Source: a plasmid
Direction: 5' to 3' (one strand)
Assembly (NCBI RefSeq): GCF_056712565.1
Contig: NZ_JBWXXM010000004.1
DNA: 64,000 nt
Shown: piece by piece, positions 1 through 64,000 of the stretch
How positions within the stretch are numbered: position 1 is the first letter of the stretch
Layout of the letters: each line of letters begins with the position of its first letter
Position numbers and translations under genes: made by a program
Notes under the pieces: model-generated
Seen by the model: the letters and a program-made list of their open reading frames with translations, nothing else
Told to the model about the DNA's origin: nothing
The model's database searches: none

Positions 1-1035
1 CTGCGCGATGTCAGGAAGTATGGTTTCGGTGAGATATTTCAGTGTCCGCCAGATAAATATGCGGACCCGCGTCGTGTAATCTCGCTGTATCGCGAGCTGC
101 CAGCACCGGTAGTGCCAGATGATTGGCAACTCGTACCTAAGAAAATAACACTGGAAATGGAATGTGCTCTATCAAAAGCTGATAGCTATGAAATTGGTTG
201 GCTATGGGCATTGGCAGCCGCACCTAAATACGAAGTACAGAACGCTAAACGCGTGCAAAACGCGCTTAACGCCTGCCGCGCCGCCATGCTTCAGTCCGGA
301 AACTTTCGGGAAAACAAGAATTCGTCAACCAATAATTTTCGGGAAATCGCGGAAACGTCAACCAACTATCCGGCAATTCCTAGTGAGGTGTTGTCCGCAA
401 TCCTGAAGGTTGCCAGGATTCGTGCCGATTTCGATGATTTTGACGGTGACAGGCGAGGTATCGGTGATTGTCTGGATGAGGCTGAGCAAGAGCTTATCGT
501 TACCATTAACAAATATGCCAGTCAGTTGGCAGCAGAACCGATAGCGACTAATGACGTTCGAGAGCAGCAGACAGCCGTTCCGCCAGTTCCGGAAATACAG
601 GATGATGTCGCGCAAGCAATTGAAAATCTCAAGCAGAAGTTAGTGGAATGCAATCGCTATAACTACTGCGCAGATGCAGTTAAAGGCGTAGAGGATGCCT
701 GCCACGCTGCCATGCTTCAGGGTAGGGAACGCCTTGTTCTGGATGCCGCTACCAGAACCGCCGCAGGAGGCGAAATGATGGATGTAAAAGAGAAGGTTTT
801 GCAGGTGATGCGTTCCCGGGCTGCCCTGCAAGATAAAGCTCTCGGCGGGGAATATCCATTCAGGATGGCAACCTGGAATCTGCGGTTGGCAATGGAGAAG
901 GAATTTCCTGATGAAGAATGGCGGTCGGCAGATTTGCGCAAAATTCTTATGGAGCTGGCTAAAGATGGAACAGTATCCAAAGATACCCATGCCAGCCGGA
1001 TTGGTCAGGCGGTATGGAGACTGGAGGTGAGGTAA
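1..1035 (+). CDS. hypothetical phage protein, 5' end outside the window
   Basis: Frame 1 is open from nt 1 to the stop at 1033-1035 (ORF track lists the GTG-started part 112-1035); no motif I can name; pmg-region position upstream of hot. Confidence 0.4.
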   Translation: MRDVRKYGFGEIFQCPPDKYADPRRVISLYRELPAPVVPDDWQLVPKKITLEMECALSKADSYEIGWLWALAAAPKYEVQNAKRVQNALNACRAAMLQSGNFRENKNSSTNNFREIAETSTNYPAIPSEVLSAILKVARIRADFDDFDGDRRGIGDCLDEAEQELIVTINKYASQLAAEPIATNDVREQQTAVPPVPEIQDDVAQAIENLKQKLVECNRYNYCADAVKGVEDACHAAMLQGRERLVLDAATRTAAGGEMMDVKEKVLQVMRSRAALQDKALGGEYPFRMATWNLRLAMEKEFPDEEWRSADLRKILMELAKDGTVSKDTHASRIGQAVWRLEVR

Positions 1036-1111
1036 TAAGCTGGCCTGAAGCATTTGCGATTGTAGGCGTAGCTATGGCGATTGCCGCTATTTTTATCTTC
1101 TGGGGGTAACG

Positions 1112-1345
1112 ATGGGAAAATTAACTTTTGTAGTCGAATTTGAGGATGGCAAAGAGCCACCTGTTAGCGCCAATCTTGATGTTGCTGGTGGCAGGCTGGT
1201 TTCGGTTCTATTTGGTGATTACCGCGACGACTTCTTTCAGCCTGAAGAAGTTGATGTAGTGCGAGAAGCATTAAACGAGCTAAGTGTTGATAACGATGAT
1301 GCTCATGCGGAAATCATCAAAAAAATGGAACTGCTAACTCACTAA
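1112..1345 (+). CDS. hypothetical small acidic protein (77 aa)
   Basis: ORF track; ATG start, same strand as neighbours; no motif. Confidence 0.3.
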   Translation: MGKLTFVVEFEDGKEPPVSANLDVAGGRLVSVLFGDYRDDFFQPEEVDVVREALNELSVDNDDAHAEIIKKMELLTH

Positions 1346-1427
1346 ATTATCAATTATGGTGCTATCACCTACGACACCGAGAGAAAATTTATAATGTCAA
1401 AAGTAAATGTTTTGATTTTTTCAGCAA

Positions 1428-1817
1428 TTGTTGGCTTTGGTTTTACTGCCGGAGTGCAGATTTATATTACGTGGGAAAAAATCATCAACTACGCATGGAG
1501 TTGTTTTATTAAGTGAGGTAAGTATGTGGAGAGGTAATAATCATGGCAAAAGCCAGATGATACTTACCGAATATAAGCTAGACCACAAAACCAATAAATC
1601 ACGCTCAGTATATTTGCTCCGGCACAATAGCCGCGTAAGAAATACCGTGCTGGAACAAAATCTGACAGTTGAAATGGATAATTGCGGGGGATTCAAGCCA
1701 ACAATTTCGCTTGATGATTTTCCTCGTGGTTTAAGCGAAAGAGAAGCAATGCTGAAATTAGCAGAATGGCTACAAAGATTAAGCATTGCTATTGAAGATA
1801 ACTGGTCTGAACCTTAA
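1428..1817 (+). CDS. hypothetical protein (129 aa; possible true start at ATG 1524 behind GAGGT)
   Basis: ORF track; internal ATG preceded by gtgaggtaagt. Confidence 0.3.
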   Translation: MLALVLLPECRFILRGKKSSTTHGVVLLSEVSMWRGNNHGKSQMILTEYKLDHKTNKSRSVYLLRHNSRVRNTVLEQNLTVEMDNCGGFKPTISLDDFPRGLSEREAMLKLAEWLQRLSIAIEDNWSEP

Positions 1818-1823
1818 ATTTAT

Positions 1824-2198
1824 ATGATGACACTAAAACATTTTCTTGACCGCCCATTATGGGCGGCAGCCGCAGGCTATGACTTTAATTATATGGATTG
1901 CATGTCTTATACTGCCAATGCATACGACCATTCGTTCATCCTGCTGTTTAATTCTTTAAGAATATTGCCGGAAACAGAAGTTGGAGAGCTTCATTTATGG
2001 CTATTGGGCTTTATCGCGGCTGTCGTTGGTATTGCTGTATGGCCTTTTATTTTCTGGCTGGTGGCTGTTGTAGTGTGGTTTAAGTGCAAGACATACCGGA
2101 AAAAGTATTTCTTAGGTGATGGAATGACTGATATTGCCAAAATGAACATTGAAGAATGGACTAAGGAATGTGAAAAGAAATGGCGCAAAAAGAAATGA
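1824..2198 (+). CDS. small membrane protein (124 aa)
   Basis: Long hydrophobic segment LHLWLLGFIAAVVGIAVWPFIFWLVAVVVWF followed by a Lys-rich tail. Confidence 0.35.
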   Translation: MMTLKHFLDRPLWAAAAGYDFNYMDCMSYTANAYDHSFILLFNSLRILPETEVGELHLWLLGFIAAVVGIAVWPFIFWLVAVVVWFKCKTYRKKYFLGDGMTDIAKMNIEEWTKECEKKWRKKK

Positions 2199-2830
2199 CC
2201 AGAATCACTGAAGAGCGCATATCAGAGATTATTTCCCGTATCGAAATGTATGGTCACGGTGCTGGATATACGGCAGATGAAGTATTGGAAATAGCCCAGC
2301 AGATGCTGGCCTTGAGACAAAAAGAGCAACATGAAAGTAATACGTGTAGATTGAATTTTGAGCATTGGCTGGAACAGCAACGCGGAAAAATCGATGTGGA
2401 CTGTGGTTGTGTGTCCACTGAAACATTCATGCACTGGCTGCGGGTAGCTTACGAGGCTGGCAACTATCCGGATATTCCGGATAGTTCGGTGCCAGCGCCA
2501 GGAAAGGGCGTCACCGGTGAACGTATCCGCATTAAGCCGCATGTTTATCGCGAACTGGTTAACCGTCTCCACGATACAGCGATCAAGTGTGCTGGCACCC
2601 AGCAATTACGAGAAAGAATTAGCCGTGTTTTGGGCGACGTTATTACACCAGATCATCATAAACAAGCCGAGAAAAGTGACCTGGAAAGGTGTCACCTTGA
2701 GGCGGCATTAAACATTAAGCCGGGGCATACGCTTGGCATTATTGATGCACTATTGGTTCATAAGATGGCCAGGGCTTTATTGCCGCTGGTGGCTGAAAAG
2801 CATGAGGTGGACCATGCCAACGAAAGCTGA
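2180..2830 (+). CDS. hypothetical protein (216 aa)
   Basis: ORF track; co-directional tight spacing with neighbours. Confidence 0.4.
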   Translation: MAQKEMTRITEERISEIISRIEMYGHGAGYTADEVLEIAQQMLALRQKEQHESNTCRLNFEHWLEQQRGKIDVDCGCVSTETFMHWLRVAYEAGNYPDIPDSSVPAPGKGVTGERIRIKPHVYRELVNRLHDTAIKCAGTQQLRERISRVLGDVITPDHHKQAEKSDLERCHLEAALNIKPGHTLGIIDALLVHKMARALLPLVAEKHEVDHANES

Positions 2831-3081
2831 ATTACAGGTGCGCGTAGATGAGCTGAAAAAGAGAACGCGAGCCTCAAAAAAATGCTGTCGCGGGCGGAAA
2901 GGGAATTATCAGGCAAATTATTGCCAGAAGAACTGCCACCAGCAGATATACTAGATCGAGTGTCCCAGTGGATGAAGTCTTTTGGTTTACCGTGGGAGGC
3001 TTTTTGGTGCTACGACCATCGCAGATGGTGTGATGAACTTGATAGCAATTTTCCCTACTTTGCGGAAGGGAACACCTGCCC

Positions 3082-3432
3082 TCAATGCAGGGGATAGCAT
3101 TTGACGAAATCGATCACCCTATCCTGAACTTCAGAAAGAAGGTCTTTTTCACGCGCCAGGACGTCAGGATATTGACGTTCTGGCCTTACCAGATGCCGGA
3201 GCTTCCCATTAAGCAGAATGGCCTCAGAAAACACTTTTACGCTGTGCTTTATCCCCTCTGTTTCACTTTTCAGCGTCAAAATAAAGCGCAATTGCTTATT
3301 AGCCTGATTCGGATTCAATACACGAATTTGCAGTTCGTCTATGCTGTTTCGCAATGGGATTGATGCCACCACACTGGTGCAGTCTCTGATTGTCTGAATT
3401 GAACGGCTAACATTGAGAACGTTATTGTGCAT
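3082..3432 (-). CDS. hypothetical protein (116 aa), lxr-position relative to hot/humD
   Basis: ORF track; position only. Confidence 0.3.
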   Translation of the reverse strand: MHNNVLNVSRSIQTIRDCTSVVASIPLRNSIDELQIRVLNPNQANKQLRFILTLKSETEGIKHSVKVFSEAILLNGKLRHLVRPERQYPDVLAREKDLLSEVQDRVIDFVKCYPLH

Positions 3433-3464
3433 GTGCCTGATCCACTAACTCCTGGAGGTTTCTT

Positions 3465-3716
3465 GTGTCAGATCGAAATATAGCAGCTAAAAGCCAGGAA
3501 GAGCGAGACAAGGTGAACGTAGACCTTGCCGCCAGCGGCGTTGCTTACAAAGAACGGCTGAATATACCTGTGATTGCAGAGCAGGTGGCCCGTGAGCAAC
3601 CGGAAAACCTGCGCGCCTATTTCATGGAACGGCTACGGCACTACCGGCAGTTAAGCCTCCAGTTGCCAAAAGGGAGCGATCCGGTGTATCAGAACGAGGA
3701 TGCACCAAAAAAATAA
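3465..3716 (+). CDS. hot: Hot, homologue of DNA polymerase III theta subunit (HolE)
   Basis: 83-aa product with [39 protein letters not shown] resembling theta subunit; P1-like synteny hot-humD-phd-doc. Confidence 0.75.
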
Positions 3717-3802
3717 CGGCAAGATGGGGGAGAAATGTGATTAGCCCCCAGCGTGGCGCGCCTACAAACCCCGCTTTCACAAACTATGCCTTTTCAATGT
3801 AT

Positions 3803-3822
3803 ACTGTATGAATAAACAGTAT
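3803..3822. promoter_or_regulatory. LexA box (SOS operator) upstream of humD
   Basis: tactgtatgaataaacagta = CTGT-N8-ACAG palindrome close to consensus TACTGTATATATATACAGTA, 18 nt upstream of the humD start. Confidence 0.6.
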
Positions 3823-3839
3823 CATTGAGGTAAAACGCT

Positions 3840-4229
3840 ATGGGCTTCCCTTCTCCTGCGGCGGATTATGTTGAAAGCCGAATTTCTCTTGATCAGCAGA
3901 TAATTAGACATCCATCAGCAACCTACTTCATGCGGGCAGCTGATAGCCATCACCGTGAGGGAATATTGCAGGGTGCTTTGCTGGTGGTTGATTCTTCGCT
4001 TACTCCAGTTGATGGTTCGCTGCTTGTGTGCGCTATGGAGGGTGAATATCGCATAAAGAGATACAGGAAGTATCCGCGCCAGCACCTGGAGGATTTAAGC
4101 ACCGGGAAGAAAGAGGCGTTACCAGTAGATGACGATGGATGCACGGGCAGTAATGCTGTTTTTGGTGTGATCACTCATGTCATCAATGATGCCCGAAGTG
4201 GGGAGTTTGATGATTGTCCGGTTATTTAA
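3840..4229 (+). CDS. humD: HumD, UmuD-like S24 peptidase-family SOS mutagenesis protein
   Basis: 129-aa product, LexA/UmuD-like C-terminal domain; LexA box upstream; P1 synteny. Confidence 0.8.
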   Translation: MGFPSPAADYVESRISLDQQIIRHPSATYFMRAADSHHREGILQGALLVVDSSLTPVDGSLLVCAMEGEYRIKRYRKYPRQHLEDLSTGKKEALPVDDDGCTGSNAVFGVITHVINDARSGEFDDCPVI

Positions 4230-4301
4230 GCTGCAAAGGGCTGGTGCTTTATGCCTGTGAGGTTTATAATTGTGTACACATAACGAGTACACGAGGTGTT
4301 T

Positions 4302-4523
4302 ATGCAATCCATTAACTTCCGTACCGCGCGCGGCAACCTTTCTGAAGTGCTCAACAATGTTGAAGCCGGGGAAGAGGTTGAAATCACCCGCAGAGGCCGT
4401 GAGCCAGCAGTAATTGTCAGCAAGGCTACTTTCGAAGCCTACAAAAAAGCGGCGCTGGATGCTGAATTTGCATCCCTGTTTGACACCCTGGACTCCACCA
4501 ACAAGGAACTGGTTAACCGATAA
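4302..4523 (+). CDS. phd: Phd antitoxin (prevents host death)
   Basis: Translation [73 protein letters not shown] matches P1 Phd as I recall it; stop overlaps doc ATG (taATGa). Confidence 0.9.
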
Positions 4524-4903
4524 TGAGGCATATATCACCGGAAGAACTTATTGCGCTTCATGATGCGAATATAAGCCGCTACGGCGGCCTGCCTGGCATG
4601 TCAGATCCGGGCAGGGCAGAGGCCATTATCGGGAGAGTTCAGGCCAGAGTTGCCTACGAAGAGATCACCGACCTTTTCGAAGTCTCCGCCACCTACCTGG
4701 TGGCTACAGCGAGAGGGCATATATTCAATGATGCCAATAAGCGTACCGCGCTAAACAGCGCGCTGCTATTTCTACGCCGTAACGGGGTGCAGGTATTTGA
4801 TTCACCTGAACTGGCAGACCTTACTGTAGGCGCTGCGACTGGCGAGATATCTGTATCTTCTGTCGCCGACACGTTACGTAGATTGTATGGTTCTGCGGAG
4901 TAG
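4523..4903 (+). CDS. doc: Doc toxin (death on curing; Fic-fold kinase)
   Basis: 126-aa product [22 protein letters not shown]...; translationally coupled to phd. Confidence 0.9.
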
Positions 4904-5087
4904 ATTAATGGCACGCAAATACAACAAATTGTCCCTTGAAGCGTTAAAGATGCTTCTTGATGGCGTGAGTCGCCGCAAGGTAAAGCAATACCTGGTTGGT
5001 AAGCAAATTGGAGTCAGGACCGCTATTGCTGTGTTATGCCGTCAGGAAATGGTTGTGCTTAAACAGAGAATGCCGGGCAGCAGATAA
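4887..5087 (+). CDS. hypothetical small protein (66 aa), post-doc position
   Basis: ORF track only. Confidence 0.25.
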
Positions 5088-5114
5088 AGCCCAATCAGTG
5101 ATTAAAGGTGTGAT

Positions 5115-6158
5115 GTGAAAGCCGTAATTACTCCCTTTGTACAGAAAGAGCTTGGCCTCGCCACGTTCAAAGTGGATCAGGAGGTCAGAAAACTGGTGGA
5201 GGCTGGCCGTAAATTTATCATGGAGCCGGTGCCGCGTGAGTTAATCGAGCACATGGAAGACGGCCTCGTTGTTACCGAGCAAACCATGGCAACAAATGAG
5301 GCGTTGCAGCCGTTTTTTAACAGCGATGAACTGTTTCGCCGTATTGGTGGAATTGACGCGCTGGTGGCGTGGTTGCGTAGGAAAGAGGGTCAATGCCAGG
5401 CCGCAGATCGTAGTTGGTGTGACAACCATATTGTCCACGCTGAACGAGACAATAGCGCGGTGTTGTTGTGCTGGCATCACGATAACCATTACCGGATGCG
5501 TGGTTTTAATGAGCTGAAAGAAACGCTGCACAATAATCGCGTTAACTGGATACTGGATGTCGCCCGTCAGGAAATGGGCCTTTCAAATAGCCATGATTTA
5601 AGTATTCAGGAGCTGTGCTGGTGGGCTTTCATGCGCAACATGATGCACCTGATGCCGGAAGAAGTCTGCCGCATATCAATAAATAAGATGAAGGCTACTC
5701 CGCAGGATAGCGGACCTCTGAAAGAGGCGGATATTCGCCCGTATGACGATCGCGCTACAGCATATGTTCAGATGATGGAAGAACGCGCCGCGCCGATGCG
5801 TGCAAAAGTATGCCCTGTGGATGTTGACTCCGACCCAGGTATGGCGCATTTCAAAATACCAAAACTTCAATCGCTAAAATTGCCCGAGTACATGGACTTT
5901 GTGGCTTCCCGTCCATGCTGTGGCTGTGGAGCTGCGGGAGCTGGCGCTCACATTACGCCTTATATCGTTCGTCATAGTCGATTATGCGCGCATGACATTT
6001 ATGCTATTCCTCTGTGCCAGTCATGCCAGCGTGATATTGAGCGTGACCGCGATAATTGGGAGAAGACGCACGGTAGGCTGGCGATGCATCAACGATTGTT
6101 CTTTGATTACGCGCTTGGAGTCGGCGCTATCACAAGTCACTCGTCGAGCGTTAGATAA
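5115..6158 (+). CDS. hypothetical protein with C-terminal Cys cluster (347 aa), post-doc position
   Basis: GTG start; C-terminal CCGCG...CAHD...CQSCQ metal-binding-like cluster. Confidence 0.45.
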
Positions 6159-6159
6159 A

Positions 6160-6176
6160 ATTGCTCTAATGTATTG
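6160..6176 (+). promoter_or_regulatory. C1 operator-like 17-mer upstream of lpa-position gene
   Basis: attgctctaatgtattg, 13/17 to the P1 C1 operator consensus ATTGCTCTAATAAATTT. Confidence 0.4.
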
Positions 6177-6246
6177 CTATTTCTTTAATCGAGGGTATTA
6201 TATTCCACGTTGATTAGTTGACATGGGCTAATCAGTAGGTGACAGG

Positions 6247-6699
6247 ATGTTACTTAACTGGCAGGGACGCCACTTCATGGAAATAAATCACTCACGAATA
6301 ACATCGTACGAGATTGCGGATTACATGATCCGCACTAAATCTCTTCTATCAGCGAAAGAACTCGCAGCAATTCTTGAAAAGGAATACCCGCATCTGGATG
6401 TCGATAAGCGCGATGTTTATCTGCGCTTAAAGGCTATCGCTGTGTCTAAGTATTCGTCTGTTTTGATTGATGACAGTACACGCCCACGTAGATTTCAGAT
6501 CCACTCTCTGAATCCTGAATTCTTTCGCCGCAGCCGCGCTCCGCGCCGGTTTGATGAAAAACTCCAGAACGAACTCTATATGACGCAGGACGAAAAGGAA
6601 CGCCGGGAGCACCAGCCTTGGGTGATGGCGCGTCAACTTTTCAATAAGGTGGTCCGTCAGCACCGTCATTACGGTAATGCCACATCCGCACGTATCTGA
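6247..6699 (+). CDS. late promoter activator (Lpa)-position protein, 150 aa
   Basis: Immediately upstream of pacA with a C1-operator-like site in front, as for P1 lpa; identity by synteny only. Confidence 0.45.
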   Translation: MLLNWQGRHFMEINHSRITSYEIADYMIRTKSLLSAKELAAILEKEYPHLDVDKRDVYLRLKAIAVSKYSSVLIDDSTRPRRFQIHSLNPEFFRRSRAPRRFDEKLQNELYMTQDEKERREHQPWVMARQLFNKVVRQHRHYGNATSARI

Positions 6700-6785
6700 T
6701 TGATTGCTTGCCCGTTCCGGGCCTTTTGACATGTGACTTTCGTTACCCTCGCGTCAAAAAGAGTTTTATACGAAAGGAAGCATAA

Positions 6786-7978
6786 GTGACCTGGGACGAT
6801 CACAAGAAGAATTTTGCTCGCCTGGCGCGAGATGGTGGTTACACCATCGCACAATATGCCGCCGAGTTTAATCTCAACCCAAACACCGCACGTCGTTATC
6901 TCCGTGCATTCAAAGAAGACACCGGAACAGCGGACAGCCGTAAGCCAAATAAGCCTGTCAGAAAACCACTAAAAAGCATGATCATTGATCACGCTAATGA
7001 TCAACGTGCAGGTGATCACATTGTGGCTGAAATGGCTGAAAAACAAAGAGTTAATGCTGTTGTCAGTGCCGCAGTCGAGAACGCGAAGCGCCAGAATAAG
7101 CGCATAAATGATCGTTCTGATGATCATGACGTGATCACCCGCGCCCACCGGACCTTACGTGATCGCCTGGAACGCGACACCCTGGATGATGATGGTGAAC
7201 GCTTTGAATTCGAAGCTGGCGATTACCTGATAGATAACGTTGAAGCGCGGAAGGCCGCGCGCGCTATGTTGCGTCGGTCCGGGGCTGATGTTCTGGAAAC
7301 CACTCTTCTGGAAAAGTCTCTCTCTCATCTCCTTATGCTGGAGAACGCCAGGGATACGTGTATTCGCTTGGTTCAGGAAATGCGCGATCAGCAAAAAGAC
7401 GATGATGAAGGAACTCCGCCTGAATACCGTATCGCGAGCATGCTAAACAGCTGTTCCGCGCAGATAAGCAGCCTGATCAACACCATTTACAGCATCCGGA
7501 ATAACTATCGAAAAGAAAGCCGGGAGGCGGAAAAGCACGCTTTGTCTATGGGGCAAGCTGGCATTGTAAGCTGGCATACGAACGAAAGCGTGAAAACAAC
7601 TGGTCAGTGCTGGAGGCAGCTGAATTCATCGAGGCGCATGGAGGGAAAGTACCGCCCCTGATGCTGGAGCAAATCAAAGCCGATCTGCGTGCTCCTAAGA
7701 CCAATACCGATGATGAGGAAAGGCAAACAGCCGTCGGTGGCCCTTCTCTTGAAGATCTGGACAAAGTTGCGCGAGAACGGGCCGCCAACCGCCGCGCCGA
7801 TGCCGCATTGTGGATTGAGCAGCGTAGGGAAGAAATCGCCGATATCGTTGATACAGGCGGTTATGGAGATGTTGATACTGAAGGTGTATCAAACGACCCA
7901 TGGCTGGAACAAGACCTGGACGAAGACGAGGAGGAAGACGAAGAAGTTACCCGCAAGCTATACGGGGATGATGATTAA
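6786..7978 (+). CDS. pacA: terminase small subunit PacA, reading frame broken in this sequence (ORFs 6786-7661 and 7607-7978)
   Basis: Contains the pac hexamer cluster; directly precedes pacB; total span 1193 nt (one short of a multiple of 3); the second frame reads continuously upstream to about 7580. Confidence 0.65.
6979..7137. other. pac packaging site: 4 + 3 TGATCA/G hexamers flanking the cleavage region
   Basis: TGATCA at 6979, 6986, 6998, 7013 and TGATCG/TGATCA at 7109, 7121, 7132; each contains a Dam GATC; the 4+3 layout is that of P1 pac. Confidence 0.75.
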
Positions 7979-9462
7979 TGGCCAGAAGTTGCGTAACGGA
8001 TCCACGTTGGCGCGAGCTGGTGGCGCTATATCGTTATGACTGGATTGCTGCCGCTGATGTTTTGTTCGGCAAAACACCTACCTGGCAGCAGGATCTGATT
8101 ATTGAGTCTGTGCAGGAACAGGGTAGCAAGACATCTGTTTCGTCTGGTCACGGTACCGGGAAATCAGACATGACTTCTATCATGATCATGTTGTTCATAA
8201 TCATGTATCCAGGTGCCCGTGCCATTATCGTTGCGAACAAAATTCAGCAGGTAATGACCGGTATATTCAAGTACATCAAGATAAACTGGGCTACTGCCAC
8301 CAGCCGTTTCCCATGGCTTGCTGATTATTTTGTTCTGACAGAAACCGCTTTCTATGAGATTACTGGTAAAGGTGTATGGACTGTAGTACCGAAGGGCTTT
8401 CGTCTGGGAAGTGAAGAAGCTCTCGCCGGTGAACACGCAGATCATCTTCTGTATATTATCGATGAAGCCTCCGGTGTCAGTGATAGAGCTTTCGGTATCA
8501 TCACCGGTGCTCTTACCGGACAGGATAACCGCATCTTATTGCTGTCACAGCCTACACGCCCAAGCGGCTATTTCTACGATACACACCATAAACTGGCCAA
8601 GCGTCCTGGTAACCCTGATGGCGTTTATACGGCGATCACGCTTAACAGTGAGGAATCACCGTTGGTAACGCCAGCATTTATCAAAATGAAGCTGGCGGAG
8701 TACGGCGGGCGTGATAACCCTATGTACATGATTAAGGTACGCGGCCTATTCCCTAAATCACAGGATGGCTTCCTTCTTGGACGTGATGAGGTTGAACGTG
8801 CGACGCGGCGGAAAGTCAAGATTGCCAAAGGATGGGGCTGGCTTGCATGTGTGGACGTTGCTGGTGGTACGGGACGGGATAAGTCCGTTATCAATATCAT
8901 GATGGTGTCCGGCCAGAGAAATAAACGCCGTGTAATCAACTATCGAATGCTGGAATACACAGACGTTACAGAAACGCAGCTTGCCGCCAAAATTTTCGCA
9001 GAATGTAATCCTGAGCGATTCCCAAATATCACCATAGCGATAGACGGCGATGGGCTGGGTAAAGCAACGGCGGATCTGATGTACGAGTATTATGGTATTA
9101 CCGTACAGCGTATACGCTGGGGTAAAAAGATGCATAGCCGTGAAGATAAGAGCCTGTACTTTGATAAACGTGCTTATGCCAACGTTCAAGCCGCAGAGGC
9201 CGTAAAATCTGGTCGTATGAGACTGGATAAGGGTAATGAAACTATTGAGGAAGCGTCGAAAATCCCTGTAGGGATTAACTCCGCAGGTCAATGGAAGGTG
9301 ATGAGTAAGGAGGATATGAAGAAAAAACTCAACCTGCACTCACCAGACCATTGGGATACATATTGTTTCGCTATGCTGGCGGATTATGTTCCCCAGGATG
9401 AAGTGCTTAGCGTCGAAGACGAAGCGCAGGTTGATGAAGCTCTGGCATGGCTTAATGAATAA
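7978..9462 (+). CDS. pacB: terminase large subunit PacB
   Basis: 494-aa product; follows pacA; terminase-like ATPase region. Confidence 0.85.
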
Positions 9463-9486
9463 CTCATTGACCATGCCGGATGGAAA

Positions 9487-10338
9487 CTATTGCGCGCTTT
9501 CGGGGTTGTCGTTTACTGGCTGCCCTTTCTTAGTTTTACGGCTGCGCGTAACTGATGCGGCTGATTTGACCTTTTTCTCTTCGCGAGTGATGGCAATTTG
9601 TTTTTTTACATTTTCAATATCTGCCAGGCGATATATTTTTGCCTGCGGCCAGCGGTCGCAGATGATCGGTTCTATAGAGTCATAAAGGCTAAATTTTGCT
9701 TTCTCGAATTCACCGTTGATGATAATTCCATCACGGAGAGTTTCATCGCAGATAAACACACCACATAGCGGCACATGGTAACTAACTGATTTACCATCAT
9801 TGTAGTTAGGGCTACTAGAAATGTAATGGACGCGCAGCATTGTTTCGCTAAAGCCGTGTACGCGCATACGGAATTTTTCATCCTCCGGGTACTGCTTCAT
9901 TAGCTCTTTTGTTGCTTCCAGGTTCTCTATGTATTTCGCACTGTGCTCATTGATCCCTGCGCTTTTCTGGATGCGAATGTCCTTATCAATCAGATGAATA
10001 ATGCGGCCAGCGGTCATGTTGACGCTGTTCACAGCTTCTGTCTGATAAGTCGTAACCTTACGCACACCGCGAAGGATGTTAGGTACTGGATATAAAATAG
10101 TCTTTGGGATATTGAGGTCTGGGTACTGTTCCAGTTCCCGCGCCATTAAAGTCCATTTATCAATTTCAGCCTGAATGCTGTCAGTTTCTTTGAACGGCAG
10201 AACGACAACCGGGCGTACAGGACGACCGTCGCTGGCGGCATCAACGTGTTGGGCGCGTGCAACAGCTTTTTTTAGAAAGAGATCCCTGAAGCTGACGAAC
10301 TCCTGGTACAGTTGTTCGCCGTAGACATAATTTATCAT
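9487..10338 (-). CDS. c1: C1 repressor of lysogeny
   Basis: 283-aa product (length of P1 C1); convergent with pacB, downstream of coi, operators nearby. Confidence 0.85.
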   Translation of the reverse strand: MINYVYGEQLYQEFVSFRDLFLKKAVARAQHVDAASDGRPVRPVVVLPFKETDSIQAEIDKWTLMARELEQYPDLNIPKTILYPVPNILRGVRKVTTYQTEAVNSVNMTAGRIIHLIDKDIRIQKSAGINEHSAKYIENLEATKELMKQYPEDEKFRMRVHGFSETMLRVHYISSSPNYNDGKSVSYHVPLCGVFICDETLRDGIIINGEFEKAKFSLYDSIEPIICDRWPQAKIYRLADIENVKKQIAITREEKKVKSAASVTRSRKTKKGQPVNDNPESAQ

Positions 10339-10360
10339 TGATCCTCCTCCAGAATTGACA

Positions 10361-10403
10361 TGGCCAACAACTCACAGCGGATTACACTGGGAGTTGTTGG
10401 CCA
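10361..10403 (-). promoter_or_regulatory. perfect 13-bp inverted repeat in the coi-c1 intercistronic region
   Basis: tggccaacaactc ...17 nt... gagttgttggcca. Confidence 0.35.
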
Positions 10404-10448
10404 CCATTATAGAAGGATCCAACGAAAATAATAGATTTATTAGTGCAT

Positions 10449-10658
10449 TTATTGTGAGTCTGGCTGGTTAGTGGCCATGAGATATTCGATTGTGTCAGTG
10501 AGATCATCCAGGTCGTCTTGGGTGATGCGGTACTCCTGATTGGATATCTTTGAGTAGTGTTCAGCAATGGCGCGGGCAGCGTCGGTTTCGGCGGGGTCTA
10601 CAGATAAAGCGTTAGAGCAATGTCTAACGTCGTCGATGGTTGGTGGAATGAAAGCCAT
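10449..10658 (-). CDS. coi: Coi, C1 inactivator
   Basis: 69-aa product directly upstream of c1 on the same strand. Confidence 0.75.
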   Translation of the reverse strand: MAFIPPTIDDVRHCSNALSVDPAETDAARAIAEHYSKISNQEYRITQDDLDDLTDTIEYLMATNQPDSQ

Positions 10659-10896
10659 AATTATGCCTCACTGTATTGACAACACAGAGCCTGAAGCTCT
10701 GACCTACTGTTTCACCCATGATCCATGCTGGGGTAATCTAACAACATTGCGCTGTGTGTAAGATGAGCAATGCATAGCTGTAATGCCGTTGTATAAGGTT
10801 TCCCTGTTTGCTCATTTCCTTCTGAGCCGCTCTACAACGCTGAAGACACATTAAATAGTGAATCCAAAGTCGTATTACGAAACGGCGGCAAAACTA

Positions 10897-10913
10897 TAAT
10901 TTATTAGAGCAAT
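10897..10913 (-). promoter_or_regulatory. C1 operator (Op99-type) upstream of coi-c1
   Basis: Plus strand taatttattagagcaat; reverse complement matches ATTGCTCTAATAAATT(A), 16/17. Confidence 0.55.
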
Positions 10914-10979
10914 TGTCAAACAACTATGAAAAACAATCCAGTTTTTGGCTGGTGGAGTGGGATTTTTCTCTCAAAATTT

Positions 10980-10996
10980 ATTGCTCTAATAATTCT
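10980..10996 (+). promoter_or_regulatory. C1 operator-like 17-mer
   Basis: attgctctaataattct, 15/17 to consensus. Confidence 0.5.
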
Positions 10997-11029
10997 TGAT
11001 TTTTATGCACAGCTGGACGTAAACTCCTC

Positions 11030-11063
11030 TTCAGACCTAATAACTTCGTATAGCATACATTAT
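11030..11063. other. loxP site-specific recombination site
   Basis: Exact 34-bp ATAACTTCGTATAGCATACATTATACGAAGTTAT (13-bp inverted repeats plus 8-bp spacer). Confidence 0.97.
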
Positions 11064-11171
11064 ACGAAGTTATCTTAAGGGTTATTGAACATGATCAATT
11101 TACCTGTAAATCCATACAGTTCAATACCTTATCAGGTCAAATAGTGATCACTTGATCATTTGATCAAGGTT

Positions 11172-11230
11172 GCGCTACGTAAAATCTGTGAAATGTTGGC
11201 AGTGTTAGTGCTCCAGATTTCGCGTAGCGC
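11172..11230. promoter_or_regulatory. 17-bp imperfect inverted repeat pair in the cra/cre leader
   Basis: gcgctacgtaaaatctg ...25 nt... cagatttcgcgtagcgc (15/17 complementary); preceded by four GATC within 85 bp. Confidence 0.4.
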
Positions 11231-11262
11231 ACTTAGCACCACCAATCAATCAGAGGTGAAAA

Positions 11263-11484
11263 ATGGGATATTCAGCTGCTAAAGTGTCCACTCATATTGA
11301 GCTTGAGAAAAACCGTGGTTACTGGCGGGCAAAAGGGTTTGATCGTGATAGTTGTCAACTGTCATTATCGCGCGGTGAAGAGAAAATAGAACGCACGCGC
11401 GGTCGCTGGCGTTTCTATGACGAGAACCATAAACAGGTAAAGGCAGAGCCGATCCTGTACACTTTACTTAAAACCATTATCTGA
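11263..11484 (+). CDS. Cra-position small protein (cre-associated function), 73 aa
   Basis: 73-aa ORF ending 8 nt before cre. Confidence 0.5.
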   Translation: MGYSAAKVSTHIELEKNRGYWRAKGFDRDSCQLSLSRGEEKIERTRGRWRFYDENHKQVKAEPILYTLLKTII

Positions 11485-11491
11485 GTGTTAA

Positions 11492-12523
11492 ATGTCCAAT
11501 TTACTGACCGTACACCAAAATTTGCCTGCATTACCGGTCGATGCAACGAGTGATGAGGTTCGCAAGAACCTGATGGACATGTTCAGGGATCGCCAGGCGT
11601 TTTCTGAGCATACCTGGAAAATGCTTCTGTCCGTTTGCCGATCGTGGGCGGCATGGTGCAAGTTGAATAACCGGAAATGGTTTCCCGCAGAACCTGAAGA
11701 TGTTCGCGATTATCTTCTATATCTTCAGGCGCGCGGTCTGGCAGTAAAAACTATCCAGCAACATTTGGGCCAGCTAAACATGCTTCATCGTCGGTCCGGG
11801 CTGCCACGACCAAGTGACAGTAATGCTGTTTCACTGGTCATGCGACGGATCCGAAAAGAAAACGTTGATGCCGGTGAACGTGCAAAACAGGCACTGGCGT
11901 TCGAACGCACTGATTTCGACCAGGTTCGTTCACTCATGGAAAATAGCGATCGCTGCCAGGATATACGTAATCTGGCATTTCTGGGGATTGCTTATAACAC
12001 CCTATTACGTATAGCCGAAATTGCCAGGATCAGGGTTAAAGATATCTCACGTACTGACGGTGGGAGAATGTTAATCCATATTGGCAGAACGAAAACGCTG
12101 GTTAGCACCGCAGGTGTAGAGAAGGCACTTAGCCTGGGGGTAACTAAACTGGTCGAGCGATGGATTTCTGTCTCTGGTGTGGCTGATGATCCGAATAACT
12201 ACTTGTTTTGCCGTGTCAGAAAAAATGGTGTTGCCGCGCCATCTGCCACCAGCCAGCTATCAACTCGCGCCCTGGAAGGGATTTTTGAAGCAACTCATCG
12301 ATTGATTTACGGCGCTAAGGATGACTCTGGTCAGAGATACCTGGCCTGGTCTGGACACAGTGCCCGTGTCGGAGCCGCGCGAGATATGGCCCGCGCCGGA
12401 GTTTCAATACCGGAGATCATGCAAGCTGGTGGCTGGACCAACGTAAATATTGTCATGAACTATATCCGTAACCTGGATAGTGAAACGGGGGCAATGGTGC
12501 GCCTGCTGGAAGATGGCGATTAG
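11492..12523 (+). CDS. cre: Cre tyrosine recombinase
   Basis: 343-aa product MSNLLTVHQNLPALPVDATSDEVRKNLMDMFRDRQAFSEHTWKMLLSVCRSWAAWCKL... with catalytic Tyr context NVNIVMNYIR; adjacent loxP. Confidence 0.97.
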   Translation: MSNLLTVHQNLPALPVDATSDEVRKNLMDMFRDRQAFSEHTWKMLLSVCRSWAAWCKLNNRKWFPAEPEDVRDYLLYLQARGLAVKTIQQHLGQLNMLHRRSGLPRPSDSNAVSLVMRRIRKENVDAGERAKQALAFERTDFDQVRSLMENSDRCQDIRNLAFLGIAYNTLLRIAEIARIRVKDISRTDGGRMLIHIGRTKTLVSTAGVEKALSLGVTKLVERWISVSGVADDPNNYLFCRVRKNGVAAPSATSQLSTRALEGIFEATHRLIYGAKDDSGQRYLAWSGHSARVGAARDMARAGVSIPEIMQAGGWTNVNIVMNYIRNLDSETGAMVRLLEDGD

Positions 12524-12540
12524 CCGTTCATTTGCGCTTG

Positions 12541-12557
12541 ATTGCTCTAATTATTTG
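12541..12557 (+). promoter_or_regulatory. C1 operator-like 17-mer downstream of cre
   Basis: attgctctaattatttg, 14/17. Confidence 0.45.
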
Positions 12558-12573
12558 ATATTTATGGTGACGC

Positions 12574-12885
12574 ATGCGGAAGGATTTCAAAATAGACGGA
12601 AAATATGTGGTGCTGTCTGTAAGCTCTCAAATTCAGTCACCATCTGTCATTGTCACCGTAAAGTTGAGCGATAGGATGCCTGATATCGACTCGATATCTG
12701 TTGCGTTCCCCGTTAAAAGCATGCGGAGTGCTGAACATTTTGTGATGAATGCAACGGAGGAGGAAGCGCGGCGCGGGCTTACTAGAGTGATGGTGGAATT
12801 TGGCGAACTCCTGGGTAAGGTAAACAATGCCCTTTCAATCAGTTCAGCAAGATCCAAAGCGTTAACAGCTTCCATGATGAAATAA
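12574..12885 (+). CDS. hypothetical protein (103 aa), c8-position
   Basis: ORF track; operator-like site upstream; position only. Confidence 0.35.
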   Translation: MRKDFKIDGKYVVLSVSSQIQSPSVIVTVKLSDRMPDIDSISVAFPVKSMRSAEHFVMNATEEEARRGLTRVMVEFGELLGKVNNALSISSARSKALTASMMK

Positions 12886-12909
12886 AAAAAGCCTGGCAAG
12901 GAGCCAGGC
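12884..12909 (-). terminator. hairpin with A7/T7 tract, intrinsic-terminator-like for leftward transcripts
   Basis: aaaaaaa gcctggc aagga gccaggc; the U-tract is on the minus-strand side. Confidence 0.35.
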
Positions 12910-13016
12910 TGCACAAAAGAGCGGGTTTGTATTCCGCATCCAATCAATCAAGAAGGAGTATAGCACACAGGTACTGAAGTGAAAAAATGTGATTCGCGAT
13001 TAACAAAATATCTGCC

Positions 13017-13046
13017 ATTGCTCTAATTGATTGCTATAATTAAGCC
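13017..13046 (+). promoter_or_regulatory. overlapping pair of C1 operator-like sites upstream of ref
   Basis: attgctctaattgattg (14/17) overlapping attgctataattaagcc (11/17). Confidence 0.45.
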
Positions 13047-13100
13047 GCAGTTTTTGTCAACTACGAAGACGTTGCCATTACTTAACTCCTTGACATCATT

Positions 13101-13127
13101 GGCGGCCATTAGGCCGCCTTTTTTTTT
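13101..13127 (+). terminator. intrinsic terminator-like hairpin 6 nt upstream of the ref start codon
   Basis: ggcggcc atta ggccgcc followed by T9. Confidence 0.55.
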
Positions 13128-13132
13128 GCCAT

Positions 13133-13693
13133 ATGAAAACAATCGAACAAAAACTTGAACAGCGCCGCGAGTGGCAGAAGGCAGCCAGAGAACGAGCGAT
13201 CGCTCGGCAACGGGAAAAGTTGGCTGACCCCGCCTGGCGAGAATCGCAATATCAGAAAATGCGGGATTCTATCGACCGCCGTATCGCTAAACAGAAAGAG
13301 CGCCCACCAGCCAGCAAAACGCGGAAAAGTGCGGTAAAGATAAAATCTCGTGGCTTGAAGGGGCGAACATCGACAGCGGAGGAACGGAGCATCGCCAATG
13401 CTCTTGGCGCTCTCCCCTGCATTGCCTGCTACATGCATGGAGTAATATCTGAAGAGGTATCTCTGCACCATATCTCCGGTCGTACCGCGCCGGGTTGTCA
13501 CAAAAAGCAATTGCCCCTTTGTAGATGGCACCACCAGCATGCAGCACCGGCTGAAGTAAGAGAAAAATACCCCTGGCTGGTCCCTGTTCATGCCGATGGT
13601 GTGGTTGGAGGCAAGAAAGAATTCACCTTGCTGAACAAGTCAGAGATGGAGTTGCTGGCTGACGCCTATGAGATGGCAAACATCATGCACTAA
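13133..13693 (+). CDS. ref: Ref, HNH-family recombination enhancement endonuclease
   Basis: 186-aa product; HNH-like CYMHGVISEEVSLHHISG...CRWHH; P1 position after cre/c8. Confidence 0.85.
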   Translation: MKTIEQKLEQRREWQKAARERAIARQREKLADPAWRESQYQKMRDSIDRRIAKQKERPPASKTRKSAVKIKSRGLKGRTSTAEERSIANALGALPCIACYMHGVISEEVSLHHISGRTAPGCHKKQLPLCRWHHQHAAPAEVREKYPWLVPVHADGVVGGKKEFTLLNKSEMELLADAYEMANIMH

Positions 13694-13735
13694 TAAATAT
13701 ATTATTTTTAATCTGAAATAATTGACAACTGACAA

Positions 13736-14524
13736 GTGACTTCAGTCAGAATCATCACATGCCCGGTACGGATGGATCCCTTTTCAAATATTCCATGGAC
13801 GGCACAGTCTGAGTACCGGGCGCTACCTTCAGTTGTATTGCTAAGCCGCCGCTGGTGGCTTTTCTTTTTTGTAGGGGGCGCTATGGATAAGAAAATATGC
13901 GTTGTTTCGATGAGCGTCGGCAAACCGGCGTCAATGACTGCTGCATGGATCAACAATGAGCTAATAATGGCTGAGCGGACCAGCTACCCTGAACGCCGCC
14001 GCGATATGGAACTCCAGCTGCTGCGCGAATTGCGAGAAAAAGAGGAAAAGGGTTTTATCGTGCTGGTGGAAGAGGAAAACAGCTTTATTACTGGTCGAGT
14101 TGGCCAGCGTGTAAGGTTGCGCGATCCCTTCATGAACGGCAGGCCGGTACTAATTGAGGCAATGCAGATTTATAAGGAGCTGGAACGCCAGAAAGCAATC
14201 AAGTTACCGCGCAAGGAATCCGGCAAATACATTCTCCACCAAAGCATCTTCGATTCCGAACACGATAAAAAAGGCGATGAGTTTTTCAACATCAACTGGA
14301 GCGAAATAACGACAGAGCATGTTCTGACGTTGTTATGCTGCTTCGCAACAGAATACAACAACGTGGTAAGCGCAGACTACATCAGGGCAATGGCTGGAGA
14401 AGTTGAGGCCCGCCAAGAACCATCGTTACTAAGTCCACTGATTAACATAATTCTGGGCACCCAGATACTGGAACAAAAAAAAGTGCCGAAAGGGGTATTA
14501 ACAGGCAAGCATAATTATTTTTAA
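13736..14524 (+). CDS. hypothetical protein, mat-position (likely true start ATG 13883 behind GGGGG)
   Basis: ORF track; internal Met MDKKICVV preceded by gtagggggcgct. Confidence 0.4.
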   Translation: MTSVRIITCPVRMDPFSNIPWTAQSEYRALPSVVLLSRRWWLFFFVGGAMDKKICVVSMSVGKPASMTAAWINNELIMAERTSYPERRRDMELQLLRELREKEEKGFIVLVEEENSFITGRVGQRVRLRDPFMNGRPVLIEAMQIYKELERQKAIKLPRKESGKYILHQSIFDSEHDKKGDEFFNINWSEITTEHVLTLLCCFATEYNNVVSADYIRAMAGEVEARQEPSLLSPLINIILGTQILEQKKVPKGVLTGKHNYF

Positions 14525-14617
14525 CAATTACATACAGTAATTTTGTGGTTACATTCTCCATTGATTTTCTAACCGCTTTATCATTAGATGTAACAGCATG
14601 TAAATCATTTAAAATGG

Positions 14618-15754
14618 ATGAAAGCAATGGGGAATGAAGTTTATCAAAGTCAAAAATGCAAGTTGAAATATTCAAAATCTCAAATTGATAGGGCTGCTCA
14701 ATTGATAAGGCACGGGTGTAGTGACGAAGAAAGGCAGCAATCTATTGAAATGATACAAAATTTCCGTGAGCTGCATCTTTATCCATTAATGCTCATGAAA
14801 AATCATTTAGCAAGAGCAGCTGCTAAGGTTGACAAGGACAAAAAGATTCTCGTTGCAAGAAGACTTAAGCGACTTTCTACCATAATAGATAAACTAGAGC
14901 GTCCTAGTCTTGATGGAGGCAGAACTAGCAATGCAATTAAATTAACACGGATGCAGGACGTTGGCGGATGTAGGGCCATTGTCAGAAACTTAGACCAGTT
15001 GATACAGCTAAAGGAACGTCTTTTAAAAAGCAAATCTGTTCATAGGATTGTTAAAGAGTATGATTATCTTACTCCCAAAGACAGCGGCTATAGTGGAATC
15101 CACCTTGCATACAGTTGCTTCGATCAGAAAGAGGATCAATATCCGTGGCGAAAAACAAAGATTGAGATACAGTTAAGAACTCAATTGCAGCATGCTTGGG
15201 CTACCAGCCTTGAAATAATTGATACCCTTGAAGGTATCAAGCTGAAAACTTCAAGTGAAGGGCATCCAGAATGGAGACGATTTTTCTATCTAGCCGGATG
15301 TCTTGTAGCGCACGACGAAAAAGCCTGCACTCTTGATGAGCTAGTTGTATCTCAGTATGAAGGCGAGCTTAAAGAGCTGGAACGGACTTTATCTGTACGG
15401 AGGAAACTAAGCACATACACCATCGCCTTAAATTTAACTTCTGACGCGAATTTGATTAAGAAGTTGCCAAAAAATCATAAGGGGCATTACTTAGTAACAA
15501 TGAGAAATGCAGAAAACAAGCCCAATACAAAAAACAAAAAAATGTTCCTAGTGTCTGTTCGCGCATTTAAAACAAAAGAAGCAGATGAAGCCCTTGAGGC
15601 CTTAAATAAAGACGATTCTAATCCTAATGTATTGATATCTGTTCTCGTTGCTACAGATAACATTAAGTCACTAAAAAAAGCCTACCCCAACTATTTTGGC
15701 TCAACAAACCAGTTTACAAAATTCTTAGATAAGCATCTTCGTAACGAAGGATAG
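14618..15754 (+). CDS. RelA/SpoT-domain nucleotidyltransferase (toxSAS-like), candidate fused toxin-antitoxin of the CapRel type
   Basis: 378-aa product with RLKRLSTIIDKLER, DVGGCRAIV (DxxGxR), DYLTPKDSGYSGIH and EIQLRTQLQHAWA (ExQxRT..HxW) motifs; no neighbouring antitoxin ORF; AT-rich flanks; Cys-poor Lys/Asn-rich C-terminal third. Confidence 0.7.
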   Translation: MKAMGNEVYQSQKCKLKYSKSQIDRAAQLIRHGCSDEERQQSIEMIQNFRELHLYPLMLMKNHLARAAAKVDKDKKILVARRLKRLSTIIDKLERPSLDGGRTSNAIKLTRMQDVGGCRAIVRNLDQLIQLKERLLKSKSVHRIVKEYDYLTPKDSGYSGIHLAYSCFDQKEDQYPWRKTKIEIQLRTQLQHAWATSLEIIDTLEGIKLKTSSEGHPEWRRFFYLAGCLVAHDEKACTLDELVVSQYEGELKELERTLSVRRKLSTYTIALNLTSDANLIKKLPKNHKGHYLVTMRNAENKPNTKNKKMFLVSVRAFKTKEADEALEALNKDDSNPNVLISVLVATDNIKSLKKAYPNYFGSTNQFTKFLDKHLRNEG

Positions 15755-15760
15755 TTGCTT

Positions 15761-15790
15761 AATTTTGCCCGGTAATTCCGGGCAAAATTG
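15761..15790. terminator. bidirectional intrinsic terminator between the toxSAS gene and the lxc-position gene
   Basis: aa ttttgcccgg taatt ccgggcaaaa tt (10-bp stem) between convergent stops. Confidence 0.6.
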
Positions 15791-16039
15791 TCAATCTGCA
15801 TTCAGGAGCAATGCGTTATCTATGATGATCTGCTCCCATTCTTCGAATGCCCGATCGCGGACGCCCTGGGGAACACTGTTAGTTTTGAAATCGACCACCG
15901 TCCGCCATTTCCCGTCCGGGCGGTACATGCGCAGAGCTTTACTTCCCCCTTCCCTGCGCACCTCAACGTTATGCTTATCAGCAAACTCTTGTAATGCTCG
16001 TAGCGTCCCATGCTTTACTGTGTAGTATCGCTTTTTCAA
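15791..16039 (-). CDS. small protein (82 aa), lxc-position (modulator of C1 repression in P1)
   Basis: 82-aa ORF immediately downstream of the ulx-position gene and darB on the same strand; identity by synteny only. Confidence 0.4.
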   Translation of the reverse strand: MKKRYYTVKHGTLRALQEFADKHNVEVRREGGSKALRMYRPDGKWRTVVDFKTNSVPQGVRDRAFEEWEQIIIDNALLLNAD

Positions 16040-16476
16040 GTTTTCTCTCCAGCCTGTGCCAAGGCTTCAACTTCCAAATCGTAAGACTCAAACTCATAGT
16101 CCTGGTCGTCAACTTCTTCAGGCACTGGCAGTAAATGCCAGGCTGAGTATATCTGACCATTATCAAAACGCTCCTGGCTGTAGAGCGTCGCGGCTATGAG
16201 TGTTAGCGCCGGGCGGTCATAACGGTAAATTTTGCGAACGTCACGGTCAACGAGACGACCGAAATTACCATAACCGCGCTCCAGTAATAATTTTTTAATT
16301 TCCGGCCAGTATGGACCATAGCTGCGGTACAGGCGGGGATTTTTCAGTAATCGCCCGCGTAGCCCTGACAGGAAGAAATCAACGTATTCGTCTTCTGTCT
16401 TTCCTAACAACGCTGTACGGAGTACCGCCTCAAGATATGTTTTATTCGGTTTTATTGTATCAGATAGTGTGGCCAT
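16036..16476 (-). CDS. hypothetical protein (146 aa), ulx-position
   Basis: ORF track; overlaps the next gene start by 4 nt (coupled). Confidence 0.4.
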   Translation of the reverse strand: MATLSDTIKPNKTYLEAVLRTALLGKTEDEYVDFFLSGLRGRLLKNPRLYRSYGPYWPEIKKLLLERGYGNFGRLVDRDVRKIYRYDRPALTLIAATLYSQERFDNGQIYSAWHLLPVPEEVDDQDYEFESYDLEVEALAQAGEKT

Positions 16477-16509
16477 ATTATGCGACGCCCGGCGAACCGG
16501 GCGCTCCTG

Positions 16510-19500
16510 TTATGCGTATTGTTGGATGACGGCCAGAACGTCCGCCACGTTGTGTTTTGTCTCGATAATCCACCAGTTACCCGGGAAATCGCTGTTCTTC
16601 GCCTTCGCTGGCAGCCAGCGAGCGCCGAATTTCGCCTTGATTGCGTCTTTCGCACGGAAAAGAACGCCTTTCATGCCTGAGGCTTCCTGAAGCCCAAATA
16701 CCTCGCCAGCGGCGAATTTTGGTGCGTACATCATCTTCAGGTCGGCGGTGGATACGCGATAATTCAGACCAAGAGACTGAGCTATGCTGGTGGCATCACC
16801 CTGTGTTGATGATAACTCTTCTTGTTTCTCGTTTCTGGCGGCAATCTCTTCCTCCGTGATGTTGCCAAGGGCTAGGTTTATCCGATCAGCGTCGGCCTGT
16901 TTCTCTTCATCGGTGCGCCCGGCAAGAACCGTGTTAATTCTCTGCAATATCTCCACATGATTCTTGCGCATGCTGAGCAATTCCGGCGTAACCTCGTTAA
17001 GATCCACCAGCCCAAGGATGGCAAGGTCGGAAAACATTGATACCAGGTTGTAGGTCATGCGATAGCTGAGTTGACCATAGGCTGATGGCAACTTCACAGC
17101 ATCCATTTGATAGGCATCCATAAATTTAGAGCCGTCGTTTACGACATCCGCTATTGCAGGTGTGATTTTCCCTGTGGTGGCGGCCTCCCTGATTGCTGTT
17201 ACCCACGATTGAGTCAGCGCGGCGACTGCATGATTCAGATTGGCTTCCCGTTCTGCTACGATGCGCGCGCTTGCTGCGTCCATTGCCTGCTTGATCTCGG
17301 CTTTATTGCTGTAAATGCCAATGGTGCCAAACTGTGCTGTGGTGATCTCATAATCTGACCCCCGGAACTCATTGGTACCGAAAATGGCATTGGTGACTTC
17401 AAGTTCAGAATCCCCGTTACGAGTAGCCCCCTGGCTTGTTTTTTCCGGCATTCTGGCGATCGCATCCGCTATTTTCTCCTGAATTGCTTCAGGGGATAGC
17501 GTATCTCCGTATGACGCGATTACATCGCCATAATTGGAGCCAAACAATTCAACCAGGAATGTTTCTGCCGAACGGATCTGGCGGTTATTCCCTTCCGACA
17601 TCATACCAAGCACCCATTTTGCAATTGACGACTTCAGCGCGTCGTCACGGCGATCCGGGTAAACCGCATGCTTCAGTGGGTCCGTATAGGTACCAACAAA
17701 ATCAATGCTATAGCCTGACTCTGTAGTCTGAACGCCGTACGAGTCAGTTATTTTGATCATGCCGCGCTGCTGGAAACGGTAGAAATCGTCACAGGAAATG
17801 ATGTCGTTAATCCCGGCGATGGAGACGCCACCACTGATTTTCTGCATAACAGCATCTTCATCGGGAGTTACATCCACCTGTTTATCCAGCGTCTTCACAT
17901 CCCAGTTACCCGATTTGGTGCCTTTGAAGGTAAAGATGATCTCCACGTCTGCGCGCTGGCTGTCGAAGTCCAGCGACTTAATGCGAACGATATCACCGGC
18001 ACAATCGTAGTATTGGCCTACACGCCATGAGCGATCGCCGATAACAAGGAACTCACTCGCATGGTTAACCAGGTCAGGATCAACATCCAGAATGCCTTTA
18101 TTTATTGCATCCTCCACCAGCGGGCGCAGGCGTTTGATATCCGTCGCGGCCTTCTGAGTACGGTTCAATAATTTCTCATAGCGGGAGATGGCTTGAGAGA
18201 TATTAGCCTTGCGCTGAATGGCGTTTTTCAACGACGCGCGATACTGTGCTAACAACATACGGTCTGTGTGATGGACGCTCCCCCAGCGGGCCTTCCAGTC
18301 TGCGTTATCAGCTGCTTTGGCCATTACCGCCTGTTTGAATTTGGCGACGTCGGCGGTGGTCTTTTCAAGTTCCGCTTTGCTTCGCTCTAATTCAGCGGTA
18401 AGTACCTCCACATCCTCGCCAGCTGCGTGCTGCGCCTTGATGTAGTTCTGAAGGTCGATAGTAGCCTGTTCTTTCTGGCGAGCGCGTTGCGCGGCTTTCG
18501 CCTTATCCATTTGAACCTGCATCATTGCCAGACGTTCGCCATCATCCTTAGCGGTATACATCTGCATTTCGATCATATCGTTGGCGTCGGCGTTCTCCAT
18601 TTCTGACTTATCTGAACGGAGGATATCGGAGATCCAGCCTGCTTTACGCTTCAGCGTCTTCAGTCGGTATTCATCGAAAGAACCCTTGCCGCAGTAGTAG
18701 TGAACGCGAACGCTTGCACGGTTGGAGCCAACTCGGGCACCGCGACCGTTACGCTGTGCGATACTGGCTGGTGTCCATGGCAACGTCAGATGATGGATGT
18801 CAGTCGTTCCTCGATGCAGGTTGATACCCACCTCTGCCTTTTTGTTGCAGATGATGATCGGAGTCCGGCCCTCCTGGAAGTCGGCAGCAATCTTTTCCAG
18901 CCCACCCAGCGACATTTCATTTTGCTGCGCGATATAGGCGTCATACAGAGCCATTTGCTCGTTGTATTTCGCTATCTGTGCATCTGTTGGTTCATCCGGT
19001 AGCTCTTTCGGCGGTTTAACCGCTTTCAGTTTCTTACCGGTTTTACCTGCCTCGGCAACCGTCTGAGCATTCAGGATCCCCACCTTTGAAGGTTCAAGGT
19101 TAAGAGCATTGCAGATAATGCGCTTGAGCTTCTGGTGTTGCGTTTTTTCATCGGTGAAGATGATTTGCTTACCTTCCGGGAAAAACTCCTTCAGCGTGGC
19201 AATCAGCTTCGCGTATTTGGGCGTAACGGGGTGAGTTACGGTCTGTTCGTCAATGCCAAACTTGGCCAGGCGCTTATTCACTTCCTGCTCGAACGCTTCC
19301 GGAACCTGCAACTGAATAAACTCGCCCTTATCTATCAGGGAGTATTGCGATTGCTGCGTGATTGAATCATCACTGTCGTCGTCTTCGCTGGTGGCTTGTT
19401 TAGGCAAACTGTCCGCCAGCTGCTGCACCGCATCGGCGTACTCCGGCAGGAAACGATAGGTGATCCGGCGATAGTACAGGTCCATGTCAGTACATACGCG

Positions 19501-22500
19501 GTCCATATCCCTGATTATTGAGAAGATCGGACGGGCTTTCTCGTGCTCAATCACGCCGTCTTCATTGACCGAGGTCGTTACGCCATTGTTGGCTTTGGCC
19601 GCCGCTTCCGCCTGCTGACGCAATTCTTCATACGCCGCCAGTTGTTCTTCAGTAAGTGGTGCATCCTGCTGGTGTTCGTCCAGCTCCGGGATCTCCACGG
19701 TATCCTTAACGTCTTCCGCCGTTTTAAGCGTTACCCAGCGATGGAATATACCGCGCAGCGCATCAAGGTTTTCAAAGCCCACCAGCGCCATTTTTTCTTC
19801 AACTTCACCGCTAATTTTCTGTACCGTTTCCAGCCTGGTCTTGCCGAAGAATTTAACGAAGTCATCAGGACCGTAGATCCCCATGTTCTGCCAGTATTCC
19901 TTCGGCAGAACATGAGAAAGCATGTTGTATGCATCGATCGGGGTGTTAACGACTGGCGTTGCAGTCAGGAGAACCGGCCCGCGCCCGCCATTCTTTTTCA
20001 TCAGGTACGCGTTTTTAATTGCCATATCTCGCGCCGATTGCGCCACCGCGCTGGTGGGCAGATAGGCCAGTTGTGACGCTTCGCGACCATTTTTATAGCT
20101 ATTGCGGTAGTTGTGACCTTCGTCGGCGATCACACTATCGAAGCCCATATCCTCAAAGTACGGATACTTCTCTGCTTTTTCGGTGCCGGTATCTGAATAC
20201 TCCGACAATACCCGGCGACGCGCGGCCTCTTTGCGGTGGGAGTCGGAGTCCATTGCGCTGGCTACGCGCCCGGCTGCAACGAAGTCATAAAGCATATCCT
20301 GTGCATGCTCATCTACGGTGTCATCACGTAGCGGAATGCGGGCGTATTGTTCTTTGGTAAACACGACTGCACGGTAATTTGAGTGCGGGATCGCGTTCAT
20401 CCGCGCCGTGATAGTGGCTTCATCTGCCAGTTTTAGGGCATCGCGCATAACTGGAGTGCCATCAGTACCAAGAACAGGTTTACCGTTCTCATCGAGCACC
20501 GGCACCTGGCGAATCTGATCGCCATCCATCAGCACATCAAGACCGACGAACAGGTAGTTACTGAATGCCTCTTCACTCAGGAATTCTTTTGCTTCGTAAT
20601 ACCAGTTTTCCAGCACTGATTTAGGCACTACATACGCAGTACGGGTGGAGCGACCGTTCTCATAGTTGAACGCCTCAAGCGCCAGCGCGGTCGTAGTTTT
20701 ACCCAGCCCGGTGCCGAAGCCCAGGATGCCGCGCCCATCTTCGGACAGTCGGCGCACTTCGCTATTCTGGTAATCAAATGGCTGGCGCTTACCGCTTAAT
20801 CCCTTCAACCCAAGCGGATCGCCAGAGTGTTCATACGGGATATTGCTATTGAACACATCGTTGTATTTGGCAACCAGTTCATCGTAGCGATCGTGCGTCT
20901 TGATCCACTTATTGAACTGGTCCTCAAGCAGTGCCATCTGCTCGCGGTAGCCGTTCGCCGTCGCGCTATCTTTGCCACCGATACGCGCACCATTGAGATA
21001 CTTTTCCAGCTGTGCCGGGAACCCGGTCGCGTTTTCACCTGATTTACGGTCCCACTCGTAGCGGATCTCGCCTGTTTCTTTATCCTTGCGCTGGACGACA
21101 CCGTATCGGTGCCCGACGAACAGACCATCACCACCGTGATAGGTGTCAGAAACCATTTCGTCGCCTTCCAGCTGCACTGACTGCACATAGCGAAGATCCG
21201 GATAGCCGTTTTCCTGCAAAAATTCCAGAATGACGGAACGGTCGAACCAACGGCTATTGAGCTTAAAGCGGATATTCTCTGCTGGCGTCTTGATGCGCTT
21301 CTCTTCGATCGCTGCCAGCTGATTAAGGACGTTGTTCTTTACTGGACCGTCGGGGAGTGTGGCAAGGAATTCCTGTTTTGGTGCCACTATCTCGTTAATG
21401 TCGCCGCTGGTGGCGCGGGCGAACGGAACAATCCCGCCATACGGTGAAACCGCAATGCCAGGGGTGCTGGCCAATAAATTAAGCAACTCGTCATCACTGG
21501 CTGGCAGTTCGCCGGTAAACGCAAGGCGGAAATCATCGAGCTGGATTGGATCGCGAGTGAGATCACTGTAGAGATAACGCAGGGTGTCCTGATAGCTGGT
21601 GGAGTCATAACTGGCGCTGGAATCATGCGTAACCAGTTTTCCTGTCAGCTCGTCAGAAATAGTGCCATCCAGCTTAATTGCACCACGGAAAGCAAACCAG
21701 GCGCGCGCACCGCTCCCCGATAATTTCGCTATCGGACCGCGACCGGGGTTACCAAAACGGTCAATCTCTGCCTGCAAACGGGATACCAGAGAAAGGCGCT
21801 GCTGTTCGATTTGTTCAGCACTATGCCCGGCGGCCTTCATGTCCTGATATTCAATTAACATCCGGCCAATCATCGCCCCGCGATACAAGCGTTCACGGTA
21901 TTTTTCAGGCTGGCTGTTAATCCAGTCCACCAGCTGCACCATATCGTCGCTGATTGATGTGGTGTACTTATCGCGGACATTTGCCATCTGGGTAAATGTC
22001 ATGCCGAGACGGCCTTCTGTTGTAGTCAGGTTACGCTGAAGAGCCTCCCAGCTATCCGCGCCATAACTGGCAGCATCGATCTTAAGTTCCTTCCCTGCAT
22101 CAGCTTCAATCCAGCGACCACCAGCATATTTTTGCCATACGCCATTAATCAGGCGCATTTCCCCTTCACCAACAACGTCTGCGGTCGGTGACGGTTCAGC
22201 CATATCGAGCAAAGACCAGTCGATACGGCTTTCGAAACGATGAATCAGCTTCGCTTTAAGAGCCTGGTTATCAATCTGACCGTCGGCACGAACCTCAATA
22301 CGCCCCTGGAAGCCCTTTTCCTGGGTGCCATGAACAAACCGGCGGCCATCCTTTTCAAACCACTTGCCAGAAATAAACGTTGACCAAAGCACATTTGCCG
22401 ATTCGAGAGTGCTTTCATCCACCAGGGGGATTTTCTCAGCCATCTCTGCCGGATGTTTGCGCATCAGCACCACATCTACGACCGTACTGGTCCCGTTAGC

Positions 22501-23277
22501 GTCAAAAGTACCGGTAGGCAAGCGGTGAGCGCCAAGAAATTCAGCTTTACGGGATAGGCGCAGGCGTAACCGCTTCATGTTTGAACCTGAAACAATGGAC
22601 GGCGGCACAATCACGCACATGAATCCGCCTGGCTTTATCTTGTCCAGCATGCGGAGCATGAAGTAAGAACCCATGTCCGTTTCTTCTGCGTAAGGCTTAT
22701 CGATGTTGCGTGTGTTATCACGACCACCGAACGGAACGTTACCCACAACATGGTCGAATGAATCGTTAGGCGTGCTTACAGCCAGCTGTTCGAACGGGGA
22801 AATCTGTACGCTGTCTTCCGGGTGTAACAGCTGGTTTATACGACCGGAAACACTGCTGATCTCAGTCGCAGTCATCACCGTACCAACCGGTTTTGTCTCA
22901 TTAAAAACGCCGGTGCCCGCCGATGGTTCCAGAGTGTTACCTACGTCCGCGCCGTAGAGCTTCATGATCTCCCAGACACCTTCAGCGATCGGCTTTGGTG
23001 TGTAATATTCGGAGACGGACCCGCCAATGCCGCCTTCACCGGTGTACCCAGCCAGGATCTGGCGCTGTTCATCTGTCAGTGTCGCGCCGTCCACCAGCGA
23101 ATTAAGCAAATCTATCGCCTTCTGATTCGCCTCCCGGCGCAGTCGGTCATAGCTTTTGCCTTCCACCTTTTCCACGCCGTATTTAATCGGCGCTCGGTGA
23201 GATGTTATTGCCCTAATGTATTTCAATATTTCGCTGACACTTGAACAGCGAAACACCCCCATAGATAGCTTGTTCAT
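16510..23277 (-). CDS. darB: DarB, antirestriction protein packaged in virions (N6-adenine methyltransferase plus DExH helicase domains)
   Basis: 2255-aa product (length of P1 DarB); MTase motif-IV-like HVVGNVPFGG; Walker A GFGTGLGKTTTALA; DExH VIADEGHNYRN. Confidence 0.9.
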   Translation of the reverse strand: MNKLSMGVFRCSSVSEILKYIRAITSHRAPIKYGVEKVEGKSYDRLRREANQKAIDLLNSLVDGATLTDEQRQILAGYTGEGGIGGSVSEYYTPKPIAEGVWEIMKLYGADVGNTLEPSAGTGVFNETKPVGTVMTATEISSVSGRINQLLHPEDSVQISPFEQLAVSTPNDSFDHVVGNVPFGGRDNTRNIDKPYAEETDMGSYFMLRMLDKIKPGGFMCVIVPPSIVSGSNMKRLRLRLSRKAEFLGAHRLPTGTFDANGTSTVVDVVLMRKHPAEMAEKIPLVDESTLESANVLWSTFISGKWFEKDGRRFVHGTQEKGFQGRIEVRADGQIDNQALKAKLIHRFESRIDWSLLDMAEPSPTADVVGEGEMRLINGVWQKYAGGRWIEADAGKELKIDAASYGADSWEALQRNLTTTEGRLGMTFTQMANVRDKYTTSISDDMVQLVDWINSQPEKYRERLYRGAMIGRMLIEYQDMKAAGHSAEQIEQQRLSLVSRLQAEIDRFGNPGRGPIAKLSGSGARAWFAFRGAIKLDGTISDELTGKLVTHDSSASYDSTSYQDTLRYLYSDLTRDPIQLDDFRLAFTGELPASDDELLNLLASTPGIAVSPYGGIVPFARATSGDINEIVAPKQEFLATLPDGPVKNNVLNQLAAIEEKRIKTPAENIRFKLNSRWFDRSVILEFLQENGYPDLRYVQSVQLEGDEMVSDTYHGGDGLFVGHRYGVVQRKDKETGEIRYEWDRKSGENATGFPAQLEKYLNGARIGGKDSATANGYREQMALLEDQFNKWIKTHDRYDELVAKYNDVFNSNIPYEHSGDPLGLKGLSGKRQPFDYQNSEVRRLSEDGRGILGFGTGLGKTTTALALEAFNYENGRSTRTAYVVPKSVLENWYYEAKEFLSEEAFSNYLFVGLDVLMDGDQIRQVPVLDENGKPVLGTDGTPVMRDALKLADEATITARMNAIPHSNYRAVVFTKEQYARIPLRDDTVDEHAQDMLYDFVAAGRVASAMDSDSHRKEAARRRVLSEYSDTGTEKAEKYPYFEDMGFDSVIADEGHNYRNSYKNGREASQLAYLPTSAVAQSARDMAIKNAYLMKKNGGRGPVLLTATPVVNTPIDAYNMLSHVLPKEYWQNMGIYGPDDFVKFFGKTRLETVQKISGEVEEKMALVGFENLDALRGIFHRWVTLKTAEDVKDTVEIPELDEHQQDAPLTEEQLAAYEELRQQAEAAAKANNGVTTSVNEDGVIEHEKARPIFSIIRDMDRVCTDMDLYYRRITYRFLPEYADAVQQLADSLPKQATSEDDDSDDSITQQSQYSLIDKGEFIQLQVPEAFEQEVNKRLAKFGIDEQTVTHPVTPKYAKLIATLKEFFPEGKQIIFTDEKTQHQKLKRIICNALNLEPSKVGILNAQTVAEAGKTGKKLKAVKPPKELPDEPTDAQIAKYNEQMALYDAYIAQQNEMSLGGLEKIAADFQEGRTPIIICNKKAEVGINLHRGTTDIHHLTLPWTPASIAQRNGRGARVGSNRASVRVHYYCGKGSFDEYRLKTLKRKAGWISDILRSDKSEMENADANDMIEMQMYTAKDDGERLAMMQVQMDKAKAAQRARQKEQATIDLQNYIKAQHAAGEDVEVLTAELERSKAELEKTTADVAKFKQAVMAKAADNADWKARWGSVHHTDRMLLAQYRASLKNAIQRKANISQAISRYEKLLNRTQKAATDIKRLRPLVEDAINKGILDVDPDLVNHASEFLVIGDRSWRVGQYYDCAGDIVRIKSLDFDSQRADVEIIFTFKGTKSGNWDVKTLDKQVDVTPDEDAVMQKISGGVSIAGINDIISCDDFYRFQQRGMIKITDSYGVQTTESGYSIDFVGTYTDPLKHAVYPDRRDDALKSSIAKWVLGMMSEGNNRQIRSAETFLVELFGSNYGDVIASYGDTLSPEAIQEKIADAIARMPEKTSQGATRNGDSELEVTNAIFGTNEFRGSDYEITTAQFGTIGIYSNKAEIKQAMDAASARIVAEREANLNHAVAALTQSWVTAIREAATTGKITPAIADVVNDGSKFMDAYQMDAVKLPSAYGQLSYRMTYNLVSMFSDLAILGLVDLNEVTPELLSMRKNHVEILQRINTVLAGRTDEEKQADADRINLALGNITEEEIAARNEKQEELSSTQGDATSIAQSLGLNYRVSTADLKMMYAPKFAAGEVFGLQEASGMKGVLFRAKDAIKAKFGARWLPAKAKNSDFPGNWWIIETKHNVADVLAVIQQYA

Positions 23278-23343
23278 TGGTAATCCTTAACAAGTGACTA
23301 GTGTTAAATTCCGTTCAAACACGATGTGAATTATTCTAATTAA

Positions 23344-26074
<2,731 letters not shown>

Positions 26075-26087
26075 CCATCAAAAATAA

Positions 26088-26113
26088 CCCCGGCGGCTGC
26101 CGGGGTTCTCGTT
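26088..26113 (+). terminator. intrinsic terminator after pro-position gene
   Basis: ccccggc ggct gccgggg followed by ttctcgtt. Confidence 0.55.
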
Positions 26114-26365
26114 AACTATTATCGCCTTCGTCTGCGTGCCATATATTTTCGCACCGCGCGACGTGGGCAATCTGAAGCGGTTTCTTTCTGCTGCATCAAT
26201 CTTGCAGCCATGCTCAAAAATGTCAGGCACAGCCGAAGCCCGGCATATAATAGCGGTTCCAGTGGCCACGTCTCATTGATCACATATACCGCCATGAAAA
26301 TCGAGTCGAAAACTATCGCCGCCAGCGATAACTTCATTGTCGAAAGTCGGCGGAGCTGCCGGAGT

Positions 26366-26923
26366 TTATTCATTGACCAGTCCCGTCAGGCAAAGCTGAC
26401 GTTCTTTTTCACGGCGAATCTTTAAGCCTCGCAGTGGCACGCCGTTACTGTTCACGAAATCAGGGAGATGGTTACACATATTCACCCATTCCCCTTTCTG
26501 CGCCCACTTGTGGATGGACGTTTCTACTCGCATGCCTCGCGCTTTGCTGTAGTAGGTCCGTAAACTATTGCATCCCATATTGAATGCCGCGCTTGTCATT
26601 GCACTGAAGGCATTATCGGGCATGTCTTTGCCCCGGAAGTGCTGATTAATACAGCGTTCAGCGATCAGGATATTCTTTTCCCAATCAGCGGCGATTTGCT
26701 GGTCGGTTTTTCGCACGCCTGGCGTTACCCCGTGTGTATTACCAATCCCGTCAGTCCATACACCCGCCGGGCACATGTATGGGTCACGTCGGCAACCTTC
26801 AGCGTTTCCGATAAGCTCAAGCCCCGCCTGGTTGGTTCGCACATTGCCATTACCCATCACGATGGTAATCATCACCGCGATAGCGCAAATTGCACCGCCT
26901 CCTGCGGCTGTTTTTCCCTTCAT
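26366..26923 (-). CDS. lyz: Lyz, SAR (signal-anchor-release) endolysin, T4-lysozyme fold
   Basis: Start MKGKTAAGGGAICAIAVMITIVMGNGNVRTNQAGLELIGNAEGCRRDPY: N-terminal weakly hydrophobic Gly/Ala-rich SAR segment followed by a catalytic Glu context; the ORF track starts 15 codons earlier. Confidence 0.85.
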   Translation of the reverse strand: MKGKTAAGGGAICAIAVMITIVMGNGNVRTNQAGLELIGNAEGCRRDPYMCPAGVWTDGIGNTHGVTPGVRKTDQQIAADWEKNILIAERCINQHFRGKDMPDNAFSAMTSAAFNMGCNSLRTYYSKARGMRVETSIHKWAQKGEWVNMCNHLPDFVNSNGVPLRGLKIRREKERQLCLTGLVNE

Positions 26924-27055
26924 AAAGACCTCATAAGCGAATTTTTTACGCTCCAGGACAACACCCATTCACAGCCAATACCGACTGACTCGATCCCTTT
27001 AGAAGGCACAGGATAATGCAAATCACTTGTTAGCTACGTTTCAAAGATATACATT

Positions 27056-27072
27056 ATTGCTCTAATTAATTT
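27056..27072 (+). promoter_or_regulatory. C1 operator upstream of ssb
   Basis: attgctctaattaattt, 16/17 to consensus, 20 nt before the ssb GTG. Confidence 0.5.
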
Positions 27073-27091
27073 ATTTTATTAGGTAAGATAA

Positions 27092-27580
27092 GTGGCACAA
27101 CGCGGTGTAAACAAAGTCATCCTGATTGGTACCCTGGGGCAAGACCCGGAGATCAGGTATATACCAAATGGCGGAGCGGTCGGAAGACTCAGCATCGCAA
27201 CGAATGAATCATGGCGCGACAAGCAAACGGGCCAACAGAAAGAGCAAACAGAATGGCATAAAGTCGTTTTGTTCGGAAAACTTGCTGAAATTGCGAGTGA
27301 GTATTTACGAAAAGGTTCTCAGGTCTACATCGAAGGGAAACTTAAAACCCGTAAGTGGACAGATGACGCCGGTGTAGAACGTTACACGACGGAAATTATC
27401 GTCAGCCAGGGCGGCACCATGCAAATGATCGGCGCTCGCCGTGACGATTCACAGTCCTCAAATGGCTGGGGGCAATCAAACCAACCTCAAAACCACCAGC
27501 AATACAGTGGTGGCGGTAAACCTCAGAGCAACGCCAATAACGAACCTCCAATGGACTTTGACGACGATATTCCGTTTTGA
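27092..27580 (+). CDS. ssb: single-stranded DNA-binding protein
   Basis: 162-aa product; OB-fold N-terminus [23 protein letters not shown], Gly/Gln-rich linker and acidic tail DFDDDIPF. Confidence 0.9.
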
Positions 27581-27657
27581 ATGTGTAAAAAACGACTGAA
27601 AGAAAAGCGGTGGTCCAGACGCCAACAAAAGCACGAACTCGCTAAAAAACGCCAAAG

Positions 27658-28566
27658 TTGGCAATGGCACGCGTTTTTAACGAACAGAACACCACGAGAT
27701 ATTGCTTTCGCTGGTGGGAAAACATTCCTAACCCACCTGAAGACGCAATACATCAGTTTTTAAGCAGAGAAAAGACTATGACAGCACAAAAAACTAAAAC
27801 CATTCAATACCGCCTACGTAATGGCCAGAGTGTCGAAGTGACCATCAATAATGATGGAGTACCTGGCGAAAAAGTTTCTATCTCTGATCTGGCTATCGAA
27901 AAAACCATCATGTGCCACCTTGGCTTTACTGAAGAAGTGAGCAAAAAGCATGGTGTAGCAATCTGGAGCGCAATGGATACTGGTATGCGCAAGTTCATTA
28001 CTGCTCGTACCCCAGGGATGACCATGATGGACCTCATGCAGATTGCGCCGCTGTTTGAATGTGAGCCTTTAGATGTATTCAGCAATCCAGCTATCTGCCA
28101 GCAGTTATATGGTGAGATGAAACTCGCGGTTACCCCCATTGTGCTGCATGAAGGATCGCTTGCTGGCGTGTGGAAAGTAGAGCGTATTTCAAGCTACATG
28201 CCTTTCCATGTCAACGGCGTAATCACTGGTGAAAATCAACCTGTTTCCGTTATAAAGTCAGACCTCAAGCGCGCAATTCTTGAAGCAAGTTGTCGAGTTG
28301 TCGGGCTGGGCAAACAGTCTTATGTTTCCTTCCCGGCTGGCCCTGAAGGCCCGGCAGAAATTCTGATTATGGATGCCGATCTGCTCTGGCAAATACAGTT
28401 TCTGATTGGCAAAAGCATCATCCGCGCTGAAGAACTCGATCAGTACATTACCTGCACGATGACGGATGAAGTCAAAAGTGTGGCTATAGCCAATGCCCGG
28501 AACCTATGTCGTGCTGCATTAACAGAACTGCAAGAAAACACCACGGAAGAAGTGGAAAGCGATTAA
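27658..28566 (+). CDS. hypothetical protein (isaA-position; probable true start ATG 27775, MTAQKTK...)
   Basis: ORF track; no motif. Confidence 0.35.
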   Translation: MAMARVFNEQNTTRYCFRWWENIPNPPEDAIHQFLSREKTMTAQKTKTIQYRLRNGQSVEVTINNDGVPGEKVSISDLAIEKTIMCHLGFTEEVSKKHGVAIWSAMDTGMRKFITARTPGMTMMDLMQIAPLFECEPLDVFSNPAICQQLYGEMKLAVTPIVLHEGSLAGVWKVERISSYMPFHVNGVITGENQPVSVIKSDLKRAILEASCRVVGLGKQSYVSFPAGPEGPAEILIMDADLLWQIQFLIGKSIIRAEELDQYITCTMTDEVKSVAIANARNLCRAALTELQENTTEEVESD

Positions 28567-28597
28567 AAAAAATCCCGCCGATTGGCGGGATTTCTTC
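28564..28597. terminator. bidirectional intrinsic terminator
   Basis: A8 atcccgcc gatt ggcgggat ttcttc between convergent genes. Confidence 0.65.
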
Positions 28598-28904
28598 AAT
28601 ATACGATCTGGTCTACATGATCACCAAAATCATCGTCGTCGTCCTCATCGCCACCATCTACTGCTGGCCAATCAACAAACCAGCCAGCGTAAAGATGCAG
28701 CGTTCGGAGAACATCACTTGCGGGAGCATCAAGGGTGTTAACGAATCCCATATAGCTATTGGGATTTGCTCCAGCTATGGCTTCAGCGATCATGTCCTCG
28801 GTAATGTCACCGGAGATAATGCTTAAACGCCCGGAAACTTCTTCATTATCATCAAATTCGATAATGGCATCTCCGCCTAATGGCGCTGCGATTTTAATCT
28901 GCAT
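28596..28904 (-). CDS. hypothetical acidic protein (102 aa), last gene of the dar operon
   Basis: ORF track; C-terminal DGGDEDDDDDFGD. Confidence 0.35.
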   Translation of the reverse strand: MQIKIAAPLGGDAIIEFDDNEEVSGRLSIISGDITEDMIAEAIAGANPNSYMGFVNTLDAPASDVLRTLHLYAGWFVDWPAVDGGDEDDDDDFGDHVDQIVY

Positions 28905-31881
28905 TATTTAGCTCCTTTGCCACACCTAATAACAGTTCCAGCAATCCGTCACCATTCATCAGTGATGCGGCAGCGGCCTCTTTGTCATGATACAACTGAA
29001 GAGCCATAGAGAATACTTCCGTTGCTGACGTTTTGGAAATAGTCGGTGATTTCTGCCGAATTTTCCCGGAATTACTCACTGAGGCTGGCGGGTATACCTT
29101 CGCCATATAAATATTACTCAATCGAGATCTGAAGCACCATTCAGGCTTGCCACGCCCACCGATATTAACGAAAGATGGCTTATCCCCTTCAACATTGGCC
29201 TTCAGGAATGACCGGGCTTTCTCTAACAAACCAGGGTTACTGTACTCAAGATGATGACCCAGCTCGTGCCACAGTGCACTTGCATTTTCATCGTTCAAAT
29301 TGACAGCAACAACACCATTAAGATTTGCATATGCCCTTCCCTGGTGGTGAACCACCTTTGTTAAGGTCGAAATTTTACCGCCGGTCAGGCGATAAATATC
29401 AGCAAGTTCCTTGCGCAGGTCTATCCCACCATTCTGTCCAGCGCGGGCTTCTTCCACTTCTTCCGTGATAAAAGAGTCGGCCCACTCAAGAGCTTTTTCT
29501 TCAGATACGGATGAGTTGGCGATCGCACTGTTCATGGCAGATAACACTTTCTCGTGGACCGAACCCATACTTCGCTGATTCATTTGCCAGCGTGTCTGCG
29601 GGTTATATGAGAATCGCTTAAGTAGTTGGTCAAGCTGCTCAAGTTCTTCTTCACTGACATACTTTTTAGCCTCACCAATAATGCCAGGGAGAATATTGCC
29701 GTTAGGATTAAACGCTCGCGAAAGGAAGAGTTTCAGCGCCCCCATGCCCTCCGATGCTTCAATATCACCAATAACCCGGTTAACAATGGCCGCACTCTTC
29801 GGATTAGCATCCGCCAACGCTCTGGCTACGATTTGCAGGGACGATACGACCTCACGCTGCATATCCGTCCTGATCTCATCAATAAACTCTGGCGTTATGC
29901 CGTGCTCTTTAAGGATATCCCGGCCTTCCGCCGTTACCCCATCGATATCACCGACATGTTTATTAACACGACTTTGCAATGCCTTAAATGCCTTCAGAAT
30001 TCCACGGGCATCATCCGCTTTACTAACGGCCTTCCTGAATGCTGGCAAGAAGTCAGAGTTAACCTCATTTTGTTGATCGGCCCACTGAATGGAGGCTTCT
30101 TTCATCTCGTCCAGAGTCAGATCACCCAACGCGGTATGGTCTGTGAATATGAGCGACAACCTCTGAACCATTTCTGCCAATGGTGATGCCGAATGCGCCG
30201 CGCTAAGGAATGCTTTCACCCTGGTTGGGCGAATGGAAAACCAGTCAATAGCTGGTGGCATATCTCCGTTTTTTATCGCCTGCGCTATCTCATCAAAGCC
30301 GTCGCGCCCAAGGGAGGATGCGTGATTTAACAATCCGCGAAGTAACGAATTGCTGATACCGAATAATCGGCACCATTTATTCACGTCGGCAACAGGCATT
30401 CGAACAAAATGCGCAAGCACTTGTACAAGCTGTTCATCCTGGGGATCTGTACGGGAAAGCAGCCTGATCAGATGAATAATGTCTTTGATGCCGGATGCCC
30501 GATGTAATAGCAAGCTGGTATATGGAGCAACACCGTTGTAACTACCGCCGGAAACGGACTCGAAAAGACCGCCGGATATCCCTTGCATGCCTTCGTTTTC
30601 CAGTTCCTGAGACACCTGGCGAAGGATATCCTGTAACGACACATCACCACCGCCAAACATATCCCCCAGCGCCTGGCCCTGGTGCTGTAACTCATCATTG
30701 ATACGTTGAGCCATCAATTTAAAGGCGGTGGCCATACGCTTCGCGCTACGGTTATTCGCGACGATGAACAACGCGAGAGCTTTCACTTCCGGGGCTGTTT
30801 CGCTGAACATATCCCCCTGAGCAATAACATCGGTAATATGTTGGCCTGACTCCTTCGATTGCCTTACCAGGTCTACCGCATCTTTCAATGCCGCCAGCGC
30901 CTTTTTATCGAGACTATCCGCTGTCTCAATACCATCAACAATAGTTGTCACAGCCTGCTTGTGCGCTTCTCCTGATAAAGCCTGCATCTGGACAAAATCA
31001 TTGGCTGCCGCATTAAGCGCCGTCAGAACATTACGCATATCCGGATCAGGTTCTTCTGCAACCATCCTTACCAGGCGCGCATCCTTATATGCCTTGGCAA
31101 AGATCGCGTTTTGTATACGGTCAACAAGTTGCCGCGTTGGTCGCCCATCTTCCGTTACAAGGCCAGCCGCCTGTGTGGCACCAACTTGCGTCATAAATCC
31201 GCGAATAAACGCGTCATTACTGCGGCTAAGCAGATCTCCGCTTTCTGACGGGTTAAAAAGCGCCATCATCGCCGGTGTTATGCTGTCGGCATCAACAAAA
31301 GCCTTTTCACTGGCTGCCATTTCCTGAAGATCAGAAATATTTGAGTCCTTGGCAAACTGAACGCGGTCAACCTTGGTTAACCGGCGGCGCACCAGTACCG
31401 GAGCCGTCATTGATTCAACCTTTTCAGGTCGTATGCCGAATTCGGTCGCATGATCAATCAGGTACTCACGATACCGATCCGCATTGCCGTCCTGATAGGC
31501 TTTGATGATCCCCATGGTCCGTCCATTACCTGACTCAACGGCATTGTCCTCACCAATTATCGGCGCACCATGGCTGGATAAACCGGAATCAGTAAGCTGA
31601 GCAGGCCGCAAATCTTTGGATATCTGGTTAACCTGAAGAAGGCTGGATGCGCGGGTCCGGTCGCGCGGCTGAAGTTCCTGGGGATAGTCAGGATTAATTT
31701 TCCCATCCAGAGTATTGGATACCAAAAGAGCTGAGGCATCGACGATATCAAACGCTGTTTTTACCTCGTCTCCCTTCGCTGTCACCACATACGAAACCCG
31801 CCCATAACCGGGCAGGTTCTTTAGCAGCTCGATCAGCGTTTCTATGCTGGTGGCCATTACCACCTGATCGCTTAAGCTCAT
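28894..31881 (-). CDS. DdrB-position protein (995 aa), dar operon
   Basis: Large ORF downstream of darA/ddrA on the same strand; identity by synteny. Confidence 0.45.
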   Translation of the reverse strand: MSLSDQVVMATSIETLIELLKNLPGYGRVSYVVTAKGDEVKTAFDIVDASALLVSNTLDGKINPDYPQELQPRDRTRASSLLQVNQISKDLRPAQLTDSGLSSHGAPIIGEDNAVESGNGRTMGIIKAYQDGNADRYREYLIDHATEFGIRPEKVESMTAPVLVRRRLTKVDRVQFAKDSNISDLQEMAASEKAFVDADSITPAMMALFNPSESGDLLSRSNDAFIRGFMTQVGATQAAGLVTEDGRPTRQLVDRIQNAIFAKAYKDARLVRMVAEEPDPDMRNVLTALNAAANDFVQMQALSGEAHKQAVTTIVDGIETADSLDKKALAALKDAVDLVRQSKESGQHITDVIAQGDMFSETAPEVKALALFIVANNRSAKRMATAFKLMAQRINDELQHQGQALGDMFGGGDVSLQDILRQVSQELENEGMQGISGGLFESVSGGSYNGVAPYTSLLLHRASGIKDIIHLIRLLSRTDPQDEQLVQVLAHFVRMPVADVNKWCRLFGISNSLLRGLLNHASSLGRDGFDEIAQAIKNGDMPPAIDWFSIRPTRVKAFLSAAHSASPLAEMVQRLSLIFTDHTALGDLTLDEMKEASIQWADQQNEVNSDFLPAFRKAVSKADDARGILKAFKALQSRVNKHVGDIDGVTAEGRDILKEHGITPEFIDEIRTDMQREVVSSLQIVARALADANPKSAAIVNRVIGDIEASEGMGALKLFLSRAFNPNGNILPGIIGEAKKYVSEEELEQLDQLLKRFSYNPQTRWQMNQRSMGSVHEKVLSAMNSAIANSSVSEEKALEWADSFITEEVEEARAGQNGGIDLRKELADIYRLTGGKISTLTKVVHHQGRAYANLNGVVAVNLNDENASALWHELGHHLEYSNPGLLEKARSFLKANVEGDKPSFVNIGGRGKPEWCFRSRLSNIYMAKVYPPASVSNSGKIRQKSPTISKTSATEVFSMALQLYHDKEAAAASLMNGDGLLELLLGVAKELNNAD

Positions 31882-31893
31882 CCCTGTTACGCC

Positions 31894-32259
31894 TTATGCT
31901 GCCTCTTTAATGTTGGCGGCTATCCATGCCGCCGTGTGCTGTTTAACCTGGTCCAGGTCGATGTATGTGCCAACATATTGACTCAAATCCTGCAAGGTAC
32001 CGATAAATGCATCGGTGCTCTGATCGACGAATTTATCAGCCAGGAAATCAGCAACCAGTTTTGGCACACCATCATGTACCGAAGGTTGTTTTTCCTCGCC
32101 ACTACTGCCGCCGGACACACCGTACCCCATCTGTTGCATGATCTGGTCAATTTCATCGCTGATATCCAGCAACTCCATGCCACTCGCGGTAGCCGCTTTG
32201 GACATCAAAGCATCCAACTTATCGCTGAGATCCATTAACTCAATAGCTGATAGTGTCAT
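31894..32259 (-). CDS. DdrA-position protein (121 aa)
   Basis: ORF track; overlaps darA stop; synteny. Confidence 0.4.
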   Translation of the reverse strand: MTLSAIELMDLSDKLDALMSKAATASGMELLDISDEIDQIMQQMGYGVSGGSSGEEKQPSVHDGVPKLVADFLADKFVDQSTDAFIGTLQDLSQYVGTYIDLDQVKQHTAAWIAANIKEAA

Positions 32260-34175
32260 GCCGCTACCCCCGCTTTCTGGATTGCTACCAGCAGATCAGC
32301 CAAGTGGCGAGCAGCGCCATTAACCAGCTCTTCGTTTTCCTCAAAACGCCCGGCAGCCTGAAGGGCTGCAATCGCTTCCCGGACATTACCCCGGGCGTTA
32401 CGGATCTCCGCCATGTCAGTGCTTTGCATATCCATCACGTTATTGAGATATTCAATGGCTTTATTAGCCTCTGCATCTGCTTCGCTAACCGTTTCATCAG
32501 GCTGTGCCGGGGCAGGTTCTGGCTGAGTAATCTCACCGACTTCGGCCTGCAATGCATTGATCATGCTCTGCACCATTTTCTCGGTGCCAGCGCCCCCCGG
32601 AAACGCAATATTGGGGAAAGTTTTTTGAAACTGAGTTTTCAGCATTACGCGGAACTCGTCTGGTGAGCTGGTGGCCAGCTCCAGAGCTTTTTGTGCATAT
32701 TTGCCAAACGGACCATTAGTAAGTGTCTTCGCCAGGAAGTCGAAAGAATCCTCGCGAGGCAATAACTTCAGGTCGTACTCACTCATTTGCTGATCAGAAA
32801 GCGGGGTATCGTAAGTAGCAATGCCGTAGCGTGCATATTCATAATACGGGTCACCTTCATCAGGGCGCGGCAGAATTGCTTTGTTACCTTCAGGTATTGC
32901 GCCAGGGGCCGCCGGACGCATTTGCAGGGCATATCGATATGCACCTACAGAGACTTCTGGTTCAGGCGAAGAGCTACCGGTATCCTCCGCTGGTTCAGGT
33001 TCGACGTTTTCCGGTTTATGTTCTTCTGGTTGGACCAGGTATTCCGATACATTACCCGCTTTATAGGCTTTAAACAGCTTGCCGATCGCATCTGCCATGT
33101 CCACACCCTGTATGGATTTAGCCTTGATCATGTACACGCTGCCATCCGAATCGGTTAACTGGATATACCCTTCGCCGTCCTCAATGAATTGCTTCATTGA
33201 TGCACCATTACTGAGCGTCACTTCCCCGTTCATATGCATACGATTTTTGATACTGGCAAGGCGATCCGTCATCGCGCGAGAGTGTCCACCAGTCATCCCC
33301 GCAGGAGCAATGGTATCGCGCCCACCAGTGCGATTGAGCTGATCAATCTCCGTCTGCAAACGCTCATTCTCTTCATAAAGAGAATCCGCTTCCGATGCAA
33401 CAGCGTTAATTTTCTGCTCCAGATCTACCTTCTGCCCTTCTACCGCTGCCACCTGATCCACGAGGTCGCTCATGGCATCCTCTTTCTGGTCACTGTCAGC
33501 CTGTAGTTGGGTTATTTCATCAACAAGGGCTTTTTTCTTCTTCTGCGCACGCTGAAATTTTGCCGAGTTTTTCTCTGCAAGGTTGGCAAGTTTCATGGTG
33601 ACCTGCGCCAGCGTCATATCACGTCCACTCATCGGAGCAACGGTGTGAGTAACGTCTTTTTTATTCAGTAAGAACTGGAAAGCAACCAGCGTATCGCTAT
33701 TGGTGATCCGGTTTTCCGCTGTCGGGCTATGAAACAGAATGCTGATAGTCTGACCATCACTGAGCGGAATAATGGCTGGCAGGACCGGCAGCCCGTTAAC
33801 GTTACGTGCCCGGCCAATTTCAGCACCGCCGATCGCGCGCGCGCCGCTCTGGGCCACATCCCCCGTTTTATCACTCCCCGCAGAGATTCCGGTACCATTC
33901 AGCTTCTGGTTCAATGCCCGGACAAATGCCTGCATGGTCCGGTGTAACTGCAAACGAGTAGAACTAATCGCCTCCAGTAAATCCGTAGCACACCAGTGGA
34001 TCGGCGTGTCATAGAAGAACGTAGCCTCGATTTCCTCCAGGGTGTTGGATTCCGTCATCAGATAGCGGTCCTCACCGGCCATTAATGCGCGATATTCATC
34101 ATCAGTCACTGGCGGGGGAAGCACGTCAAGCCCAGGCTTGATCGTCACCCCTTTATTGATATTGAACTGTTCCAT
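32256..34175 (-). CDS. darA: DarA, antirestriction/virion internal protein precursor
   Basis: 639-aa product; shares the KNSAKFQ segment with the adjacent 203-aa Hdf; operon context with lyd genes. Confidence 0.6.
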   Translation of the reverse strand: MEQFNINKGVTIKPGLDVLPPPVTDDEYRALMAGEDRYLMTESNTLEEIEATFFYDTPIHWCATDLLEAISSTRLQLHRTMQAFVRALNQKLNGTGISAGSDKTGDVAQSGARAIGGAEIGRARNVNGLPVLPAIIPLSDGQTISILFHSPTAENRITNSDTLVAFQFLLNKKDVTHTVAPMSGRDMTLAQVTMKLANLAEKNSAKFQRAQKKKKALVDEITQLQADSDQKEDAMSDLVDQVAAVEGQKVDLEQKINAVASEADSLYEENERLQTEIDQLNRTGGRDTIAPAGMTGGHSRAMTDRLASIKNRMHMNGEVTLSNGASMKQFIEDGEGYIQLTDSDGSVYMIKAKSIQGVDMADAIGKLFKAYKAGNVSEYLVQPEEHKPENVEPEPAEDTGSSSPEPEVSVGAYRYALQMRPAAPGAIPEGNKAILPRPDEGDPYYEYARYGIATYDTPLSDQQMSEYDLKLLPREDSFDFLAKTLTNGPFGKYAQKALELATSSPDEFRVMLKTQFQKTFPNIAFPGGAGTEKMVQSMINALQAEVGEITQPEPAPAQPDETVSEADAEANKAIEYLNNVMDMQSTDMAEIRNARGNVREAIAALQAAGRFEENEELVNGAARHLADLLVAIQKAGVAA

Positions 34176-34176
34176 G

Positions 34177-34788
34177 TTAATTTCCTGCTTTCAGTTGCTT
34201 AAGACGGCGTTTGAGTTCGCCATTTCGGGCCTTTTCGTTATTGAGTCGGCCTGTCTCCTTATCCAGCTTCGCCCGCAAATCAGTGATCTGCTGTTGATTG
34301 AAAGACACCGAGTTCTGCGCTGATTTATAAGCGGCAACCACCTGAGCATTCCGCTGTTTTGCCTCTTGCAGGCGCTGAAAGTTGGATTTTACTGCCGGTT
34401 TCTTGTCTACCGGATTGGCAACACGTTTCGCTTTGGCGATCAGTGATTTCTGGAATTTTGCGGAGTTTTTGCGGGCCGCTTGCCCCATGACGGTACCAAG
34501 CGTCTTGATATCCGGCGACTGAGCGTTAGGAATAGCTTTTCCATTCAGCCTCACAGACGATATATCGCCAGTATCGTTTACCTGTATGGCAAGAATTTGT
34601 CCGTCGTTAAGAACCAGCTTTGCGGTTTTAACTTTAACGCCATCTTTCGTTGTTGCGCGGTTGCTGGAGTCAACCTCAATTACCGTAACACCGGTTTTAT
34701 TGATCGCCGCGATAAGGGATTTCAGCCCCTTTTCATTAACCTGGTCAAAATCGACCGTTGCATACTTATTTTTCGTCATCTGACACAT
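34177..34788 (-). CDS. hdf: Hdf (homologue of DarA fragment)
   Basis: 203-aa product containing ARKNSAKFQKSLIAKAK, paralogous to DarA AEKNSAKFQRAQKKKK. Confidence 0.5.
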   Translation of the reverse strand: MCQMTKNKYATVDFDQVNEKGLKSLIAAINKTGVTVIEVDSSNRATTKDGVKVKTAKLVLNDGQILAIQVNDTGDISSVRLNGKAIPNAQSPDIKTLGTVMGQAARKNSAKFQKSLIAKAKRVANPVDKKPAVKSNFQRLQEAKQRNAQVVAAYKSAQNSVSFNQQQITDLRAKLDKETGRLNNEKARNGELKRRLKQLKAGN

Positions 34789-35209
34789 CCTGTGCGAGAT
34801 TTATTACGTAACTTCTGCGGATTTGCTGAGTAACAGGGAAAATCCGATACAACGGGTTAATGAACGAGTCGCCATGCGTAACCATGACGTTGAAATGCCA
34901 CAGTCGCTCTCCTTTACCCATATATTCAGTGGGTATGTACAACCATTCACTGTTTTCGCCCTGTTCAGCCGACGTCAAACAACGTTGTTCGCCTTCAATC
35001 ACTGTCGTCGGCTTCTGAACATCGCGGATCCAATATCTGACCGTTGCGCCGCGCAAAAACGGGAATTTAGACCGGTATTTGAACGGCACCCGGATGAAAC
35101 CCGGTTTAATTTCCACATCACCAAGTTCTAAATGCGTGATGTCCTTGCGTTTTAGCAAATAGCGATCGGCTAAGGCTAACGCAAGAACGCATACACCCCA
35201 GCCAATCAT
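34766..35209 (-). CDS. lysis-region protein with N-terminal hydrophobic segment (lyd position)
   Basis: N-terminus MIGWGVCVLALALADRYLL; overlaps neighbours by 4 nt. Confidence 0.35.
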   Translation of the reverse strand: MIGWGVCVLALALADRYLLKRKDITHLELGDVEIKPGFIRVPFKYRSKFPFLRGATVRYWIRDVQKPTTVIEGEQRCLTSAEQGENSEWLYIPTEYMGKGERLWHFNVMVTHGDSFINPLYRIFPVTQQIRRSYVINLAQDVSDDEK

Positions 35210-35535
35210 TTCCCGCCTCCCTTTTTCACCAAACTTGTAAGAACATTCAGAATGCTATCGATATTCACTCGTTTCATCCCTGAAATCACCTCATGACCGT
35301 TATTGCTGGCTATCGTTACCATTAAGTACGTAATTGATAACTCCCAGCCCTCGTGTTGCCCCAATAGGTACGCCACCGCGCCAGCTGTCACTGCAACAAA
35401 GATCTCCGTAACCAATCCCAACAAATTGCCAGACTGGCGACCGTCTCGGACATCCATCAGGAACGTGCCTATCCCACCAATTACTGAAAGCAGGAGCGCA
35501 ATAGCAACTGGAGCTAATTCCTGTGTGTCAAGCAC
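35206..35535 (-). CDS. holin-like membrane protein (lydA-like)
   Basis: 109-aa product with two or three hydrophobic helices (LAPVAIALLLSVIGGIGTFLM, IFVAVTAGAVAYLLG) and charged C-terminus. Confidence 0.5.
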   Translation of the reverse strand: MLDTQELAPVAIALLLSVIGGIGTFLMDVRDGRQSGNLLGLVTEIFVAVTAGAVAYLLGQHEGWELSITYLMVTIASNNGHEVISGMKRVNIDSILNVLTSLVKKGGGK

Positions 35536-35609
35536 AAGTTCCCTCCTACGTTGTCAGGAGGTAATGGTATGCAAAGTAACTTCTCAACCGGTTATGTTGC
35601 ATAAGAGAC

Positions 35610-35873
35610 TTACCTATTCAACCGACTTTTGGAACCTTCAATAATAAGCCTGCTATTGGCGCTGAAAATAAGAACCATGCAGCTCTGAAGGCTTTCATTC
35701 ATGTCCTTATATTCCGCGAGATACATGCCAATAAAGCCAGCAAGTACGGCGGAAATACATTCGGCCAGCAATTTCTTGCATGAAGACTCGTAACGGTTTT
35801 CACATAGCCCACTCAAATACGAATACACCCCACCAAGAAGGGATAACATCACGATATGTACATAAAATGTCAT
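35610..35873 (-). CDS. small membrane protein (87 aa), first gene of the lyd/dar operon
   Basis: Two hydrophobic segments (VHIVMLSLLGGVYSYLSGL, ISAVLAGFIGMYLA). Confidence 0.35.
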   Translation of the reverse strand: MTFYVHIVMLSLLGGVYSYLSGLCENRYESSCKKLLAECISAVLAGFIGMYLAEYKDMNESLQSCMVLIFSANSRLIIEGSKSRLNR

Positions 35874-36000
35874 TTTTTACCTATACAACAGTAAGTTGAA
35901 CAACATTTGAGAACGGTATGCACTTTGTGATTTCCACACACACTGGTTTTGTTAATTAAAACCTGTAGCTTGCAATAAATAACGATAGTGGGCAGAAAAT

Positions 36001-36185
36001 ATGCTAATAGGCTATGTACGCATATAGACAAATGAACAAAACACAGCTATGCAGTGAAAAGCACTTGAAAGCGCAGGATGTGAGCTAATTTTTGCGAATA
36101 AGGCGAGCAGCAAAAAAGCTGGGCACCCTGGGTTAAAAAAGGTTCTGCGTATGCTTTCCAGAGGTGATACCCTAGTCTCGGACTA
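36001..36185 (+). pseudogene. degenerate 5' fragment of a Cin/Gin/Hin-family serine invertase gene, inverted relative to the adjacent invertase
   Basis: Translation MLIGYVRI*TNEQNTAMQ*KALESAGCELIFANKASSKKAGHPGLKKVLRMLSRGDTLVSD* aligns to invertase residues 1-61 with two in-frame stops. Confidence 0.6.
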
Positions 36186-36212
36186 GGGACAACATTTCGA
36201 GAACAGTTTTCA

Positions 36213-36641
36213 TTAGCGGTCAGCAGGCGCTAGATACATCGAATTGATGTGCCGCGCGATAAATGTACCTATTCTATCAAGATAAATTACACCGACGCGG
36301 CAAGCACCCATGACATGAAAAAAGAAACGCCCCATGGGTGTTGATGTGTCAATACTGTCTGTCAGACTACGGAAATTAACACCTTTTTCCCGCAACTCCT
36401 CTATAAGCGTGATAAGGTGTTTCATACTTCTGCCAAGCCTATCCAGCTTCCAGACAACCAGCGTATCTCCTTCTGATAACGTTCTGAGCAGCTTTTTCAA
36501 GCCTGGTCTGGCTGACTTTGTTCCGCTTATTTTATCTTCAAAAATCAGTTCACATCCTGCGCAGTTCAGTGCATTTCTTTGTAAATCTGTGTTTTGGTCA
36601 TTTGTTGACACACGAATGTAGCCAATTTGCATGAAAAACAA
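36213..36641 (-). CDS. cin: Cin/Min-family serine DNA invertase, C-terminally truncated (homology ends after about residue 113 at about nt 36301)
   Basis: MQIGYIRVSTNDQNTDLQRNALNCAGCELIFEDKISGTKSARPGLKKLLRTLSEGDTLVVWKLDRLGRSMKHLITLIEELREKGVNFRSLTDSIDTSTPMGRFFFHVMGA matches the Gin/Hin/Cin catalytic domain; the next 29 residues are unrelated and the HTH domain is absent. Confidence 0.75.
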   Translation of the reverse strand: MFFMQIGYIRVSTNDQNTDLQRNALNCAGCELIFEDKISGTKSARPGLKKLLRTLSEGDTLVVWKLDRLGRSMKHLITLIEELREKGVNFRSLTDSIDTSTPMGRFFFHVMGACRVGVIYLDRIGTFIARHINSMYLAPADR

Positions 36642-36692
36642 CCTCTTTGTTTAGTTAAAAATACATCGTTGGTATAGGTAGGGATTAAGACT

Positions 36693-36717
36693 AAAACGTT
36701 GGTTTGGGGGAAGGCTC
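36693..36717 (+). other. invertase crossover site xs-1 (cix/mix-like), starts cassette tfc-1
   Basis: aaaacgTTggtttgggggaaggctc; core AACGTTGGTTT resembles the Hin/Gin/Cin family core AAACC-NN-GGTTT; 62 bp from the divergent invertase start. Confidence 0.55.
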
Positions 36718-37171
36718 GGCACTGCCCGTTGGTGTACCTGTTCCATGGCCCTCAGCCACACCACCAACGGGGTGGCTGAAATGCAATGGTGCAGCATTTT
36801 CTTCTGAAAAGTACCCAAATCTGGCAAAGGTTTACCCTACTAATAAATTGCCGGATCTACGGGGCGAATTTATTCGCGGCTGGGATGACGGGCGGGGGAT
36901 TGACTCTGGCCGTAATTTATTATCTGCACAGAATGATGCAATTCAGAATATTGTTGGTTCTTTCGGGCGTACTCAGCTTTTTAGAGATGTACTTAGTTCA
37001 GGGCCATTTAGTCAACATGGTCAAGTATTATCTACAGGCCTAAAGGAAACGGAAATTATTGAGGGTTATGGCTCTTATAACTGGACATTCGACGCCTCTC
37101 GCTCAGTTCGTACAGCATCTGAAACCCGCCCCCGTAATATTGCATTTAATTACATCGTAAGGGCGGCATAA
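36704..37171 (+). CDS. silent tail-fibre C-terminal cassette tfc-1 (TTG start, no promoter)
   Basis: Begins (M/L)GEGSALPVGVPVPWPSATPPTGWLKCNGAAFSSEKYPNLAKVYPTNKLPDLRGEFIRGWDDGRG, same as the junction of S, then a unique 80-aa core, ends ETRPRNIAFNYIVRAA. Confidence 0.65.
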   Translation: MGEGSALPVGVPVPWPSATPPTGWLKCNGAAFSSEKYPNLAKVYPTNKLPDLRGEFIRGWDDGRGIDSGRNLLSAQNDAIQNIVGSFGRTQLFRDVLSSGPFSQHGQVLSTGLKETEIIEGYGSYNWTFDASRSVRTASETRPRNIAFNYIVRAA

Positions 37172-37195
37172 AAACGTTGGTTTGGGGGAAGGCTC
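37171..37195 (+). other. crossover site xs-2
   Basis: aaaacgttggtttgggggaaggctc directly after the tfc-1 stop. Confidence 0.55.
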
Positions 37196-37658
37196 AGCAT
37201 TGCCCGTTGGCGTGCCCGTTCCGTGGCCCTTAGAAACACCGCCAACGGGGTGGCTGAAATGTAACGGAGCAGCATTTTCTTCTGAAATGTATCCCAAACT
37301 GGCAAAGGCCTACCCCACCAATAAATTACCGGATTTACGGGGAGAATTTATTCGCGGCTGGGATGATGGGCGCGGGGTGGATGCGGGACGTGCTTTATTG
37401 AGCATTCAGACAGGAATGCTGGAAAAGCACCGACATATTGTTGTAGCCAATGATGGTTACGACACAAAAGATGAATGGGAGCTGGCGACAATTTTCAAAA
37501 AAACATACACACAAGGACGGGGGCTTGATGCCTCAAATACAGGAGGGAATTTGATTCCATCACCGACACTTCATTCTCGAGGGAGTATTGGTAATACTGG
37601 CGGGAGTGAAACCCGTCCACGAAATATCGCATTTAATTACATCGTAAGGGCGGCATAA
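37182..37658 (+). CDS. silent tail-fibre C-terminal cassette tfc-2
   Basis: Same conserved head (PLETPP/SSEMYPKLAKAYPT allele) and tail ETRPRNIAFNYIVRAA, distinct core. Confidence 0.65.
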   Translation: MGEGSALPVGVPVPWPLETPPTGWLKCNGAAFSSEMYPKLAKAYPTNKLPDLRGEFIRGWDDGRGVDAGRALLSIQTGMLEKHRHIVVANDGYDTKDEWELATIFKKTYTQGRGLDASNTGGNLIPSPTLHSRGSIGNTGGSETRPRNIAFNYIVRAA

Positions 37659-37682
37659 AAACGTTGGTTTGGGGGAAGGCTC
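37658..37682 (+). other. crossover site xs-3
   Basis: aaaacgttggtttgggggaaggctc. Confidence 0.55.
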
Positions 37683-38133
37683 TGCACTGCCTGTTGGTGT
37701 GCCCGTTCCGTGGCCCTTAGAAACACCACCAACGGGCTGGCTAAAATGCAATGGTGCAGCATTTTCTTCTGAAATGTATCCCAAACTGGCAAAGGCCTAC
37801 CCCACCAATAAATTACCGGATTTACGCGGTGAGTTTATCCGTGGTTGGGATGATGGGCGAGGTGTGGATGCGGGAAGGGTCATCTTAAGCATACAGGGGT
37901 GGTTACAGGAAGTCATTATCATAATATTCGGTCATGGGACGCGTGGATAACACGGTATTGGTGCCATTAATTGACATGAGGGGGGGATAGTCTGTTGTCG
38001 ACAGATAACGCCGTCAGGCATTTTCAGCGATTAATGGTAAATTTCACCAGTCAACTCTGTAGGTGATGGTATAAATTTTGTTGCTGTCAGGCCGCGAAAT
38101 ATCGCATTTAATTACATCGTAAGGGCGGCATAA
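37669..38133 (+). pseudogene. degenerate duplicate of cassette tfc-4 (frameshifted cassette tfc-3)
   Basis: Near-identical to 38144-38602 at DNA level but with indels (ggttacagg vs ggttaacagg); ORF stops after 93 codons although the terminal RPRNIAFNYIVRAA coding block is present at 38090-38133. Confidence 0.55.
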
Positions 38134-38157
38134 AAACGTTGGTTTGGGGGAAGGCTC
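38133..38157 (+). other. crossover site xs-4
   Basis: aaaacgttggtttgggggaaggctc. Confidence 0.55.
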
Positions 38158-38602
38158 TGCACTGCCTGTTGGTGTGCCCGTTCCGTGGCCCTTAGAAACA
38201 CCACCAACGGGCTGGCTAAAATGCAATGGTGCAGCATTTTCTTCTGAAATGTATCCCAAACTGGCAAAGGCCTACCCCACCAATAAATTACCGGATTTAC
38301 GCGGTGAGTTTATCCGTGGTTGGGATGATGGGCGAGGTGTGGATGCGGGAAGGGTCATCTTAAGCATACAGGGGTGGTTAACAGGAAGTCATTATCATAA
38401 TATTCGGTCATGGGACGCGTGGGATAACACGGTATTGGTGCCAAATGACAGAGGGGGGGATAGTCTGTTGTCGACAGATAACGCCGTCCGGCAAGGAGCG
38501 ATTAATGGTAAATTTACCAGTCAATACAGAACGGAGTTATCTGGGGGGAATGAAACCCGCCCACGTAACATTGCCTTCAATTATATTGTGAGAGCAGCAT
38601 AA
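38144..38602 (+). CDS. silent tail-fibre C-terminal cassette tfc-4, coupled to a tail fibre assembly gene
   Basis: 152-aa cassette; stop overlaps the ATG of the following tfa gene (taATGg). Confidence 0.65.
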   Translation: MGEGSALPVGVPVPWPLETPPTGWLKCNGAAFSSEMYPKLAKAYPTNKLPDLRGEFIRGWDDGRGVDAGRVILSIQGWLTGSHYHNIRSWDAWDNTVLVPNDRGGDSLLSTDNAVRQGAINGKFTSQYRTELSGGNETRPRNIAFNYIVRAA

Positions 38603-39213
38603 TGGATAATGCGATATTAAATAGCGAACTTATAGCCATACAGGCAGGAAACATTATCGTTTATAACTATGATGGTGGTAATCGGGAATATATTTCTGCA
38701 TCAACTGAATATCTTGCTGTTGGCGTTGGTATTCCGGCAAATTCTTGTTTGGATGCTCCAGGCTCACATAAAGCAGGTTATGCGATTCTCCGTTCAGAGG
38801 ATTTAAGTTCATGGGAGTATGTGCCAGATCATCGTGGCGAAACTGTCTATAGCATTGACACTGGGAATCCCGAAGAAATCACGGTGTTGGGTGACTATCC
38901 GGAAAATACAACCACTATCGCCCCGCTAACACCATACGACAAATGGGATGGAGAGAAATGGGTGGTTGATACTGAGGCTCAACATAGTGCAGCTGTAGAG
39001 GCAGCAGAAACAAAACGTCAGTCATTGATTGATACTGCGATGGATTCCATTAGTCTGATTCAGTTGAAATTACGGGCTGGACGGAAGTTGACGCAGGCAG
39101 AAACCACGCAGCTTAACTCCGTGCTAGATTATATAGACGAGCTGAACGCGATGGATTTAACCACGGCACCAGATCTCAACTGGCCTGAAAAACAACTTTC
39201 TACAGCCAGTTGA
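38602..39213 (+). CDS. tail fibre assembly chaperone (Tfa / U-like)
   Basis: 203-aa product; Tfa-like C-terminal region DYIDELNAMD...WPE; translationally coupled to tfc-4, as U follows Sv in Mu/P1. Confidence 0.65.
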   Translation: MDNAILNSELIAIQAGNIIVYNYDGGNREYISASTEYLAVGVGIPANSCLDAPGSHKAGYAILRSEDLSSWEYVPDHRGETVYSIDTGNPEEITVLGDYPENTTTIAPLTPYDKWDGEKWVVDTEAQHSAAVEAAETKRQSLIDTAMDSISLIQLKLRAGRKLTQAETTQLNSVLDYIDELNAMDLTTAPDLNWPEKQLSTAS

Positions 39214-39218
39214 TATAA

Positions 39219-39716
39219 TTAATCCGCCCTCACAATATAATTAAATGCAATATTACGAGGGCGGGTTTCTAAGCCAGCAGTACCTAAATTAGCTACGGAC
39301 TGTTTATATGTTTTAAAAGTTCCATAATTAGGGGCTGGCAATCCTGCATCGCTTGTGTTCCCCCATCTGATAACTCCCGTATTACCACTAGTAGCCCATG
39401 CCTCGTCAAAGTAGAAATTAATTGAGCGGTCAGTTGCTACGGTTGATTTTGACGGTAATCCGTGAGCATGATCCTCCGTTGCATATCCTTGCTCGCTTAA
39501 AATAGAGCGACCAGAGTCAATCCCTCGCCCATCATCCCAGCCACGGATAAACTCACCGCGTAAATCAGGTAATTTTAACGTTGGGTAAACCTTTGCCAGA
39601 TTTGGGTACTTTTCAGAAGAAAATGCTGCACCATTGCATTTCAGCCACCCCGTTGGCGGTGTGGCTGAGGGCCATGGAATAGGTACACCAACGGGCAGCG
39701 CCGAGCCTTCCCCTAA
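39219..39716 (-). CDS. silent tail-fibre C-terminal cassette tfc-5 (no start codon: TTA at the crossover site)
   Basis: Open frame LGEGSALPVGVPIPWPSATPP...ETRPRNIAFNYIVRAD; missing from the ORF track because it begins TTA-GGG instead of TTG-GGG. Confidence 0.55.
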   Translation of the reverse strand, partial: LGEGSALPVGVPIPWPSATPPTGWLKCNGAAFSSEKYPNLAKVYPTLKLPDLRGEFIRGWDDGRGIDSGRSILSEQGYATEDHAHGLPSKSTVATDRSINFYFDEAWATSGNTGVIRWGNTSDAGLPAPNYGTFKTYKQSVANLGTAGLETRPRNIAFNYIVRAD

Positions 39717-39727
39717 ACCAACGTTTT
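39703..39727 (-). other. crossover site xs-5 (TTA variant, like the site in S)
   Basis: Plus strand gagccttcccctaaaccaacgtttt. Confidence 0.55.
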
Positions 39728-40155
39728 CATGCCGCCCTTACGATATAATTAAACGCAATGTTACGAGGACGAATGGTTACATAATTAACCCCATCACCTC
39801 GTGAAGGCCCTGCAAATGAAAAACGGGAAAATCCTGGTTGGTTAGAAACAATTTGGTCATAGTTATTGATTGAATGACCAGACCCAATGTCGAAATTACC
39901 TCCGTAATGAGAAAAACTTGTACCATCCTGCCCTGAAAGCAGGGTACGTCCCGCATCAATCCCGCGCCCATCATCCCAGCCACGGATAAATTCACCGCGT
40001 AAATCCGGTAATTTATTGGTGGGGTAGGCTTTTGCCAGTTTGGGATACATTTCAGAAGAAAATGCTGCACCATTGCATTTTAGCCAGCCCGTTGGTGGTG
40101 TTTCTAAGGGCCACGGAACGGGCACACCAACAGGCAATGCTGAGCCTTCCCCCAA
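39727..40155 (-). CDS. silent tail-fibre C-terminal cassette tfc-6
   Basis: 142-aa; conserved head and tail, unique core. Confidence 0.65.
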   Translation of the reverse strand: MGEGSALPVGVPVPWPLETPPTGWLKCNGAAFSSEMYPKLAKAYPTNKLPDLRGEFIRGWDDGRGIDAGRTLLSGQDGTSFSHYGGNFDIGSGHSINNYDQIVSNQPGFSRFSFAGPSRGDGVNYVTIRPRNIAFNYIVRAA

Positions 40156-40166
40156 ACCAACGTTTT
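40142..40166 (-). other. crossover site xs-6
   Basis: Plus strand gagccttcccccaaaccaacgtttt. Confidence 0.55.
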
Positions 40167-40669
40167 TATGCCGCCCTTACGATGTAATTAAATGCAACGT
40201 TGCGAGGGCGAGTTTCTGTACCTACATTTCCACTAATTTCACCATAACGTTTAACACTACGAGAGCTAATAGCTCGTAGTGAGGAAGGCACCTTATGACC
40301 GGGTTCGTCCGTTTTAACTATTCCCCCGTCACCGTATGTAGCTAGTATTCCTGGATTTACGCCTTCCCGTGCACTTCCTGCGGCGAGTCCGTCCCCTGTC
40401 CATAATTCCATATAGTGTGCATGGTCCAAAATTGTGTGTGGCTGCCAATTAAGCAAAGCGCGGCCAGCATCCACCCCGCGCCCATCATCCCAGCCACGGA
40501 TAAATTCACCGCGTAAATCAGGTAATTTTAACGTTGGGTAAACCTTTGCCAGATTTGGGTACTTTTCAGAAGAAAATGCTGCACCATTGCATTTCAGCCA
40601 CCCCGTTGGCGGTGTGGCTGAGGGCCATGGAATAGGTACACCAACGGGCAGCGCCGAGCCTTCCCCTAA
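40166..40669 (-). CDS. silent tail-fibre C-terminal cassette tfc-7 (no start codon; ORF track shows only its GTG-started distal 102 aa)
   Basis: Continuous frame LGEGSALPVGVPIPWPSATPP...GRGVDAGRALLNWQ...ETRPRNVAFNYIVRAA. Confidence 0.55.
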   Translation of the reverse strand, partial: LGEGSALPVGVPIPWPSATPPTGWLKCNGAAFSSEKYPNLAKVYPTLKLPDLRGEFIRGWDDGRGVDAGRALLNWQPHTILDHAHYMELWTGDGLAAGSAREGVNPGILATYGDGGIVKTDEPGHKVPSSLRAISSRSVKRYGEISGNVGTETRPRNVAFNYIVRAA

Positions 40670-40680
40670 ACCAACGTTTT
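40656..40680 (-). other. crossover site xs-7 (TTA variant)
   Basis: Plus strand gagccttcccctaaaccaacgtttt. Confidence 0.55.
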
Positions 40681-41141
40681 TATGCCGCCCTTACGATATA
40701 ATTAAAGGCAATATTACGAGGACGGTTTTCATTAGCTGTTGGCACGACACGAGAGGCGTCGAATCCAAGGTCATCGGTTTTGCCTATATCAGTTGTGTTA
40801 TTCGGCATTCTCGCAGATCGTGTTCCTGCATCATAAAAAGCCCCTCTGATTGCATCAAAAGACATGCCAATCCCGCCATCTGCGAACCCCTCAATATTTC
40901 TTATTGCATCCCCCTGTGAAGATAATAATTGTCGCCCGGCATCCACACCACGTCCGTCATCCCAGCCACGAATAAATTCACCGCGTAAATCCGGCAATTT
41001 ATTAGTAGGGTAAACCTTTGCCAGATTTGGGTACTTTTCAGAAGAAAATGCTGCTCCGTTACATTTCAGCCACCCCGTTGGCGGAGTGGCTGAGGGCCAC
41101 GGAACAGGTACGCCAACAGGCAATGCTGAGCCTTCCCCCAA
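40680..41141 (-). CDS. silent tail-fibre C-terminal cassette tfc-8
   Basis: 153-aa; conserved head and tail, unique core. Confidence 0.65.
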   Translation of the reverse strand: MGEGSALPVGVPVPWPSATPPTGWLKCNGAAFSSEKYPNLAKVYPTNKLPDLRGEFIRGWDDGRGVDAGRQLLSSQGDAIRNIEGFADGGIGMSFDAIRGAFYDAGTRSARMPNNTTDIGKTDDLGFDASRVVPTANENRPRNIAFNYIVRAA

Positions 41142-41152
41142 ACCAACGTTTT
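41128..41152 (-). other. crossover site xs-8
   Basis: Plus strand gagccttcccccaaaccaacgtttt. Confidence 0.55.
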
Positions 41153-41505
41153 TATGTGGCCCTTACAATGTAATTAAAAGCAACGTTGCGGGGGCGCATT
41201 GATATCCATGCCCCGGTAAAATTATCCTCTGCCGTCCTTTGAGTGCCTGTTATGGAGTTATCTGATGATGCTGGAACATAATCGCTATTATCTCCTGCTT
41301 TAGGATTAGCAGGGTTTCCAACAGTTATAACAGAATCAGCAGCGATACCTACTTTGACATTAGTAGTCAGATCGACACCGTAATAATCCTGCAAAGCTGT
41401 ACGAATAAATGTTGCAGTCTGACCACTTAGCAATGAACGCCCTGTATCAATCCCTCTCGAATCATCCCAACCACGGATAAACTCACCGCGTAAATCAGGT
41501 AATTT
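41152..41505 (-). CDS. distal part of the tail-fibre cassette now in expression position (tfc-9), in frame with S but separated from it by a TAA at 41506-41508
   Basis: Frame continues from the S stop: *KLPDLRGEFIRGWDDSRGIDTGRSLLSGQTATFIR...SMRPRNVAFNYIVRAT. Confidence 0.55.
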   Translation of the reverse strand, partial: KLPDLRGEFIRGWDDSRGIDTGRSLLSGQTATFIRTALQDYYGVDLTTNVKVGIAADSVITVGNPANPKAGDNSDYVPASSDNSITGTQRTAEDNFTGAWISMRPRNVAFNYIVRAT

Positions 41506-43155
41506 TTACGTGGGGTAAACCTTTGCCAGATTTGGGTACTTTTCAGAAGAAAATGCTGCTCCGTTACATTTCAGCCACCCCGTTGGTGGTGTGGCGGAGG
41601 GCCATGGAACAGGTACACCAACGGGCAGCGCCGAGCCTTCCCCTAAACCAAGGTAATCAAGAACGCTATGAATACTGGTCTTACCAAGAATGGCGCGTCC
41701 AACACTTGTCAATGCAGTTAACGCGGCACGATCAACACCTGTGAAATAAGGGAGTTTATCTGCTGCTGTAGCTAGTGCCGCTAGAGCAGTGAGCGTAGCG
41801 TCTGCCGCTTGCTTTCCATTAGCCAAATCATATGCAGCCTTGACAGCTTTCGGTGTGGCGGCCAGCACTTCAGACGTGCTGTTAGTGGCACTACTGAGCT
41901 GAGTGATGCCTTTCGCTGTCAATGAAGCTGTTGGCACACCAGTGATCTGATTCCAGGGATGTGTATGACTGGATGGTGCCTTTCCGGCTGCTAGATCGTA
42001 TGCAGCTTTAACCGCTTTTGGAGTTGCAGCTAATGTTTCAGAAGTGCTGTTGGTGTCGCTACTGAGCTGAACTATCCCTTTTTGTGTCGTGGTTGCATCC
42101 TGGGCTGTATACTTCCCGTTAGCCAAATCATATGCAGCCTTGACAGCTTTCGGTGTGGCGGCCAGCACTTCGGACGTACTGTTAGTGGCACTACTGAGCT
42201 GAGTGATGCCTTTCGCTGTCAATGAAGCTGTTGGCACACCAGTGATCTGATTCCAGGGATGTGTATGACTGGATGGTGCCTTTCCGGCTGCTAGATCGTA
42301 TGCAGCTTTAACCGCTTTTGGAGTTGCAGCTAATCTGTTGGTGTCGCTACTGAGCTGAACTATCCCTTTTTGTGTCGTGGTTGCATCCTGGGCTGTATAC
42401 TTCCCGTTAGCCAAATCATATGCAGCCTTGACAGCTTTCGGTGTGGCGGCCAGCACTTCGGACGTACTGTTAGTGGCACTACTGAGCTGAACTAATCCCT
42501 TTTGCGTTGTGCTTGCATCCTGCGCCGTATACTTGCTTTTCGCCAGATCGTAGGCTTTTTTAACTGCCAGCGAACTCGCAGCAACATCACTTCTGGTACT
42601 GGTTACAGAGTCTGAAATATCAATGCCGATCGTGCGGTTGATACGCTCGGATGTATCAATCATCTCTTGAGTAATGGTAGATACGCCAGCAGGGATATTC
42701 ACCGTACAAACCAGCAGTTCCCCATCACCTAACTGATATGAATCGGTATAGGTTCTGGCAACAAATTCAGCTGCATGAATATGTGACGCGGTATTAACCT
42801 GATAGGTATCTTCTCCAAGAAGGTATCTTCCCTTCAGCACAATTGCATATTTCTTGCCTGCGTTAAGTGCAAGAGAGATATCCTTACGATGCTGAATAGT
42901 TACCTGGTAGAATTCACCAATATCCACTGACGCCGCGCCAGCGGTTTTATCTCCATCCACTGAGGTGATTAACAGGTTCATCCCACCGCCAGGCTTAGGC
43001 AAGAAACCAGCATAAAATCCCGGGTCAACAATTCCCCTGAATTTTCGGTTTAGAGCGGCTGACAGATATGGTTCGTGGTATTGCACATCAGCCACCAGAG
43101 CCAACGACTCGGGTGATGGGTAAGTAACCGATGTAACAACTGTAACGTCATTCAT
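41506..43155 (-). CDS. tail fibre protein S (constant N-terminal part plus start of the expressed cassette), ends at an in-frame ochre codon inside the conserved cassette head
   Basis: Start MNDVTVV behind AAGGA; internal repeats of the phage tail-fibre repeat motif (SSATNSTSEVLAATPKAVKAAYDLA); ends ...LGEGSALPVGVPVPWPSATPPTGWLKCNGAAFSSEKYPNLAKVYPT*. Confidence 0.7.
   Translation of the reverse strand: MNDVTVVTSVTYPSPESLALVADVQYHEPYLSAALNRKFRGIVDPGFYAGFLPKPGGGMNLLITSVDGDKTAGAASVDIGEFYQVTIQHRKDISLALNAGKKYAIVLKGRYLLGEDTYQVNTASHIHAAEFVARTYTDSYQLGDGELLVCTVNIPAGVSTITQEMIDTSERINRTIGIDISDSVTSTRSDVAASSLAVKKAYDLAKSKYTAQDASTTQKGLVQLSSATNSTSEVLAATPKAVKAAYDLANGKYTAQDATTTQKGIVQLSSDTNRLAATPKAVKAAYDLAAGKAPSSHTHPWNQITGVPTASLTAKGITQLSSATNSTSEVLAATPKAVKAAYDLANGKYTAQDATTTQKGIVQLSSDTNSTSETLAATPKAVKAAYDLAAGKAPSSHTHPWNQITGVPTASLTAKGITQLSSATNSTSEVLAATPKAVKAAYDLANGKQAADATLTALAALATAADKLPYFTGVDRAALTALTSVGRAILGKTSIHSVLDYLGLGEGSALPVGVPVPWPSATPPTGWLKCNGAAFSSEKYPNLAKVYPT
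41633..41658 (-). other. crossover site xs-9 inside S (constant/variable junction)
   Basis: Plus strand gagccttcccctaaaccaaggtaatc; core ACCTTGGTTTAGG, reverse-complement-symmetric around TT like Hin/Gin/Cin-family sites. Confidence 0.55.
41815..42530. repeat. about 300-bp tandem direct repeats (2.4 copies) inside S
   Basis: 41821-42120 and 42121-42405 nearly identical (second copy lacks 15 bp near 42336), third partial copy to about 42530. Confidence 0.7.
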
Positions 43156-43166
43156 CAAGCATATCC

Positions 43167-43601
43167 TTATGCTGTAGTCGAGTTTATGGCCATAACTGCG
43201 GTATATGTTTTGCCCACATACAGCGAGTCTTCCTGGACACAAATAATGGCGATTGGCTTATTCTCGTTATCCAGAACAACCAGAGTGTTGAATGGGTAGT
43301 TTTTCCCTTCCTGCAACTGACTTTGATCAAGGTCCATTCGGACAGTAATTATCCCGCCTGAGTAGGTTGGGACGAGGTTGATGGTGCAAAATTGACTGGT
43401 CAGTTCTGCCAGATCGAAAGCCTTTGGCAGTTCTCCAATCTCATAAGTGCCATCTCCTTTCTTAGTAACCAGTGAACTGGTACCGAAAACGGCCTTGCTG
43501 ATTAAAAATCGAGAGCCTTTGTTAATGGACGATTCAGCGCGCCGCTGATAGTAATAGTCCAACAACTGACTCTTATAGAGGTTTGTTGAGACGTCAGACA
43601 T
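43167..43601 (-). CDS. tail fibre-associated protein (R-position), 144 aa
   Basis: Immediately upstream of S on the same strand; synteny. Confidence 0.45.
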   Translation of the reverse strand: MSDVSTNLYKSQLLDYYYQRRAESSINKGSRFLISKAVFGTSSLVTKKGDGTYEIGELPKAFDLAELTSQFCTINLVPTYSGGIITVRMDLDQSQLQEGKNYPFNTLVVLDNENKPIAIICVQEDSLYVGKTYTAVMAINSTTA

Positions 43602-43679
43602 GATTTTCCCTAATCAATGTTGTGAAGCCTCATTGTAAGATAAGTAACTTGTCACCCCGCCCTGCGGACGGGGTGATTG

Positions 43680-44519
43680 TCACGCATCGCTATCCAACAG
43701 CAAATCATCTGCGCGGGTGCGATCAAACGTAGGCGTTGCTTTCACAATAGTGCCGCCCGGCGTTGCAGTGATCGGGGCGTTAATCGACGTAACTTCAGTA
43801 AGCGAAGTTGTATCCGAAGTTTCAAACCAGCAGAATGCTTTTTCGGTATCAGAAATCTCATTCAAAGTGATCATGTCGGCCTGTTCATTTACAACAACCG
43901 ACAAATAGAGCGTAAGCCCATCAAACACTATATGCAGTGGCAGTAGAGGCTTTACGAACTGATTAAACTTTCTGAGAATTTCTTCTGTAATTGCGGACTG
44001 ATCTATCGTTCCAGTAATACCCATTGTCCGGGCCAGGTCGTTTATGGGAATACTGATCATTCCTCTGGAAGTCAGAAACATCTCGCCGAATGTGCCGCCG
44101 GTGGTTTCCAGTGTGCTTTCTGGAATCAGGACCGTGCCATAGGGATGACGTTCAAAGTCCACCGGAGCATATATGGGATCCCATAAAACCGATATACCGT
44201 TAAATTCGCGATAAATTGTCTGGTTTATAGGGCGTTCAGTACCCTTAAAATGGATCTCATCAAACCGCTGTTGTAACAACATCGGAACGGAAGATGAATT
44301 CGACGTTCTGATAGTAAAAAACTGGCCAAGTTCATTTGTCCTAGTCTCCAGATCCTCCTTGCTCATGGAGAAAATAGACTTCCGGTTGGTAATTCGCTCC
44401 AACCATGGGTCAACAAAGGTGTCCATCATTGACTGAACCAAATCAGCCAATGATTTATAAAGTAATGACTTTTGCTTAGCTGATGTAAGCCGGTTATTAA
44501 ACCAGGAACGCTGCATCAC
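43680..44519 (-). CDS. baseplate/tail structural protein (gene 16-position), 279 aa
   Basis: ORF track; synteny within tail gene block. Confidence 0.4.
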   Translation of the reverse strand: MMQRSWFNNRLTSAKQKSLLYKSLADLVQSMMDTFVDPWLERITNRKSIFSMSKEDLETRTNELGQFFTIRTSNSSSVPMLLQQRFDEIHFKGTERPINQTIYREFNGISVLWDPIYAPVDFERHPYGTVLIPESTLETTGGTFGEMFLTSRGMISIPINDLARTMGITGTIDQSAITEEILRKFNQFVKPLLPLHIVFDGLTLYLSVVVNEQADMITLNEISDTEKAFCWFETSDTTSLTEVTSINAPITATPGGTIVKATPTFDRTRADDLLLDSDA

Positions 44520-45949
44520 TCCTCCTCATACGAAATATTAAAGGTGGAGTTTTCTGTATCCAGATAAACGAAATCGTAAAAGCCGTTGGACTCATTCCAC
44601 TCGACAAATTCCAGATAAAAGTCGCGGAAATAACCCAGCGTTTCGATAAATGCCCAAGCGTCTTTTTTCTTGATTAGGATGTACTTGCCGACACGGTTCG
44701 GATCAAAGAAAGTTGAGTCACGCCCAAATTTTGTTTCCAGTGCCGACTTCAGCTCATCAGTCACGTTCTCAATGGTCAGGCTTGCCGATATCCGCCCAGT
44801 GATGGTGATCTTAAAGGGGAGTTTTCTGACCTCTTTATACGAGAATTTCTTGTTCAACTCATTCGGCACCTTCTTAAAGGCAGCCAGGATCATTTCTTCA
44901 AGCTCTGACTGGCTTTTGTTTGGATGCCATCCTGAAATAAATATCTTATTGATATTCCGAACATTATAAGCACCATCTAATTTCTCTTGCTGGCCTTCGC
45001 CCCATGCCTTTACCCAGGACAGTCCCGGGATGTTACGCACCAGAAAATACGTATAGTCCCCGCCCCATACGACCTGATCATCATAGGCAAGGTAATATTG
45101 TGCACGGTTACGTGTGATCTCCGTTGTTTCGGCATCGGTACCTGCGGTTATAGGTGTCGTTGTCTTAACTGAAATCAAATTAGCTAAATTAGCCGCAGAA
45201 TCGACAGGCGTCAGGTTTTGGCCAGCAACCAGGGTTATATCGCCGTTGGTGCACCATACCTTAAGCGTAATGGTCGAGCCTTCTGGCGGTATTTGCCCAA
45301 TTAGCCCATCACCGAATCGAACCCCCAACTGCTCGGATGGTTTATAAAACTCAACGTAGACCTGGCTTTTACTACCGGCTAACCGGAACATAGTGCTGGA
45401 AGACCACTGCGTGGTCTTACCATCGGTCGTCACGAATACTTCCAGCTTATAGCAGACAGCAGTGAGAGCCTTTGATAACACGACTTCCAGAAATTCTTTG
45501 GCTGCCGTAACGGTATATGTCACCTCCTGGATTTCCAACTGTGCCACTTCTACCGTACCGGTGCCGTCAACCAACCTGCATACATCCATAGTCATGTAAG
45601 GATACTGGTCGTCAGATATTAAAGGCATGTTTTTGGGGATTACCGCTGGGGCATCTTCACTTGTGGCGGTGATCTCAATCATCCCCGATGACGGTGTTGG
45701 CTTGGTACCAACGTAACTATTCGTTTCTGCCGCTGCCAGGATAGAAGAACGCCGCGTCGCGGTCGATATAAAGCCTTCAGCCAGCGCCGCATCGGCATAC
45801 TGAAAGCACCTGTAGACAATCTGGGTAATAAACAATGTCAGCATCGAGACAAATTGAGAGCCGACAAACTTCGACCAGAATGAATCTTTCTCGACAAGCT
45901 CTTCAAACTCTGCACGAATACTGTCTTTAGTAGGTGTTGTTTTACTCAT
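44516..45949 (-). CDS. baseplate protein (bplA-position), 477 aa
   Basis: ORF track; 4-nt overlap coupling with neighbours. Confidence 0.4.
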   Translation of the reverse strand: MSKTTPTKDSIRAEFEELVEKDSFWSKFVGSQFVSMLTLFITQIVYRCFQYADAALAEGFISTATRRSSILAAAETNSYVGTKPTPSSGMIEITATSEDAPAVIPKNMPLISDDQYPYMTMDVCRLVDGTGTVEVAQLEIQEVTYTVTAAKEFLEVVLSKALTAVCYKLEVFVTTDGKTTQWSSSTMFRLAGSKSQVYVEFYKPSEQLGVRFGDGLIGQIPPEGSTITLKVWCTNGDITLVAGQNLTPVDSAANLANLISVKTTTPITAGTDAETTEITRNRAQYYLAYDDQVVWGGDYTYFLVRNIPGLSWVKAWGEGQQEKLDGAYNVRNINKIFISGWHPNKSQSELEEMILAAFKKVPNELNKKFSYKEVRKLPFKITITGRISASLTIENVTDELKSALETKFGRDSTFFDPNRVGKYILIKKKDAWAFIETLGYFRDFYLEFVEWNESNGFYDFVYLDTENSTFNISYEEE

Positions 45950-46305
45950 AGCACCACGTCCTGTGTGATAGTTATATCCCTGATACGAATGGATATTTTC
46001 AACTTATCAAAAGCATCTCCCTCGGCTACTGACAAGCCAGAAATCGGTATGTCGGGTAAATCTACCGTCAGTTTTTGCAAAAGCATTGCCTCAACCGCAA
46101 TTTGAACATGCGACAAGTTGGTCGGTTCGTGTTTAAACTGCGGTAAAACATTGCCCCATGACGGATCTCCGTATACCTCACCCTGATAAGTGTTTAGCCA
46201 CTCATATAAACGAGCGCCCCAGGCCTCCTCCTGGGACTCATACGTTTTTACGCCGGATAACTCCAGCGTCAGCAAAGGATCAATTTCGTTATTGTTGGCC
46301 ATCAA
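45946..46305 (-). CDS. putative morphogenetic protein (pmgA-position), 119 aa
   Basis: ORF track; coupled to sit. Confidence 0.35.
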   Translation of the reverse strand: MMANNNEIDPLLTLELSGVKTYESQEEAWGARLYEWLNTYQGEVYGDPSWGNVLPQFKHEPTNLSHVQIAVEAMLLQKLTVDLPDIPISGLSVAEGDAFDKLKISIRIRDITITQDVVL

Positions 46306-49300
46306 TCAACTCTCGCGTAGTCATTCATCAACGGATCATCAATTGACAGTGGCACCGTGCGCATAACGCCCGGTTGAGGCGTGCTGACCTTTACGACAGT
46401 TCCCTGGCCTTTCGCCGAGTCTTTAGTGTGCTCTTCAATCCTGGCAAGCAATGAGGTCATCTGCGCAAACAGCCGCTTCGTTTCACCATCAAGTGAAACG
46501 GTATTATCAGCCAACTGCATTGTCGGCTTGGCACCGGAGCCGCCAAGGTCACTAATAACCTGTCCGTCTATCTGCATACGACCGGTTGGTTGCTGCAAAT
46601 CGTTGGCGGCAGTCGTCACCTGGGACGTGGAGGCTGGTTCAGGCGCATTATTTTTCCGCATCCCCGGCGAGTTGCGGAGTTTATCAAATAGTCCATCAAT
46701 CCCCATTTGTGCGCCGAGTTGGTCAAAGTAACTTGAGTTGCTGGCCACCGGACGCGCCTCTTCAACTGGCATCTGAGTATCAACATACACATTGCCAGCT
46801 GCTGTTGCGGTCCCCTTCCCTCGTGCACGTTCTTCGAGCGTTCCCTGAACGACTTCCCGACGCATACCCCGGCCATTCATGAATTTGTTGACCAGATCGT
46901 TAACGCCAACAGCATTGCCAATTTTGTCTACCAGACCGCCTTTCTCAAACGGGCTATCACCAGGGGTAAACGCCAGGCCAGTAGACTGATCGATAACAGC
47001 GTTATCAGGCAGTGGTCCCCTCACTCCATATTGCGCCCCACCCTGTGCTCCTGCTCCAGGTGTATAGATTTCACCACCTAAATAGCGAGCACGATGAGTA
47101 TTGACCTTGATCGCGTACTCACGGTTTTCTTTCGATAAGTCACCTGTGCCTTTTTTCCACTTATTAATAGTGCCAAACCCAGCGTTATATGCAGTGATGG
47201 CCTCGTTTAAGTCTCCATTGGCTTGCTTCAGATACTTGCTCATGAGAAGAGCCGCAGCTTCTGCCGATTTTTCCGGATTAAAAGAATCTTCCCGGGATAA
47301 TCCAGTTTCCTCACGAGCAACGCGCGTAAACTGGAACATCCCGAGTGCGCCACCACTTAACTTTCCATCTGGTGATCTTGTAAGCGGAGACTTTGCGTTA
47401 GGATCCCCTCCTGATTCAGTTGCAGCAATCGCGTAAAGAGTGCCTTCAGGAAGACCATATTTATTCTCTAGTTCAGCAAAATACGGAGCTAACTTATCGA
47501 GATTTGCCTTACCTTCAGCGCCAAGGCTTCCGACTTTTACATCTAAGTTGCCATTATTGTAGGTATCAGCAGCTTTCTGAATGTCATTCCCAGTGCCGGT
47601 GGTATTACGCGACGATGATGACGAGCTATTTTGTCCAATAGCTGAATCAATTTTCCGCACCGCGCTATTGCCCATTTCTACGGCATTTGCATTGATAATC
47701 TGATTGGCAGTTTCTTTAACTGTTTTATTGCTATCTTTCGCCGTGTCCAGTGCCGCATTTATCACGCGGGTAGCAATATTAGTCTGTTTAGCATCGGATT
47801 CAGTTTTAGAATCAGATGTCTCCTGGTGGCTATTAACCGGAGCTTTTAACTCTGGAGTGATTTCTTTTGCATTAGCCTCGCCGATCGGATTGGGTATTTT
47901 TGATACAATCATTGCCGCAGGGGTATTTTTAACGGCATCAACCGCTGCATCTAATGCTTTACCGGGTAAATTTTTAACCCCATCCCAAATATTACCAGCC
48001 GCCTCTTTAATGTGTTTCCCTGGGTTCTTAATGAAGTCAATTGCACTATCAATTGCATCACTGAAAACCTGTTTCAGGTTATCGACAGTAAAGAAGTCTT
48101 TGATGGCATCCAGCTTTTCAAGCAACTTATTAGATGTATCGCTAAACCATGCTGAAACAGCATCACCAATCTTTGCTGTGTAATCATCGAACTTGGTAGA
48201 AATGGTGTCGCCAAGGTTAGAAATATATGTTTCTAAGTTGGTAACCCCGCTATCAATGGCCTGGGCAATACTTTCCGTCGAAAATGATTGCAACATATTG
48301 CCGATATCCTCAAATCCAAGTGATTTGAGAACATCACCAATAGCACTGCTAATACCAGATACCAGTCCCCCCAAATCAAGAACATTGGCTAACGTATAAG
48401 CGGCTTTTTGCTGGAATGATGGATCTTGTCCTGATTTAAGCCCAAACGCTCGACGTTGCGCTTCTGTATCATTCCAACCGGTTACCGCATCATAAATACC
48501 TCCAGCCACTGTGCCGACTAGGGGAATTGCGCGTAACGCCCCTTTACCAACTGCCTTTAATCCAAGTTTACCTGCTGCCCGGGCAGCCAAATCTCCGCCT
48601 TCATGGGCGAGAGTCTTCTTGCCCCCACCGCGTAGCATTCCTACGAGTCTCTTTGCCCCCAGAGCGCCAAAAGCGAGTGCTCCAGCTTTTTTCAGCATGC
48701 CACGCCCCATTAACAACGACGCGACGCCACCGGCCCCCTTCCCTAACAGGCTAAATAGTTTAGACAGCAAGCCGCCCTTCTTTTTCCCGGTGTTTTTGGC
48801 TATCTGATCAAGGGCGCTGAGAATCTTGTCATTGCCCTCTTTAATTTCGCTGGTCTGCTCCTGAAGTTCCTGAACCGTCCGTTTTTGGGTGTTAACCTGA
48901 ACGACATCGGCACTATTTTGCGATTTACGCCTAAAAAAACCTTTTCTACGGCTGTTATCGTCATTGCCACGAATCACATCGGCAATAGACTTTCTGGCAC
49001 CATTAAGCGATCCACCAACTTCTTTTGATATCCCGCCAAGCTCCTTCCCTGCTGCCCACAATGGACCAGCAACAGCATAACCTAACGCATCGACGGCACG
49101 AGTCTCTGAAGGGTTACCTATGCCTTCAGCTACTTTTGACAGTTTTTTTAATAAACCTGATTCAGCATTTAGACGCTCATCATCCTCTTTGCGCCTGGCC
49201 TTTTCAGCACGTTCAGCACGGGCATCTTCCGCTGCGGCCTTACTCCCTGACTTTCCAATAAAACGACCACGCGCATCGCGTTGGTTTTGGCTTTTTTGCG

Positions 49301-49724
49301 CACCGCCTTTTTGACCGAACATTTCGCGAGCGTGTTCGGCTGCTTCGGTCCGTTGCGCCTTTACATCTTCTGTTATAGCCTTCTTGCGTCGTTTTTTACC
49401 CTTTCGCGTAGTTGATTTGGCCTGCGGTTCCTGTAGAGCAACATCCTCCTGAACTACACGAGAAACGTCCCCTAAATTAAGCCGTTTCATTGCCTCAACA
49501 ATAGGGTCCACTGATGGCGCATTGGCCACAAAGTCTGGCCGGGAATTTTCGATTGTGCGATTTAATGCCGACACACTGCGAGAGACAGGATCAACAGTTG
49601 CAACGCGTCCCCCTTTCAAATCTTCAACAGCTTCCCGGATACCTGCAAGCTCTTCCAGCTCTTTTGCGCTGGCGGTTTCAACCGTCCTTATCACATCGTC
49701 AATGTTGGCGTTTTTTCTTTCCAT
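46302..49724 (-). CDS. sit: Sit, tape-measure-like structural injection transglycosylase
   Basis: 1140-aa product (length of P1 Sit); soluble lytic transglycosylase motif AIAATESGGDPNAKSPLTRSPDGKLSGGALGMFQF; Ala/Gly/Lys-rich repetitive N-terminal half. Confidence 0.75.
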   Translation of the reverse strand: MERKNANIDDVIRTVETASAKELEELAGIREAVEDLKGGRVATVDPVSRSVSALNRTIENSRPDFVANAPSVDPIVEAMKRLNLGDVSRVVQEDVALQEPQAKSTTRKGKKRRKKAITEDVKAQRTEAAEHAREMFGQKGGAQKSQNQRDARGRFIGKSGSKAAAEDARAERAEKARRKEDDERLNAESGLLKKLSKVAEGIGNPSETRAVDALGYAVAGPLWAAGKELGGISKEVGGSLNGARKSIADVIRGNDDNSRRKGFFRRKSQNSADVVQVNTQKRTVQELQEQTSEIKEGNDKILSALDQIAKNTGKKKGGLLSKLFSLLGKGAGGVASLLMGRGMLKKAGALAFGALGAKRLVGMLRGGGKKTLAHEGGDLAARAAGKLGLKAVGKGALRAIPLVGTVAGGIYDAVTGWNDTEAQRRAFGLKSGQDPSFQQKAAYTLANVLDLGGLVSGISSAIGDVLKSLGFEDIGNMLQSFSTESIAQAIDSGVTNLETYISNLGDTISTKFDDYTAKIGDAVSAWFSDTSNKLLEKLDAIKDFFTVDNLKQVFSDAIDSAIDFIKNPGKHIKEAAGNIWDGVKNLPGKALDAAVDAVKNTPAAMIVSKIPNPIGEANAKEITPELKAPVNSHQETSDSKTESDAKQTNIATRVINAALDTAKDSNKTVKETANQIINANAVEMGNSAVRKIDSAIGQNSSSSSSRNTTGTGNDIQKAADTYNNGNLDVKVGSLGAEGKANLDKLAPYFAELENKYGLPEGTLYAIAATESGGDPNAKSPLTRSPDGKLSGGALGMFQFTRVAREETGLSREDSFNPEKSAEAAALLMSKYLKQANGDLNEAITAYNAGFGTINKWKKGTGDLSKENREYAIKVNTHRARYLGGEIYTPGAGAQGGAQYGVRGPLPDNAVIDQSTGLAFTPGDSPFEKGGLVDKIGNAVGVNDLVNKFMNGRGMRREVVQGTLEERARGKGTATAAGNVYVDTQMPVEEARPVASNSSYFDQLGAQMGIDGLFDKLRNSPGMRKNNAPEPASTSQVTTAANDLQQPTGRMQIDGQVISDLGGSGAKPTMQLADNTVSLDGETKRLFAQMTSLLARIEEHTKDSAKGQGTVVKVSTPQPGVMRTVPLSIDDPLMNDYARVD

Positions 49725-49805
49725 GATCTTATCGCCTACCGCTTCGGTTTAAGTTTTTCTTCCAGTTTCTCCAACAGGAAAAACGCATAGGATTCAGTGA
49801 GCCTT

Positions 49806-50687
49806 TCAGCGTCCTGAATCGGTATACCCCCATACAAAACCAGGTTGGACACTAAGGTCTGATAGCTTTTCAATCCCCACCTGTGGAATGAAGTCGGTAG
49901 CCCGAAAGGGCACCCACAGACGGGTATACGCACCCTCTGTGGACTCCTTTGTATCCTGGTTTGGGCATTTGTGCGGCGGGAGACGAAGACGCATTTCGCC
50001 TTTATCGATGTAGCACGGTAAACCATGTTCGAGCTTTTCATGAGCCACCCGGATGTGTGCCGCCAGCTTCATAAATTCAGTATCAATGGCCATCCGTTTG
50101 ATCGTTTCATAACGACGCTCAGCCTGCTCTTCACGAGTACCGCTAACATCGTTATAAAGTTCACACTGATAAGCGAATTCCCAAAAACGCAAATCAACGA
50201 TCGCTTCTTTGAATTCCGCGTCGTCTTCAGGTGGCAATGCTGCACGGCGCATCTCCAGCATTTCCATTGCCCAACCATCAAGCGGCACGATACGCCATTG
50301 ATAAGGCACGCCCTCTACAGACACCTCAATATCGTCAATGAACGGTTCCACTTCCAGGACCTGGATATCTTCAGCCAGAGCATTCATATCGCAATCGTAA
50401 TAATGCTCTTTACCGCAATGTTTACAGGTGTAGGTGAATGTCTCGACCGGTGTTTCACGGGAGCCAGTAAATATCCACCATAACGCGGTAATCCGGTCCT
50501 GCGCCGTCCATGTCAGGGGATCATATTTCGCGGGTTCAGCCAGCAAGGCTTTTAAATACGCCGTTGTCTGTTGTTCTTGTTCCTCCGGTGTTATCGAGTT
50601 GAAACGCATCGCATCAGCAATATTTGGCTGACGGAACTGGATCAATTCAGTTGGCCGCGATGGTAGCGGGAAAAGAGGTAAAAGCAT
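49806..50687 (-). CDS. putative morphogenetic protein (pmgB-position), 293 aa
   Basis: ORF track; synteny. Confidence 0.35.
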   Translation of the reverse strand: MLLPLFPLPSRPTELIQFRQPNIADAMRFNSITPEEQEQQTTAYLKALLAEPAKYDPLTWTAQDRITALWWIFTGSRETPVETFTYTCKHCGKEHYYDCDMNALAEDIQVLEVEPFIDDIEVSVEGVPYQWRIVPLDGWAMEMLEMRRAALPPEDDAEFKEAIVDLRFWEFAYQCELYNDVSGTREEQAERRYETIKRMAIDTEFMKLAAHIRVAHEKLEHGLPCYIDKGEMRLRLPPHKCPNQDTKESTEGAYTRLWVPFRATDFIPQVGIEKLSDLSVQPGFVWGYTDSGR

Positions 50688-50701
50688 CCTTGCTCCTTAA
50701 T

Positions 50702-51313
50702 TTAAAGCGAAAAACTAAAGCCCAGAAGGGAAGCTAAAGAACTTGAGGATTGGTTAAACGTGCTGTGCAATGCGAAGGTCATTGGGAATGACTTAAATTC
50801 CGTAACCTGATCCCGCGCATAGGTGACATCGCCGGTAGTGACCGGGAATACCGTCATCTCATTTTCCAGTTTGGTTAAACCGGAGGACAGCAACCGATAA
50901 ATACGCACATTGAGCAAATATTTAGACGGTATATTCCCGGTACCGTCCGGATTGATCACCCGACTTTTTGCCGTCTTAAACCAGTCCAAAACGAGGCCAT
51001 CAACGGTATCCCTGACCATCATTGTTATCTGCCCAGGCGAACGCTCCGTTGGCTGAAGGATATTCCCTCCGCCGATTTTAATCGTTTCATATTCGATGCT
51101 GTAATCGTGGTAGGTAATGTCTTTAGCAAAGAAGTCTGCCCCCTCCAGACCATCAACTTCGACAGAGAACTGCCATCCTTGCGCGAACAGCATTTTGTTC
51201 ATGATGATTGACGTCAGCTTACCAACTTCCCGCTCACCAACGCCGGAGCCAAATAATGTCGTCGTTAATGCCGAAGATACATAAGACTTTACTGAAGCAA
51301 CATTAAGCCCCAT
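50702..51313 (-). CDS. tail tube protein (tub-position), 203 aa
   Basis: ORF track; synteny. Confidence 0.4.
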   Translation of the reverse strand: MGLNVASVKSYVSSALTTTLFGSGVGEREVGKLTSIIMNKMLFAQGWQFSVEVDGLEGADFFAKDITYHDYSIEYETIKIGGGNILQPTERSPGQITMMVRDTVDGLVLDWFKTAKSRVINPDGTGNIPSKYLLNVRIYRLLSSGLTKLENEMTVFPVTTGDVTYARDQVTEFKSFPMTFALHSTFNQSSSSLASLLGFSFSL

Positions 51314-51323
51314 ATCAGCCCCC

Positions 51324-51914
<591 letters not shown>

Positions 51915-52043
51915 TTACCCGATTCTACGAGTTGTCATTTGTTACCGGTCAGTCTACACATTTCAGATGCTGCGTTAAAAAACCCAAGTACTTCAAGTAG
52001 CACATCGTCATCAACACCCAGCCCCAAGATACGGTGATAAAAT

Positions 52044-53078
52044 TCAAGCCTTAAGAGGCTTTGTGTATGTTCGTGTAATCCATCCAGTAATAAACTCGTC
52101 CCCTGATTTAACCTGCACGAAAAGCCATTGGCGATCTTTTTTATCTAAAACAGCCACTATAGTATTTTTGCCAATGCATTCAATCACCTCACTATTTATA
52201 GAAGGACTGACGTGTAATCTTACGTTCTCACCAGTTATAAAACGAAAACCATTGAGATCTTCCCAACTAATTTCTTTGTTTTCTTTAATTAATTGTTGTT
52301 TTGATATTGGTTTATCCTCAAACAGAGATATAAAATATGATTCTGCCTTGTGTATTCCCAGCAAGGTTTTCTCTTTTCCGTAATCAATAAAAGCACCAAA
52401 CACAACTTGAGAAAATATAACCATTAGTAACCATTGCAGTGGATAAGGAAGCTCTTTAAATGAATCAACAAACTTTGAGCTAGGTTTATTTAATCCTTTA
52501 TTTTGAACATTACTTTTGGTGTGTGATGTTTCAGTAGCACCTTCAGCATAAGCCTGCGCAATAGATGAAATCCCCTGCTCTATTATTTGATGTAATGAAG
52601 CATTTCTTGTTCTAGCATAGTGATCTAGTACTTTCTTTATGTCTTGGCTTACATCTATTTTATAACTTGCACTTTGTTGTAATTCTTTAAGTATCGCTTG
52701 CATGTTATTTAAACCAGCTTGCTTATTAAGCACCTCAAGCTGTTTTCGTAATGGCATAGCTATTTCGGCCTGTTTCCTTAGCATTTGAATATATCTATTT
52801 GCATCATGAGGGAAAAGAGCCTGAGTCTGTTTCTGTAAAATCGCGATATGTTCACGATACTTGCTGCCTATTCCAGCCAAGTTCGGTATACTAGCCAATT
52901 GTTTTCGAAGAGAGTTACTAATTACAGCTTGTCTATTCAATCTTGGCATATTTTGAAAAGAATGTTTTTCTATTCCTAATTGTTTTTGCAAGATCGCTAC
53001 GTGATCTTTGTATGATGGAATGAGCACTGACTGTTTATACAGCAACTTCAACTCATTAGAATTAGTAATTTTTGTCAT
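52044..53078 (-). CDS. membrane-anchored protein with N-terminal ILQKQ-type repeats and C-terminal SH3-like domain (sim-position cluster)
   Basis: 344-aa; repeats HVAILQKQ / HIAILQKQ / LRKQ; TM segment LPYPLQWLLMVIFSQVVFGAFIDYG; C-terminal GENVRLHVSPSINSEVIECIGKNTIVAVLDKKDRQWLFVQVKSGDEFITGWITRTY; AT-rich codon usage. Confidence 0.5.
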   Translation of the reverse strand: MTKITNSNELKLLYKQSVLIPSYKDHVAILQKQLGIEKHSFQNMPRLNRQAVISNSLRKQLASIPNLAGIGSKYREHIAILQKQTQALFPHDANRYIQMLRKQAEIAMPLRKQLEVLNKQAGLNNMQAILKELQQSASYKIDVSQDIKKVLDHYARTRNASLHQIIEQGISSIAQAYAEGATETSHTKSNVQNKGLNKPSSKFVDSFKELPYPLQWLLMVIFSQVVFGAFIDYGKEKTLLGIHKAESYFISLFEDKPISKQQLIKENKEISWEDLNGFRFITGENVRLHVSPSINSEVIECIGKNTIVAVLDKKDRQWLFVQVKSGDEFITGWITRTYTKPLKA

Positions 53079-53152
53079 ATTATTCCATTTCTATAATAGA
53101 ATATTACGCAACCAATGTTTTATTGATTGCGTTAATCTTTAACACAGAAAGA

Positions 53153-53629
53153 TCATTTGCCTCGTTTAATACATCCATCCATTTTGGCTTGTTGATACAA
53201 CTTACTTAGCCCAGAAAGAGGGAATGTAGCAATTTTTTCATTATCAACATAAGCATCAATCATATTAGCATTTGAATCTGCTGCATCTTGCCAAAAGGCA
53301 TACCACCAAGAATCTCCAACCATTGATCCAAGATTGCTAAAAGGATATTGATCACCATCTATAGTTAATACTATTTTATTCTTGTCAGCATTATACTCTT
53401 TTTTATTATTCGACGAACTTAGCAACAAGCCTAAACTACCTGCACTATCTGGTGAACCATACATGAATCCCATATCACATAAAAAACTTATCTTATCACC
53501 ATTATGATTATGGATTGTATATTCTCTCCCCCCTCTCTCTTCAATTACATTCCATTGTAGAGGATCAATTTTTGCAAATGTTCCTGCTGAAACTAACGAT
53601 ACAAATAATAAAAACCATCTCATATTCAT
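53153..53629 (-). CDS. secreted/periplasmic protein with signal peptide (sim-position cluster)
   Basis: N-terminus MNMRWFLLFVSLVSAGTFAKIDP (n-h-c signal peptide with AxA-like cleavage context). Confidence 0.5.
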   Translation of the reverse strand: MNMRWFLLFVSLVSAGTFAKIDPLQWNVIEERGGREYTIHNHNGDKISFLCDMGFMYGSPDSAGSLGLLLSSSNNKKEYNADKNKIVLTIDGDQYPFSNLGSMVGDSWWYAFWQDAADSNANMIDAYVDNEKIATFPLSGLSKLYQQAKMDGCIKRGK

Positions 53630-53651
53630 TCTTTTCGCTTCTTATCTGTAA

Positions 53652-54002
53652 TTATTCTGCAATATCATTTGCCCATTGCACGGCAGCAAAATGAGTACCC
53701 AAACCACTCAGGAAAGCAATTACCCCCAAAACAATACTTGCTGCTGTTGATTCAAACAAAGTACCAATACTATAGCCAATAGCTCCCCATACTAAGCTAA
53801 ATACAATCATCAATGGTATTGCTAGAAATTTTATTCTTAAACTAAAAATCAGTCCAAGAAAAGAACCGCCAAAGGCCCACCATGATTTAGACATTAAACC
53901 TATCAGTATTGACAGAATTCCTATTTCAATAAAGAGAATATTAGATTGCTCTTCATTGAATTTCGCATTTGTTACACCTTTACGAACATGTTCAGATGAC
54001 AT
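53652..54002 (-). CDS. small polytopic membrane protein (sim-position cluster)
   Basis: 116-aa, three hydrophobic helices (ILFIEIGILSILIGLM, FLGLIFSLRIKFLAIPLMIVFSLVWGAIGY, AASIVLGVIAFLSGLG). Confidence 0.45.
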   Translation of the reverse strand: MSSEHVRKGVTNAKFNEEQSNILFIEIGILSILIGLMSKSWWAFGGSFLGLIFSLRIKFLAIPLMIVFSLVWGAIGYSIGTLFESTAASIVLGVIAFLSGLGTHFAAVQWANDIAE

Positions 54003-54148
54003 GATTAACTATCTCCTGCCACAGATAAAACGCCTTAAAATAACATTTTGTAGCATAAAGTTTCACCATGCAATGGTCAAAATCTTTGACCCATATCAAT
54101 TAAACTCATACATTTTAGTTACCAGAGAAATAATTTACATGGTTGCAA

Positions 54149-54165
54149 GTTGCTCTAATTATTTT
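54149..54165 (+). promoter_or_regulatory. C1 operator-like 17-mer in the promoter region of the sim-position cluster
   Basis: gttgctctaattatttt, 14/17. Confidence 0.4.
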
Positions 54166-54292
54166 ATTTTTTTAGCTTCATATGCTACATTAACTTGCTT
54201 GCGTGCTAATGCATTTTCGGTTTATCCTAAACAGGCATCTTAGTAAAACGGATGCCGGGATTGGAACCCCGGATAATGCAAAAGGCGACATA

Positions 54293-54314
54293 GACGCCAA
54301 AAGCGTCTTTTTTT
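54293..54314 (+). terminator. intrinsic terminator on the plus strand with no protein gene upstream
   Basis: gacgc caaaa gcgtc followed by T7. Confidence 0.5.
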
Positions 54315-54717
54315 GTGTCATGCCATCGCACAACCATACGTAGCACATAGCTCCGAGATCAATGGTAGTGCTGGCTGGGCTGCCGAAAGGCAGGCCGGTT
54401 CCCTTTTGCGCCGGTAGTTCCAACCCAGTCAGTGCTACCGCCATTGAGATTGGAACCTCACGCGGTAGCTCCTTAAATTAGCAAAAGGAGGCTGCCATTG
54501 TGGCTACTATCCCTACCCCTACTCATCCTGAATTTATCTGGCGCTTTTACTCCTGCCAAAAACACCACTATCACTTCGTTATCGCAGCAACAGAAGACGA
54601 AGCACGCTCTCAATTGCCTGATGGCCCCTGCATTTTTACTGCCCGTTTTTCAACTAACTCGCGCAATTCACTTAGTTACTGGAGCCTCCCCTTCTCTGCC
54701 GACGTTCAGGGGGGTTT

Positions 54718-55755
54718 ATGAAAACACCTCTCGTCACCCGTAATGAAATAGCCGAAGCGATCGCCTTGCATACTGCCTGTATGCCGACACGGGAGATCCC
54801 CGGCGCAATTGCTAACTATTTCATGATAACCAGACGTTTTTATACCCGAACAGATAAGGCTGTGATCAACAGGCTACTGATAGCCGAGATCAGGGATTAT
54901 TTGATTGAACAAGGACGTCTACGTTACGCAACAGTGGCAGCAGAAATGAGAAAGGAGGCACATAGAATGACCGGTAATAATTTAAATGTTGAAAAAACAG
55001 CACCTGTTGCTTCAGCTACGCCATCACCAGCTGTGAATGTTATCTCCAACACTGGAGACACAATCGACAGCCAGACACTGTTAAAGATGGTCAATGAAGC
55101 GCGTAAGTTATGTGGGGAACCAGAGGTTCGGAACAACAAATTCATCGAAAAAATACTCGATGAGCTTGATGGTGAGCACTACACAAAAAGTGTAGTGGAA
55201 AAAATGAACAAAACATCAATGCTTGTCATAACCATGACTTTCAAACAAGCCCTGCGAGTCGCCGCGCGCGAGTCAAAAGCGGTCCGCCGTTCGCTGATCG
55301 ACAAACTGGAAGAATTACAGCAGGCAAACTCCCCTACCCCATCGATCCCCCAGACATTACCAGAAGCCCTACGCCTGGCTGCCGAGTTAGCAGAACAGAA
55401 AATGCAGTTGGAACAACAGCTGGTGGCCGCAGCCCCTAAAGTCGATTTTGCCGACCGGGTATCAGTGGCCAATGGAATCCTGATCGGGAACTTTGCAAAG
55501 GTCGTTGGACTTAAGCAAAACGCCCTTTTCTCATGGTTGCGCCAGAACGGCATTCTCATGGCTTTTGGTGCGCGCAAAAACGTACCGCGCCAGCAGTACA
55601 TTAACGCCGGGTATTTCACGGTGAAAGAAGTGGTGCTGGATGATGAAAATGGCTACCAGATACGGCTGACGCCCCAATTAACGGGTAAAGGCCAGCAGTG
55701 GTTAACTCGCAAGCTACTTGATGCTGGTTTGTTAAAACCAGTAGCAATAGGTTAA
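54718..55755 (+). CDS. KilAC-domain antirepressor-like protein (rlfA-position)
   Basis: 345-aa; C-terminal 130 aa (PQTLPEALRLAAELAEQK...GKGQQWLTRKLLDAGLL) paralogous to the C-terminus of the next gene; GGGG-ATG start context. Confidence 0.55.
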   Translation: MKTPLVTRNEIAEAIALHTACMPTREIPGAIANYFMITRRFYTRTDKAVINRLLIAEIRDYLIEQGRLRYATVAAEMRKEAHRMTGNNLNVEKTAPVASATPSPAVNVISNTGDTIDSQTLLKMVNEARKLCGEPEVRNNKFIEKILDELDGEHYTKSVVEKMNKTSMLVITMTFKQALRVAARESKAVRRSLIDKLEELQQANSPTPSIPQTLPEALRLAAELAEQKMQLEQQLVAAAPKVDFADRVSVANGILIGNFAKVVGLKQNALFSWLRQNGILMAFGARKNVPRQQYINAGYFTVKEVVLDDENGYQIRLTPQLTGKGQQWLTRKLLDAGLLKPVAIG

Positions 55756-55776
55756 CAAAAGAAAAAACCTGCCAGC

Positions 55777-55800
55777 AAACTGGCAGGTTTCTGAGCAGAT
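55777..55800 (+). terminator. intrinsic terminator after rlfA-position gene
   Basis: A6 cctgccag caaa ctggcagg tttctg. Confidence 0.65.
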
Positions 55801-55832
55801 CGTCCAACCCGATCTGGATCGGGTCAGAAAAA

Positions 55833-55849
55833 TTTGCTCTAATAAATTT
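55833..55849 (+). promoter_or_regulatory. C1 operator upstream of rlfB-position gene
   Basis: tttgctctaataaattt, 16/17 to consensus. Confidence 0.55.
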
Positions 55850-55918
55850 CGTTTTCTAAGTGCAAAGAATCACCTTTTCGAGCTGGTGATTGAAGGTTGA
55901 TGCAAATTTGGAGAAAAA

Positions 55919-56719
55919 ATGCAACAAACATTCAATGCGGATATGAATATATCAAACCTTCATCAAAATGTCGATCCTTCAACCACTCTGCCTGTTATTT
56001 GTGGTGTTGAAATTACGACCGACCGCGCTGGCCGTTACAACCTTAATGCTCTACACAGAGCGAGCGGACTCGGTGCCCATAAAGCGCCAGCTCAATGGCT
56101 AAGAACGCTGTCAGCCAAACAGCTTATCGAAGAGCTTGAAAAAGAAACTATGCAGAATTGCATAGTTTCGTTCGAAGGCCGTGGCGGCGGTACGTTTGCC
56201 CATGAATTGCTCGCTGTGGAGTACGCAGGCTGGATTTCTCCCGCGTTTCGGCTGAAGGTAAACCAGACATTTATCGACTATCGAGCCGGAAGATTACAAC
56301 CTGCTATTCCGCAGAGTCTCCCTGAAGCTCTCCGTTTGGCTGCCGACCTGGCAGAGCAAAAGCAACGGCTGGAGCAAAAAATGCTTATGGATGCGCCTAA
56401 AGTCGAATTCGCCGAACGCGTTGCTACCGCCAGCGGGGTTCTAATCGGCAACTATGCCAAAGTGCTCGGCCTGGGCCAAAACTATCTCTTCACCTGGTTG
56501 CGTGATAACGGAATTCTGATCGCAACCGGTGAACGCAGGAACGTCCCCAAACAAGAATACATATCCCGTGGGTATTTCACCCTTAAAGAAACCGTGATCG
56601 ATACAAGCAATGGAAGCAGGATTTCTTTCACGACTCGTATAACCGGCAAAGGTCAGCAGTGGCTGATGAAGCGATTGCTTGATGCTGGTGTGCTGGTACC
56701 TGTCGCGGCAACGCGCTAA
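55919..56719 (+). CDS. KilA-N / KilAC antirepressor-like protein (rlfB-position)
   Basis: 266-aa; N-terminal KilA-N-like region (GRYNLNALHRASGLGAHKAPAQWLRT) plus KilAC-like C-terminus shared with the preceding gene. Confidence 0.55.
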   Translation: MQQTFNADMNISNLHQNVDPSTTLPVICGVEITTDRAGRYNLNALHRASGLGAHKAPAQWLRTLSAKQLIEELEKETMQNCIVSFEGRGGGTFAHELLAVEYAGWISPAFRLKVNQTFIDYRAGRLQPAIPQSLPEALRLAADLAEQKQRLEQKMLMDAPKVEFAERVATASGVLIGNYAKVLGLGQNYLFTWLRDNGILIATGERRNVPKQEYISRGYFTLKETVIDTSNGSRISFTTRITGKGQQWLMKRLLDAGVLVPVAATR

Positions 56720-56748
56720 CAGACGTAGTAAGAACCACCAGCATTGTA

Positions 56749-57594
56749 ATGCTGGCTAAAGTCACTTTCCTGAGCTGTATAACGATGAGCGATTTTACTT
56801 TTTCTGGCTATGAATTGGCCTGCTTTGTAACACACTCCGGTCTATCTCGTAGCGCCGGGCATATCCTGTCGCAATGTGCAAATCTAGCGGCAACAACCAG
56901 TGAATACTTCATTCACAAGCCTCACCGCCTGATCGCGGCAGAAACTGGTTATAGCCAATCAACCGTCGTTCGTGCATTCCGTGAAGCTGTAAACAAAGGA
57001 ATTCTGTCTGTAGAGATTGTTATCGGCGATCACCATGAACGTCGTGCTAACCTGTACCGGTTTACACCATCCTTTTTGGCCTTCGCACAACAAGCCAAAA
57101 ATGCGCTGATTGAAAGCAAATTAAAGATCTCTTCAGCGGCAACCAAGGTTAAAGCTGTTCTCGCTAAGACATTGGCTTTATTTAATTTTTTATCCACACC
57201 CCCATGTCAAAATGATACCCCCTCCCCCTGTCAGGATGACGTGGCAATAAAGAATAAGAAGTCACAAGTTAAAAAAACAAAAAGATCAGTTTCCGGCGGT
57301 GCCGGAACGACCAGACTCAAAAAATTGACTTCATGGATCGCTGAGGTAAAAGCAAAGGCTGACAATCTGCGGTTATCCAAAAAACGCGCTCAAAAACATG
57401 AGTTCAAGCAGAAAGTAGAGGCGGCAGCGCGGAAATATGCTTACCTGAAGAACAAGCGTTCTCCTGATATTGGCGGGGTATCAAACTTCGATAATCTGCC
57501 GCATTGCATGACGGTAAACGAAGCTCTTAATGCGGTTTTAGCCAAAAATAAAGATAACGAACAATGGGGTATACCGGCAGGATTCAGAGGGTGA
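56749..57594 (+). CDS. putative DNA-binding protein with N-terminal winged-helix/HTH (pmgF-position)
   Basis: 281-aa; HTH-like GYSQSTVVRAFREAVNKGIL; Lys-rich C-terminal half. Confidence 0.4.
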   Translation: MLAKVTFLSCITMSDFTFSGYELACFVTHSGLSRSAGHILSQCANLAATTSEYFIHKPHRLIAAETGYSQSTVVRAFREAVNKGILSVEIVIGDHHERRANLYRFTPSFLAFAQQAKNALIESKLKISSAATKVKAVLAKTLALFNFLSTPPCQNDTPSPCQDDVAIKNKKSQVKKTKRSVSGGAGTTRLKKLTSWIAEVKAKADNLRLSKKRAQKHEFKQKVEAAARKYAYLKNKRSPDIGGVSNFDNLPHCMTVNEALNAVLAKNKDNEQWGIPAGFRG

Positions 57595-57890
57595 TAGATT
57601 GCTCTAATCTGGAGTCACCTGGCGTTTTCAGTTTGAGGTCGGAGATGCAATCTGATTTTTTACAGTTAGCGATCGCTTTTGCAGGATATGTTTGTATTGG
57701 CTTCTGTGTATACATGATCAGCCGAAAAATGCTTGTCGATATCGACCGCAAAGAACGAGCAGAGGAGATCTTAGTATGGATTTTCTTTGGCGCGGTCTGG
57801 CCATTAGGGATCATGTTTGCTGCTACATTTCTTCTGATGTGGATATTCACCCTTCCAGGTGATTTCTATAGAAAAAAAGCCAGACATTGA
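57564..57890 (+). CDS. small membrane protein (probable true start ATG 57645), preceded by an ATTGCTCTAAT operator half-match at 57598
   Basis: MQSDFLQLAIAFAGYVCIGFCVYMI...WIFFGAVWPLGIMFAATFLLMWIF: two or three TM helices. Confidence 0.4.
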   Translation: MGYTGRIQRVIDCSNLESPGVFSLRSEMQSDFLQLAIAFAGYVCIGFCVYMISRKMLVDIDRKERAEEILVWIFFGAVWPLGIMFAATFLLMWIFTLPGDFYRKKARH

Positions 57891-58072
57891 TACAATCGTT
57901 GCGGGTGCTTGAGGCTATCTGCTTCAGGCATTACCCGAAAAGCAGATAGAAGAAAGCCCCAGATAACATTACGCGTCCTGCAAGACGCTTAACATTAATC
58001 TGAGGCCATATCTATGCTTAGCATACGTAGATTAACCCTCTCCCATTTTAAGGAGCAAGGAATTTTTTACTG

Positions 58073-58705
58073 CTATGCCGCATTTCCAATTATGGATTCA
58101 GCGACCAGAACAACCCCATGCTTACTTCGATCTGGGTGTTCACTCCATATCTCGGATTCAGGAATACTTACCCCGTCATAGCAAACACGTTCGCCGTCAA
58201 ACGGGTAATACTGAGCGGCATCGGTGTCGAGGATAAACACTTTTAGCTCGGAAGAGCGACGGGCGATATGTTGCCAAAGAGCTTTTCCACCTTCGTATTG
58301 CTCATTATCACTGAGCAAAACAACACCAGCTTTTGAGGCTACGGTTTCGTAAACAAAAGTAGCTAAACCGACATCCCGGACAGTTCCATCAACCACGATA
58401 CCTTCAATCTGGGCAACATCGCTATCCTCCCAGAACTTCCTTACCAGTACGCCTTCAAGCTGCGGGCGACGTTGAAGTTCAAGAGTAGCGACAACCTTAT
58501 GCCGCATATCACCATCGATAACAGAAGGCGCAGCCTCTATTACAGCTGCAAATGGGGTTTTGGAATCCCATATAACCTGGTAAAGCACACCCTGGATGGT
58601 AACTCCGTCCAGGATCGAAAATCGACGAGCGACAGTACCCGGGGAGTACGACATTGGAATCACAGCCATTTTAGAGTCCCCCTTTAACAGTACAGGCACA
58701 AACAT
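58073..58705 (-). CDS. hypothetical structural-block protein (210 aa)
   Basis: ORF track; AT-rich promoter-like region upstream. Confidence 0.35.
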   Translation of the reverse strand: MFVPVLLKGDSKMAVIPMSYSPGTVARRFSILDGVTIQGVLYQVIWDSKTPFAAVIEAAPSVIDGDMRHKVVATLELQRRPQLEGVLVRKFWEDSDVAQIEGIVVDGTVRDVGLATFVYETVASKAGVVLLSDNEQYEGGKALWQHIARRSSELKVFILDTDAAQYYPFDGERVCYDGVSIPESEIWSEHPDRSKHGVVLVAESIIGNAA

Positions 58706-58800
58706 CTACCTCAATAATTGTAGTTTATTAGAACATTAATAATCTAACATAAAACTCCAGACAATGTTATCGATGCATGTTTATATAAAATAGTTATAAA

Positions 58801-58822
58801 AAAAGCTCCCGAAGGAGCTTTA
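58801..58822 (-). terminator. bidirectional intrinsic terminator
   Basis: A7 agctcc cgaa ggagct ttaaaa; on the minus strand the hairpin is followed by T7. Confidence 0.65.
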
Positions 58823-58840
58823 AAATACAAGGGATGACTC

Positions 58841-59350
58841 TTAATCCCACTCAATCCAGTTGTAGACGATACGAAGTGACGGGCGCACAGCGGCAGTCAC
58901 ATCTTCGGTACTAAAGTCGATTGCATCACTGTAGATTTTGCAGTCCAACATTTCAATTGTTGTAGCAGCTTTTGTTACAGCGTTAACCCCGGAAGATTTG
59001 GATTCAGGGGTAGCAGCCATCGTGATATCAACATAGTCCTTCGCCGCAATGCGATCCTTGATGAACTGAAGAATATCGCCTTCGATAGTCTCCACGCACT
59101 GGACCTGGATTTCCCCAGAGTTTCGAATTGGTCCGTGCTGGTTGAACTTCACACCATTCGGACCATAGTCCTCCACATCCTCGCGGGTCATTTCAGGAAT
59201 TTGCGACGTGCGAACCAGTACGCTGATATCTTCATGGCCTGCAAAAGTGAGCTGGAATTCAGAAGATACCAGTCGTTCGCCTTTGGCCGCGTTGGCAGTA
59301 TAGCGGCCCTTAATAAATTTACGGTTTCCCTTAGTGTTATTGTGCCCCAT
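58841..59350 (-). CDS. tail/baseplate structural protein (169 aa)
   Basis: ORF track; synteny with P1 bplB/pmgG/21 block. Confidence 0.35.
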   Translation of the reverse strand: MGHNNTKGNRKFIKGRYTANAAKGERLVSSEFQLTFAGHEDISVLVRTSQIPEMTREDVEDYGPNGVKFNQHGPIRNSGEIQVQCVETIEGDILQFIKDRIAAKDYVDITMAATPESKSSGVNAVTKAATTIEMLDCKIYSDAIDFSTEDVTAAVRPSLRIVYNWIEWD

Positions 59351-59361
59351 ATAAAATCCTT

Positions 59362-59943
59362 TTACTGGAACGCCCGAACAATATCGGAGCTGTTATATAT
59401 CGAAGAACCGGTCAACTGGAGGTTGACGGTGTTTTTCAGGAAATATCCATTACTGTCCCTTGGCGCATCGAGATCAAAACTTAAGTCCTGGATAGCGACA
59501 TCGGTGATGTTGATCCGGCGACCAATGTTTAGCGTCACACGTTCCGGGATTCGACCACCAACATTGGCCGCTTTTAGTTCCGGGCTAATCATGGCTGTCA
59601 ACGCGGCGATAGCGCCTGAAACTTCAATGAATGGATTGTTCAAAGCAATGAAAGTTACGGGCAGCGTGAACGTCGGCGGTGTCCCCCCTTCCCAAACCAT
59701 TAAGCTGTTCCAACGGGCAACCGACGTTGTTTCAGTACCTACTTGCACAAACCCCCCCAGAGCGCCAGAAACAGACCCCATGGACATACCAGTAAACGGT
59801 GCTTCCCAATTCTGGGCCATGTTCATTGCCGCCCCCTGGCTGATATATCCGGTAACCTGATACTGAGAGTTCGTTAAAGTAACTTTCAGAAATGGCGATA
59901 CACCGTCAGCCTGGCTGTAAACCCCATAAGGTATAGGTGCCAT
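59362..59943 (-). CDS. tail/baseplate structural protein (193 aa)
   Basis: ORF track; synteny. Confidence 0.35.
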   Translation of the reverse strand: MAPIPYGVYSQADGVSPFLKVTLTNSQYQVTGYISQGAAMNMAQNWEAPFTGMSMGSVSGALGGFVQVGTETTSVARWNSLMVWEGGTPPTFTLPVTFIALNNPFIEVSGAIAALTAMISPELKAANVGGRIPERVTLNIGRRINITDVAIQDLSFDLDAPRDSNGYFLKNTVNLQLTGSSIYNSSDIVRAFQ

Positions 59944-59978
59944 TCAAGTTAAAGGCCGGAGTTCTCCGGCCTCCTCCT

Positions 59979-60794
59979 TTAGCCAAGGCGCTTACGGCGC
60001 AGTTTCATTGACTTTTTGCGGGCAAGTTTTGCCGCGCCGGTCTGGGCTTTTCGACGCGCTTTTTTCAGCGCCGATTTTTGAGCCGCAGTCAGACGTTTTT
60101 TACGCAGGCGTTTACGGATGAGTTTGATCTCACCATTACGAACAACCTTCTTAAATGCTTCAGTCAGCATTTCATCAGAAGTGCCAGCAACAACAAACGC
60201 CGCTTCCAGTTCGTCGCGGTCGTCGCTATCTAAACCAGCGATAGAGGCACCAACATCAGCAGCTGCGTCGTCGTCTTCATCGTCAGCCAGTGCTTCGATC
60301 AGGTCATCATCTACACCGCATGCTGCGAGGAAGTCAGCAACATTTGCCCATGCTTCGTTATAGGCATCGTCCTGTTCTTCTGTAACTTCGGAGTCGTCGT
60401 CATCAGAGATACCAGCGATAGCCTGAACGAAACCATCAAGGGAGTCGAAAGTCAGATCACCGCTATCAGCCCAGGCGAAAACGGCGTCGGCCGCATCACT
60501 CAACGCATTCTGCATAGCACTTCGATTTGCAGCTTCCAGAATCATCTGGTGCGCCTGTTCGACGGTCCATTCTTTACCGTCTTTCCCTTCCAGGATTTGC
60601 TCAGGAGCCGGGGCAGATGGAACGTTATCGTTAGTCTGTGCCGCCGGTTCCGGATTATTATTAATAACCGGATCTGTTGGCGGTTCAGCGCTTGCTCGGG
60701 CAGACTCCATCAGCTGCACAGGATCAGAGTTCAAAGCGAAACGAGACAGTCCATTCCCCAAAAATGCCCCGGATTGAAAAAAGTTTTTGCTCAT
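59979..60794 (-). CDS. structural-module protein with acidic centre and Lys/Arg-rich C-terminus (271 aa)
   Basis: DDDSEVTEEQDD...; C-terminal RKRLRKKRLTAAQKSALKKARRKAQ. Confidence 0.35.
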   Translation of the reverse strand: MSKNFFQSGAFLGNGLSRFALNSDPVQLMESARASAEPPTDPVINNNPEPAAQTNDNVPSAPAPEQILEGKDGKEWTVEQAHQMILEAANRSAMQNALSDAADAVFAWADSGDLTFDSLDGFVQAIAGISDDDDSEVTEEQDDAYNEAWANVADFLAACGVDDDLIEALADDEDDDAAADVGASIAGLDSDDRDELEAAFVVAGTSDEMLTEAFKKVVRNGEIKLIRKRLRKKRLTAAQKSALKKARRKAQTGAAKLARKKSMKLRRKRLG

Positions 60795-60803
60795 TGTATT
60801 CCC

Positions 60804-62393
60804 TTACTTAATAAGCAGCGGTACGCCCTGGATACGACGGGCTACGCCAGTCGGGCAGCAGGCCCAGACTACTTCCCATTTATCGAATTCCGCCTGCGTA
60901 ACTTTCAGCACATACGGTTCTGTACCGTCAGCATCAGGATCACGAGGAGCCACCAGAGCGCCGGAGGCGACAAAGCGATCTAAAAGTTTGGTCATCCCTT
61001 TAGTCAGGCCAGCCGCAGTAATACCGTCCGGGTTATGCTTCATCTGTCGGGCTAACTGGACAAAGAAACGGCTGATTGCGTTCATCAGGGATGGGACGTG
61101 CTGGAAGTGCAGATAGTTGTCCTGCGTGCAGCAAGTTAAAGCATCATCGATGATCATCTGGCCCGAAGTACCTACAGATACTTTATTGAGTCGGCCCTTG
61201 ACCATAGCTTCTTCGTCCGGGGTGTCTTCAGGATACAGCGGCTGAAGTGATGCACGAGCTATGACGGCACGTTCTTCACCAGCCGGTGAGTAATGCCAAC
61301 CGCCGACATCGGAGTTTTTCTTGACGCCACGAGCTTTCGCCGCATACGCCGCGCCAGACAGACCGAAGACCACGCGGGATTGGGTCCATTTGTCTTTGCA
61401 GGAGAACGGGAAATGATAGACAGCACAGCTTACATAATCGGTACCAAGTAAACCGGTATCTTCAACAGCAGAGATCGCTTCCGTGTACGTCAATGTCGGT
61501 TTGACATCAAAGAAGCCATCAATCAGGCGATCAGAACAGATATTACCTAACGCAGTGATCGCCGCATTGTCATAGCACCCCAGGCCGAGAACAGCGGTGT
61601 ACATGTACGGCGCATTGTTCAGCACTTTCACCGCACGCAGGTACGCAGCGGTTGAGATTTTCGACTGATCGCCGTTGGTACCGCCAGTGAACGCCAACGA
61701 TTTTTTGTTTGTTACTTTCGCTGTCGAAATCAGCTCTTCATTAACAACCGCGCGCAGATATTTAGAACGGGCTTCCAGAGCCGTAGGCAGATAACACAAG
61801 CGGCCCATGTCATCTTTCGCTTCTTCCGCCAAAGACACAGTGTGTGTCTCCAGGGTCGTTACCACGCCGAGCGAAGTCGTCTGGGTCAGTTTTAAGAGGA
61901 AGCGTTCATTACCCGCGCTGTCCGCTGTTGCCGTTTCGATGGTTAACTCACGGGTAGGTGAAATACACGGATCACCATCATCAACGTAGATAGCAAAGGC
62001 TTCGCCACTATCAAGTTCAATTTCAGAACCGTATGGCAACGCACTGTAAGCCGGTTCGCCTGATTCATCGAACATAATAATCGGGAACTTCGCATCATCC
62101 GGAACAGCGCGAACAACATAACCAGATGTTTGCTGAATAGCTTCGTATACATGGCGAATTGGTTCGAACTGTGAGCCGGAAGACGGCTTCAGCGGTTCGC
62201 CGAGAACATCTTCGTAATTGGACTCAGTAACCGCAAGAACAGTAAACGGCTTGCCACGCGCAAATACGCCAATACCAGCCCACAAGCTGCTATTTAATGC
62301 AACACCGGTAGATAACGTCGCATCGGCATTGATCGGGCTAACCGCGACGCCGGATGCATTACCTAATGACTGTTGAATTGAATATTGAGACAT
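60804..62393 (-). CDS. tail sheath protein (gene 22-position), 529 aa
   Basis: Size and position upstream of the tube/baseplate genes; identity by synteny. Confidence 0.45.
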   Translation of the reverse strand: MSQYSIQQSLGNASGVAVSPINADATLSTGVALNSSLWAGIGVFARGKPFTVLAVTESNYEDVLGEPLKPSSGSQFEPIRHVYEAIQQTSGYVVRAVPDDAKFPIIMFDESGEPAYSALPYGSEIELDSGEAFAIYVDDGDPCISPTRELTIETATADSAGNERFLLKLTQTTSLGVVTTLETHTVSLAEEAKDDMGRLCYLPTALEARSKYLRAVVNEELISTAKVTNKKSLAFTGGTNGDQSKISTAAYLRAVKVLNNAPYMYTAVLGLGCYDNAAITALGNICSDRLIDGFFDVKPTLTYTEAISAVEDTGLLGTDYVSCAVYHFPFSCKDKWTQSRVVFGLSGAAYAAKARGVKKNSDVGGWHYSPAGEERAVIARASLQPLYPEDTPDEEAMVKGRLNKVSVGTSGQMIIDDALTCCTQDNYLHFQHVPSLMNAISRFFVQLARQMKHNPDGITAAGLTKGMTKLLDRFVASGALVAPRDPDADGTEPYVLKVTQAEFDKWEVVWACCPTGVARRIQGVPLLIK

Positions 62394-62453
62394 AACTTTC
62401 CCTGTTATGCGCCCCGCACGGGGGCGCTATGTTAAACGGAGAACTTCCCCTGA

Positions 62454-64000
62454 TTACTCAGAGTCACCGGCATCAATCGTGTCGCCGCTAATGAAGTTAA
62501 GCCCGCCTTTTTTGGCCATTGTCAGCGTTACACGAGTGAAGTAATCAGCGCCGTTGCGTGGGTGCATATCGTTGATAGCCGAACCCCACAGTGTGGTACG
62601 GTTGACCAGCGCCGGAGTGGTCGGATGCTGGAACGGGATAGCCGGGACAGCATCACCAGTCACGAAGCCTGCTTTACCCGGATTTTCATCACGGACGTAG
62701 CACAGCACATCCATCGAGCTGAACTGAATGTTCTCTGTCGTTAAGTTCTTACAAATACCAGCAGGTACTTCGTACACTTTCACGTTACCGAACAGGGTAC
62801 CGATGTAGTGAACATACGGAGTCTGGATATAGTCTTCGGCTGGCTGGAAGAAATCCTTCGGCAACTGTTTGAAGAAAGATGCTGCATCAGCACCAGCAAA
62901 CATCCCCATCGCACCAGAAGATTTAACGCGCTCAATAATGTCGCGATATACAGTCTGGAATTTGCCACGAATGATGGTTGCCCATACATCAAAGGACTGG
63001 TTAACCGGCAGAGCGATGTCAAAGGTGTCGGTCGCAAGAGTACGCCAGATCATGATGCGAAGACGCAGCATATCCTGTTCATGAGACAGGTATTCCTTCA
63101 GGGTGCGGAACTGTAGGGAACCCAGGTCCAGACCAAATTCACGCTGTGCTTCATACGCCGCCTGTACCGTGTGCTCAGCCGCGATAACGAACTGGCTTGG
63201 GAACAGGGTGTATTTCTTCATTTCGTGGTTGATCAGCGGGATCAGCTCAGGAGCGGCTTCAATATTGATTTCCGTCTCAATTGCGATCTCAGTGCCTTTA
63301 TCCGGCGCTTTGGAGAACGACAGGGCAATCTGACCAATGTTGTAGTTCAGAGAGCAGGTAACAGTGATTTGCTCACCAGCAGCATTAGTAAACGAGTGAA
63401 GTAGGCTGCCGGAACCGTTATCAACAACAGACTTAATACGGTTAACGTAGATATTAGTGCGACCTTTTCGGATTGGTACATTCTGGCCTTCGAAGTCTTC
63501 CATCTTGAAGGTTGCGGTTTTGCTGGTGCCATCGGAGCTTGCCACCAGCACATAGCGGCGGCGTAACTGGCTGTACACACCGACGGATTGCATGTCCAGA
63601 ACATCACCAGCAGCATAAGAACCAAAAGAGGAACCTGCCACGTTAAAGACTTCATAGATGTCGGACTGGTCACGCGTAACCGGAATGAAGGTACACGCAT
63701 CAGCGGTAGCTGCCCCCAACTGAACAGGCAGGATCATCGCGAGGAATAAAGGCAGACGCATAACACCGTCAGAAACGCTCATCATCTCTGCTGCGACGGA
63801 TTCCAGCATCGCTTTATTAGTGGCATCCATGCTATTGCGGGTGGACTCAATCAGGCAGTTTTCCAGCGTCTGGTGGCAGGAGGCCAGAATTTCCGGACGC
63901 GGCATAGATTTATGTGCTGCGGCGTAGTCAGCCAGTGCACTTGCCCACGCTGTAGCGATTTGAGCGGTGGCATTATCAGAGATACCCGCAAAAACCGGGT
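62454..64000 (-). CDS. major head protein (gene 23-position), N-terminus outside the window
   Basis: ORF track lists 62454-63905, but the frame stays open upstream of the ATG to the window edge (...PVFAGISDNATAQIATAWASALADYAAAHKSM...). Confidence 0.4.
   Translation of the reverse strand, partial: PVFAGISDNATAQIATAWASALADYAAAHKSMPRPEILASCHQTLENCLIESTRNSMDATNKAMLESVAAEMMSVSDGVMRLPLFLAMILPVQLGAATADACTFIPVTRDQSDIYEVFNVAGSSFGSYAAGDVLDMQSVGVYSQLRRRYVLVASSDGTSKTATFKMEDFEGQNVPIRKGRTNIYVNRIKSVVDNGSGSLLHSFTNAAGEQITVTCSLNYNIGQIALSFSKAPDKGTEIAIETEINIEAAPELIPLINHEMKKYTLFPSQFVIAAEHTVQAAYEAQREFGLDLGSLQFRTLKEYLSHEQDMLRLRIMIWRTLATDTFDIALPVNQSFDVWATIIRGKFQTVYRDIIERVKSSGAMGMFAGADAASFFKQLPKDFFQPAEDYIQTPYVHYIGTLFGNVKVYEVPAGICKNLTTENIQFSSMDVLCYVRDENPGKAGFVTGDAVPAIPFQHPTTPALVNRTTLWGSAINDMHPRNGADYFTRVTLTMAKKGGLNFISGDTIDAGDSE

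Follow-up and report, generated by a model that had tools for sequence, protein, structure and literature searches.

The tail-fibre invertase gene min of the P1-like phage-plasmid described here is cut short by a deletion of 249 bp, and the degenerate invertase sequence that lies beside it in inverted orientation is the relic of a different gene, cin. We put the probability at roughly 0.8 that these two features go back to two independent events: namely, an old one that left the cin relic and is shared with relatives, and a recent, private deletion in min. The term window is used for the whole stretch of plasmid DNA that was analysed, which is 64 kb (64,000 nucleotides) long, and all coordinates refer to it unless another sequence is named.

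The plasmid and its closest relative

The window is part of a P1-like IncY phage-plasmid and carries a multiple-inversion tail-fibre module of the Min type known from p15B. To the left of the invertase, the genes follow the P1 order, darA-hdf-lydB-lydA-lydC. The E. coli plasmid pEH09-18-41_2 (NZ_CP063505.1) is collinear with the window over most of its length at 95-99% identity; as the closest complete relative, it served as the reference for the comparison of min, and L001 coordinates are those of its locus. Around min the two sequences are ~99.7% identical with the 249-bp gap as the only one, and the leftward flank of 7.7 kb aligns without a gap. When 49 ORFs were compared with those of pEH09-18-41_2, no lesion was found in 47, and the damaged ones were min and one fibre cassette. 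The features around the invertase are as follows.

35610..35873, minus strand: lydC-like holin gene (ORF), collinear with P1 lydC at ~85% identity
35874..36000, plus strand: what is left of the region between lydC and cin in P1, with the positions at which the cin promoter is annotated, from alignment with P1
36001..36186, plus strand: psi-cin, a pseudogene relic of P1-type cin, with 89% nucleotide identity to P1 cin
36187..36301: spacer specific to p15B-type plasmids, from psi-cin to the min 3' end, identical in relatives
36301..36302: deletion junction, at which 249 bp of the relatives (L001 2403-2651) are missing, with a microhomology of 1 nt (A)
36302..36632, minus strand: min codons 1-110, which encode the N-terminal portion of the catalytic domain of a serine recombinase, with 100% identity to the intact protein in relatives
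36538..36614, minus strand: segment of min (gene nt 19-95) homologous to the Cin recombinational enhancer, with no mismatch to L001
36695..36708, plus strand: first crossover site, core AACGTTGGTTTGGG, adjoining the min 5' end and forming the left end of the invertible region

The lydC-like gene at 35610..35873 anchors the left side of the locus in the P1 backbone order lydB-lydA-lydC-cin. A scan of 35600-36800 for promoters and terminators gave nothing relevant above shuffled expectation.

Away from the invertase, the segment 14470-15792 is specific to the window, and pEH09-18-41_2 has 5-kb type III restriction-modification genes at that place. The 378-aa product of the ORF at 14618-15754 (+) matches PDC-S33, a candidate defence family of PADLOC, at E 6.7e-86; its match to a model for small alarmone synthetases (GTP diphosphokinase, E 8e-9) is weak and far below the cut-off. 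Four further segments (51944-54526, 58042-58798, 1-2448, and 2793-3791) have no megablast match in pEH09-18-41_2, and three ORFs on the minus strand in 52044-54002 (344, 158, and 116 aa) have no match in NCBIfam or PADLOC.

The truncated invertase gene

As sequenced, min runs from an ATG start at 36632 to 36213 on the minus strand (36213-36632) and encodes 139 aa; the ORF listing has it as 36213-36641 (-) with a TTG start and 142 aa, and the start of the relatives' gene is the ATG at 36632. The first 110 residues of the product are 100% identical to those of the intact 190-aa invertase in relatives and are followed by 29 unrelated residues, a foreign tail that results from reading through the spacer (36213-36301). 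The nucleophile, Ser9, is kept within the YIRVST motif, and this motif aligns with that of Mu Gin, the retained residues corresponding to Gin residues 1-110. In Pfam searches, the ORF of the window matched Resolvase (model positions 2-120 of 145, E 4.7e-40) with no match to an HTH domain, while the 190-aa invertase of the relative gave Resolvase (2-144) together with HTH_7 (E 7.6e-15). Intact Min aligns with Mu Gin from end to end (3UJ3, 4M6F), and its residues 139-183 align with the DNA-binding domain of Hin (1HCR).

When the intact protein was used as a tblastn query, only two places in the window were hit, which are the truncated gene and the plus-strand copy at 36001-36177, and residues 111-190 found no match anywhere in the 64 kb. 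The gene of the window thus lacks a complete helix E and the C-terminal HTH_7 by which a Din-family invertase is recognized. With no HTH match and with residues 111-190 missing, it is therefore a pseudogene of the Din family and not a functional member. The initial annotation had described a catalytic domain that gives way to unrelated residues and a stop, and the Resolvase-only match with 29 foreign residues agrees with that description; its residue 113 is our residue 110 plus the three extra residues of the TTG start. The missing HTH-coding sequence, which it had reported for the neighbourhood of the gene, is missing from the whole window in the tblastn search.

A private deletion of 249 bp

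Across the locus, the alignment to pEH09-18-41_2 contains three substitutions, all of which are in the relic region, and one gap of 249 bp. Lost with it is the coding sequence for LAEMERELIVERT...HPVEKRQTQSEL, which is min codons 111-190, as well as the stop codon and the 7 nt that follow. Judging from alignments to the Gin and Hin structures, the deletion takes most of helix E and the entire DNA-binding domain. Near the breakpoints, direct or inverted words reach 6 nt at most, and the breakpoints do not resemble the crossover core AACGTTGGTTTGGG; within 35850-36720, the only repeat is a 12-nt pair ascribed to chance. Given the microhomology of 1 nt and the lack of both a repeat and any likeness to a crossover site, the event looks like an illegitimate deletion. 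A site-specific or repeat-mediated deletion was also considered and was rejected on these same observations.

With a 301-bp query across the junction, every relative listed matches in two pieces that span 550 bp. A 60-mer centred on the junction had 0 matches in 5,426 complete E. coli genomes and 72,556 plasmids, a 32-mer on the junction had no exact match in collections of viral genomes, species-representative genomes, and metagenome contigs, and the truncated Min protein had no exact match among ~15 billion proteins. The intact 190-aa invertase (UniRef Q05517, "DNA-invertase") is found on at least 1000 contigs. The deletion is private to the sequence of the window, and its junction occurs in none of the five collections searched.

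Such a private junction might also mean that the gap is an artefact of assembly or consensus and that the real plasmid has an intact min. All relatives do have the 249 bp, the junction is absent from every other public sequence, and two related phage records carry a probable sequencing artefact, a T6-to-T5 frameshift, in the very same gene. The breakpoints are, however, located outside repeats and homopolymers, so that no usual cause of collapse applies, and the quality of the window is good, as is evident from the ungapped flank of 7.7 kb and from the 47 of 49 ORFs without a lesion. We thus consider an artefact unlikely, though with a chance large enough to be kept in mind, and treat the deletion as a probably genuine allele in what follows.

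The two phages are vB_EcoM-673R5 (L002, ON470615.2, 2408-2979) and vB_EcoM-813R1 (L007, ON470617.2, 1410-1981), in both of which min is annotated as Hin1 plus Hin2. The split has the same origin in the two records, namely the loss of one base in a T6 run within the GRFFFH codons, and is probably a homopolymer sequencing error and not a true pseudogene. Because of this shared and probably erroneous single-base loss, we did not accept Hin1/Hin2 as an independent inactivation of min.

Origin of the inverted copy

In P1 and its close relatives, the match to the window covers lydA and lydC and breaks off at ~36177. The plus-strand sequence that we call psi-cin contains cin codons 1-59 followed by 2 foreign codons and a stop; its translation is MLIGYVRI*TNEQNTAMQ*KALESAGCELIFANK...GDTLVSD*, with in-frame stops at 36025-36027 (TAG) and 36055-36057 (TGA). 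It is matched by the intact Min protein at a tblastn E-value of 1e-19, which is far beyond chance. Over 177 nt, nonetheless, psi-cin shares 89% of its positions with P1 cin and 87% with P7 cin, versus 67% (118/177) with the adjacent min. An intact cin frame of ~186 codons is absent, with the two stops and with the homology ending at codon 59, and the position and the sequence are those of an orthologous cin, collinear with lydC and the cin promoters. By its sequence, the inverted "copy" is a relic of P1-type cin and not a copy of min. The initial annotation had called it an inverted, degenerate copy of the invertase gene's own 5' end; the copy and its two stops are there, but it is not min's own, being closer to P1 cin (89%) than to min (67%).

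A stretch of psi-cin is also homologous to the cin enhancer (cin nt 19-90), and 9 of its 72 positions differ from P1. Upstream, the hexamer at 35958-35963 (+) is TAAAAC, and the aligned predicted -10 element of P1cin in P1 is TAAAAT; as the conserved final T is lost, the promoter of the relic is probably weakened.

The relic and the spacer occur together at an identity of at least 98.7% in 147 plasmid records, with no gene annotated beneath them, and ~300 P1-type plasmids match the relic part only, at 80-89% and under a genuine "recombinase family protein" gene. The 124-bp spacer is matched neither by P1 nor by chromosomal pin-type modules. In L001 and L008, the relic with the same two stops adjoins a full-length min; in L007, min beside a relic with the same stops is full-length except for the one-base homopolymer frameshift.

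Furthermore, the cin relic is already recorded in the annotation of p15B in the P1 GenBank record, where p15B (X62121) nt 7147-7408 are 89% identical to P1 31570-31832 and p15B nt 6463-6533 match the cin enhancer (cin nt 19-90) at 83% identity. The distance from the relic to the min enhancer is 614 nt in p15B and 365 nt in the window; since 365 equals 614 minus 249, the reference architecture of p15B is the intact one. Because the relic and the spacer are unchanged beside an intact min in ~147 plasmids, the relic is older than the truncation and independent of it.

Initially, the truncation and the inverted copy had instead been taken as a possible scar of a single event, in which either two invertase genes had been rearranged with each other or the assembly had gone wrong across inverted homology. 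It is true that the two 5' ends are inverted, that the relic is 115 bp from the junction, and that the amino acid identity between psi-cin and the min product reaches 63% over 59 residues. Nevertheless, the relic is of the cin type and not of the min type, it stands with its spacer unaltered in the plasmids that have an intact min, and both ends of the deletion fall outside it. What had been read as a scar is instead a simple deletion of 249 bp next to an older relic. A misassembly across the two segments is not supported either, the longest exact word shared by psi-cin and min being 13 nt and neither end of the deletion lying in repeated sequence. A single origin of the two features, by rearrangement or by misassembly, is hence highly improbable.

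A probable history of two events

We propose that, in the first event, P1-type cin and its C-segment would have given way to a pin/min-type module with its invertase, crossover sites, and cassettes. The cin gene already there would have been cut after codon 59, and its promoter region and 5' end would have stayed beside lydC and decayed. As the incoming min faces the opposite way, the two 5' ends now look like an inverted pair, and psi-cin would be the left edge of the substitution of Min for Cin. The homology to pin-type modules starts at the min 3' end and not in the spacer, which agrees with this substitution picture. In the second event, a non-homologous deletion of 249 bp would have taken min codons 111-190 and the stop codon, resulting in a read-through of 29 codons into the spacer. 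The order of the two events is what we infer from the distribution of the relic. The history of the Min substitution is based on notes in the P1 GenBank record and on Sandmeier et al. (J Bacteriol 1992), in which Min is reported to be pin/e14-related DNA that substitutes for a Cin-like system in an ancestral p15B genome.

Probable consequences for fibre switching

A pattern search with the crossover core AACGTTGGTTTGGG gave 8 matches, as compared with 0.42 expected by chance. In total, nine crossover sites are distributed over 36695-41655, four on the plus strand and five on the minus strand, in inverted orientation next to min. Besides the site at 36695..36708, they are the following.

37173, 37660, 38135, plus strand: other plus-strand crossover sites, from the pattern search
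39712-39725, 40151-40164, 40665-40678, 41137-41150, minus strand: crossover sites, from the pattern search
41642-41655, minus strand: crossover site in the constant part of the fibre gene

The stretch between the crossover sites (37173..41655) holds fibre C-terminal cassettes together with one assembly gene (38602-39213, +). In Din-family invertase genes, a Fis-dependent recombinational enhancer is located in the 5' part. This part of min, with its enhancer homologue, shows no difference from pEH09-18-41_2, and neither does the crossover site next to it.

In serine recombinases, the HTH domain is needed for binding to crossover sites, and helix E forms the interface of the dimer and the tetramer. 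Lacking the HTH domain, the truncated Min should not bind crossover sites, and lacking helix E, it should form neither dimers nor tetramers; we infer that it would be inactive in recombination. A second invertase was not found by tblastn in the 64-kb window, outside of which lie ~25 kb of the replicon and the host chromosome, and no other serine recombinase is annotated in pEH09-18-41_2, which has only a Cre-like integrase. With Min inactive and with no other invertase in the window or in the relative, the order of the cassettes is probably frozen in the sequenced isomer unless a Din-family invertase of the host acts in trans. The prediction made at the outset, of an inactive recombinase and a fibre locked in the absence of a trans-acting invertase, is thus supported by the loss of helix E and the HTH domain and by the lack of a second invertase in the window.

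Rescue in trans is plausible, however, and would depend on the host, since Din-family invertases cross-complement and since min/pin-like DNA was found in 915 of the 5,426 E. coli genomes, with 876 of its locations on chromosomes.

One might alternatively suppose that the shortened catalytic-domain protein is itself functional, for example as a dominant-negative form that blocks inversion by a host invertase. Its start, its ribosome-binding context, and its catalytic serine are all kept, but most of helix E, on which the contacts between subunits depend, is gone, the tail is nothing other than spacer read-through, and the allele is unique instead of recurrent. Such a function is improbable in the extreme, and we continue to regard the gene as inactivated.

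The fibre gene in the sequenced isomer

The cassette at 41152-41640, which is fused to the fibre, has a TAA at 41508-41510 (-) where pEH09-18-41_2 has TTA (Leu), and the fibre ORF ends there, 45 codons beyond the crossover site. An 81-mer at the TAA is matched by 133 plasmids, none of which (0/133) is identical, with 97.5% for the best. Compared with its counterpart in pEH09-18-41_2, this cassette is also 9 bp shorter through an in-frame deletion. If Min is inactive, the fibre encoded by the sequenced isomer would be a truncated one.

The sole tfa/U-like assembly gene of the invertible region, at 38602-39213 (+), is on the strand opposite to the fibre gene (~43155-41508, -), whereas the two genes run in the same direction in pEH09-18-41_2. 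With the assembly gene opposed to the fibre gene, the frozen arrangement may be a non-productive isomer. The two private lesions in the fibre-switching module and the opposed assembly gene could be taken together as a sign of selection against adsorption of virions during a shift to a plasmid-only existence, instead of two hits by chance, but we find this quite doubtful.

In the fibre shaft (41812-42490, coded on the minus strand), furthermore, there is a 300-bp tandem repeat with 2.3 copies and 95% matches. pEH09-18-41_2 has ~600 bp more of this repeat, which is an in-frame difference of ~200 residues in the constant part.

Comparison with known systems

The closest counterpart is Min of p15B from E. 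coli 15T- (X62121). Over its first 110 residues, the product of the window does not differ from the 190-aa invertase Q05517 / Pin-like. In p15B, too, the module is flanked by lydC and the fibre gene on a P1-like IncY plasmid, and it has many crossover sites and fibre C-terminal cassettes; these sites number six in p15B, compared with nine in the window. p15B also has the same psi-cin relic at a spacing from the enhancer that equals that of the window once the 249 bp are restored, and the difference is that min codons 111-190 are absent from the window. Min reportedly complements cin (Iida et al. 1990).

The Cin/C-segment system of P1 (and P7) has in common with the window the backbone order lydB-lydA-lydC-cin and the enzyme family, and P1 cin nt 1-177 and the promoter region upstream of them recur in the relic at 89% identity. 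P1, however, has an intact cin that is read in the direction of the C-segment and serves two crossover sites, whereas in the window 59 decayed codons of cin remain and min, which is normally the working invertase, faces the opposite way. Chromosomal pin-type invertases, such as that of the defective prophage e14, are 76-91% identical to min in nucleotide sequence, and in some the match takes in the adjacent fibre gene, but the homology of these modules stops at the min 3' end (L001 2406), and they have neither the spacer nor the relic.

Partial invertase ORFs with only the N-terminal catalytic domain have been described in the P1-like plasmids pSvP1, pTZ20_1P, and pJIE250-3, with a presumed loss of fibre switching (PMC6906374). 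Those cases involve IS-mediated rearrangements or large deletions in cin-type genes, whereas the window has a small, clean deletion in a min-type gene with a cassette region that is otherwise complete. The window thus contains the known p15B Min module with a private loss-of-function allele, and nothing in it falls outside the known kinds.

Significance

Beyond annotation, an ordinary broken gene of this sort has little significance. The min ORF should be annotated as a pseudogene, and the plus-strand copy as a cin relic instead of being taken as evidence of misassembly. For the P1 lineage, the relic is a useful marker of the old boundary at which a Min module replaced a Cin module. In this isolate, the prophage is probably unable to vary its host range; as sequenced, furthermore, it may not make a complete fibre, which bears on its spread by infection.

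Follow-up and report, generated by a model that had tools for sequence, protein, structure and literature searches.

The window, by which we mean the whole 64,000-nucleotide stretch of plasmid DNA that was analysed, very probably contains a multiple DNA-inversion region of the Min (p15B) type, borne by a P1-like phage-plasmid, in a copy whose switch is most likely frozen and whose tail fibre is most likely defective. The array is, as its sequence features indicate, the known p15B Min system, here with nine sites, by which alternative tips would be swapped onto a single tail-fibre gene, S. Arrays of this type are not new. The Min system of p15B, from E. coli 15T-, has been known since 1990 and was described by Sandmeier, Iida, Arber and colleagues in 1990-1992; such arrays are found in hundreds of sequenced plasmids and are common in P1-like phage-plasmids, and the present region has matches in 651 PLSDB records. 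The original prediction of a p15B Min-type multiple-inversion library is borne out by the Din-family site architecture, the one shared core dinucleotide, the adjoining serine invertase gene, and the permuted and flipped relatives. The sites, the continuity of reading frames, the half-site rule, and the protein families are shown by the present analysis, as is the permutation among relatives.

The 19-nt core TTGGTTTGGGGGAAGGCTC (up to three mismatches) occurs nine times, always inside 36699-41651, where 0.01 occurrences are expected by chance. Full sites are 26 bp long and have the form L12-TT-GGTTTRGGGGAA, with TT as the central dinucleotide in 9/9 and a start-to-start spacing of 439-514 bp, and they match the architecture of P1 cixL/cixR. 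The positions and orientations predicted for the nine sites held, four lying on the + and five on the − strand, and the last was found, as proposed, inside S at the start of the shared head (site 41638); the predicted length of 25 bp was rejected, the sites being of the classical 26-bp type (12 + 2 + 12). The S-side outer half-site is an identical mark in 11/11 complete arrays (window included).

Each site opens one of nine cassettes of 440-515 bp, composed of a common tail-collar head, a unique core, and a common RPRN(I/V)AFNYIVRA tail, and these heads and tails match those quoted in the prediction. The inverted homologies of about 200 bp proposed between cassette heads were also recovered, as a repeat search yielded 4 + 5 direct copies and 20 of the 20 possible + x − inverted pairs, 214-310 nt long and 80-95% complementary. 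Cassettes E and G are open from the site through to the stop, and were not whole in the list of open reading frames because they have no start codon. Cassette I gives a full-length match to a solved domain, PDB chain 9cuy_c (short tail fiber; residues 154-303, E = 6e-32). Seven of the nine tips are intact, the other two cassettes being defective. C' combines a D-like head and a D-like core with at least four indels, while its final ~85 nt are identical to the relatives' cassette H, and it is recognisable as a frameshifted D/H chimera; in J* a TTA→TAA change at 41506-41508 creates a stop that is seen in one of twelve J copies and in no other sequence examined. As predicted, only cassette D (38144-38602) has a Tfa gene behind it, with a Caudo_TAP match; in the present arrangement tfa is convergent with (antisense to) S, and no sigma-70-like promoter for it stood out in that orientation. 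The constant part of S (Sc) carries six Phage_fiber_2 repeats and is 96% identical to P1/P7 S across an aligned 834 nt (window 42467-43300); S is preceded in its late operon by the equivalent of P1 R (P1 record).

Features of the inversion region, in window coordinates
Feature	Position	Strand	Remarks
psi-cin	36001..36177	+	decayed 5' fragment of P1-cin-like invertase gene, internal stops; tblastn 63%, residues 1-59
249-bp deletion junction	36302..36303	.	deleted stretch corresponds to relative L002 positions 6504-6752
min', truncated invertase gene	36303..36632	−	codons 1-110 (catalytic domain) only; phrog_125 DNA invertase
P1 cin recombinational enhancer homologue	36574..36608	−	inside 5' part of min'; 88.6% over 35 nt, P1 31678-31749
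Invertase-proximal crossover site	36687..36712	+	AAGACTAAAACG-TT-GGTTTGGGGGAA; fixed outer half contributed by invertase flank
Cassette A	36699..37171	+	intact, 155 aa
Crossover site	37165..37190	+	
Cassette B	37177..37658	+	intact, 158 aa
Crossover site	37652..37677	+	
Cassette C' (cassette 3), pseudo-cassette	37664..38133	+	several frameshifts
Crossover site	38127..38152	+	bounds central segment
Cassette D	38139..38602	+	one end of central segment; intact, 152 aa; tfa always next
tfa (Tfa/U-like tail-fibre assembly gene)	38602..39213	+	Caudo_TAP PF02413, E = 5e-30; phrog_105
Cassette E	39219..39721	−	other end of central segment; intact; ends ...IVRAD; without start codon
Crossover site	39708..39733	−	bounds central segment
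Cassette F	39727..40160	−	intact, 142 aa
Crossover site	40147..40172	−	
Cassette G	40166..40674	−	intact open frame without own start codon
Crossover site	40661..40686	−	
Cassette I	40680..41146	−	intact, 153 aa; Collar PF07484
Crossover site	41133..41158	−	CACATAAAAACG-TT-GGTTTGGGGGAA
Cassette J*, currently S-fused	41152..41651	−	in-frame TAA and 9-bp in-frame deletion
Crossover site in S	41638..41663	−	TTCTTGATTACC-TT-GGTTTAGGGGAA; fixed outer half contributed by S
Constant 5' part of S (Sc)	41652..43155	−	ATG of MNDVTVV... to half-site TTCTTGATTACC
Gene R homologue (tail-fibre assembly/structure)	43167..43601	−	phrog_2032 'tail fiber assembly protein', E = 1e-84

The constant 5' part of S stops at a 26-bp site, and eight further sites each open a 3' cassette that has no promoter and encodes a fibre tip of the tail-collar type. 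In the model that we propose, functional copies encode a Din-family serine invertase (Min) beside the array, with a Fis-dependent enhancer in its own 5' coding region, and this enzyme would exchange strands at the central TT between any two inverted sites. Ordinary cassettes begin with a 'head' half-site and end with a 'tail' one, and the central segment (D-tfa / E) has head half-sites at both ends, so that the order is always S, k cassettes co-oriented with S, the central segment, the remaining cassettes in the opposite orientation, and the invertase. A breadth-first search with this half-site rule gives 2 x 8! = 80,640 arrangements for nine sites, with nine possible endings for S, as any of the nine cassettes can be fused to it in frame; for six sites it gives 240, the number reportedly found for p15B. 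Catalysis by Min, the function of the enhancer, and a resulting change of host range are what we infer from these features.

The relatives are arranged as this rule would require. Among eleven complete arrays (window included), which have 2-10 sites and in 5/11 cases nine, all have a single + block followed by a single − block, the D-tfa central unit marking the change of strand; cassette E adjoins D-tfa at this point in seven, and in three more E is the S-fused copy lying across from it. Cores 100% identical to those of the window are found in relatives at other positions and in other orientations, always under one half-site rule, and each of the eleven core types occurs in at least two of three contexts (S-fused, invertase-proximal, internal), five of them in all three. 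The relative L002, whose segment matches the min region of p15B at 99% identity according to a published report (PMC5786510), has eight of the window's nine cores, seven at 100% identity, and can be reached from the window by six inversions, as can another relative, L076.

The switch in this particular copy is probably frozen. The 249-bp deletion takes out invertase residues 111-190 (including the DNA-binding HTH), the stop codon, and 6 bp past it; the gene is intact in all of the best 30 E. coli records listed, and a domain search of min' finds Resolvase PF00239 only, with no HTH; residues 1-110 are 100% identical to the relatives' 190-aa invertase (tblastn), whose full length is the exact sequence of UniRef Q05517_ECOLX. 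With residues 111-190 gone and no other invertase elsewhere in the 64-kb window, the array would be locked unless a host Pin-type enzyme acts in trans, and the seven intact tips could be reached only with a Pin/Cin/Min-type invertase supplied in that way. The fibre is most likely defective as well, given the premature stop in the S-fused cassette and the antisense position of tfa. The enhancer segment of min' may, by homology only, retain its role. Three defects, the truncated invertase, the stop in the S-fused cassette, and the frameshifted third cassette, had been overlooked in the original prediction.

It is possible, if clearly less likely, that the same Min-type array still shuffles, a host Din-family invertase (Pin of e14 or similar) acting in trans with the help of the min' enhancer. 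Din invertases can substitute for one another, and the window retains its nine sites and the enhancer homologue intact. In EC958, inversion persisted in a prophage whose invertase is severely truncated, and the authors credited this to an enzyme in trans (PMC4134206). Invertase coding sequence makes up about half of a 301-nt probe that spans the deletion, and this probe has 190 chromosomal matches in 5,426 complete E. coli genomes; in 184 records the best match is at 90-95% identity. However, the window has no second invertase, and the expressed cassette has a stop, which active switching, followed by selection for infectivity, would be likely to shift away from S. Alternatively, the region being rich in repeats, the deletion, the nonsense codon of cassette J, and the cassette-3 indels might have arisen as errors of sequencing or assembly, and the copy would then be fully active. 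Breaks and mis-assembly are common in such arrays, inside which IMG/VR contigs frequently terminate, several cassettes of the relative L003 carry a frameshift annotation, and the deletion junction and stop codon are absent from every other sequence examined, a 70-nt probe across the junction having no match in 72,556 plasmids (PLSDB). This explanation is nevertheless rather unlikely, as the flank 35500-36302 matches two relatives at 100% identity as far as a clean junction, the single-copy invertase gene lies outside the repeats, the T→A substitution that makes the stop is atypical of homopolymer error, and the array as a whole follows the half-site rule exactly.

Other explanations concern the array itself. 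The main route of rearrangement might be RecA-dependent homologous recombination, with the inverted heads of 214-310 bp as its substrates and the 26-bp motifs no more than conserved coding sequence, and the twenty inverted pairs of 80-95% identity and the C' chimera, evidence that unequal or homologous exchange occurs, speak for this. So do the two head alleles of the original prediction, which do exist but across relatives prove to be mosaics unlinked to the cores (ten head signatures on core D, for example); homologous recombination or gene conversion would therefore also act on the repeats, and could be the source of part of the cassette permutation. As the main mechanism it is improbable, because the left half-site is kept past the stop codon of each cassette and also at the invertase-proximal site, where no cassette precedes it, a dedicated serine invertase flanks the array in every complete relative, and inversion in p15B reportedly depends on Min. 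Moreover, near-identical sites in EC958 invert at the site itself (PMC4134206). A fixed row of paralogous fibre-tip pseudogenes in tandem, not subject to programmed rearrangement, would account for the eight of nine cassettes that are unexpressed in the present arrangement, for the missing start codons of E and G, and for the two broken cassettes; it is highly improbable in view of the identical cores permuted among plasmids and of the seven silent cassettes that are fully open from site to stop with neither promoter nor RBS, which implies selection through periodic expression.

The Min-type region may be set beside several known systems. The R64/IncI shufflon (Rci, sfx sites, pilV) and the Rin shufflon of bifidobacterial prophages likewise join a constant 5' part to many invertible 3' cassettes and form many isomers (PMC6109161), but they have a tyrosine recombinase and unrelated sites, whereas that of the window is a serine resolvase/invertase; membership was rejected, and of the predicted label "Min/shufflon-like" the second half is an analogy only. 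P1 Cin (C-segment) and Mu Gin (G-segment) share with the window a Din-family serine invertase, an enhancer in the 5' end of its gene, 26-bp sites with a TT/AA core (P1 cixL ...AAACC-TT-GGTTTAAGAGAA), and a constant 5' part of S with alternative 3' parts. They differ in that a single invertible segment with two sites gives two states, for each of which there is a separate U/U' chaperone, and in that their variable parts are of a different, non-collar fibre type. In P1, moreover, cin is oriented opposite to min, and a cin remnant survives in the window as psi-cin; a cin-like stretch of p15B is annotated in the P1 record at nt 7147-7408. The two-state tail-collar switches of E. coli prophages (EC958 Phi2; e14 Pin) have near-identical sites and an inverted, Collar-encoding head repeat of ~200 bp. 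PacBio reads showed inversion in EC958 Phi2 at GAGAGATAAACGTT-GGTTTGGGGGAA and TCCTCAATTACCTT-GGTTTAGGAGAA, which the window's cassette-side and S-side sites respectively resemble, and an EC958 prophage is also the precedent for a truncated invertase complemented in trans (PMC4134206); these switches, however, are limited to two cassettes, and a separate minor fibre/Tfa gene lies downstream of each.

p15B Min, finally, is likewise carried by a P1-related plasmid prophage, with a serine invertase, 26-bp sites, overlapping invertible segments, and the order R - S constant part - 3' cassette array - min - psi-cin - lydA, where the p15B gene order is that of the coordinates in the P1 record and the likeness to its min region runs via L002 rather than through direct alignment to X62121. 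According to papers of 1990/1991, p15B reportedly has six sites, for which the same half-site logic yields 240 isomers, as against nine sites, nine 3' ends, and a repertoire of 80,640 in the window. The window copy differs further in its truncated invertase, the nonsense codon in its expressed cassette, and its one chimeric pseudo-cassette. By the coordinates of the P1 record, the span from R to the enhancer is ~1.1 kb longer in the window than in p15B, which fits the difference in site number.

The evidence supports identification of this locus as the Min multiple DNA-inversion system of p15B, in an enlarged, nine-site version often met among P1-like plasmids that have been sequenced; the system is already known, and understanding of its mechanism is unchanged. 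Between 36687 and 41663 lie nine 26-bp sites of the form L12-TT-GGTTTRGGGGAA, with a 19-nt core for which chance would supply 0.01 matches. As is characteristic of the Din family, the 12-bp halves are imperfect, the 2-bp core (TT) is identical among all nine partners, and partner sites are inverted on one molecule, four on the plus and five on the minus strand. The minus-strand site at 41638-41663 sits within the tail-fibre gene S, at the start of the shared cassette head. In sequence the sites agree well with P1 cixL/cixR, and also with the site list and consensus given by PMC4134206 (Table 3). A repeat search recovered four plus five direct copies spaced 439-514 bp apart, and all 20 possible inverted pairs, which are 214-310 nt long and 80-95% complementary.

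Features of the inversion locus, with coordinates and strand in the window
Feature	Coordinates	Strand	State or basis
Crossover sites (start)	36687, 37165, 37652, 38127	+	motif search
Crossover sites (start)	39708, 40147, 40661, 41133, 41638	−	motif search
R	43601-43167	−	intact
S constant part (Sc)	43155-41652	−	six Phage_fiber_2 repeats
Cassette J*	41651-41152	−	S-fused; premature stop
Cassette I	41146-40680	−	intact
Cassette G	40674-40166	−	intact
Cassette F	40160-39727	−	intact
Cassette E	39721-39219	−	intact
tfa	38602-39213	+	convergent with S; Caudo_TAP
Cassette D	38139-38602	+	intact
Cassette C'	37664-38133	+	frameshifted chimera
Cassette B	37177-37658	+	intact
Cassette A	36699-37171	+	intact
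min' (invertase gene)	36632-36303	−	truncated
psi-cin (decayed cin-like fragment)	36001-36177	+	internal stops

A reading frame opens at every site and is composed of a shared head of about 70 codons ((V/L)GLGEGSALPVGVP...KLPDLRGEFIRGWDDGRG), a unique core, and a common tail, RPRN(I/V)AFNYIVRA(A/D/T), followed by a stop codon that falls in the left half of the next site. A Phage Tail Collar domain (PF07484) makes up the head, and the alignment of a whole cassette to residues 154-303 of the solved short tail fibre 9cuy (E = 6e-32) implies that each cassette encodes a complete tip domain. As in p15B Min, S reads through its site (...DYL-GLGEG), and after the TT all cassettes read GLGEG... in the same register; seven of the nine are open to the conserved IVRA(A/D) stop. 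The original prediction, made from the sequence alone, had described nine sites and cassettes with shared heads and tails and a site inside S where the head begins, a description that was borne out. The constant part of S includes a near-perfect duplicated block of about 96 aa, and its length is highly variable among the related loci L001-L078, where annotated S coding sequences run from 1482 to 2799 bp. The tail-fibre assembly gene tfa is antisense to S in the window's arrangement; scanned for promoters and terminators, 35800-43700 showed fewer promoter-like matches than shuffled sequence did, and none useful for tfa expression.

The order of the array obeys a simple grammar of half-sites. 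An ordinary cassette has a right half-site at its start and a left half-site at its end, the central segment (D-tfa / E) is bounded on either side by right half-sites, and the outer half-sites are fixed, being TTCTTGATTACC from S and AAGACTAAAACG from the invertase flank. This rule permits a single layout, in which S is followed by k co-oriented cassettes, then by the central segment in either orientation, and then by the remaining cassettes in opposite orientation. More than two crossover sites, and hence overlapping invertible segments beside min, are a feature of p15B Min that recurs here with nine sites. When inversions between sites of opposite orientation were searched breadth-first, nine sites reached 80,640 arrangements and nine S endings, and six sites under the identical rule reached 240 arrangements with six alternative S endings; p15B itself has six sites and 240 isomers. 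It is this grammar and the 80,640-state count, together with comparative evidence of shuffling and the degeneracy of this copy, that the present analysis adds. The grammar makes the expressed tip readable from any assembly and helps annotation, in which the cassettes are routinely but wrongly entered as individual 'phage tail protein' genes; it also aids host-range prediction and the recognition of copies that are unable to switch or to make a complete fibre.

For sequence identity with the p15B min region (X62121) the indirect evidence is strong. In the P1 genome record, the homologies to p15B (ECP15BG) run in the window's order, first the 5' end of R/S, next the enhancer inside the invertase gene, a further cin-like stretch, and finally lydA; the cin-like stretch is placed at p15B nt 7147-7408, and the window carries psi-cin beside min'. 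Between the end of R and the enhancer the window has about 1.1 kb more than p15B, which would fit three added cassettes offset by a shorter Sc. For the related plasmid pMCR_SCKP-LL83, PMC5786510 reports a 5-kb segment that matches p15B min with 99% identity over 92% coverage. PacBio data from E. coli EC958 revealed inversion at sites nearly identical to those of the window, and a segment whose own invertase is truncated also inverts there (PMC4134206). The p15B Min-type interpretation is thus supported by site architecture, in-frame fusion to S, permuted relatives, and the published identity of pMCR_SCKP-LL83 with p15B. The label 'shufflon-like' concerns likeness rather than membership: the R64-type shufflon depends on the tyrosine recombinase Rci and sfx sites, whereas the recombinase of the window is of the serine type and its sites are Din-type, so that the R64 system was set aside as an analogy only. 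A literature search for recent accounts of multi-cassette arrays in phage-plasmids returned nothing specific.

The region matched 651 records in PLSDB and, among complete E. coli genomes, 2,339; the best matches are nearly all P1/P7-like plasmids of about 95 kb in which runs of genes bear the annotation 'phage tail protein'. The comparison took in eleven complete arrays, the window's included; five have nine sites, two have eight, two have six, and there is one each of ten and of two sites. Current isolates typically offer about nine exchangeable tips, versus six. In every one of the eleven, one plus block gives way to one minus block, the change of strand falling at the D-tfa central unit; E directly adjoins D-tfa in seven, is the S-fused copy in three, and is not recognisable in one, and the central segment was found in both orientations.

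The same comparison bears on whether such arrays rearrange. The cores of A, B, D, E, F, G and I are 100% identical in other plasmids, where they lie elsewhere in the order and on the opposite strand, and pMCR_SCKP-LL83 in particular shares seven of the nine cores and tfa with the window at 100% identity (J at 96%). With C' placed in the slot of H, a cassette known in relatives, the window is six inversions from pMCR_SCKP-LL83 and six from the Salmonella plasmid pS13-1, the largest distance met being seven, a degree of scrambling which suggests that the arrays are well mixed. Each of the 11 core types occurs in at least two of three contexts (S-fused, invertase-adjacent, internal), and five occur in all three. 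Comparison across plasmids, rather than of isomers within one population, thus indicates that cassettes do move onto S, and on this evidence the notion of a static array of paralogues was rejected as scarcely credible. It is also very improbable that rearrangement stems mainly from homologous recombination. The G/A variant of the right half-site, tested against the core as a possible discriminator between site-specific and homologous exchange, gave only a partial, indecisive association. Head alleles are mosaic and unlinked to cores in all loci examined (core D occurs with ten head signatures), only the core-adjacent head positions travelling with the core, a pattern that points to frequent gene conversion among cassettes. 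Together with head mosaicism, the chimeric C', which is D-like with at least four indels and has its last ~85 nt identical to cassette H, demonstrates gene conversion or unequal exchange between cassettes, which adds homologous recombination to the sources of change without replacing the site-specific mechanism; the range of array sizes (2-10 sites) is at the least consistent with this. Head alleles that reassort independently of cores across 36699-41651 of the window and L001-L078 are PSATPP/PLETPP, EKYPNLAKV/EMYPKLAKA, and N/L before KLPDL.

The copy in the window is defective. Whereas Din-family invertases are serine recombinases of about 190 aa with resolvase and HTH domains, min' retains residues 1-110, with the Resolvase catalytic domain (PF00239) and no HTH. 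The HTH is missing because of a 249-bp deletion relative to pGD27-62 and pMCR_SCKP-LL83 (6504-6752 of the latter locus), which removes residues 111-190, the stop codon and 6 bp more; the junction is at 36302/36303, and the flanking 803 bp are 100% identical to both plasmids up to it. The relatives encode an intact 190-aa invertase (WP_001165547.1) with identical residues 1-110, which is exactly the sequence of UniRef Q05517_ECOLX ('DNA-invertase'). The invertase is hence proper to the lineage and impaired in this copy, making the locus a degenerate member. In addition, the S-fused J* carries a TTA→TAA change at 41506-41508 and a 9-bp in-frame deletion, both absent from three aligned J copies. 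As is established for serine recombinases, a protein lacking the E-helix and HTH is unable to bind or synapse its sites, so the array is most likely frozen as it stands, with a tipless S as its product.

Two other explanations of this state may be weighed. All nine sites and the P1 enhancer homologue are intact, and a Din invertase in trans could therefore still drive inversion; it is possible, if doubtful, that shuffling continues by this route. No other invertase is encoded within the 64-kb window, and a 301-nt deletion-spanning probe, about half of it invertase coding sequence, matched chromosomal sequence 190 times across 5,426 E. coli genomes. A less probable explanation, and an unlikely one, is that the defects are sequencing or assembly errors. 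A 70-nt probe spanning the junction had no match among 72,556 plasmids, an intact invertase gene is present in all 30 of the best E. coli records listed, and the J stop codon occurs in one of 12 J copies overall.

In the Din family a cis-acting, Fis-dependent recombinational enhancer lies in the 5' part of the invertase gene. The window's enhancer, predicted by homology, is kept at 36574-36608 (88.6% over 35 of the 72 nt of the annotated P1 enhancer). The psi-cin fragment is the 5' part of a second, P1-cin-like invertase gene and is nearer to P1 cin than min is, its enhancer region included (88.9% over 63 nt); it is conserved in relatives and is annotated in p98222-contig_6 as a frameshifted recombinase, and the p15B copy has been reported inactive.

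Taken jointly, these observations allow a tentative reading, in which Min arrays of 9-10 sites would be normal in present-day P1-like phage-plasmids and would form a two-layer diversity generator: inversion permutes whole cassettes (80,640 or more arrangements), and gene conversion or unequal exchange in the ~215-bp heads and the cores makes new tips. A single Tfa would serve all collar tips through the invariant C-terminal RPRN(I/V)AFNYIVRA strand, and the window would be an array just locked by loss of the invertase HTH. If so, its locking would represent a step from infectious phage towards pure plasmid. P1-like phage-plasmids spread resistance genes, mcr-1 and ESBL genes being examples, among Enterobacteriaceae, and their host range would be set by the fibre switch.

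Several relatives show further variation. In pS13-1 (CP047090.1, locus 7350-10549), ISApl1 and mcr-1.1 lie between tfa and S, inside the stretch that the outermost crossover sites enclose, and S carries a disrupted cassette E as its fused tip; given an active invertase, mcr-1.1 would flip together with the fibre cassettes. The central segment of p98222-contig_6 (locus 8907-9807) has a second, convergent tfa and a non-collar tip (VGLGETINKASGAMQKS...) that has only the crossover site and first residues in common with the collar cassettes, so that Min sites can recruit an unrelated tip family bringing its own chaperone; P1 Sv/U is likewise a tip with its own chaperone. A minimal two-site version (S-E / tfa-D / invertase) occurs at 7137-8743 of the pGD27-62 locus, on an otherwise near-identical backbone, and is either the two-state ancestor of the system or what deletion has left of a larger array. 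Elsewhere in the window, Rfam matches above the gathering score comprise isrK (54235-54313), C4 antisense RNA (54358-54445) and sok antitoxin RNA (57903-58077), in keeping with an ImmI immunity region of the P1 type and with a stability module resembling hok/sok on the backbone.

Follow-up and report, generated by a model that had tools for sequence, protein, structure and literature searches.

The silent tail-fibre cassette c3 (positions 37659-38133, 475 nt), which lies in a stretch of plasmid DNA of 64,000 nucleotides that was analysed at its full length (the window), is a non-coding hybrid that joins the head of its neighbour, cassette C4, to the tail of cassette type X and that stands in the slot of X, an assignment that is well supported by the comparisons described here. 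The earlier note had described c3 as one half of a tandem duplication of a single cassette, in which one copy decays beside its intact twin; we do not uphold that description, given that the tail is that of X, that the slot is that of X and that the differences from C4 are directed towards X. An assembly artefact, the alternative offered in the earlier note, is slightly preferred: in our judgement there is about an even chance that the hybrid was made during assembly or polishing, in which case the real DNA would carry an ordinary X cassette of 439 nt at this position.

Organization of the tail-fibre array

The window is a P1-like phage-plasmid; over a stretch of 24 kb it shares 97-98.5% identity with hundreds of non-mobilizable E. 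coli plasmids of ~95 kb, which encode DarA, a Cre-like integrase, head-processing functions and a C1-repressor. The region at 36.2-43.3 kb is a multiple-inversion tail-fibre array of the p15B-Min/P1-Cin type, i.e. a host-range array; it comprises a single invertase gene and a single tail-fibre assembly gene (tfa), together with nine crossover sites and as many alternative 3' cassettes for the tail-fibre gene. Cassette types, of which eleven were catalogued, are named after their variable parts. The order in the window is A, B, c3 and C4-tfa on the plus strand and D, E, F, G and H on the minus strand, with the following features.

36213..36641, minus strand: truncated DNA-invertase gene (Min/Cin/Pin-like serine recombinase), PF00239 catalytic domain without HTH
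36693..36712, plus strand: crossover site s1 at the head of cassette A (motif search)
36694..37171, plus strand: silent cassette A, frame intact; same type in L001, L007 and L008
37171..37190, plus strand: crossover site s2 (motif search)
37172..37658, plus strand: silent cassette B, intact; same type in L001, L008 and L009, there upstream of X
37658..37677, plus strand: crossover site s3 at the head of c3 (motif search)
38133..38152, plus strand: crossover site s4 at the head of C4 (motif search)
38134..38602, plus strand: silent cassette C4, intact; 152-aa ORF at 38144-38602 with Collar domain
38602..39213, plus strand: tail-fibre assembly gene, tfa (PF02413), directly 3' of C4
39219..39726, minus strand: silent cassette D, intact; site at 39708-39727
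39727..40165, minus strand: silent cassette E (a paralogue of X), intact; site at 40147-40166
40166..40679, minus strand: silent cassette F, intact; site at 40661-40680
40680..41151, minus strand: silent cassette G, intact; site at 41133-41152
41152..41657, minus strand: cassette H, occupying the expressed position; junction with the fibre gene at site 41638-41657
41658..43242, minus strand: tail-fibre gene, constant part (P1 S-like, Phage_fiber_2 repeats), joined to cassette H

The nine crossover sites obtained in the motif search (AAAACG-TT-GGTTT(G/A)GGGGAA; four on the plus and five on the minus strand) are short, have an imperfect dyad symmetry around a 2-bp core and occur in inverted orientation; we take them to be similar to the hix, gix and cix sites. 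At the heads of cassettes the site has the form AAAACG-TT-GGTTTGGGGGAA, with the variant ATTACC-TT-GGTTTAGGGGAA being present in the fibre gene. They are placed where the constant fibre gene meets the promoterless 3' cassettes, and inversion there swaps the C-terminus. All cassettes open with ...NVGLGEGSALPVG..., in frame with ...DYLGLGEGSALPVG... of the fibre gene, the cassette start being in frame with ...GLGEGSALPVG.... Each consists of a common 5' block of ~215 nt, encoding a Collar domain, and its own variable tip of ~200 nt, and ends with RPRN(I/V)AFNYIVRA(A/T/D) and a stop codon. With such an array, a P1-like phage can switch the tip by which its tail fibre binds receptors.

The tfa gene (38602-39213) is the single assembly gene for nine cassettes; it is always fused behind C4 with no intervening crossover site, a linkage also present in L001-L003, L006, L008 and L009, and in the window it currently points away from the expressed fibre gene.

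The same discrete cassette types recur in the related plasmids that were fetched (L001-L011), in differing orders and orientations, and the type that is joined to the fibre gene differs likewise (H in the window, F in L001, E in L007 and D in L008). Variation of this kind in order and strand across relatives reads as the comparative signature of inversion. Type X (accessions WP_074152847, WP_042004948 and WP_085701450) is located directly upstream of C4-tfa in L002, L003, L006, L007, L008 and L009. The order in L009 is B-X-C4-tfa, and positions 37127-39300 of the window are colinear with L009 end to end; positions 38092-39771 align with L004 at 99.6% identity without gaps. Since identical variable tips carry different 5' blocks in different plasmids, including C4 in L008 and L009 compared with the window, exchange between cassettes does occur in this family.

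Two further arrangements in relatives were observed. In L008, type I is present twice in direct orientation (2231-2703 and 4182-4654), with three other cassettes between the copies, i.e. a clean cassette duplication. The earlier proposal that arrays grow by duplication is thus borne out to the extent that duplicated cassettes exist elsewhere, but it is not supported for c3 and C4. In L007, 4178-4655 starts with 229 nt identical to the 5' block of X, whereas its variable part corresponds to no type among the eleven catalogued and has no open frame to its end; this may be another cassette type or another defect. It was considered as a second example of a hybrid, but failed to parse into known types.

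Structure of cassette c3

Comparison with C4 and X divides c3 into three parts.

37659..37905, plus strand: head of c3, 247 nt identical to C4 (the shared 5' block and the first ~30 nt of the C4 variable part)
37906..38044, plus strand: blend zone, with C4 backbone in exact blocks of 41, 20, 35 and 18 nt
38045..38133, plus strand: tail of c3, 88/89 nt identical to X of the relatives

The alignment of c3 against C4, which had been suggested as a check, was run and gave identity at all 247 positions of c3 1-247 (X, 204/252 columns) and at 129 of 141 columns, or ~91%, of c3 248-386 (X, 87/150 columns), but only 58/94 columns (62%) in c3 387-475, where X matches at 88/89 (99%). The statement that c3 is almost the same DNA as 38144-38602 therefore holds for its first two thirds and fails over its last 89 nt. 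The identity at the 5' end covers 289 nt in all (37617-37905 with 38092-38380, 100%). Although the similarity of c3 to C4 is far beyond chance, much of it is generic to the array because the cassettes have their first ~215 nt and last ~45 nt in common. As for the terminal block, which had been cited as NIAFNYIVRAA and as shared by the two copies, 38090-38133 does encode PRNIAFNYIVRAA followed by the stop codon, but its DNA is the X/B-type version rather than that of C4, from which it differs at 11/42 positions in our own reading of the sequence.

When parsed into exact matches, c3 consists in its 5' part of positions 1-247 of C4, a missing base, 41 nt of C4, a second missing base and 20 nt of C4, and in its 3' part of 14 mixed nucleotides, 35 of C4, 11 mixed, 18 of C4, 11 mixed and finally 78 nt of X extending to the stop codon. 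In the blend zone, the C4 backbone is interrupted by the loss of one nucleotide from each of two homopolymers and by short edits of X type (ATT, T, T, A and TTTTC); the indel cited in the earlier note, ggttacagg versus ggttaacagg, is real and lies at 37898-37912. The final switch from C4 to X falls on the microhomology AATTT(C)ACCAGT, and no other local match between the two variable regions is as good. In a three-way alignment every position of c3 is either C4-like or X-like, with no private bases; the 361 nt derived from C4 contain no substitution, and the differences from C4 cluster within 140 nt. All differences from C4 in the middle of c3 shift it towards X, an outcome that 5,000 simulated sets of random mutations with the same spectrum equalled in only 0.04% of cases (p ~4e-4). 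An intact X is absent from the window, in which only the last 94 nt of the variable part of X are present, inside c3, and c3 occupies the slot that X holds in the colinear relatives. Given that the differences point to X and that the switch falls on the best microhomology, c3 is a hybrid of a C4 head and an X tail rather than a randomly decaying duplicate.

We consider it very improbable that C4 was duplicated in tandem and that the upstream copy is decaying by random small indels. The identity of the first 247 nt, the ~91% identity of the following 139 nt and the presence of a duplicated cassette in L008 are all consistent with such a history; however, c3 and C4 are not colinear and homologous end to end, the last 89 nt of c3 being X and not C4. 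Comparison with the relatives, likewise proposed beforehand, revealed X upstream of C4 in this slot, and the window lacks an intact X. Random decay is also at odds with the X-directed differences in the simulation and with their confinement to 140 nt, next to C4-derived sequence free of substitutions.

With respect to coding capacity, the frame of c3 is interrupted between its crossover site and the RPRNIAFNYIVRAA stop. The reported end of the frame after 93 codons is confirmed (ORF 37669-37950), and there are stops in all frames between 37950 and 38050, although the total length, 3n+1, fits the phase of the array and the Collar domain is still recognisable in the head. Given the stops in every frame of its middle, c3 would give a truncated, tipless fibre if inverted onto the fibre gene. 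Programmed frameshifting or readthrough was considered and set aside, several shifts and stops in all frames being involved. A natural third cassette type was also rejected: every stretch of at least 18 nt in c3 maps exactly to C4 or X, and BLAST searches of phage, plasmid and E. coli collections gave no homologue above C4's own 88-93%.

Searches for c3 in other sequences

Sequence specific to c3 was not found in PLSDB, INPHARED or 5,426 complete E. coli genomes; a 43-nt pattern spanning the c3 junction had no match in IMG/VR, a 31-nt blend-zone pattern had none in GTDB representatives and JGI metagenomes, and looking up the exact 93-aa ORF gave no record. Among the matches listed for the 206 genomes in which the blend-zone query hit C4-type sequence, the best had ~88% identity and none was c3-like. 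A search with a designed hybrid peptide found no natural in-frame C4/X hybrid, a result of little weight since few candidates were returned, and led to L011, another noisy assembly.

Origin of the hybrid

If the hybrid arose during assembly or polishing, reads of two cassette types with the same flanks would have been merged into one consensus. The head would stay C4-like, as reads there would lack a unique placement; the tail would be fixed to X by uniquely placed X reads; and between the two, X-like edits would grow denser towards the tail. The blend pattern is that of a consensus from two read populations anchored at opposite sides. An origin of this type is favoured by several properties of c3 itself, i.e. 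that none of its bases is private, that the parental contributions interleave at a scale of 1-7 nt, that c3 has the longer form at most of the C4/X length differences in the blend zone, and that the X-like edits are denser towards the X tail. The interleaving would be hard to achieve via recombination because the parents are only about half identical there.

Other records of the same array provide points of comparison. In the RefSeq plasmid L006, one silent cassette (4196-4656) lacks 13 single bases, mostly within homopolymers. In the ENA assembly L010 (6557-7529), C4 contains a patch of 57 nt that is H-like and the H slot is garbled; in L011, also an ENA assembly (4300-9400), several cassettes contain patches and cassette B is present in each orientation. 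An assembly origin of c3 is further favoured because, in the part that otherwise agrees with C4, its two edits each shorten a homopolymer by 1 nt (AA to A and GGG to GG), an error of the type seen in L006, because L010 and L011 manifest patchy mosaics between cassette types of the same array, and because c3-specific sequence is absent from the collections searched. In general terms, c3 has in common with consensus errors of long-read or hybrid assemblies its homopolymer contractions, its mosaic patches from a paralogue and its apparent cassette duplication, but differs from those in L006, L010 and L011 in that the anomaly in the window is limited to one cassette with clean, exact flanks.

Several lines of evidence weigh against an assembly origin. 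The rest of the window is of high quality: compared with a 98%-identical relative, ~55 kb outside the array show just two isolated 1-nt indels, and stretches of 7.7 kb and 1.7 kb align with L004 without gaps; the other eight cassettes and tfa are intact, and only one cassette is anomalous, whereas in L010 and L011 the noise runs through the whole array. The low number of indels outside the array also led to the rejection of general sequencing noise as a sufficient cause. The usual cause of such noise is a mixture of inversion isomers, which would here need an invertase supplied in trans, since that of the window is dead. Moreover, no legitimate inversion isomer places a C4 body before another C4, such that the C4-like head would need an additional assembly error. 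Lastly, the other lesions in the window (a stop substitution and deletions of 248 bp and 9 bp, see below) are unlikely to be sequencing errors.

The converse possibility, to which we give somewhat less than an even chance, is that the hybrid is real DNA and that an ancestor with the order B-X-C4-tfa had the head of its X cassette replaced by sequence copied from C4 next to it. This would have happened by ectopic gene conversion or by a template switch during replication, with entry via the identical 3'-end, site and 5' block and with return to X at AATTT(C)ACCAGT; the out-of-frame product would persist because the array was already dead and the cassette silent. Consistent with this, the final switch falls exactly on the best local match between the variable regions, the 289-nt identity, which extends upstream of both cassettes, provides a stretch for entry, exchange between cassettes is known in the family from the C4 tips with different 5' blocks, and the sequence quality around c3 is high. 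The lineage also appears to be under relaxed selection on phage functions, as indicated by the invertase deletion, the fibre stop and a split terminase gene, and a dud cassette would fit a locus that carries other lesions. A single switch, however, is expected to leave a clean junction, whereas some seven X-directed edits are scattered over the 140 nt upstream, interleaving at the scale of single nucleotides where C4 and X are too different for heteroduplex. No other variable-region hybrid was seen in the 206 genomes with C4-type matches, evidently noisy assemblies aside, and no sibling sequence with c3 was found. Unequal crossing-over to give X-[C4/X]-C4 is disfavoured, because B precedes c3 and there is no intact X in the window.

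Lesions in the invertase, fibre and terminase genes

Independently of c3, the array carries lesions in its recombinase and in its expressed cassette. The invertase of the window retains the first 331 nt of its gene, i.e. residues 1-110, followed by readthrough into unrelated sequence. Relative to L004 (18610-18857), a clean 248-bp deletion has removed the 3' 242 nt of the 573-nt gene and hence the protein from residue 111 on, including the HTH domain; the junction is at ~36302, and the relatives are otherwise 99.8-100% identical. The PF00239 match in the window covers profile positions 2-120, compared with the full 190-aa protein of the relatives, which has both PF00239 and PF02796. The combination of a catalytic domain with a C-terminal HTH that defines the Din family is thus incomplete, and the locus is best described as a Din-family system by descent, predicted not to be functional on its own. 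The deletion junction was seen in none of the PLSDB records with both flanks, among the matches listed. A short relic resembling residues 27-65 of a second invertase gene (36058-36183, plus strand, 67% identity) adjoins the truncated gene downstream and is unchanged in relatives.

In the expressed cassette H, a TTA codon in the conserved 5' block has become TAA (41506-41508, minus strand; TTA in four relatives), so the fibre as written would lack its tip, and there is an in-frame deletion of 9 nt near 41344. The terminase (pacA-like) gene at ~6786-7975 (plus strand) is split into two ORFs by a 1-nt deletion at 7568 (TT to T relative to L005), which points either to further decay or to an error in sequencing. 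All four lesions, i.e. the 248-bp deletion, the TAA and the 9-nt deletion in H, and the 1-nt deletion in the pacA-like gene, are private to the window.

Relation to known inversion systems and significance

The closest likeness is to the Min system of p15B, which reportedly undergoes multiple inversion. Both are P1-related IncY-type plasmid-prophages, and p15B is likewise said to have a serine invertase gene adjoining overlapping invertible segments, crossover sites at the junction between the constant 5' part and the alternative 3' parts of a tail-fibre gene, and a tail-fibre assembly gene inside the invertible region. The window differs in having nine sites and nine cassettes, the crossover sites of p15B reportedly numbering six, and in its truncated invertase, the stop in its expressed fibre gene and the non-coding hybrid c3. 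With the P1 Cin/C-segment and Mu Gin/G-segment systems it has in common the enzyme family, the switching of tail-fibre tip and host range, and the type of site, with halves of AAACC..GGTTT-like sequence around a 2-bp core; P1 and Mu, however, have one invertible segment with two alternatives, compared with many cassettes in series in the window. The R64 shufflon, in which the tyrosine recombinase Rci varies a pilus adhesin, resembles the array with respect to multiple inversion among alternative 3' ends of one gene, but differs in its class of recombinase, in its sites and in acting on a pilus adhesin rather than a phage fibre. Background on the P1 C-segment is given by Venturini et al. 2019 (PMC6906374), whose passages on this segment already describe truncated cin-like genes and modified C-segments in P1-like plasmids.

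Whichever its origin, c3 is an ordinary defect in a well-known system. It has little biological weight, because this type of array has been known since p15B Min and P1 Cin and because broken cin genes are described in the C-segment passages of PMC6906374. The silent cassettes of such arrays are often wrong in public assemblies, as in L006, L010 and L011, and apparent pseudogenes, duplications and chimeras within them should not be taken for evolution unless there is read support.

A real hybrid would provide a minor case of tips being shuffled by recombination that is not site-specific. It is improbable that such a hybrid records a second route of change besides inversion, in which microhomology copy-over inside the tips would give chimeric receptor-binding ends, with c3 as a failed, out-of-frame product preserved only because the fibre locus is dead. 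For the plasmid itself, fibre switching has been lost via the invertase deletion and the fibre probably via the stop codon, and the lesions taken together suggest that it is likely a plasmid-bound, non-infectious derivative of P1.

Follow-up and report, generated by a model that had tools for sequence, protein, structure and literature searches.

A plasmid-borne tail-fiber locus with many alternative gene ends raises the question of what a single base at the head of each end can tell about its function and history. In the 64,000-nucleotide stretch of plasmid DNA analyzed here (the window; contig NZ_JBWXXM010000004.1 of assembly GCF_056712565.1), cassettes are headed by crossover sites that read either GGT-TTG-GGG or GGT-TTA-GGG. 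A preliminary description took this difference to separate start-capable from start-less cassettes and suggested that the TTA form may be either a record of having been joined to gene S or a functional subclass of sites. The reading that we prefer, with a probability of roughly 0.78, is a Min-type (p15B-like) inversion array in a P1-like phage-plasmid, in which TTG/TTA is a silent SNP that normally moves with its cassette.

Crossover sites and the variable base

A pattern search returned exactly nine matches to AACGTTGGTTTRGGGGAAGGCTC in the window, compared with an expectation of 0 from shuffles. The + strand carries four of them (36695, 37173, 37660, and 38135; all four TTG) and the - strand five (39703-39725, TTA; 40142-40164, TTG; 40656-40678, TTA; 41128-41150, TTG; and 41633-41655, TTA), the last of which carries the left flank contributed by Sc, the constant part of gene S. 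The preliminary count of six TTG and three TTA sites is thereby confirmed, as is the position of the TTA sites at the S junction and at the heads of cassettes 39219-39716 and 40166-40669, whose TTA codons begin at positions 39716 and 40669. Such a site family far exceeds what chance would give; the 6:3 ratio itself is just the allele frequency of one SNP.

Site anatomy can be read directly from the sequences, which have the form N12-TT-GGTTTRGGGGAA. Two imperfectly symmetric 12-bp halves flank a 2-bp asymmetric core, as in the 26-bp crossover sites of the Din family, and the TT core is common to all nine, in constant orientation relative to the cassette. Sites occur in inverted orientation (four on the + strand and five on the - strand), and inverted and permuted products are found in relatives. 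The sites are as follows.

36687..36712, + strand: crossover site 1, nearest the invertase, AAGACTAAAACG-TT-GGTTTGGGGGAA; variable base G at 36706
37165..37190, + strand: crossover site 2, GGCATAAAAACG-TT-GGTTTGGGGGAA; variable base G at 37184
37652..37677, + strand: crossover site 3; variable base G at 37671
38127..38152, + strand: crossover site 4; variable base G at 38146
39708..39733, - strand: crossover site 5, GGCATGAAAACG-TT-GGTTTAGGGGAA; variable base A (sense strand) at 39714
40147..40172, - strand: crossover site 6; variable base G at 40153
40661..40686, - strand: crossover site 7; variable base A at 40667
41133..41158, - strand: crossover site 8, CACATAAAAACG-TT-GGTTTGGGGGAA; variable base G at 41139
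41638..41663, - strand: crossover site 9, the Sc junction, TTCTTGATTACC-TT-GGTTTAGGGGAA; variable base A at 41644; homologous to P1 cixR

Counted within the half-site on the cassette side, the base that varies occupies position 7, which puts it 6 nt 3' of the TT core. Annotation of P1 places the cix crossover between the two T residues of the homologous ACC-T|T-GGTTTA, which is 5' of position 7, and the variable base therefore travels with the cassette. Its effect on the protein is equally direct: TTR is a Leu codon two residues into every cassette, and either codon, TTA or TTG, supplies the Leu of the fused Gly-Leu-Gly-Glu. For the fused S protein the change is accordingly synonymous. For the related invertase Gin, A/T is required at positions 4 to 6 and no base preference is seen at positions 7 to 10 (PMC3616721), the position-7 data coming from a zinc-finger fusion without the native helix-turn-helix (HTH), so that an effect on Min binding is possible. 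The Sc left half-site (GATTACC) deviates from the internal left halves (AAAACC).

Cassettes, reading frames, and invertase genes

Besides nine 3' cassettes, the array includes a single tfa gene, a psi-min fragment, and an invertase gene that is truncated; its host gene is a P1-like tail-fiber Sc. The nine cassettes represent eight types plus one decayed duplicate; L117 in the list below is one of the relatives.

36701..37171, + strand: cassette A1, silent 3' S segment, TTG type; Phage Tail Collar domain (Pfam)
37179..37658, + strand: cassette A2, TTG type; 0 mismatches to its L117 counterpart
37666..38133, + strand: cassette A3, decayed duplicate of A4 (repeat families); ORF 37669..37950
38141..38602, + strand: cassette A4, TTG type; stop codon overlaps the tfa start
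38602..39213, + strand: tfa, tail-fiber assembly gene, Caudo_TAP (Pfam PF02413); the sole tfa in the array
39219..39719, - strand: cassette B1, TTA type (previously 39219-39716); 0 mismatches to its L117 counterpart
39727..40158, - strand: cassette B2, TTG type (ORF list, site alignment)
40166..40672, - strand: cassette B3, TTA type (previously 40166-40669; ORF list, site alignment)
40680..41144, - strand: cassette B4, TTG type (ORF list, site alignment)
41152..41649, - strand: cassette B5, TTA type, now fused to Sc (ORF list, cassette comparison)
41652..43155, - strand: Sc, constant 5' part of tail-fiber gene S; internal repeats of ~300 nt (Phage_fiber_2 repeats)

At its 5' end, Sc is 96% identical to S of P1 and P7. 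All cassette frames continue the Sc frame through Leu-Gly-Leu-Gly-Glu, and the conserved 5' cassette segment encodes a Phage Tail Collar domain (Pfam) that extends the S reading frame. The A3 and A4 repeats are 100% identical over their initial 289 nt, with indels thereafter, and the A3 frame closes at 37950; in almost all relatives possessing both A4 and B1, tfa lies between the two. The 5'-most 137 nt of B5 are a c10-type 5' haplotype and the remainder is B5 sequence, with a premature TAA at 41506-41508, at the patchy haplotype junction, in the Sc-fused copy. Among complete E. coli genomes, none matches the Sc-B5 junction of the window, the best match reaching 96.6%.

The reading frames behave as had been described, with a different meaning. 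The two start-less frames indeed span 165 and 167 codons (498 and 504 nt when the stop is counted), the six TTG cassettes are listed as TTG-started, M-initial ORFs, and cassette 39219-39716 is missing from the ORF list; cassette 40166-40669 appears there solely as a shorter GTG-started ORF, 40166..40474. An in-frame TAA 7 codons upstream closes every cassette frame. The cassettes hold no excess of promoters (9 promoter-like sites versus 12.4 expected, none upstream of a TTG), and no correctly spaced Shine-Dalgarno (SD) sequence was found, the sole or best anti-SD match lying ~17 to 19 nt upstream and being identical in TTA and TTG cassettes. Nor is the TTG start conserved within a cassette type, as both alleles occur in every common type across relatives. 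With neither a promoter excess nor a properly spaced ribosome-binding site, "start-capable" reflects only the acceptance of TTG as a start codon. Two sequence classes exist, and the two kinds of gene do not: the change is synonymous, the silent cassettes are not independent genes, and TTG simply satisfies the ORF finder.

TTG is a weak start codon, and it could be speculated that a ribosome that finishes the upstream cassette at its TAA, 10 nt ahead of the TTG, reinitiates there and yields free collar or receptor-binding fragments, which a TTA cassette could not do. The spacing of that stop would suit such a role, G is the commoner allele at non-Sc slots, annotation pipelines list these cassettes as CDSs in relatives, and a chimeric tail-fiber protein arising from Pin-type inversion has been reported to block T2 adsorption (PMC12529663). 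The missing SD and promoter signals, the variation of the allele within a cassette type, and the presence of TTA at the same place in P1 and other Din systems all speak against it, as does the consideration that the product would be without the N-terminal attachment part of the fiber, and we hold reinitiation to be extremely improbable.

Next to site 1 lie the invertase-related sequences.

36001..36177, + strand: psi-min-like fragment, the 5' part (~59 codons) of a second serine-invertase gene (tblastn)
36213..36641, - strand: truncated Min-type invertase gene, ATG at 36632 (blastn against L117, Pfam)
36543..36614, - strand: putative enhancer, homologous to the P1 cin enhancer (cin nt 19-90; P1 annotation, alignment)

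The psi-min-like fragment matches residues 1 to 59 of the intact L117 invertase at 63% identity (tblastn). Against L117, the truncated min gene gives two 100% identical blocks with 248 bp skipped (blastn), and its homology to intact min stops at about 36302-36303, the site of the missing 248 bp; no record among E. coli complete genomes has the same deletion. In PLSDB, matches to this invertase gene occur in ~190 plasmids. Its product keeps catalytic-domain residues 1 to 110, and the Resolvase N-terminal domain (PF00239, E = 3.6e-40, window 36216-36641) is the sole Pfam domain there. The HTH typical of Din-family invertases is absent from the window copy because of the 248-bp deletion, whereas the intact invertase of relatives has 190 aa and HTH_7 (PF02796). 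Judged from this gene sequence, inversion in this window could occur only with invertase supplied in trans. The putative enhancer stretch, a candidate counterpart of the Fis-dependent element of Din-family systems, is identical to that in intact L117 min, with 86% mean column identity in a three-way alignment that includes P1.

Alleles and mosaic 5' segments across relatives

We compared 20 complete plasmids and 24 IMG/VR viral contigs. Among the 20 plasmids, the same cassette types stand in differing orders and orientations, and different cassettes are fused to Sc in different relatives. Allele retention can be observed directly in these permuted arrays: silent and Sc-joined copies are seen with identical 240-nt 5' ends and one and the same allele (B1-A, c10-A, B3-A, and B4-G), and this holds among near-identical relatives. 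Both alleles are likewise observed at Sc, which is joined to TTG in 4/20 complete plasmids and 16/24 IMG/VR contigs and to TTA in the remainder. As the allele is kept whether silent or joined and Sc is found with both, the base is no mark left behind by S, and recombination involves both classes. The suggested record of past joining to S conflicts both with these relatives and with the P1 crossover point.

Linkage between base and cassette is nevertheless incomplete. The following cassette predicts the allele better (73%) than the preceding flank (60%), and a strict cassette linkage, which we had considered, was dropped when the enlarged sample proved ~73% predictable from cassette type; counts in relatives are 6A/8G for A1, 7A/6G for B3, 4A/14G for A4, and 14A/4G for B1. 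The window TTA cassettes have linked SNPs in common, and B1, B3, B5, and c10 share their first ~80 nt, yet at ~19% of sites across relatives the variable base is discordant with SNPs only 12 to 21 nt away. Non-modal 5' haplotypes are common in all slots, and such chimeric ends are not specific to Sc (35% at internal slots vs 50% at Sc, p = 0.28). In many cassettes the replacement tracts begin at the site and end at variable points. A second Din-type site in the conserved segment, which might account for the chimeric junctions near nt 135-150, was looked for by eye; only a half-site-like GGTTTACCC was seen at ~nt 128, and as the window chimera switches to the right of GGTTTACCC, this explanation was rejected.

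One observation is not what a neutral, freely shuffled SNP predicts. The Sc junction carries the TTA-type 5' haplotype significantly more often than other slots do (16A/4G vs 52A/75G, or 41% A, elsewhere, p = 0.0014; 15/19 vs 8.7 expected in a per-plasmid test, p = 0.0016), in a set of 20 plasmids that are not phylogenetically independent and whose consensus, when drawn from mixed-isomer cultures, may be chimeric. The contrast between Sc and internal slots peaks over nt 5-77 and dies away by about nt 83-150. In A4, G is present in 14/15 silent copies and A in 3/3 Sc-joined copies, and these three have a replaced 5' segment. The chimeras joined to Sc (A4 in three cases, A2, and the Sc-B5 of the window) have an A-type 5' stretch of ~135 to 150 nt followed by their own sequence, and L127, another relative, resembles a reciprocal swap, with Sc-A4 carrying a B1-like 5' end and B1 an A4-like 5' end.

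These findings can be placed into a single scheme. Within the tail-fiber operon of a P1-like phage-plasmid, Sc ends in its Din-type site, and nine promoterless 3' cassettes are each headed by the right half-site, which also codes for Gly-Leu-Gly-Glu. A serine invertase would cut at the central TT and exchange everything 3' of it, leaving one cassette fused in frame to Sc. The A/G at position 7 falls just outside the A/T triplet (positions 4 to 6) needed by the invertase arm, and the base probably has little or no effect on recombination. It is part of the conserved ~220-nt 5' segment encoding the collar domain, a fine-scale mosaic whose parts homologous exchange or gene conversion may shuffle between cassettes; homologous exchange is the likely source of the 5' mosaicism. 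The base is uninformative on translation starts and normally moves together with its own cassette.

The enrichment at Sc could instead mean that position 7 alters how an invertase dimer uses a site, especially with the weak left half of Sc, so that some Sc-cassette junctions switch away more slowly and hence accumulate. The deviating Sc half-site would fit such a subclass, as would the fact that TTA is the allele of P1 cix and TTG is peculiar to these Min-type cassettes. We nonetheless consider a functional subclass very unlikely, both in its action on the dimer and in the slower switching: the base lies outside the A/T-requiring positions in a context where Gin has no preference, each allele occurs both silent and Sc-joined, the enrichment spans the whole haplotype of the first ~80 nt and not the variable base specifically, and simple multiplicative site strengths would be expected to give no occupancy bias.

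A partly historical account is conceivable as well, in which some homologous crossover or break repair takes place inside the ~220-nt segment and not at the TT core, and the Sc-proximal stretch with its TTA either remains at Sc or gets copied to other cassettes. The A-type ends of the Sc-joined chimeras, the apparent swap in L127, the fading of the allele contrast with distance, and the tracts that start at the site agree with this account; the similar frequency of non-modal haplotypes at internal slots, the failure of the preceding flank to predict the allele there, and the intact movement of whole cassettes among near-identical plasmids do not. The decay with distance may only reflect the ~80 nt that four cassette types have in common, and, at about one short-read length from unique Sc, the switch points fall where polishing artefacts from mixed isomers would look alike. 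Both parts of this account, the exchange inside the segment and the retention or copying of the TTA stretch, are in our view unlikely. That the position-7 polymorphism with its linked ~80 nt is non-neutral at the DNA level and biases which junction occupies Sc, either through tuned Min activity on the weak Sc site or through exchange downstream of the canonical core, is a decidedly doubtful proposition.

Significance and comparison with known inversion systems

As originally proposed, the two site classes carry little biological weight, TTG/TTA being a silent SNP in a long-known system. There is a lesson for annotation: silent 3' cassettes are entered by PGAP and by ORF callers as "phage tail protein" genes in their own right, and a synonymous base decides whether a cassette gets a full-length listing. 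If the TTA-haplotype enrichment at the expressed junction is true, multi-cassette inversion systems would be biased shufflers; a non-neutral position-7 haplotype would further imply fast- and slow-switching (or S-retained) cassette classes and a built-in hierarchy of tail-fiber expression.

The system is already known, as Min/Cin-type tail-fiber switching. The Min array of p15B was described from E. coli 15T- by Sandmeier, Iida, Arber, and co-workers in 1990-1992 and reportedly has six mix sites and an intact min; a psi-min fragment is also said to appear in the p15B studies. As in that array, a P1-related backbone carries a serine invertase beside the cassettes, a truncated second invertase fragment adjoins min, and more than two sites define several overlapping invertible segments that join one constant 5' tail-fiber part, in frame, to alternative 3' parts. 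The window differs in its nine sites, its invertase without a DNA-binding domain, and its fused cassette with a premature stop. A segment of pMCR_SCKP-LL83 matches p15B min with 92% coverage and 99% identity (PMC5786510), and the window cassettes differ by 0 to 4 bases from most of their pMCR_SCKP-LL83 counterparts; the apparent tie of the window to p15B min is thus an indirect one, running through that plasmid.

Similarly, the C-segment of P1 (Cin/cix), together with Mu Gin/gix and e14 Pin/pix, has a homologous site architecture and core (...ACC-TT-GGTTTA...), and P1 shares the placement of the crossover within S, the 96% identical 5' end of Sc, and a stretch in the 5' part of the invertase gene that is annotated as an enhancer in P1 and is a putative one in the window. 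In P1, however, there are two sites and the choice is between two alternatives, with a separate assembly gene (U/U') for each, and both P1 cix sites have A at position 7, whereas the window is A/G polymorphic across nine sites and has one tfa. The R64 shufflon (Rci/sfx) is alike in logic, since multiple inversions join alternative 3' cassettes to a constant 5' part and so make up a single expressed gene. It does so with a tyrosine recombinase acting on 19-bp sfx sites in a pilus gene, and membership in that class was rejected for the window, where the invertase is a serine recombinase (Pfam Resolvase) and the sites are 26-bp sites of Din type.

Crossover sites and the variable leucine codon

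The locus is identified here as a Min-type multiple-inversion tail-fibre system of a P1-like phage-plasmid. This assignment follows from gene S, whose 5' end within the ORF at 41506-43242 is 96% identical to gene S of P1 and P7, from the Phage Tail Collar domain at the start of each cassette, from the Caudo_TAP and serine recombinase assignments, and from piecewise matches of the region to hundreds of ~95-kb plasmids from E. coli, Salmonella and Klebsiella. In one of these plasmids, pMCR_SCKP-LL83, the cassettes differ by 0-4 bases from most of those in the window. A pattern search with AACGTTGGTTTRGGGGAAGGCTC returned nine crossover sites in the window, whereas shuffled sequence gave no match.

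Features of the inversion array
36001-36177, + strand: second invertase fragment, truncated, 5' part, 59 codons, 63% identical to the invertase gene min and adjoining it
36213-36641: invertase ORF, serine recombinase N-terminal domain
36695, 37173, 37660, 38135, + strand: crossover sites, all TTG
37666-38133: cassette A3, decayed tandem duplicate of A4; first 289 nt of the repeat 100% identical, then indels; frame closes at 37950
38602-39213: tail-fibre assembly protein gene (tfa), Caudo_TAP
39725 (TTA), 40164 (TTG), 40678 (TTA), 41150 (TTG), 41655 (TTA), - strand: crossover sites
41506-43242: gene S, 578-codon ORF, true ATG 43155, Phage_fiber_2 repeats

Read in cassette sense, all nine sites have the form N12-TT-GGTTTRGGGGAA. 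The left 12 nt at internal sites are the end of the preceding cassette, GGCATAAAAACG, including its TAA stop; at the S junction, where the constant 5' part of the gene (Sc) meets the expressed cassette, they are the end of the constant part, TTCTTGATTACC. The left flank of the TTA site at 41655 is unlike that of the other sites. In the GenBank annotation of P1, the cix crossover separates the two T of ...CCAATACC-T/T-GGTTTAAGAGAA... (S sense), to which the Sc site of the window aligns as ...TGATTACC-T/T-GGTTTAGGGGAA...; on this alignment, the variable A/G lies 6 nt 3' of the exchange point, at position 7 of the half-site on the right (cassette) side. Both P1 cix sites have A at this position, and after a canonical serine-recombinase exchange the base would stay with the cassette. 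When the specificity of the related Gin catalytic domain was profiled, positions 4-6 had to be A/T and no preference was seen at positions 7-10, although, as the domain was assayed as a zinc-finger fusion, this is silent on the native HTH (PMC3616721).

The preliminary description was accurate as to the sites (six TTG and three TTA) and the ORF track: the six TTG cassettes are listed as TTG-started ORFs, the cassette at 39219-39716 is missing, and that at 40166-40669 is listed only from an internal GTG. The division into start-capable and start-less cassettes that was drawn from this is an artefact of ORF calling. Going upstream from the TTR, the cassette frame meets a TAA after seven codons, so the ORF finder requires a start codon at the TTR itself, and it accepts TTG but not TTA. 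Promoter-like sites are not enriched across 36100-43400 (9 found, 12.4 expected), and none within that interval lies upstream of any cassette. The only anti-Shine-Dalgarno complementarity is AGGGCGG, contributed by the conserved ...RAA* codons; it sits about 17-19 nt upstream and does not differ between the two classes. Nor do cassette types keep a constant start codon from one relative to another. Translation might alternatively reinitiate at the TTG, 10 nt after the TAA of the upstream cassette, but nothing supports this. The fused frame across the junction, CTT GGT TTR GGG GAA, encodes Leu-Gly-Leu-Gly-Glu with either base, so that the two "classes", TTA and TTG, amount to one synonymous SNP.

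Cassette alleles among related plasmids

We collected 116 IMG/VR stretches with the site. Inversion regions were also taken from 19 complete plasmids, of which nine were picked by similarity to the window and ten by even-step sampling of plasmids with this invertase gene. The same cassette types (A1, A2, A4, B1-B5 and a further type, c10) recur among the plasmids in varying order and orientation, as would be expected for isomers of a single shuffling system. Resistance modules lie inside or beside the array in two relatives, ISApl1-mcr-1.1 in CP047090.1 (6350-9549) and ISEcp1-blaCTX-M-15 in CP083412.1 (4226-6998), and the array seems to tolerate their insertion.

Among near-identical plasmids, the allele travels with the intact cassette. 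In the window, L117, L120, L123 and L125, B1-TTA is silent; L118 and L124 have it joined to Sc, and its first 240 nt are identical in the two states. c10-TTA and B3-TTA likewise keep their allele silent or fused, and the Sc-fused B4-TTG of L130 is identical to silent B4 copies. TTG is the allele at Sc in 4 of the 20 plasmids and in 16 of the 24 viral contigs. As Sc carries either base and cassettes keep theirs in both states, both allele classes take part in recombination, and S is not what deposits the base; the proposal that TTA records past joining to S is unsupported as stated.

The three TTA cassettes of the window do share linked SNPs (GCG; TLKLP instead of TNKLP) and are mutually closer, with 7-19 differences over 210 nt against 20 or more to the rest. 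Across relatives this linkage is lost: both alleles occur in every common cassette type, and position 7 is discordant with SNPs only 12-21 nt away at about one-fifth of sites. Tracts of replaced 5' sequence begin at the site and have variable ends. The following cassette predicts the allele in 73% of cases, the preceding flank in 60%. This pattern is that of a multi-copy repeat of ~220 nt, probably under homologous exchange or conversion.

TTA at the expressed junction

A modest enrichment of the TTA haplotype is seen at the expressed junction. Among the 20 plasmids (L117-L136), the Sc slot has 16 A and 4 G against 52 A and 75 G (41% A) at all other slots (p = 0.0014). Against per-plasmid expectations, A is at Sc in 15 of 19 complete plasmids (8.7 expected, p = 0.0016) and in 8 of 10 of the even-step sample (4.7 expected, p = 0.027). 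The proposed association with S thus gains partial support at the level of pattern, but none for the mechanism suggested.

The contrast spans, and is confined to, the first ~80 nt 3' of the core; by about nt 83-150 it has faded. Among the 12 typed cases with A at Sc, eight involve cassette types in which A is the usual allele. In the remaining four, the cassette is of a G type (A4 three times, A2 once) and an A-type stretch has replaced its first ~135-150 nt. Non-modal 5' ends show no significant excess at Sc over elsewhere (p = 0.28). The four candidate causes are selection on the fibre expressed, homologous crossovers that fall 3' of the core and so keep the Sc-proximal stretch where it is, non-multiplicative site strength with Sc plus TTA as a slow-exit state, and consensus artefacts in mixed-isomer assemblies, with which switch points about one short-read length from unique Sc sequence are consistent.

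State of the array and known inversion systems

Compared with every matched relative, the invertase gene lacks exactly 248 bp (junction near 36302), a deletion shared by no complete E. coli genome in the collection searched; the first 110 residues and the enhancer-homologous stretch are kept and the C-terminal HTH domain is removed. The Sc-fused cassette (41506-41649) is a chimera: nt 1-137 equal the c10-type 5' haplotype, the one joined to Sc in L117 and L123, followed by B5, and the window lacks the c10 variable part. A patchy c10/B5/c10/B5 pattern at nt 137-143 changes TTA to TAA at 41506-41508, truncating S within the collar domain. The chimera is either a real product of homologous recombination or a consensus artefact. 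The expressed fibre gene looks defective in its present configuration, though the deletion and premature TAA may alternatively be assembly errors. In L120, L122, L128, L132 and L134, S is annotated as frameshifted or its full-length CDS is unlisted, and some have indels in the 5' conserved part of the Sc-joined cassette; decay of the phage-plasmids or errors in long-read assembly could account for this.

The present arrangement is Sc-B5-B4-B3-B2-B1, then convergent tfa. The single tfa of the array lies 3' of A4 and faces B1, and is therefore not co-oriented with S in the window; A4 and B1 flank it in nearly every plasmid that has both.

The array looks frozen unless an invertase acts in trans, and cross-action among Pin-type invertases is documented, for example of PinQ on e14 (PMC12529663). 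The Min-type system itself is already known. The truncated fragment at 36001-36177 resembles the psi-min of the p15B literature.

Follow-up and report, generated by a model that had tools for sequence, protein, structure and literature searches.

Does a stop codon in the expressed tail-fibre gene of a phage-plasmid mean that the element has lost its fibre, and with it the ability to spread as a phage? The question is raised by a 64,000-nucleotide plasmid stretch (contig NZ_JBWXXM010000004.1 of assembly GCF_056712565.1, hereafter the window), which derives from a phage-plasmid of the P1/p15B type that has nine cassettes for the fibre tip. Relatives that are 98–99.9% identical to the window carry the P1-type genes repA/parAB, c1, pacAB, darB, doc/phd and lysozyme. 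In the tail-fibre gene S, a 26-bp serine-invertase crossover site (Table 1) links a constant 5' part (Sc) to one of nine exchangeable 3' cassettes, and the cassette presently joined to Sc contains an in-frame ochre codon. We lean towards reading this codon as a genuine nonsense mutation of an element that is losing its phage competence.

Table 1. Features of the tail-fibre locus and of the terminase gene, in window coordinates.
Feature	Position	Strand	Basis or remark
S constant part (Sc)	41651..43155	-	ATG 43155 to crossover core; follows gene R as in annotated relatives
Gene R	43601-43167	-	S start ATG 43155 lies 12 nt beyond R
S crossover site, 26 bp	41638..41663	-	TTCTTGATTACC TT GGTTTAGGGGAA, core TT 41651/41650
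Cassette A, fibre tip currently joined to Sc	41152..41650	-	alignment with seven orthologous copies; Pfam Collar
In-frame ochre TAA	41506..41508	-	codon 550 of S, residue 47 of cassette A
Silent cassettes B, C, D, E, direct orientation	39219..41141	-	all frames open
Cassette B	41141-40680	-	crossover site 41158-41133
Cassette C	40677-40166	-	crossover site 40686-40661
Cassette D	40155-39727	-	crossover site 40172-40147
Cassette E	39724-39219	-	crossover site 39733-39708
tfa, single tail-fibre assembly gene	38602..39213	+	directly after cassette I; relatives annotated tail fiber assembly protein
Silent cassettes F, G, H, I, inverted orientation	36704..38602	+	
Cassette F	36704-37171	+	crossover site 36687-36712
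Cassette G	37182-37658	+	crossover site 37165-37190
Cassette H	37669-38133	+	decayed, frameshifted duplicate of I; crossover site 37652-37677
Cassette I	38144-38602	+	crossover site 38127-38152
Gin/Min-type serine invertase, truncated	36213..36641	-	residues 1-110 intact at 36632-36303
Terminase gene pacA, frameshifted	6786..7975	+	private 1-bp deletion at 7567, GTTAAG to GTAAG

Each cassette encodes a T4 gp37-like tip, which consists of a collar, a variable part for receptor binding and a conserved ...RPRN(I/V)AFNYIVRA end. In agreement with this, the Pfam Collar profile (PF07484) matches cassette residues 10–57 over its full model length (E = 1.3e-14), and the T4 gp37 tip (PDB 2XGF; chaperone gp38 or Tfa) aligns at both cassette ends, its collar region with residues 5–70 and its terminal ...KNIAFNYIVRL, which includes the NIAFNYIVR motif, with ...RNVAFNYIVRA. 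Unlike gp37, the cassette is much shorter (~165 residues), has an unrelated middle part, and is modular and exchangeable by site-specific inversion. NCBIfam profiles gave no family matches for Sc, Tfa and the cassette. A locus search with Tfa returned mostly tfa genes, ~80% identical, from other prophages, and P1-like loci numbered only three.

The nine crossover sites, imperfectly symmetric 26-bp sequences with a 2-bp core, follow the pattern N12-TT-GGTTT(A/G)GGGGAA and occur in both orientations, with five on the minus and four on the plus strand. Their right half-site and core TT are common to all nine cassette starts; the left half-site at S, TTCTTGATTACC, presumably resembles the hixL half-site TTCTTGAAAACC. 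Alternative isomers, as expected for a Din-family system, occur among near-identical plasmids, where Sc is seen with cassettes of types A, C, E and I and tfa occurs in either orientation. Since at least four cassette types are joined to Sc in plasmids so similar to each other, cassette shuffling works in nature. In the isomer represented by the window tfa is antisense to S, as in three of nine relatives, the other six being co-oriented; we considered this antisense position as a second fibre defect and rejected it, because the three relatives that share it have an intact S.

This organization is closest to the Min multiple-inversion system of plasmid p15B from E. coli 15T-, reportedly described by Iida, Sandmeier and Arber in 1990–1992. 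Both have a P1-related IncY-type backbone, a Gin/Cin-like serine invertase beside the array, more than two crossover sites, and one constant 5' fibre part to which any of several promoterless 3' cassettes can be attached. They differ in the number of sites and cassettes, nine here against the six mix sites that p15B is said to have, and in the lesions, since here the invertase is deleted after residue 110 and the cassette in the expression site has a nonsense codon. In the Cin/C-segment of P1 and the Gin/G-segment of Mu the crossover site likewise falls within S, at the boundary of its constant and variable parts, and inversion alters the fibre tip and thereby the host range. By contrast, P1 and Mu have two sites and two tips, each tip with a dedicated assembly gene (U, U'), whereas the window has nine tips and one tfa, which is located inside the invertible region and antisense to S. 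The R64 shufflon (Rci/pilV) also provides one constant gene with many alternative 3' ends by multiple inversions, but Rci is a tyrosine recombinase that acts on other sites and its target is a pilus adhesin, so that the analogy is in logic only. The invertase of a related plasmid is 98.5% identical to Min (X62121) according to PMC6906374, which lists the p15B work as its reference 61.

On its minus strand the window reads ...GTT TAC CCC ACG TAA AAA TTA CCT GAT TTA CGC..., which places the stop inside the Collar domain, immediately before the LPDLRG motif. Translation of S thus yields 549 residues ending in ...NLAKVYPT, out of 667 predicted for the uninterrupted gene, and beyond the stop the same frame continues KLPDLRGEFIRGWDD... 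and is open for 117 codons to the TAA at 41154–41152. The first-pass annotation had described precisely this situation, namely an in-frame TAA in S followed by a frame open to the natural end at 41152, the loss of about 118 residues including the variable tip, and a stop distal to the crossover site; all of it is borne out, with the stop 143 nt beyond the core TT. With intact orthologues and a downstream frame still open, S has the appearance of a nonsense pseudogene. Such a state is unusual, as S reaches the natural cassette end in 13 of the 14 relatives examined. Re-initiation past the stop is implausible: the first candidate start, a TTG at 41433, lacks an evident ribosome-binding site. Deprived of its whole tip and of the returning C-terminal strand, the truncated protein would be expected not to fold as a receptor-binding fibre end, judging from the homology with gp37.

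Comparison with other copies of the cassette indicates how the stop arose. All seven orthologous copies of cassette A, from five related plasmids, have TTA (Leu) at this position and read cca ACG TTA aaa, so that a single T-to-A change creates the stop, beside a silent CCA-to-CCC change. Among the silent cassettes, C and E also carry TTA (ACGTTAAAATTACC at 40534–40521 and 39581–39568) and the other six (B, D, F, G, H and I) carry AAT, in accordance with the alternatives given beforehand; the single-base origin proposed there is likewise confirmed. The TTA version has 20 exact matches across 15 IMG/VR stretches. The TAA allele was absent from 5,426 E. coli genomes and 72,556 plasmids, searched by BLAST with a 71-nt query (best identity 97.2%, that is, both private bases differ), and from IMG/VR, the GTDB representatives and JGI metagenomes, where exact scans with a 36-mer carrying it found 0 matches in the three collections. 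An exact look-up of the 549-residue product likewise found nothing on record. As the TAA allele occurs nowhere else among these collections, it is a private lesion and not a conserved recoding signal. A T-to-A transversion in the expressed cassette, turning Leu TTA into ochre TAA, would thus end translation after residue 549.

Besides these two substitutions, cassette A has a third private change, a 9-bp in-frame deletion at 41343/41342. It differs from its best orthologue by 5 mismatches and one 9-bp gap, compared to 0–3 mismatches for the other cassettes; this excess is not significant as a sign of relaxed selection, private differences amounting to ~0.5% window-wide (259 in 50,007 positions). 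The new bases of both substitutions equal the base of the D/G/H/I paralogues at the same column (ccc acc aat). A single gene-conversion tract from a head of that type is an unlikely source, because the differing columns between the two changes are unconverted; patchy repair is a possible one.

The same pattern raises the possibility of a sequencing or assembly artefact, in which the true sequence would be cca ACG TTA and the consensus corrupted at two nearby columns, either because reads of the four D/G/H/I-type heads were mapped onto the cassette A head during polishing or because the boundary between a T-run and an A-run was shifted (TTAAAA read as TAAAAA). Two paralogue bases with unconverted columns between them are odd for a conversion tract and typical of per-column consensus noise, and TAA is the column-wise hybrid of TTA and AAT that mixed reads of paralogous heads would generate; the nine heads, 83–95% identical to each other, are prone to such mis-mapping. 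The absence of the allele from every collection searched also suits an error, as do three private 1-bp deletions at 7567 (in pacA), 23310 and 26961, which shorten short A/T runs (TT to T, TTT to TT and AAA to AA) in the manner typical of residual assembly errors. The one in pacA is the sole difference from plasmid NZ_CP134391.1 across window positions 1–8780, and its isolation in 8.8 kb otherwise identical to the nearest relative again fits an error. However, the window is not error-rich: it has six private indels in 50 kb, one of them disruptive, and almost all long ORFs are intact. The private 9-bp deletion in cassette A and the 248-bp deletion in the invertase gene are unlikely to be errors, which implies that real private change is present in the fibre region, and none of the other cassette heads, with their 0–3 mismatches, is comparably disrupted. 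We consequently hold an artefact to be possible but doubtful.

If the stop is real, it might still be bypassed by an ochre-suppressor tRNA, encoded by the host or by the part of the plasmid outside the window, or by programmed readthrough or frameshifting, full-length S being made in spite of it. The open downstream frame of 117 codons would permit this, and P1-family plasmids have tRNA genes of their own in a region outside that covered by the window. Nevertheless, such an open frame is just what a stop of very recent origin would show, the surroundings of CCC ACG TAA AAA contain no evident slippery or stimulatory element, and the stop is conserved in no relative, as a recoding signal would be. 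The search for an ochre suppressor suggested by the first-pass annotation gave no candidate: the window contains no tRNA gene, and the three tRNAs of the closest relative, with anticodons CAT, TGT and GTT, do not read UAA. Both release factors moreover recognize UAA, which in E. coli leaks less than the other stops; this also counts against bypass. We consider this explanation very improbable.

Whether the broken cassette can be replaced depends on the invertase. Its residues 1–110 (MQIGYIRVSTNDQ...) are 100% identical to those of the full-length enzyme of relatives, which can be aligned to Mu Gin (PDB 4M6F) across residues 1–185 (E = 4e-92) and matches Pfam Resolvase at residues 3–135, so the serine-recombinase catalytic domain with its N-terminal active-site serine is recognizable. 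By contrast, residues 111–190, which comprise most of helix E, a portion of the Resolvase domain and the entire HTH_7 (residues 138–180 in relatives), are removed by a deletion of 248 bp; compared with pHeN100_02 it is a clean one, its junction lying at 36302 between flanks that are 100% identical. The truncation noted earlier is thereby confirmed; with HTH_7 deleted, the gene is by descent a member of the Din family, yet its product cannot be enzymatically active. The size of the deletion makes a base-calling error unlikely. A 51-nt query across its junction matched none of 5,426 E. coli genomes, and a 121-nt query found only two-piece matches spanning 370 bp, which correspond to undeleted genes. 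In Hin and Cin systems, a Fis-dependent recombinational enhancer is located within the 5' part of the recombinase gene; as the truncated gene still has its first 330 nt, a putative enhancer of this kind may survive.

Having lost the DNA-binding half of its invertase, the element is unable to exchange the broken cassette by itself. Rescue could come from a Din-family invertase acting in trans, from RecA-mediated exchange of heads, or from reversion. Sequences related to the invertase match 189 places on E. coli chromosomes, and upstream of the stop the cassette A head has exact runs of 46–74 nt in common with each of five other heads, through which RecA could swap or delete cassettes. The idea of a phage locked in a fibre-defective state therefore stands in part: S is broken and the invertase deleted as proposed, but the lock leaks, since cassettes could be exchanged by chromosomal invertases or by RecA, and pacA is also hit, so that the loss is one of general competence.

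The pacA frameshift, found in no other of 555 records examined, points in the same direction as the invertase deletion, namely towards decay of virion functions. Damage beyond the fibre has to be read with a qualification, as it indicates either a wider decay of the element or a few assembly errors. Together, the stop in S, the invertase deletion and the pacA frameshift look like the ordinary decay of a resident phage, or sequencing error, and involve no new mechanism. Given private differences of ~0.5%, and ~3.8% of the possible substitutions in S creating a stop, one nonsense change is unremarkable once selection is relaxed. The remaining long phage ORFs compared are all intact; the decay, if real, is thus very recent. 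Most probably, the stop is an unselected loss-of-function mutation of recent date, in a phage-plasmid that persists as a plasmid with decaying virion functions; in so reading it we infer that the TAA base is genuine, that the junction of Sc and cassette A is the one from which S is expressed, and that the phenotype follows.

Alternatively, the broken cassette might be a tolerated or selected OFF state, a null cassette that, placed in the expression site by shuffling, yields fibreless particles or spares the host. Decayed cassettes are indeed common in such arrays, as exemplified by H here and by 'frameshifted' cassettes in relatives, and pHeN100_02 also has a disrupted cassette in its expression site. 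Yet an intact cassette is expressed in 13 of 14 relatives, the TAA allele is private, with cassette A intact in all other copies seen, and the deletion of the invertase prevents the element itself from switching. Fibre loss would leave lysis unaffected, and so an OFF state offers no obvious benefit to the host. These considerations leave the OFF state with hardly any probability.

Decay of a resident phage has precedents. Truncated cin-type invertases and degraded tail-fibre switches are already known in P1-like plasmids such as pSvP1 and pTZ20_1P, where they were interpreted as lost host-range switching or lost phage function (Venturini et al. 2019, PMC6906374). In those plasmids the lesions stem from IS elements and large deletions, whereas the window has a nearly intact backbone with small lesions, namely a nonsense codon, a 1-bp frameshift and a 248-bp deletion. 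Should the base be real, the plasmid has no functional tail fibre in its present arrangement, cannot rearrange by itself and, with the pacA frameshift, is probably no longer a transmissible phage. It would be a clean, small-lesion example of early domestication that reveals no new mechanism and bears on the prediction of infectious spread of phage-plasmids, among which carriage of resistance genes is frequent. Should it be an error, it provides a caution that consensus calling can make false stops among nine near-identical fibre heads.

Two further features of the sequence deserve mention. Sc contains a 300-nt tandem repeat (2.3 copies, at 41812–42490). Furthermore, three small lesions, namely the ochre change in S (cgTTAAAA to cgTAAAAA), the frameshift in pacA and one frameshift of cassette H (gTTAAc to gTTAc), all fall within a GTTAA motif, which covers only 1.1% of the window. 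The lesions might be non-independent and reflect sequence-specific mutation, for instance repair at sites modified by one of the many methyltransferases of the element, silencing virion genes; null cassettes serving as OFF states of a nine-way switch would be another option. We give very little credence to these suggestions.

The tail-fibre gene S of this P1-like plasmid is interrupted by a stop that is either a private nonsense codon or an error of the consensus. The fibre system is invertible and of a well-known kind, and the plasmid also shows an invertase deletion and a frameshift in its terminase gene. The first-pass annotation had read an ochre codon in the expressed cassette, together with a truncated invertase, as a phage locked in a fibre-defective state; this interpretation is largely right, and what it describes is ordinary. 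By BLAST, the window belongs to the P1/p15B family, E. coli phage-plasmids of the IncY type that are ~95 kb long and non-mobilizable; large parts of it are 98-99.9% identical to pHeN100_02 (NZ_CP044439.1) and pMTY10828_p0111 (NZ_CP134391.1). Downstream of S lie nine copies of a ~200-nt conserved head, each followed by its own 250-300-nt tip, and every one of these cassettes (A to I) starts with the 26-bp site N12-TT-GGTTT(A/G)GGGGAA. The p15B Min multiple-inversion system has the same architecture, and the well-established P1 C-segment and Mu G-segment have it in simpler form (see also PMC6906374). In near-identical plasmids, Sc, the constant 5' part of S, is fused to an A-, C-, E- or I-type cassette, and tfa, the tail-fibre assembly gene, is seen both ways round, which implies that the array is shuffled in nature. 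Cassettes A and H are the only broken ones in the window. Over ~270 nt the head of H shares 100% identity with cassette I, and the tip then has several indels of 1 nt and diverges at its end; H is a duplicate of I that has decayed, and the relatives examined have no close orthologue of it (77% at best).

Features of the fibre locus and of pacA in the window
Feature	Coordinates	Strand	Remark
Cassette A	end 41152	-	joined to S; ochre codon
Cassette B	41141-40680	-	open
Cassette C	40677-40166	-	open
Cassette D	40155-39727	-	open
Cassette E	39724-39219	-	open
Cassette F	36704-37171	+	open
Cassette G	37182-37658	+	open
Cassette H	37669-38133	+	frameshifted
Cassette I	38144-38602	+	open
tfa	38602-39213	+	single copy, directly after cassette I
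Crossover site of S	41663-41638	-	TTCTTGATTACC TT GGTTTAGGGGAA
S shaft	41812-42490	-	300-nt tandem repeat, 2.3 copies, 95% matches, in constant part
Truncated serine invertase	36641-36213	-	first 110 residues encoded
Invertase remnant	36001-36177	+	inverted, 59 residues
pacA (terminase gene)	6786-7975	+	frameshifted

S starts at ATG 43155, 12 nt past gene R, as in annotated relatives, and the minus strand reads GTT TAC CCC ACG TAA AAA TTA CCT GAT TTA CGC, with the TAA at 41508-41506. The product has 549 residues and ends in NLAKVYPT, the frame continuing for 117 further open codons (KLPDLRGEFIRGWDD...NYIVRAT) to a TAA at 41154-41152, and the equivalent codon in other cassettes is TTA (Leu) or AAT (Asn); what had been stated at first reading about the stop, the open frame beyond it and the other cassettes is all borne out. 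Since the stop lies 143 nt past the crossover core, and hence distal to the crossover site as had been claimed, it is part of the exchangeable cassette. Residues 10-57 of cassette A match Pfam Collar (PF07484), with the stop at residue 47, immediately ahead of the LPDLRG motif. Cassette A is a homologue of the T4 gp37 fibre tip (PDB 2XGF), whose collar aligns with cassette residues 5-70 and whose KNIAFNYIVRL aligns with the C-terminal RNVAFNYIVRA of the cassette. With a stop inside the Collar of a gp37-like tip, the 549-residue product has an incomplete collar, none of the variable part and no conserved C-terminal strand; by homology to gp37, it would be unable to form a working fibre tip.

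The proposed origin of the stop, a single T-to-A change, agrees with cassette A orthologues, all seven copies of which, in five plasmids, read cca ACG TTA aaa; the change is private. IMG/VR contains 20 exact copies of the TTA 36-mer, in 15 stretches, and the window's 36-mer with TAA was absent from IMG/VR, from GTDB representative genomes and from JGI metagenomes. Among 5,426 complete E. coli genomes and 72,556 plasmids, a 71-nt query reached 97.2% identity at best, every matched record differing at both private bases, and exact look-up of the 549-residue product returned no record. Because the TAA allele is private to the window, a conserved recoding signal is excluded. Regarding suppression, the window has no tRNA genes, and in the closest relative the anticodons of its three tRNAs are CAT, TGT and GTT. 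Cassette A has two other private changes, a silent CCA-to-CCC and a 9-bp in-frame deletion at 41343/41342.

Both substitutions in head A (41498-41512) match the base of the D, G, H and I paralogues (ccc acc aat; e.g. 37330-37345), making TAA, column by column, a mixture of Leu TTA and Asn AAT, and the differing columns between them are not converted to the D/G/H/I state. Unconverted columns of this kind would be unusual in a conversion tract and are a typical result of consensus noise between nine heads that are 83-95% identical, and they favour the main rival explanation, a stop created by consensus error, which we consider less likely than a real mutation. When all long ORFs of the window were compared with pHeN100_02, only three stood out: S, the invertase and pacA. 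The latter has a 1-bp deletion at 7567 (GTTAAG to GTAAG) that shifts the frame at ~codon 261 of 397; the undeleted form is present in 555/555 E. coli records with the segment, and the deletion is the sole difference from pMTY10828_p0111 across window 1-8780. Against the two relatives together, 259 differences are private in 50,007 comparable positions (~0.5%), six being indels. Private 1-bp deletions at 23310 and 26961, one between darB and the portal gene and one upstream of the lysozyme gene, shorten intergenic T or A runs (TTT to TT, AAA to AA), and these two and the pacA frameshift resemble leftover errors in short runs of A or T. By contrast, a 248-bp deletion in the invertase gene is hard to blame on base-calling, so real private damage is present at the locus. 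Moreover, 3.8% of possible substitutions in S create a stop which, combined with the private divergence, means that one nonsense hit is fairly often expected once virion selection is relaxed. Truncated cin-type genes and degraded fibre switches have already been described in P1-like plasmids (PMC6906374). We lean towards a nonsense mutation that is real and recent, in an element that would be retained as a plasmid while its phage competence is being lost. Three small lesions fall in GTTAA (pacA 7567, gTTAAg to gTAAg; S 41507, cgTTAAAA to cgTAAAAA; cassette H ~37930, gTTAAc to gTTAc), and GTTAA/TTAAC makes up 1.1% of the window; this post hoc pattern, weak as evidence, may reflect coincidence, systematic sequencing error or sequence-specific mutation.

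The truncated invertase gene is adjacent to the cassette array. The full-length invertase of the relatives aligns with Mu Gin (PDB 4M6F, E = 4e-92) and contains Pfam Resolvase (residues 3-135) and HTH_7 (residues 138-180). Its truncation here, already noticed at first reading, is a clean deletion with 100% identical flanks that removes residues 111-190 and 6 nt, and none of 5,426 E. coli genomes contained its junction. The proposed lock holds insofar as the element's own invertase is dead and no other serine recombinase exists within the window beyond the remnant downstream of it, which corresponds to invertase residues 1-59 (63% identical). Since pHeN100_02 has this inverted remnant too, it is long established in the family, and it may be what is left of a cin-like gene that was replaced. 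However, Din-family invertases can substitute for one another, and related invertase sequences have 189 matching places on E. coli chromosomes. The Hin and Cin enhancer sits in the first part of the recombinase gene, and the 330 nt retained at the start of the gene would preserve the predicted enhancer. In addition, between crossover core and stop, head A shares exact 46-74-nt runs with B, C and E (direct) and with F and G (inverted), so that RecA could delete or invert to an intact fusion with no invertase needed. The fibre-defective state is therefore stable, yet not irreversible.

There is a single tfa for the nine cassettes, located within the invertible region; speculatively, their conserved ...RPRN(I/V)AFNYIVRA end might let a single Tfa chaperone serve all. 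In the window isomer tfa is antisense to S, a candidate second defect that we rejected because three of nine relatives, all with intact S, share this orientation, which is thus a normal isomer. Near 42334, the tandem repeat of the S shaft has lost 12 nt in frame, a private change. The relatives have S products of 559 to 974 residues, presumably through varying repeat number. In pHeN100_02, cassette A at the expression site (locus 8536-9069) is also disrupted, by three 1-nt indels, and S ends after 502 residues, the sole broken expressed S among 14 relatives.
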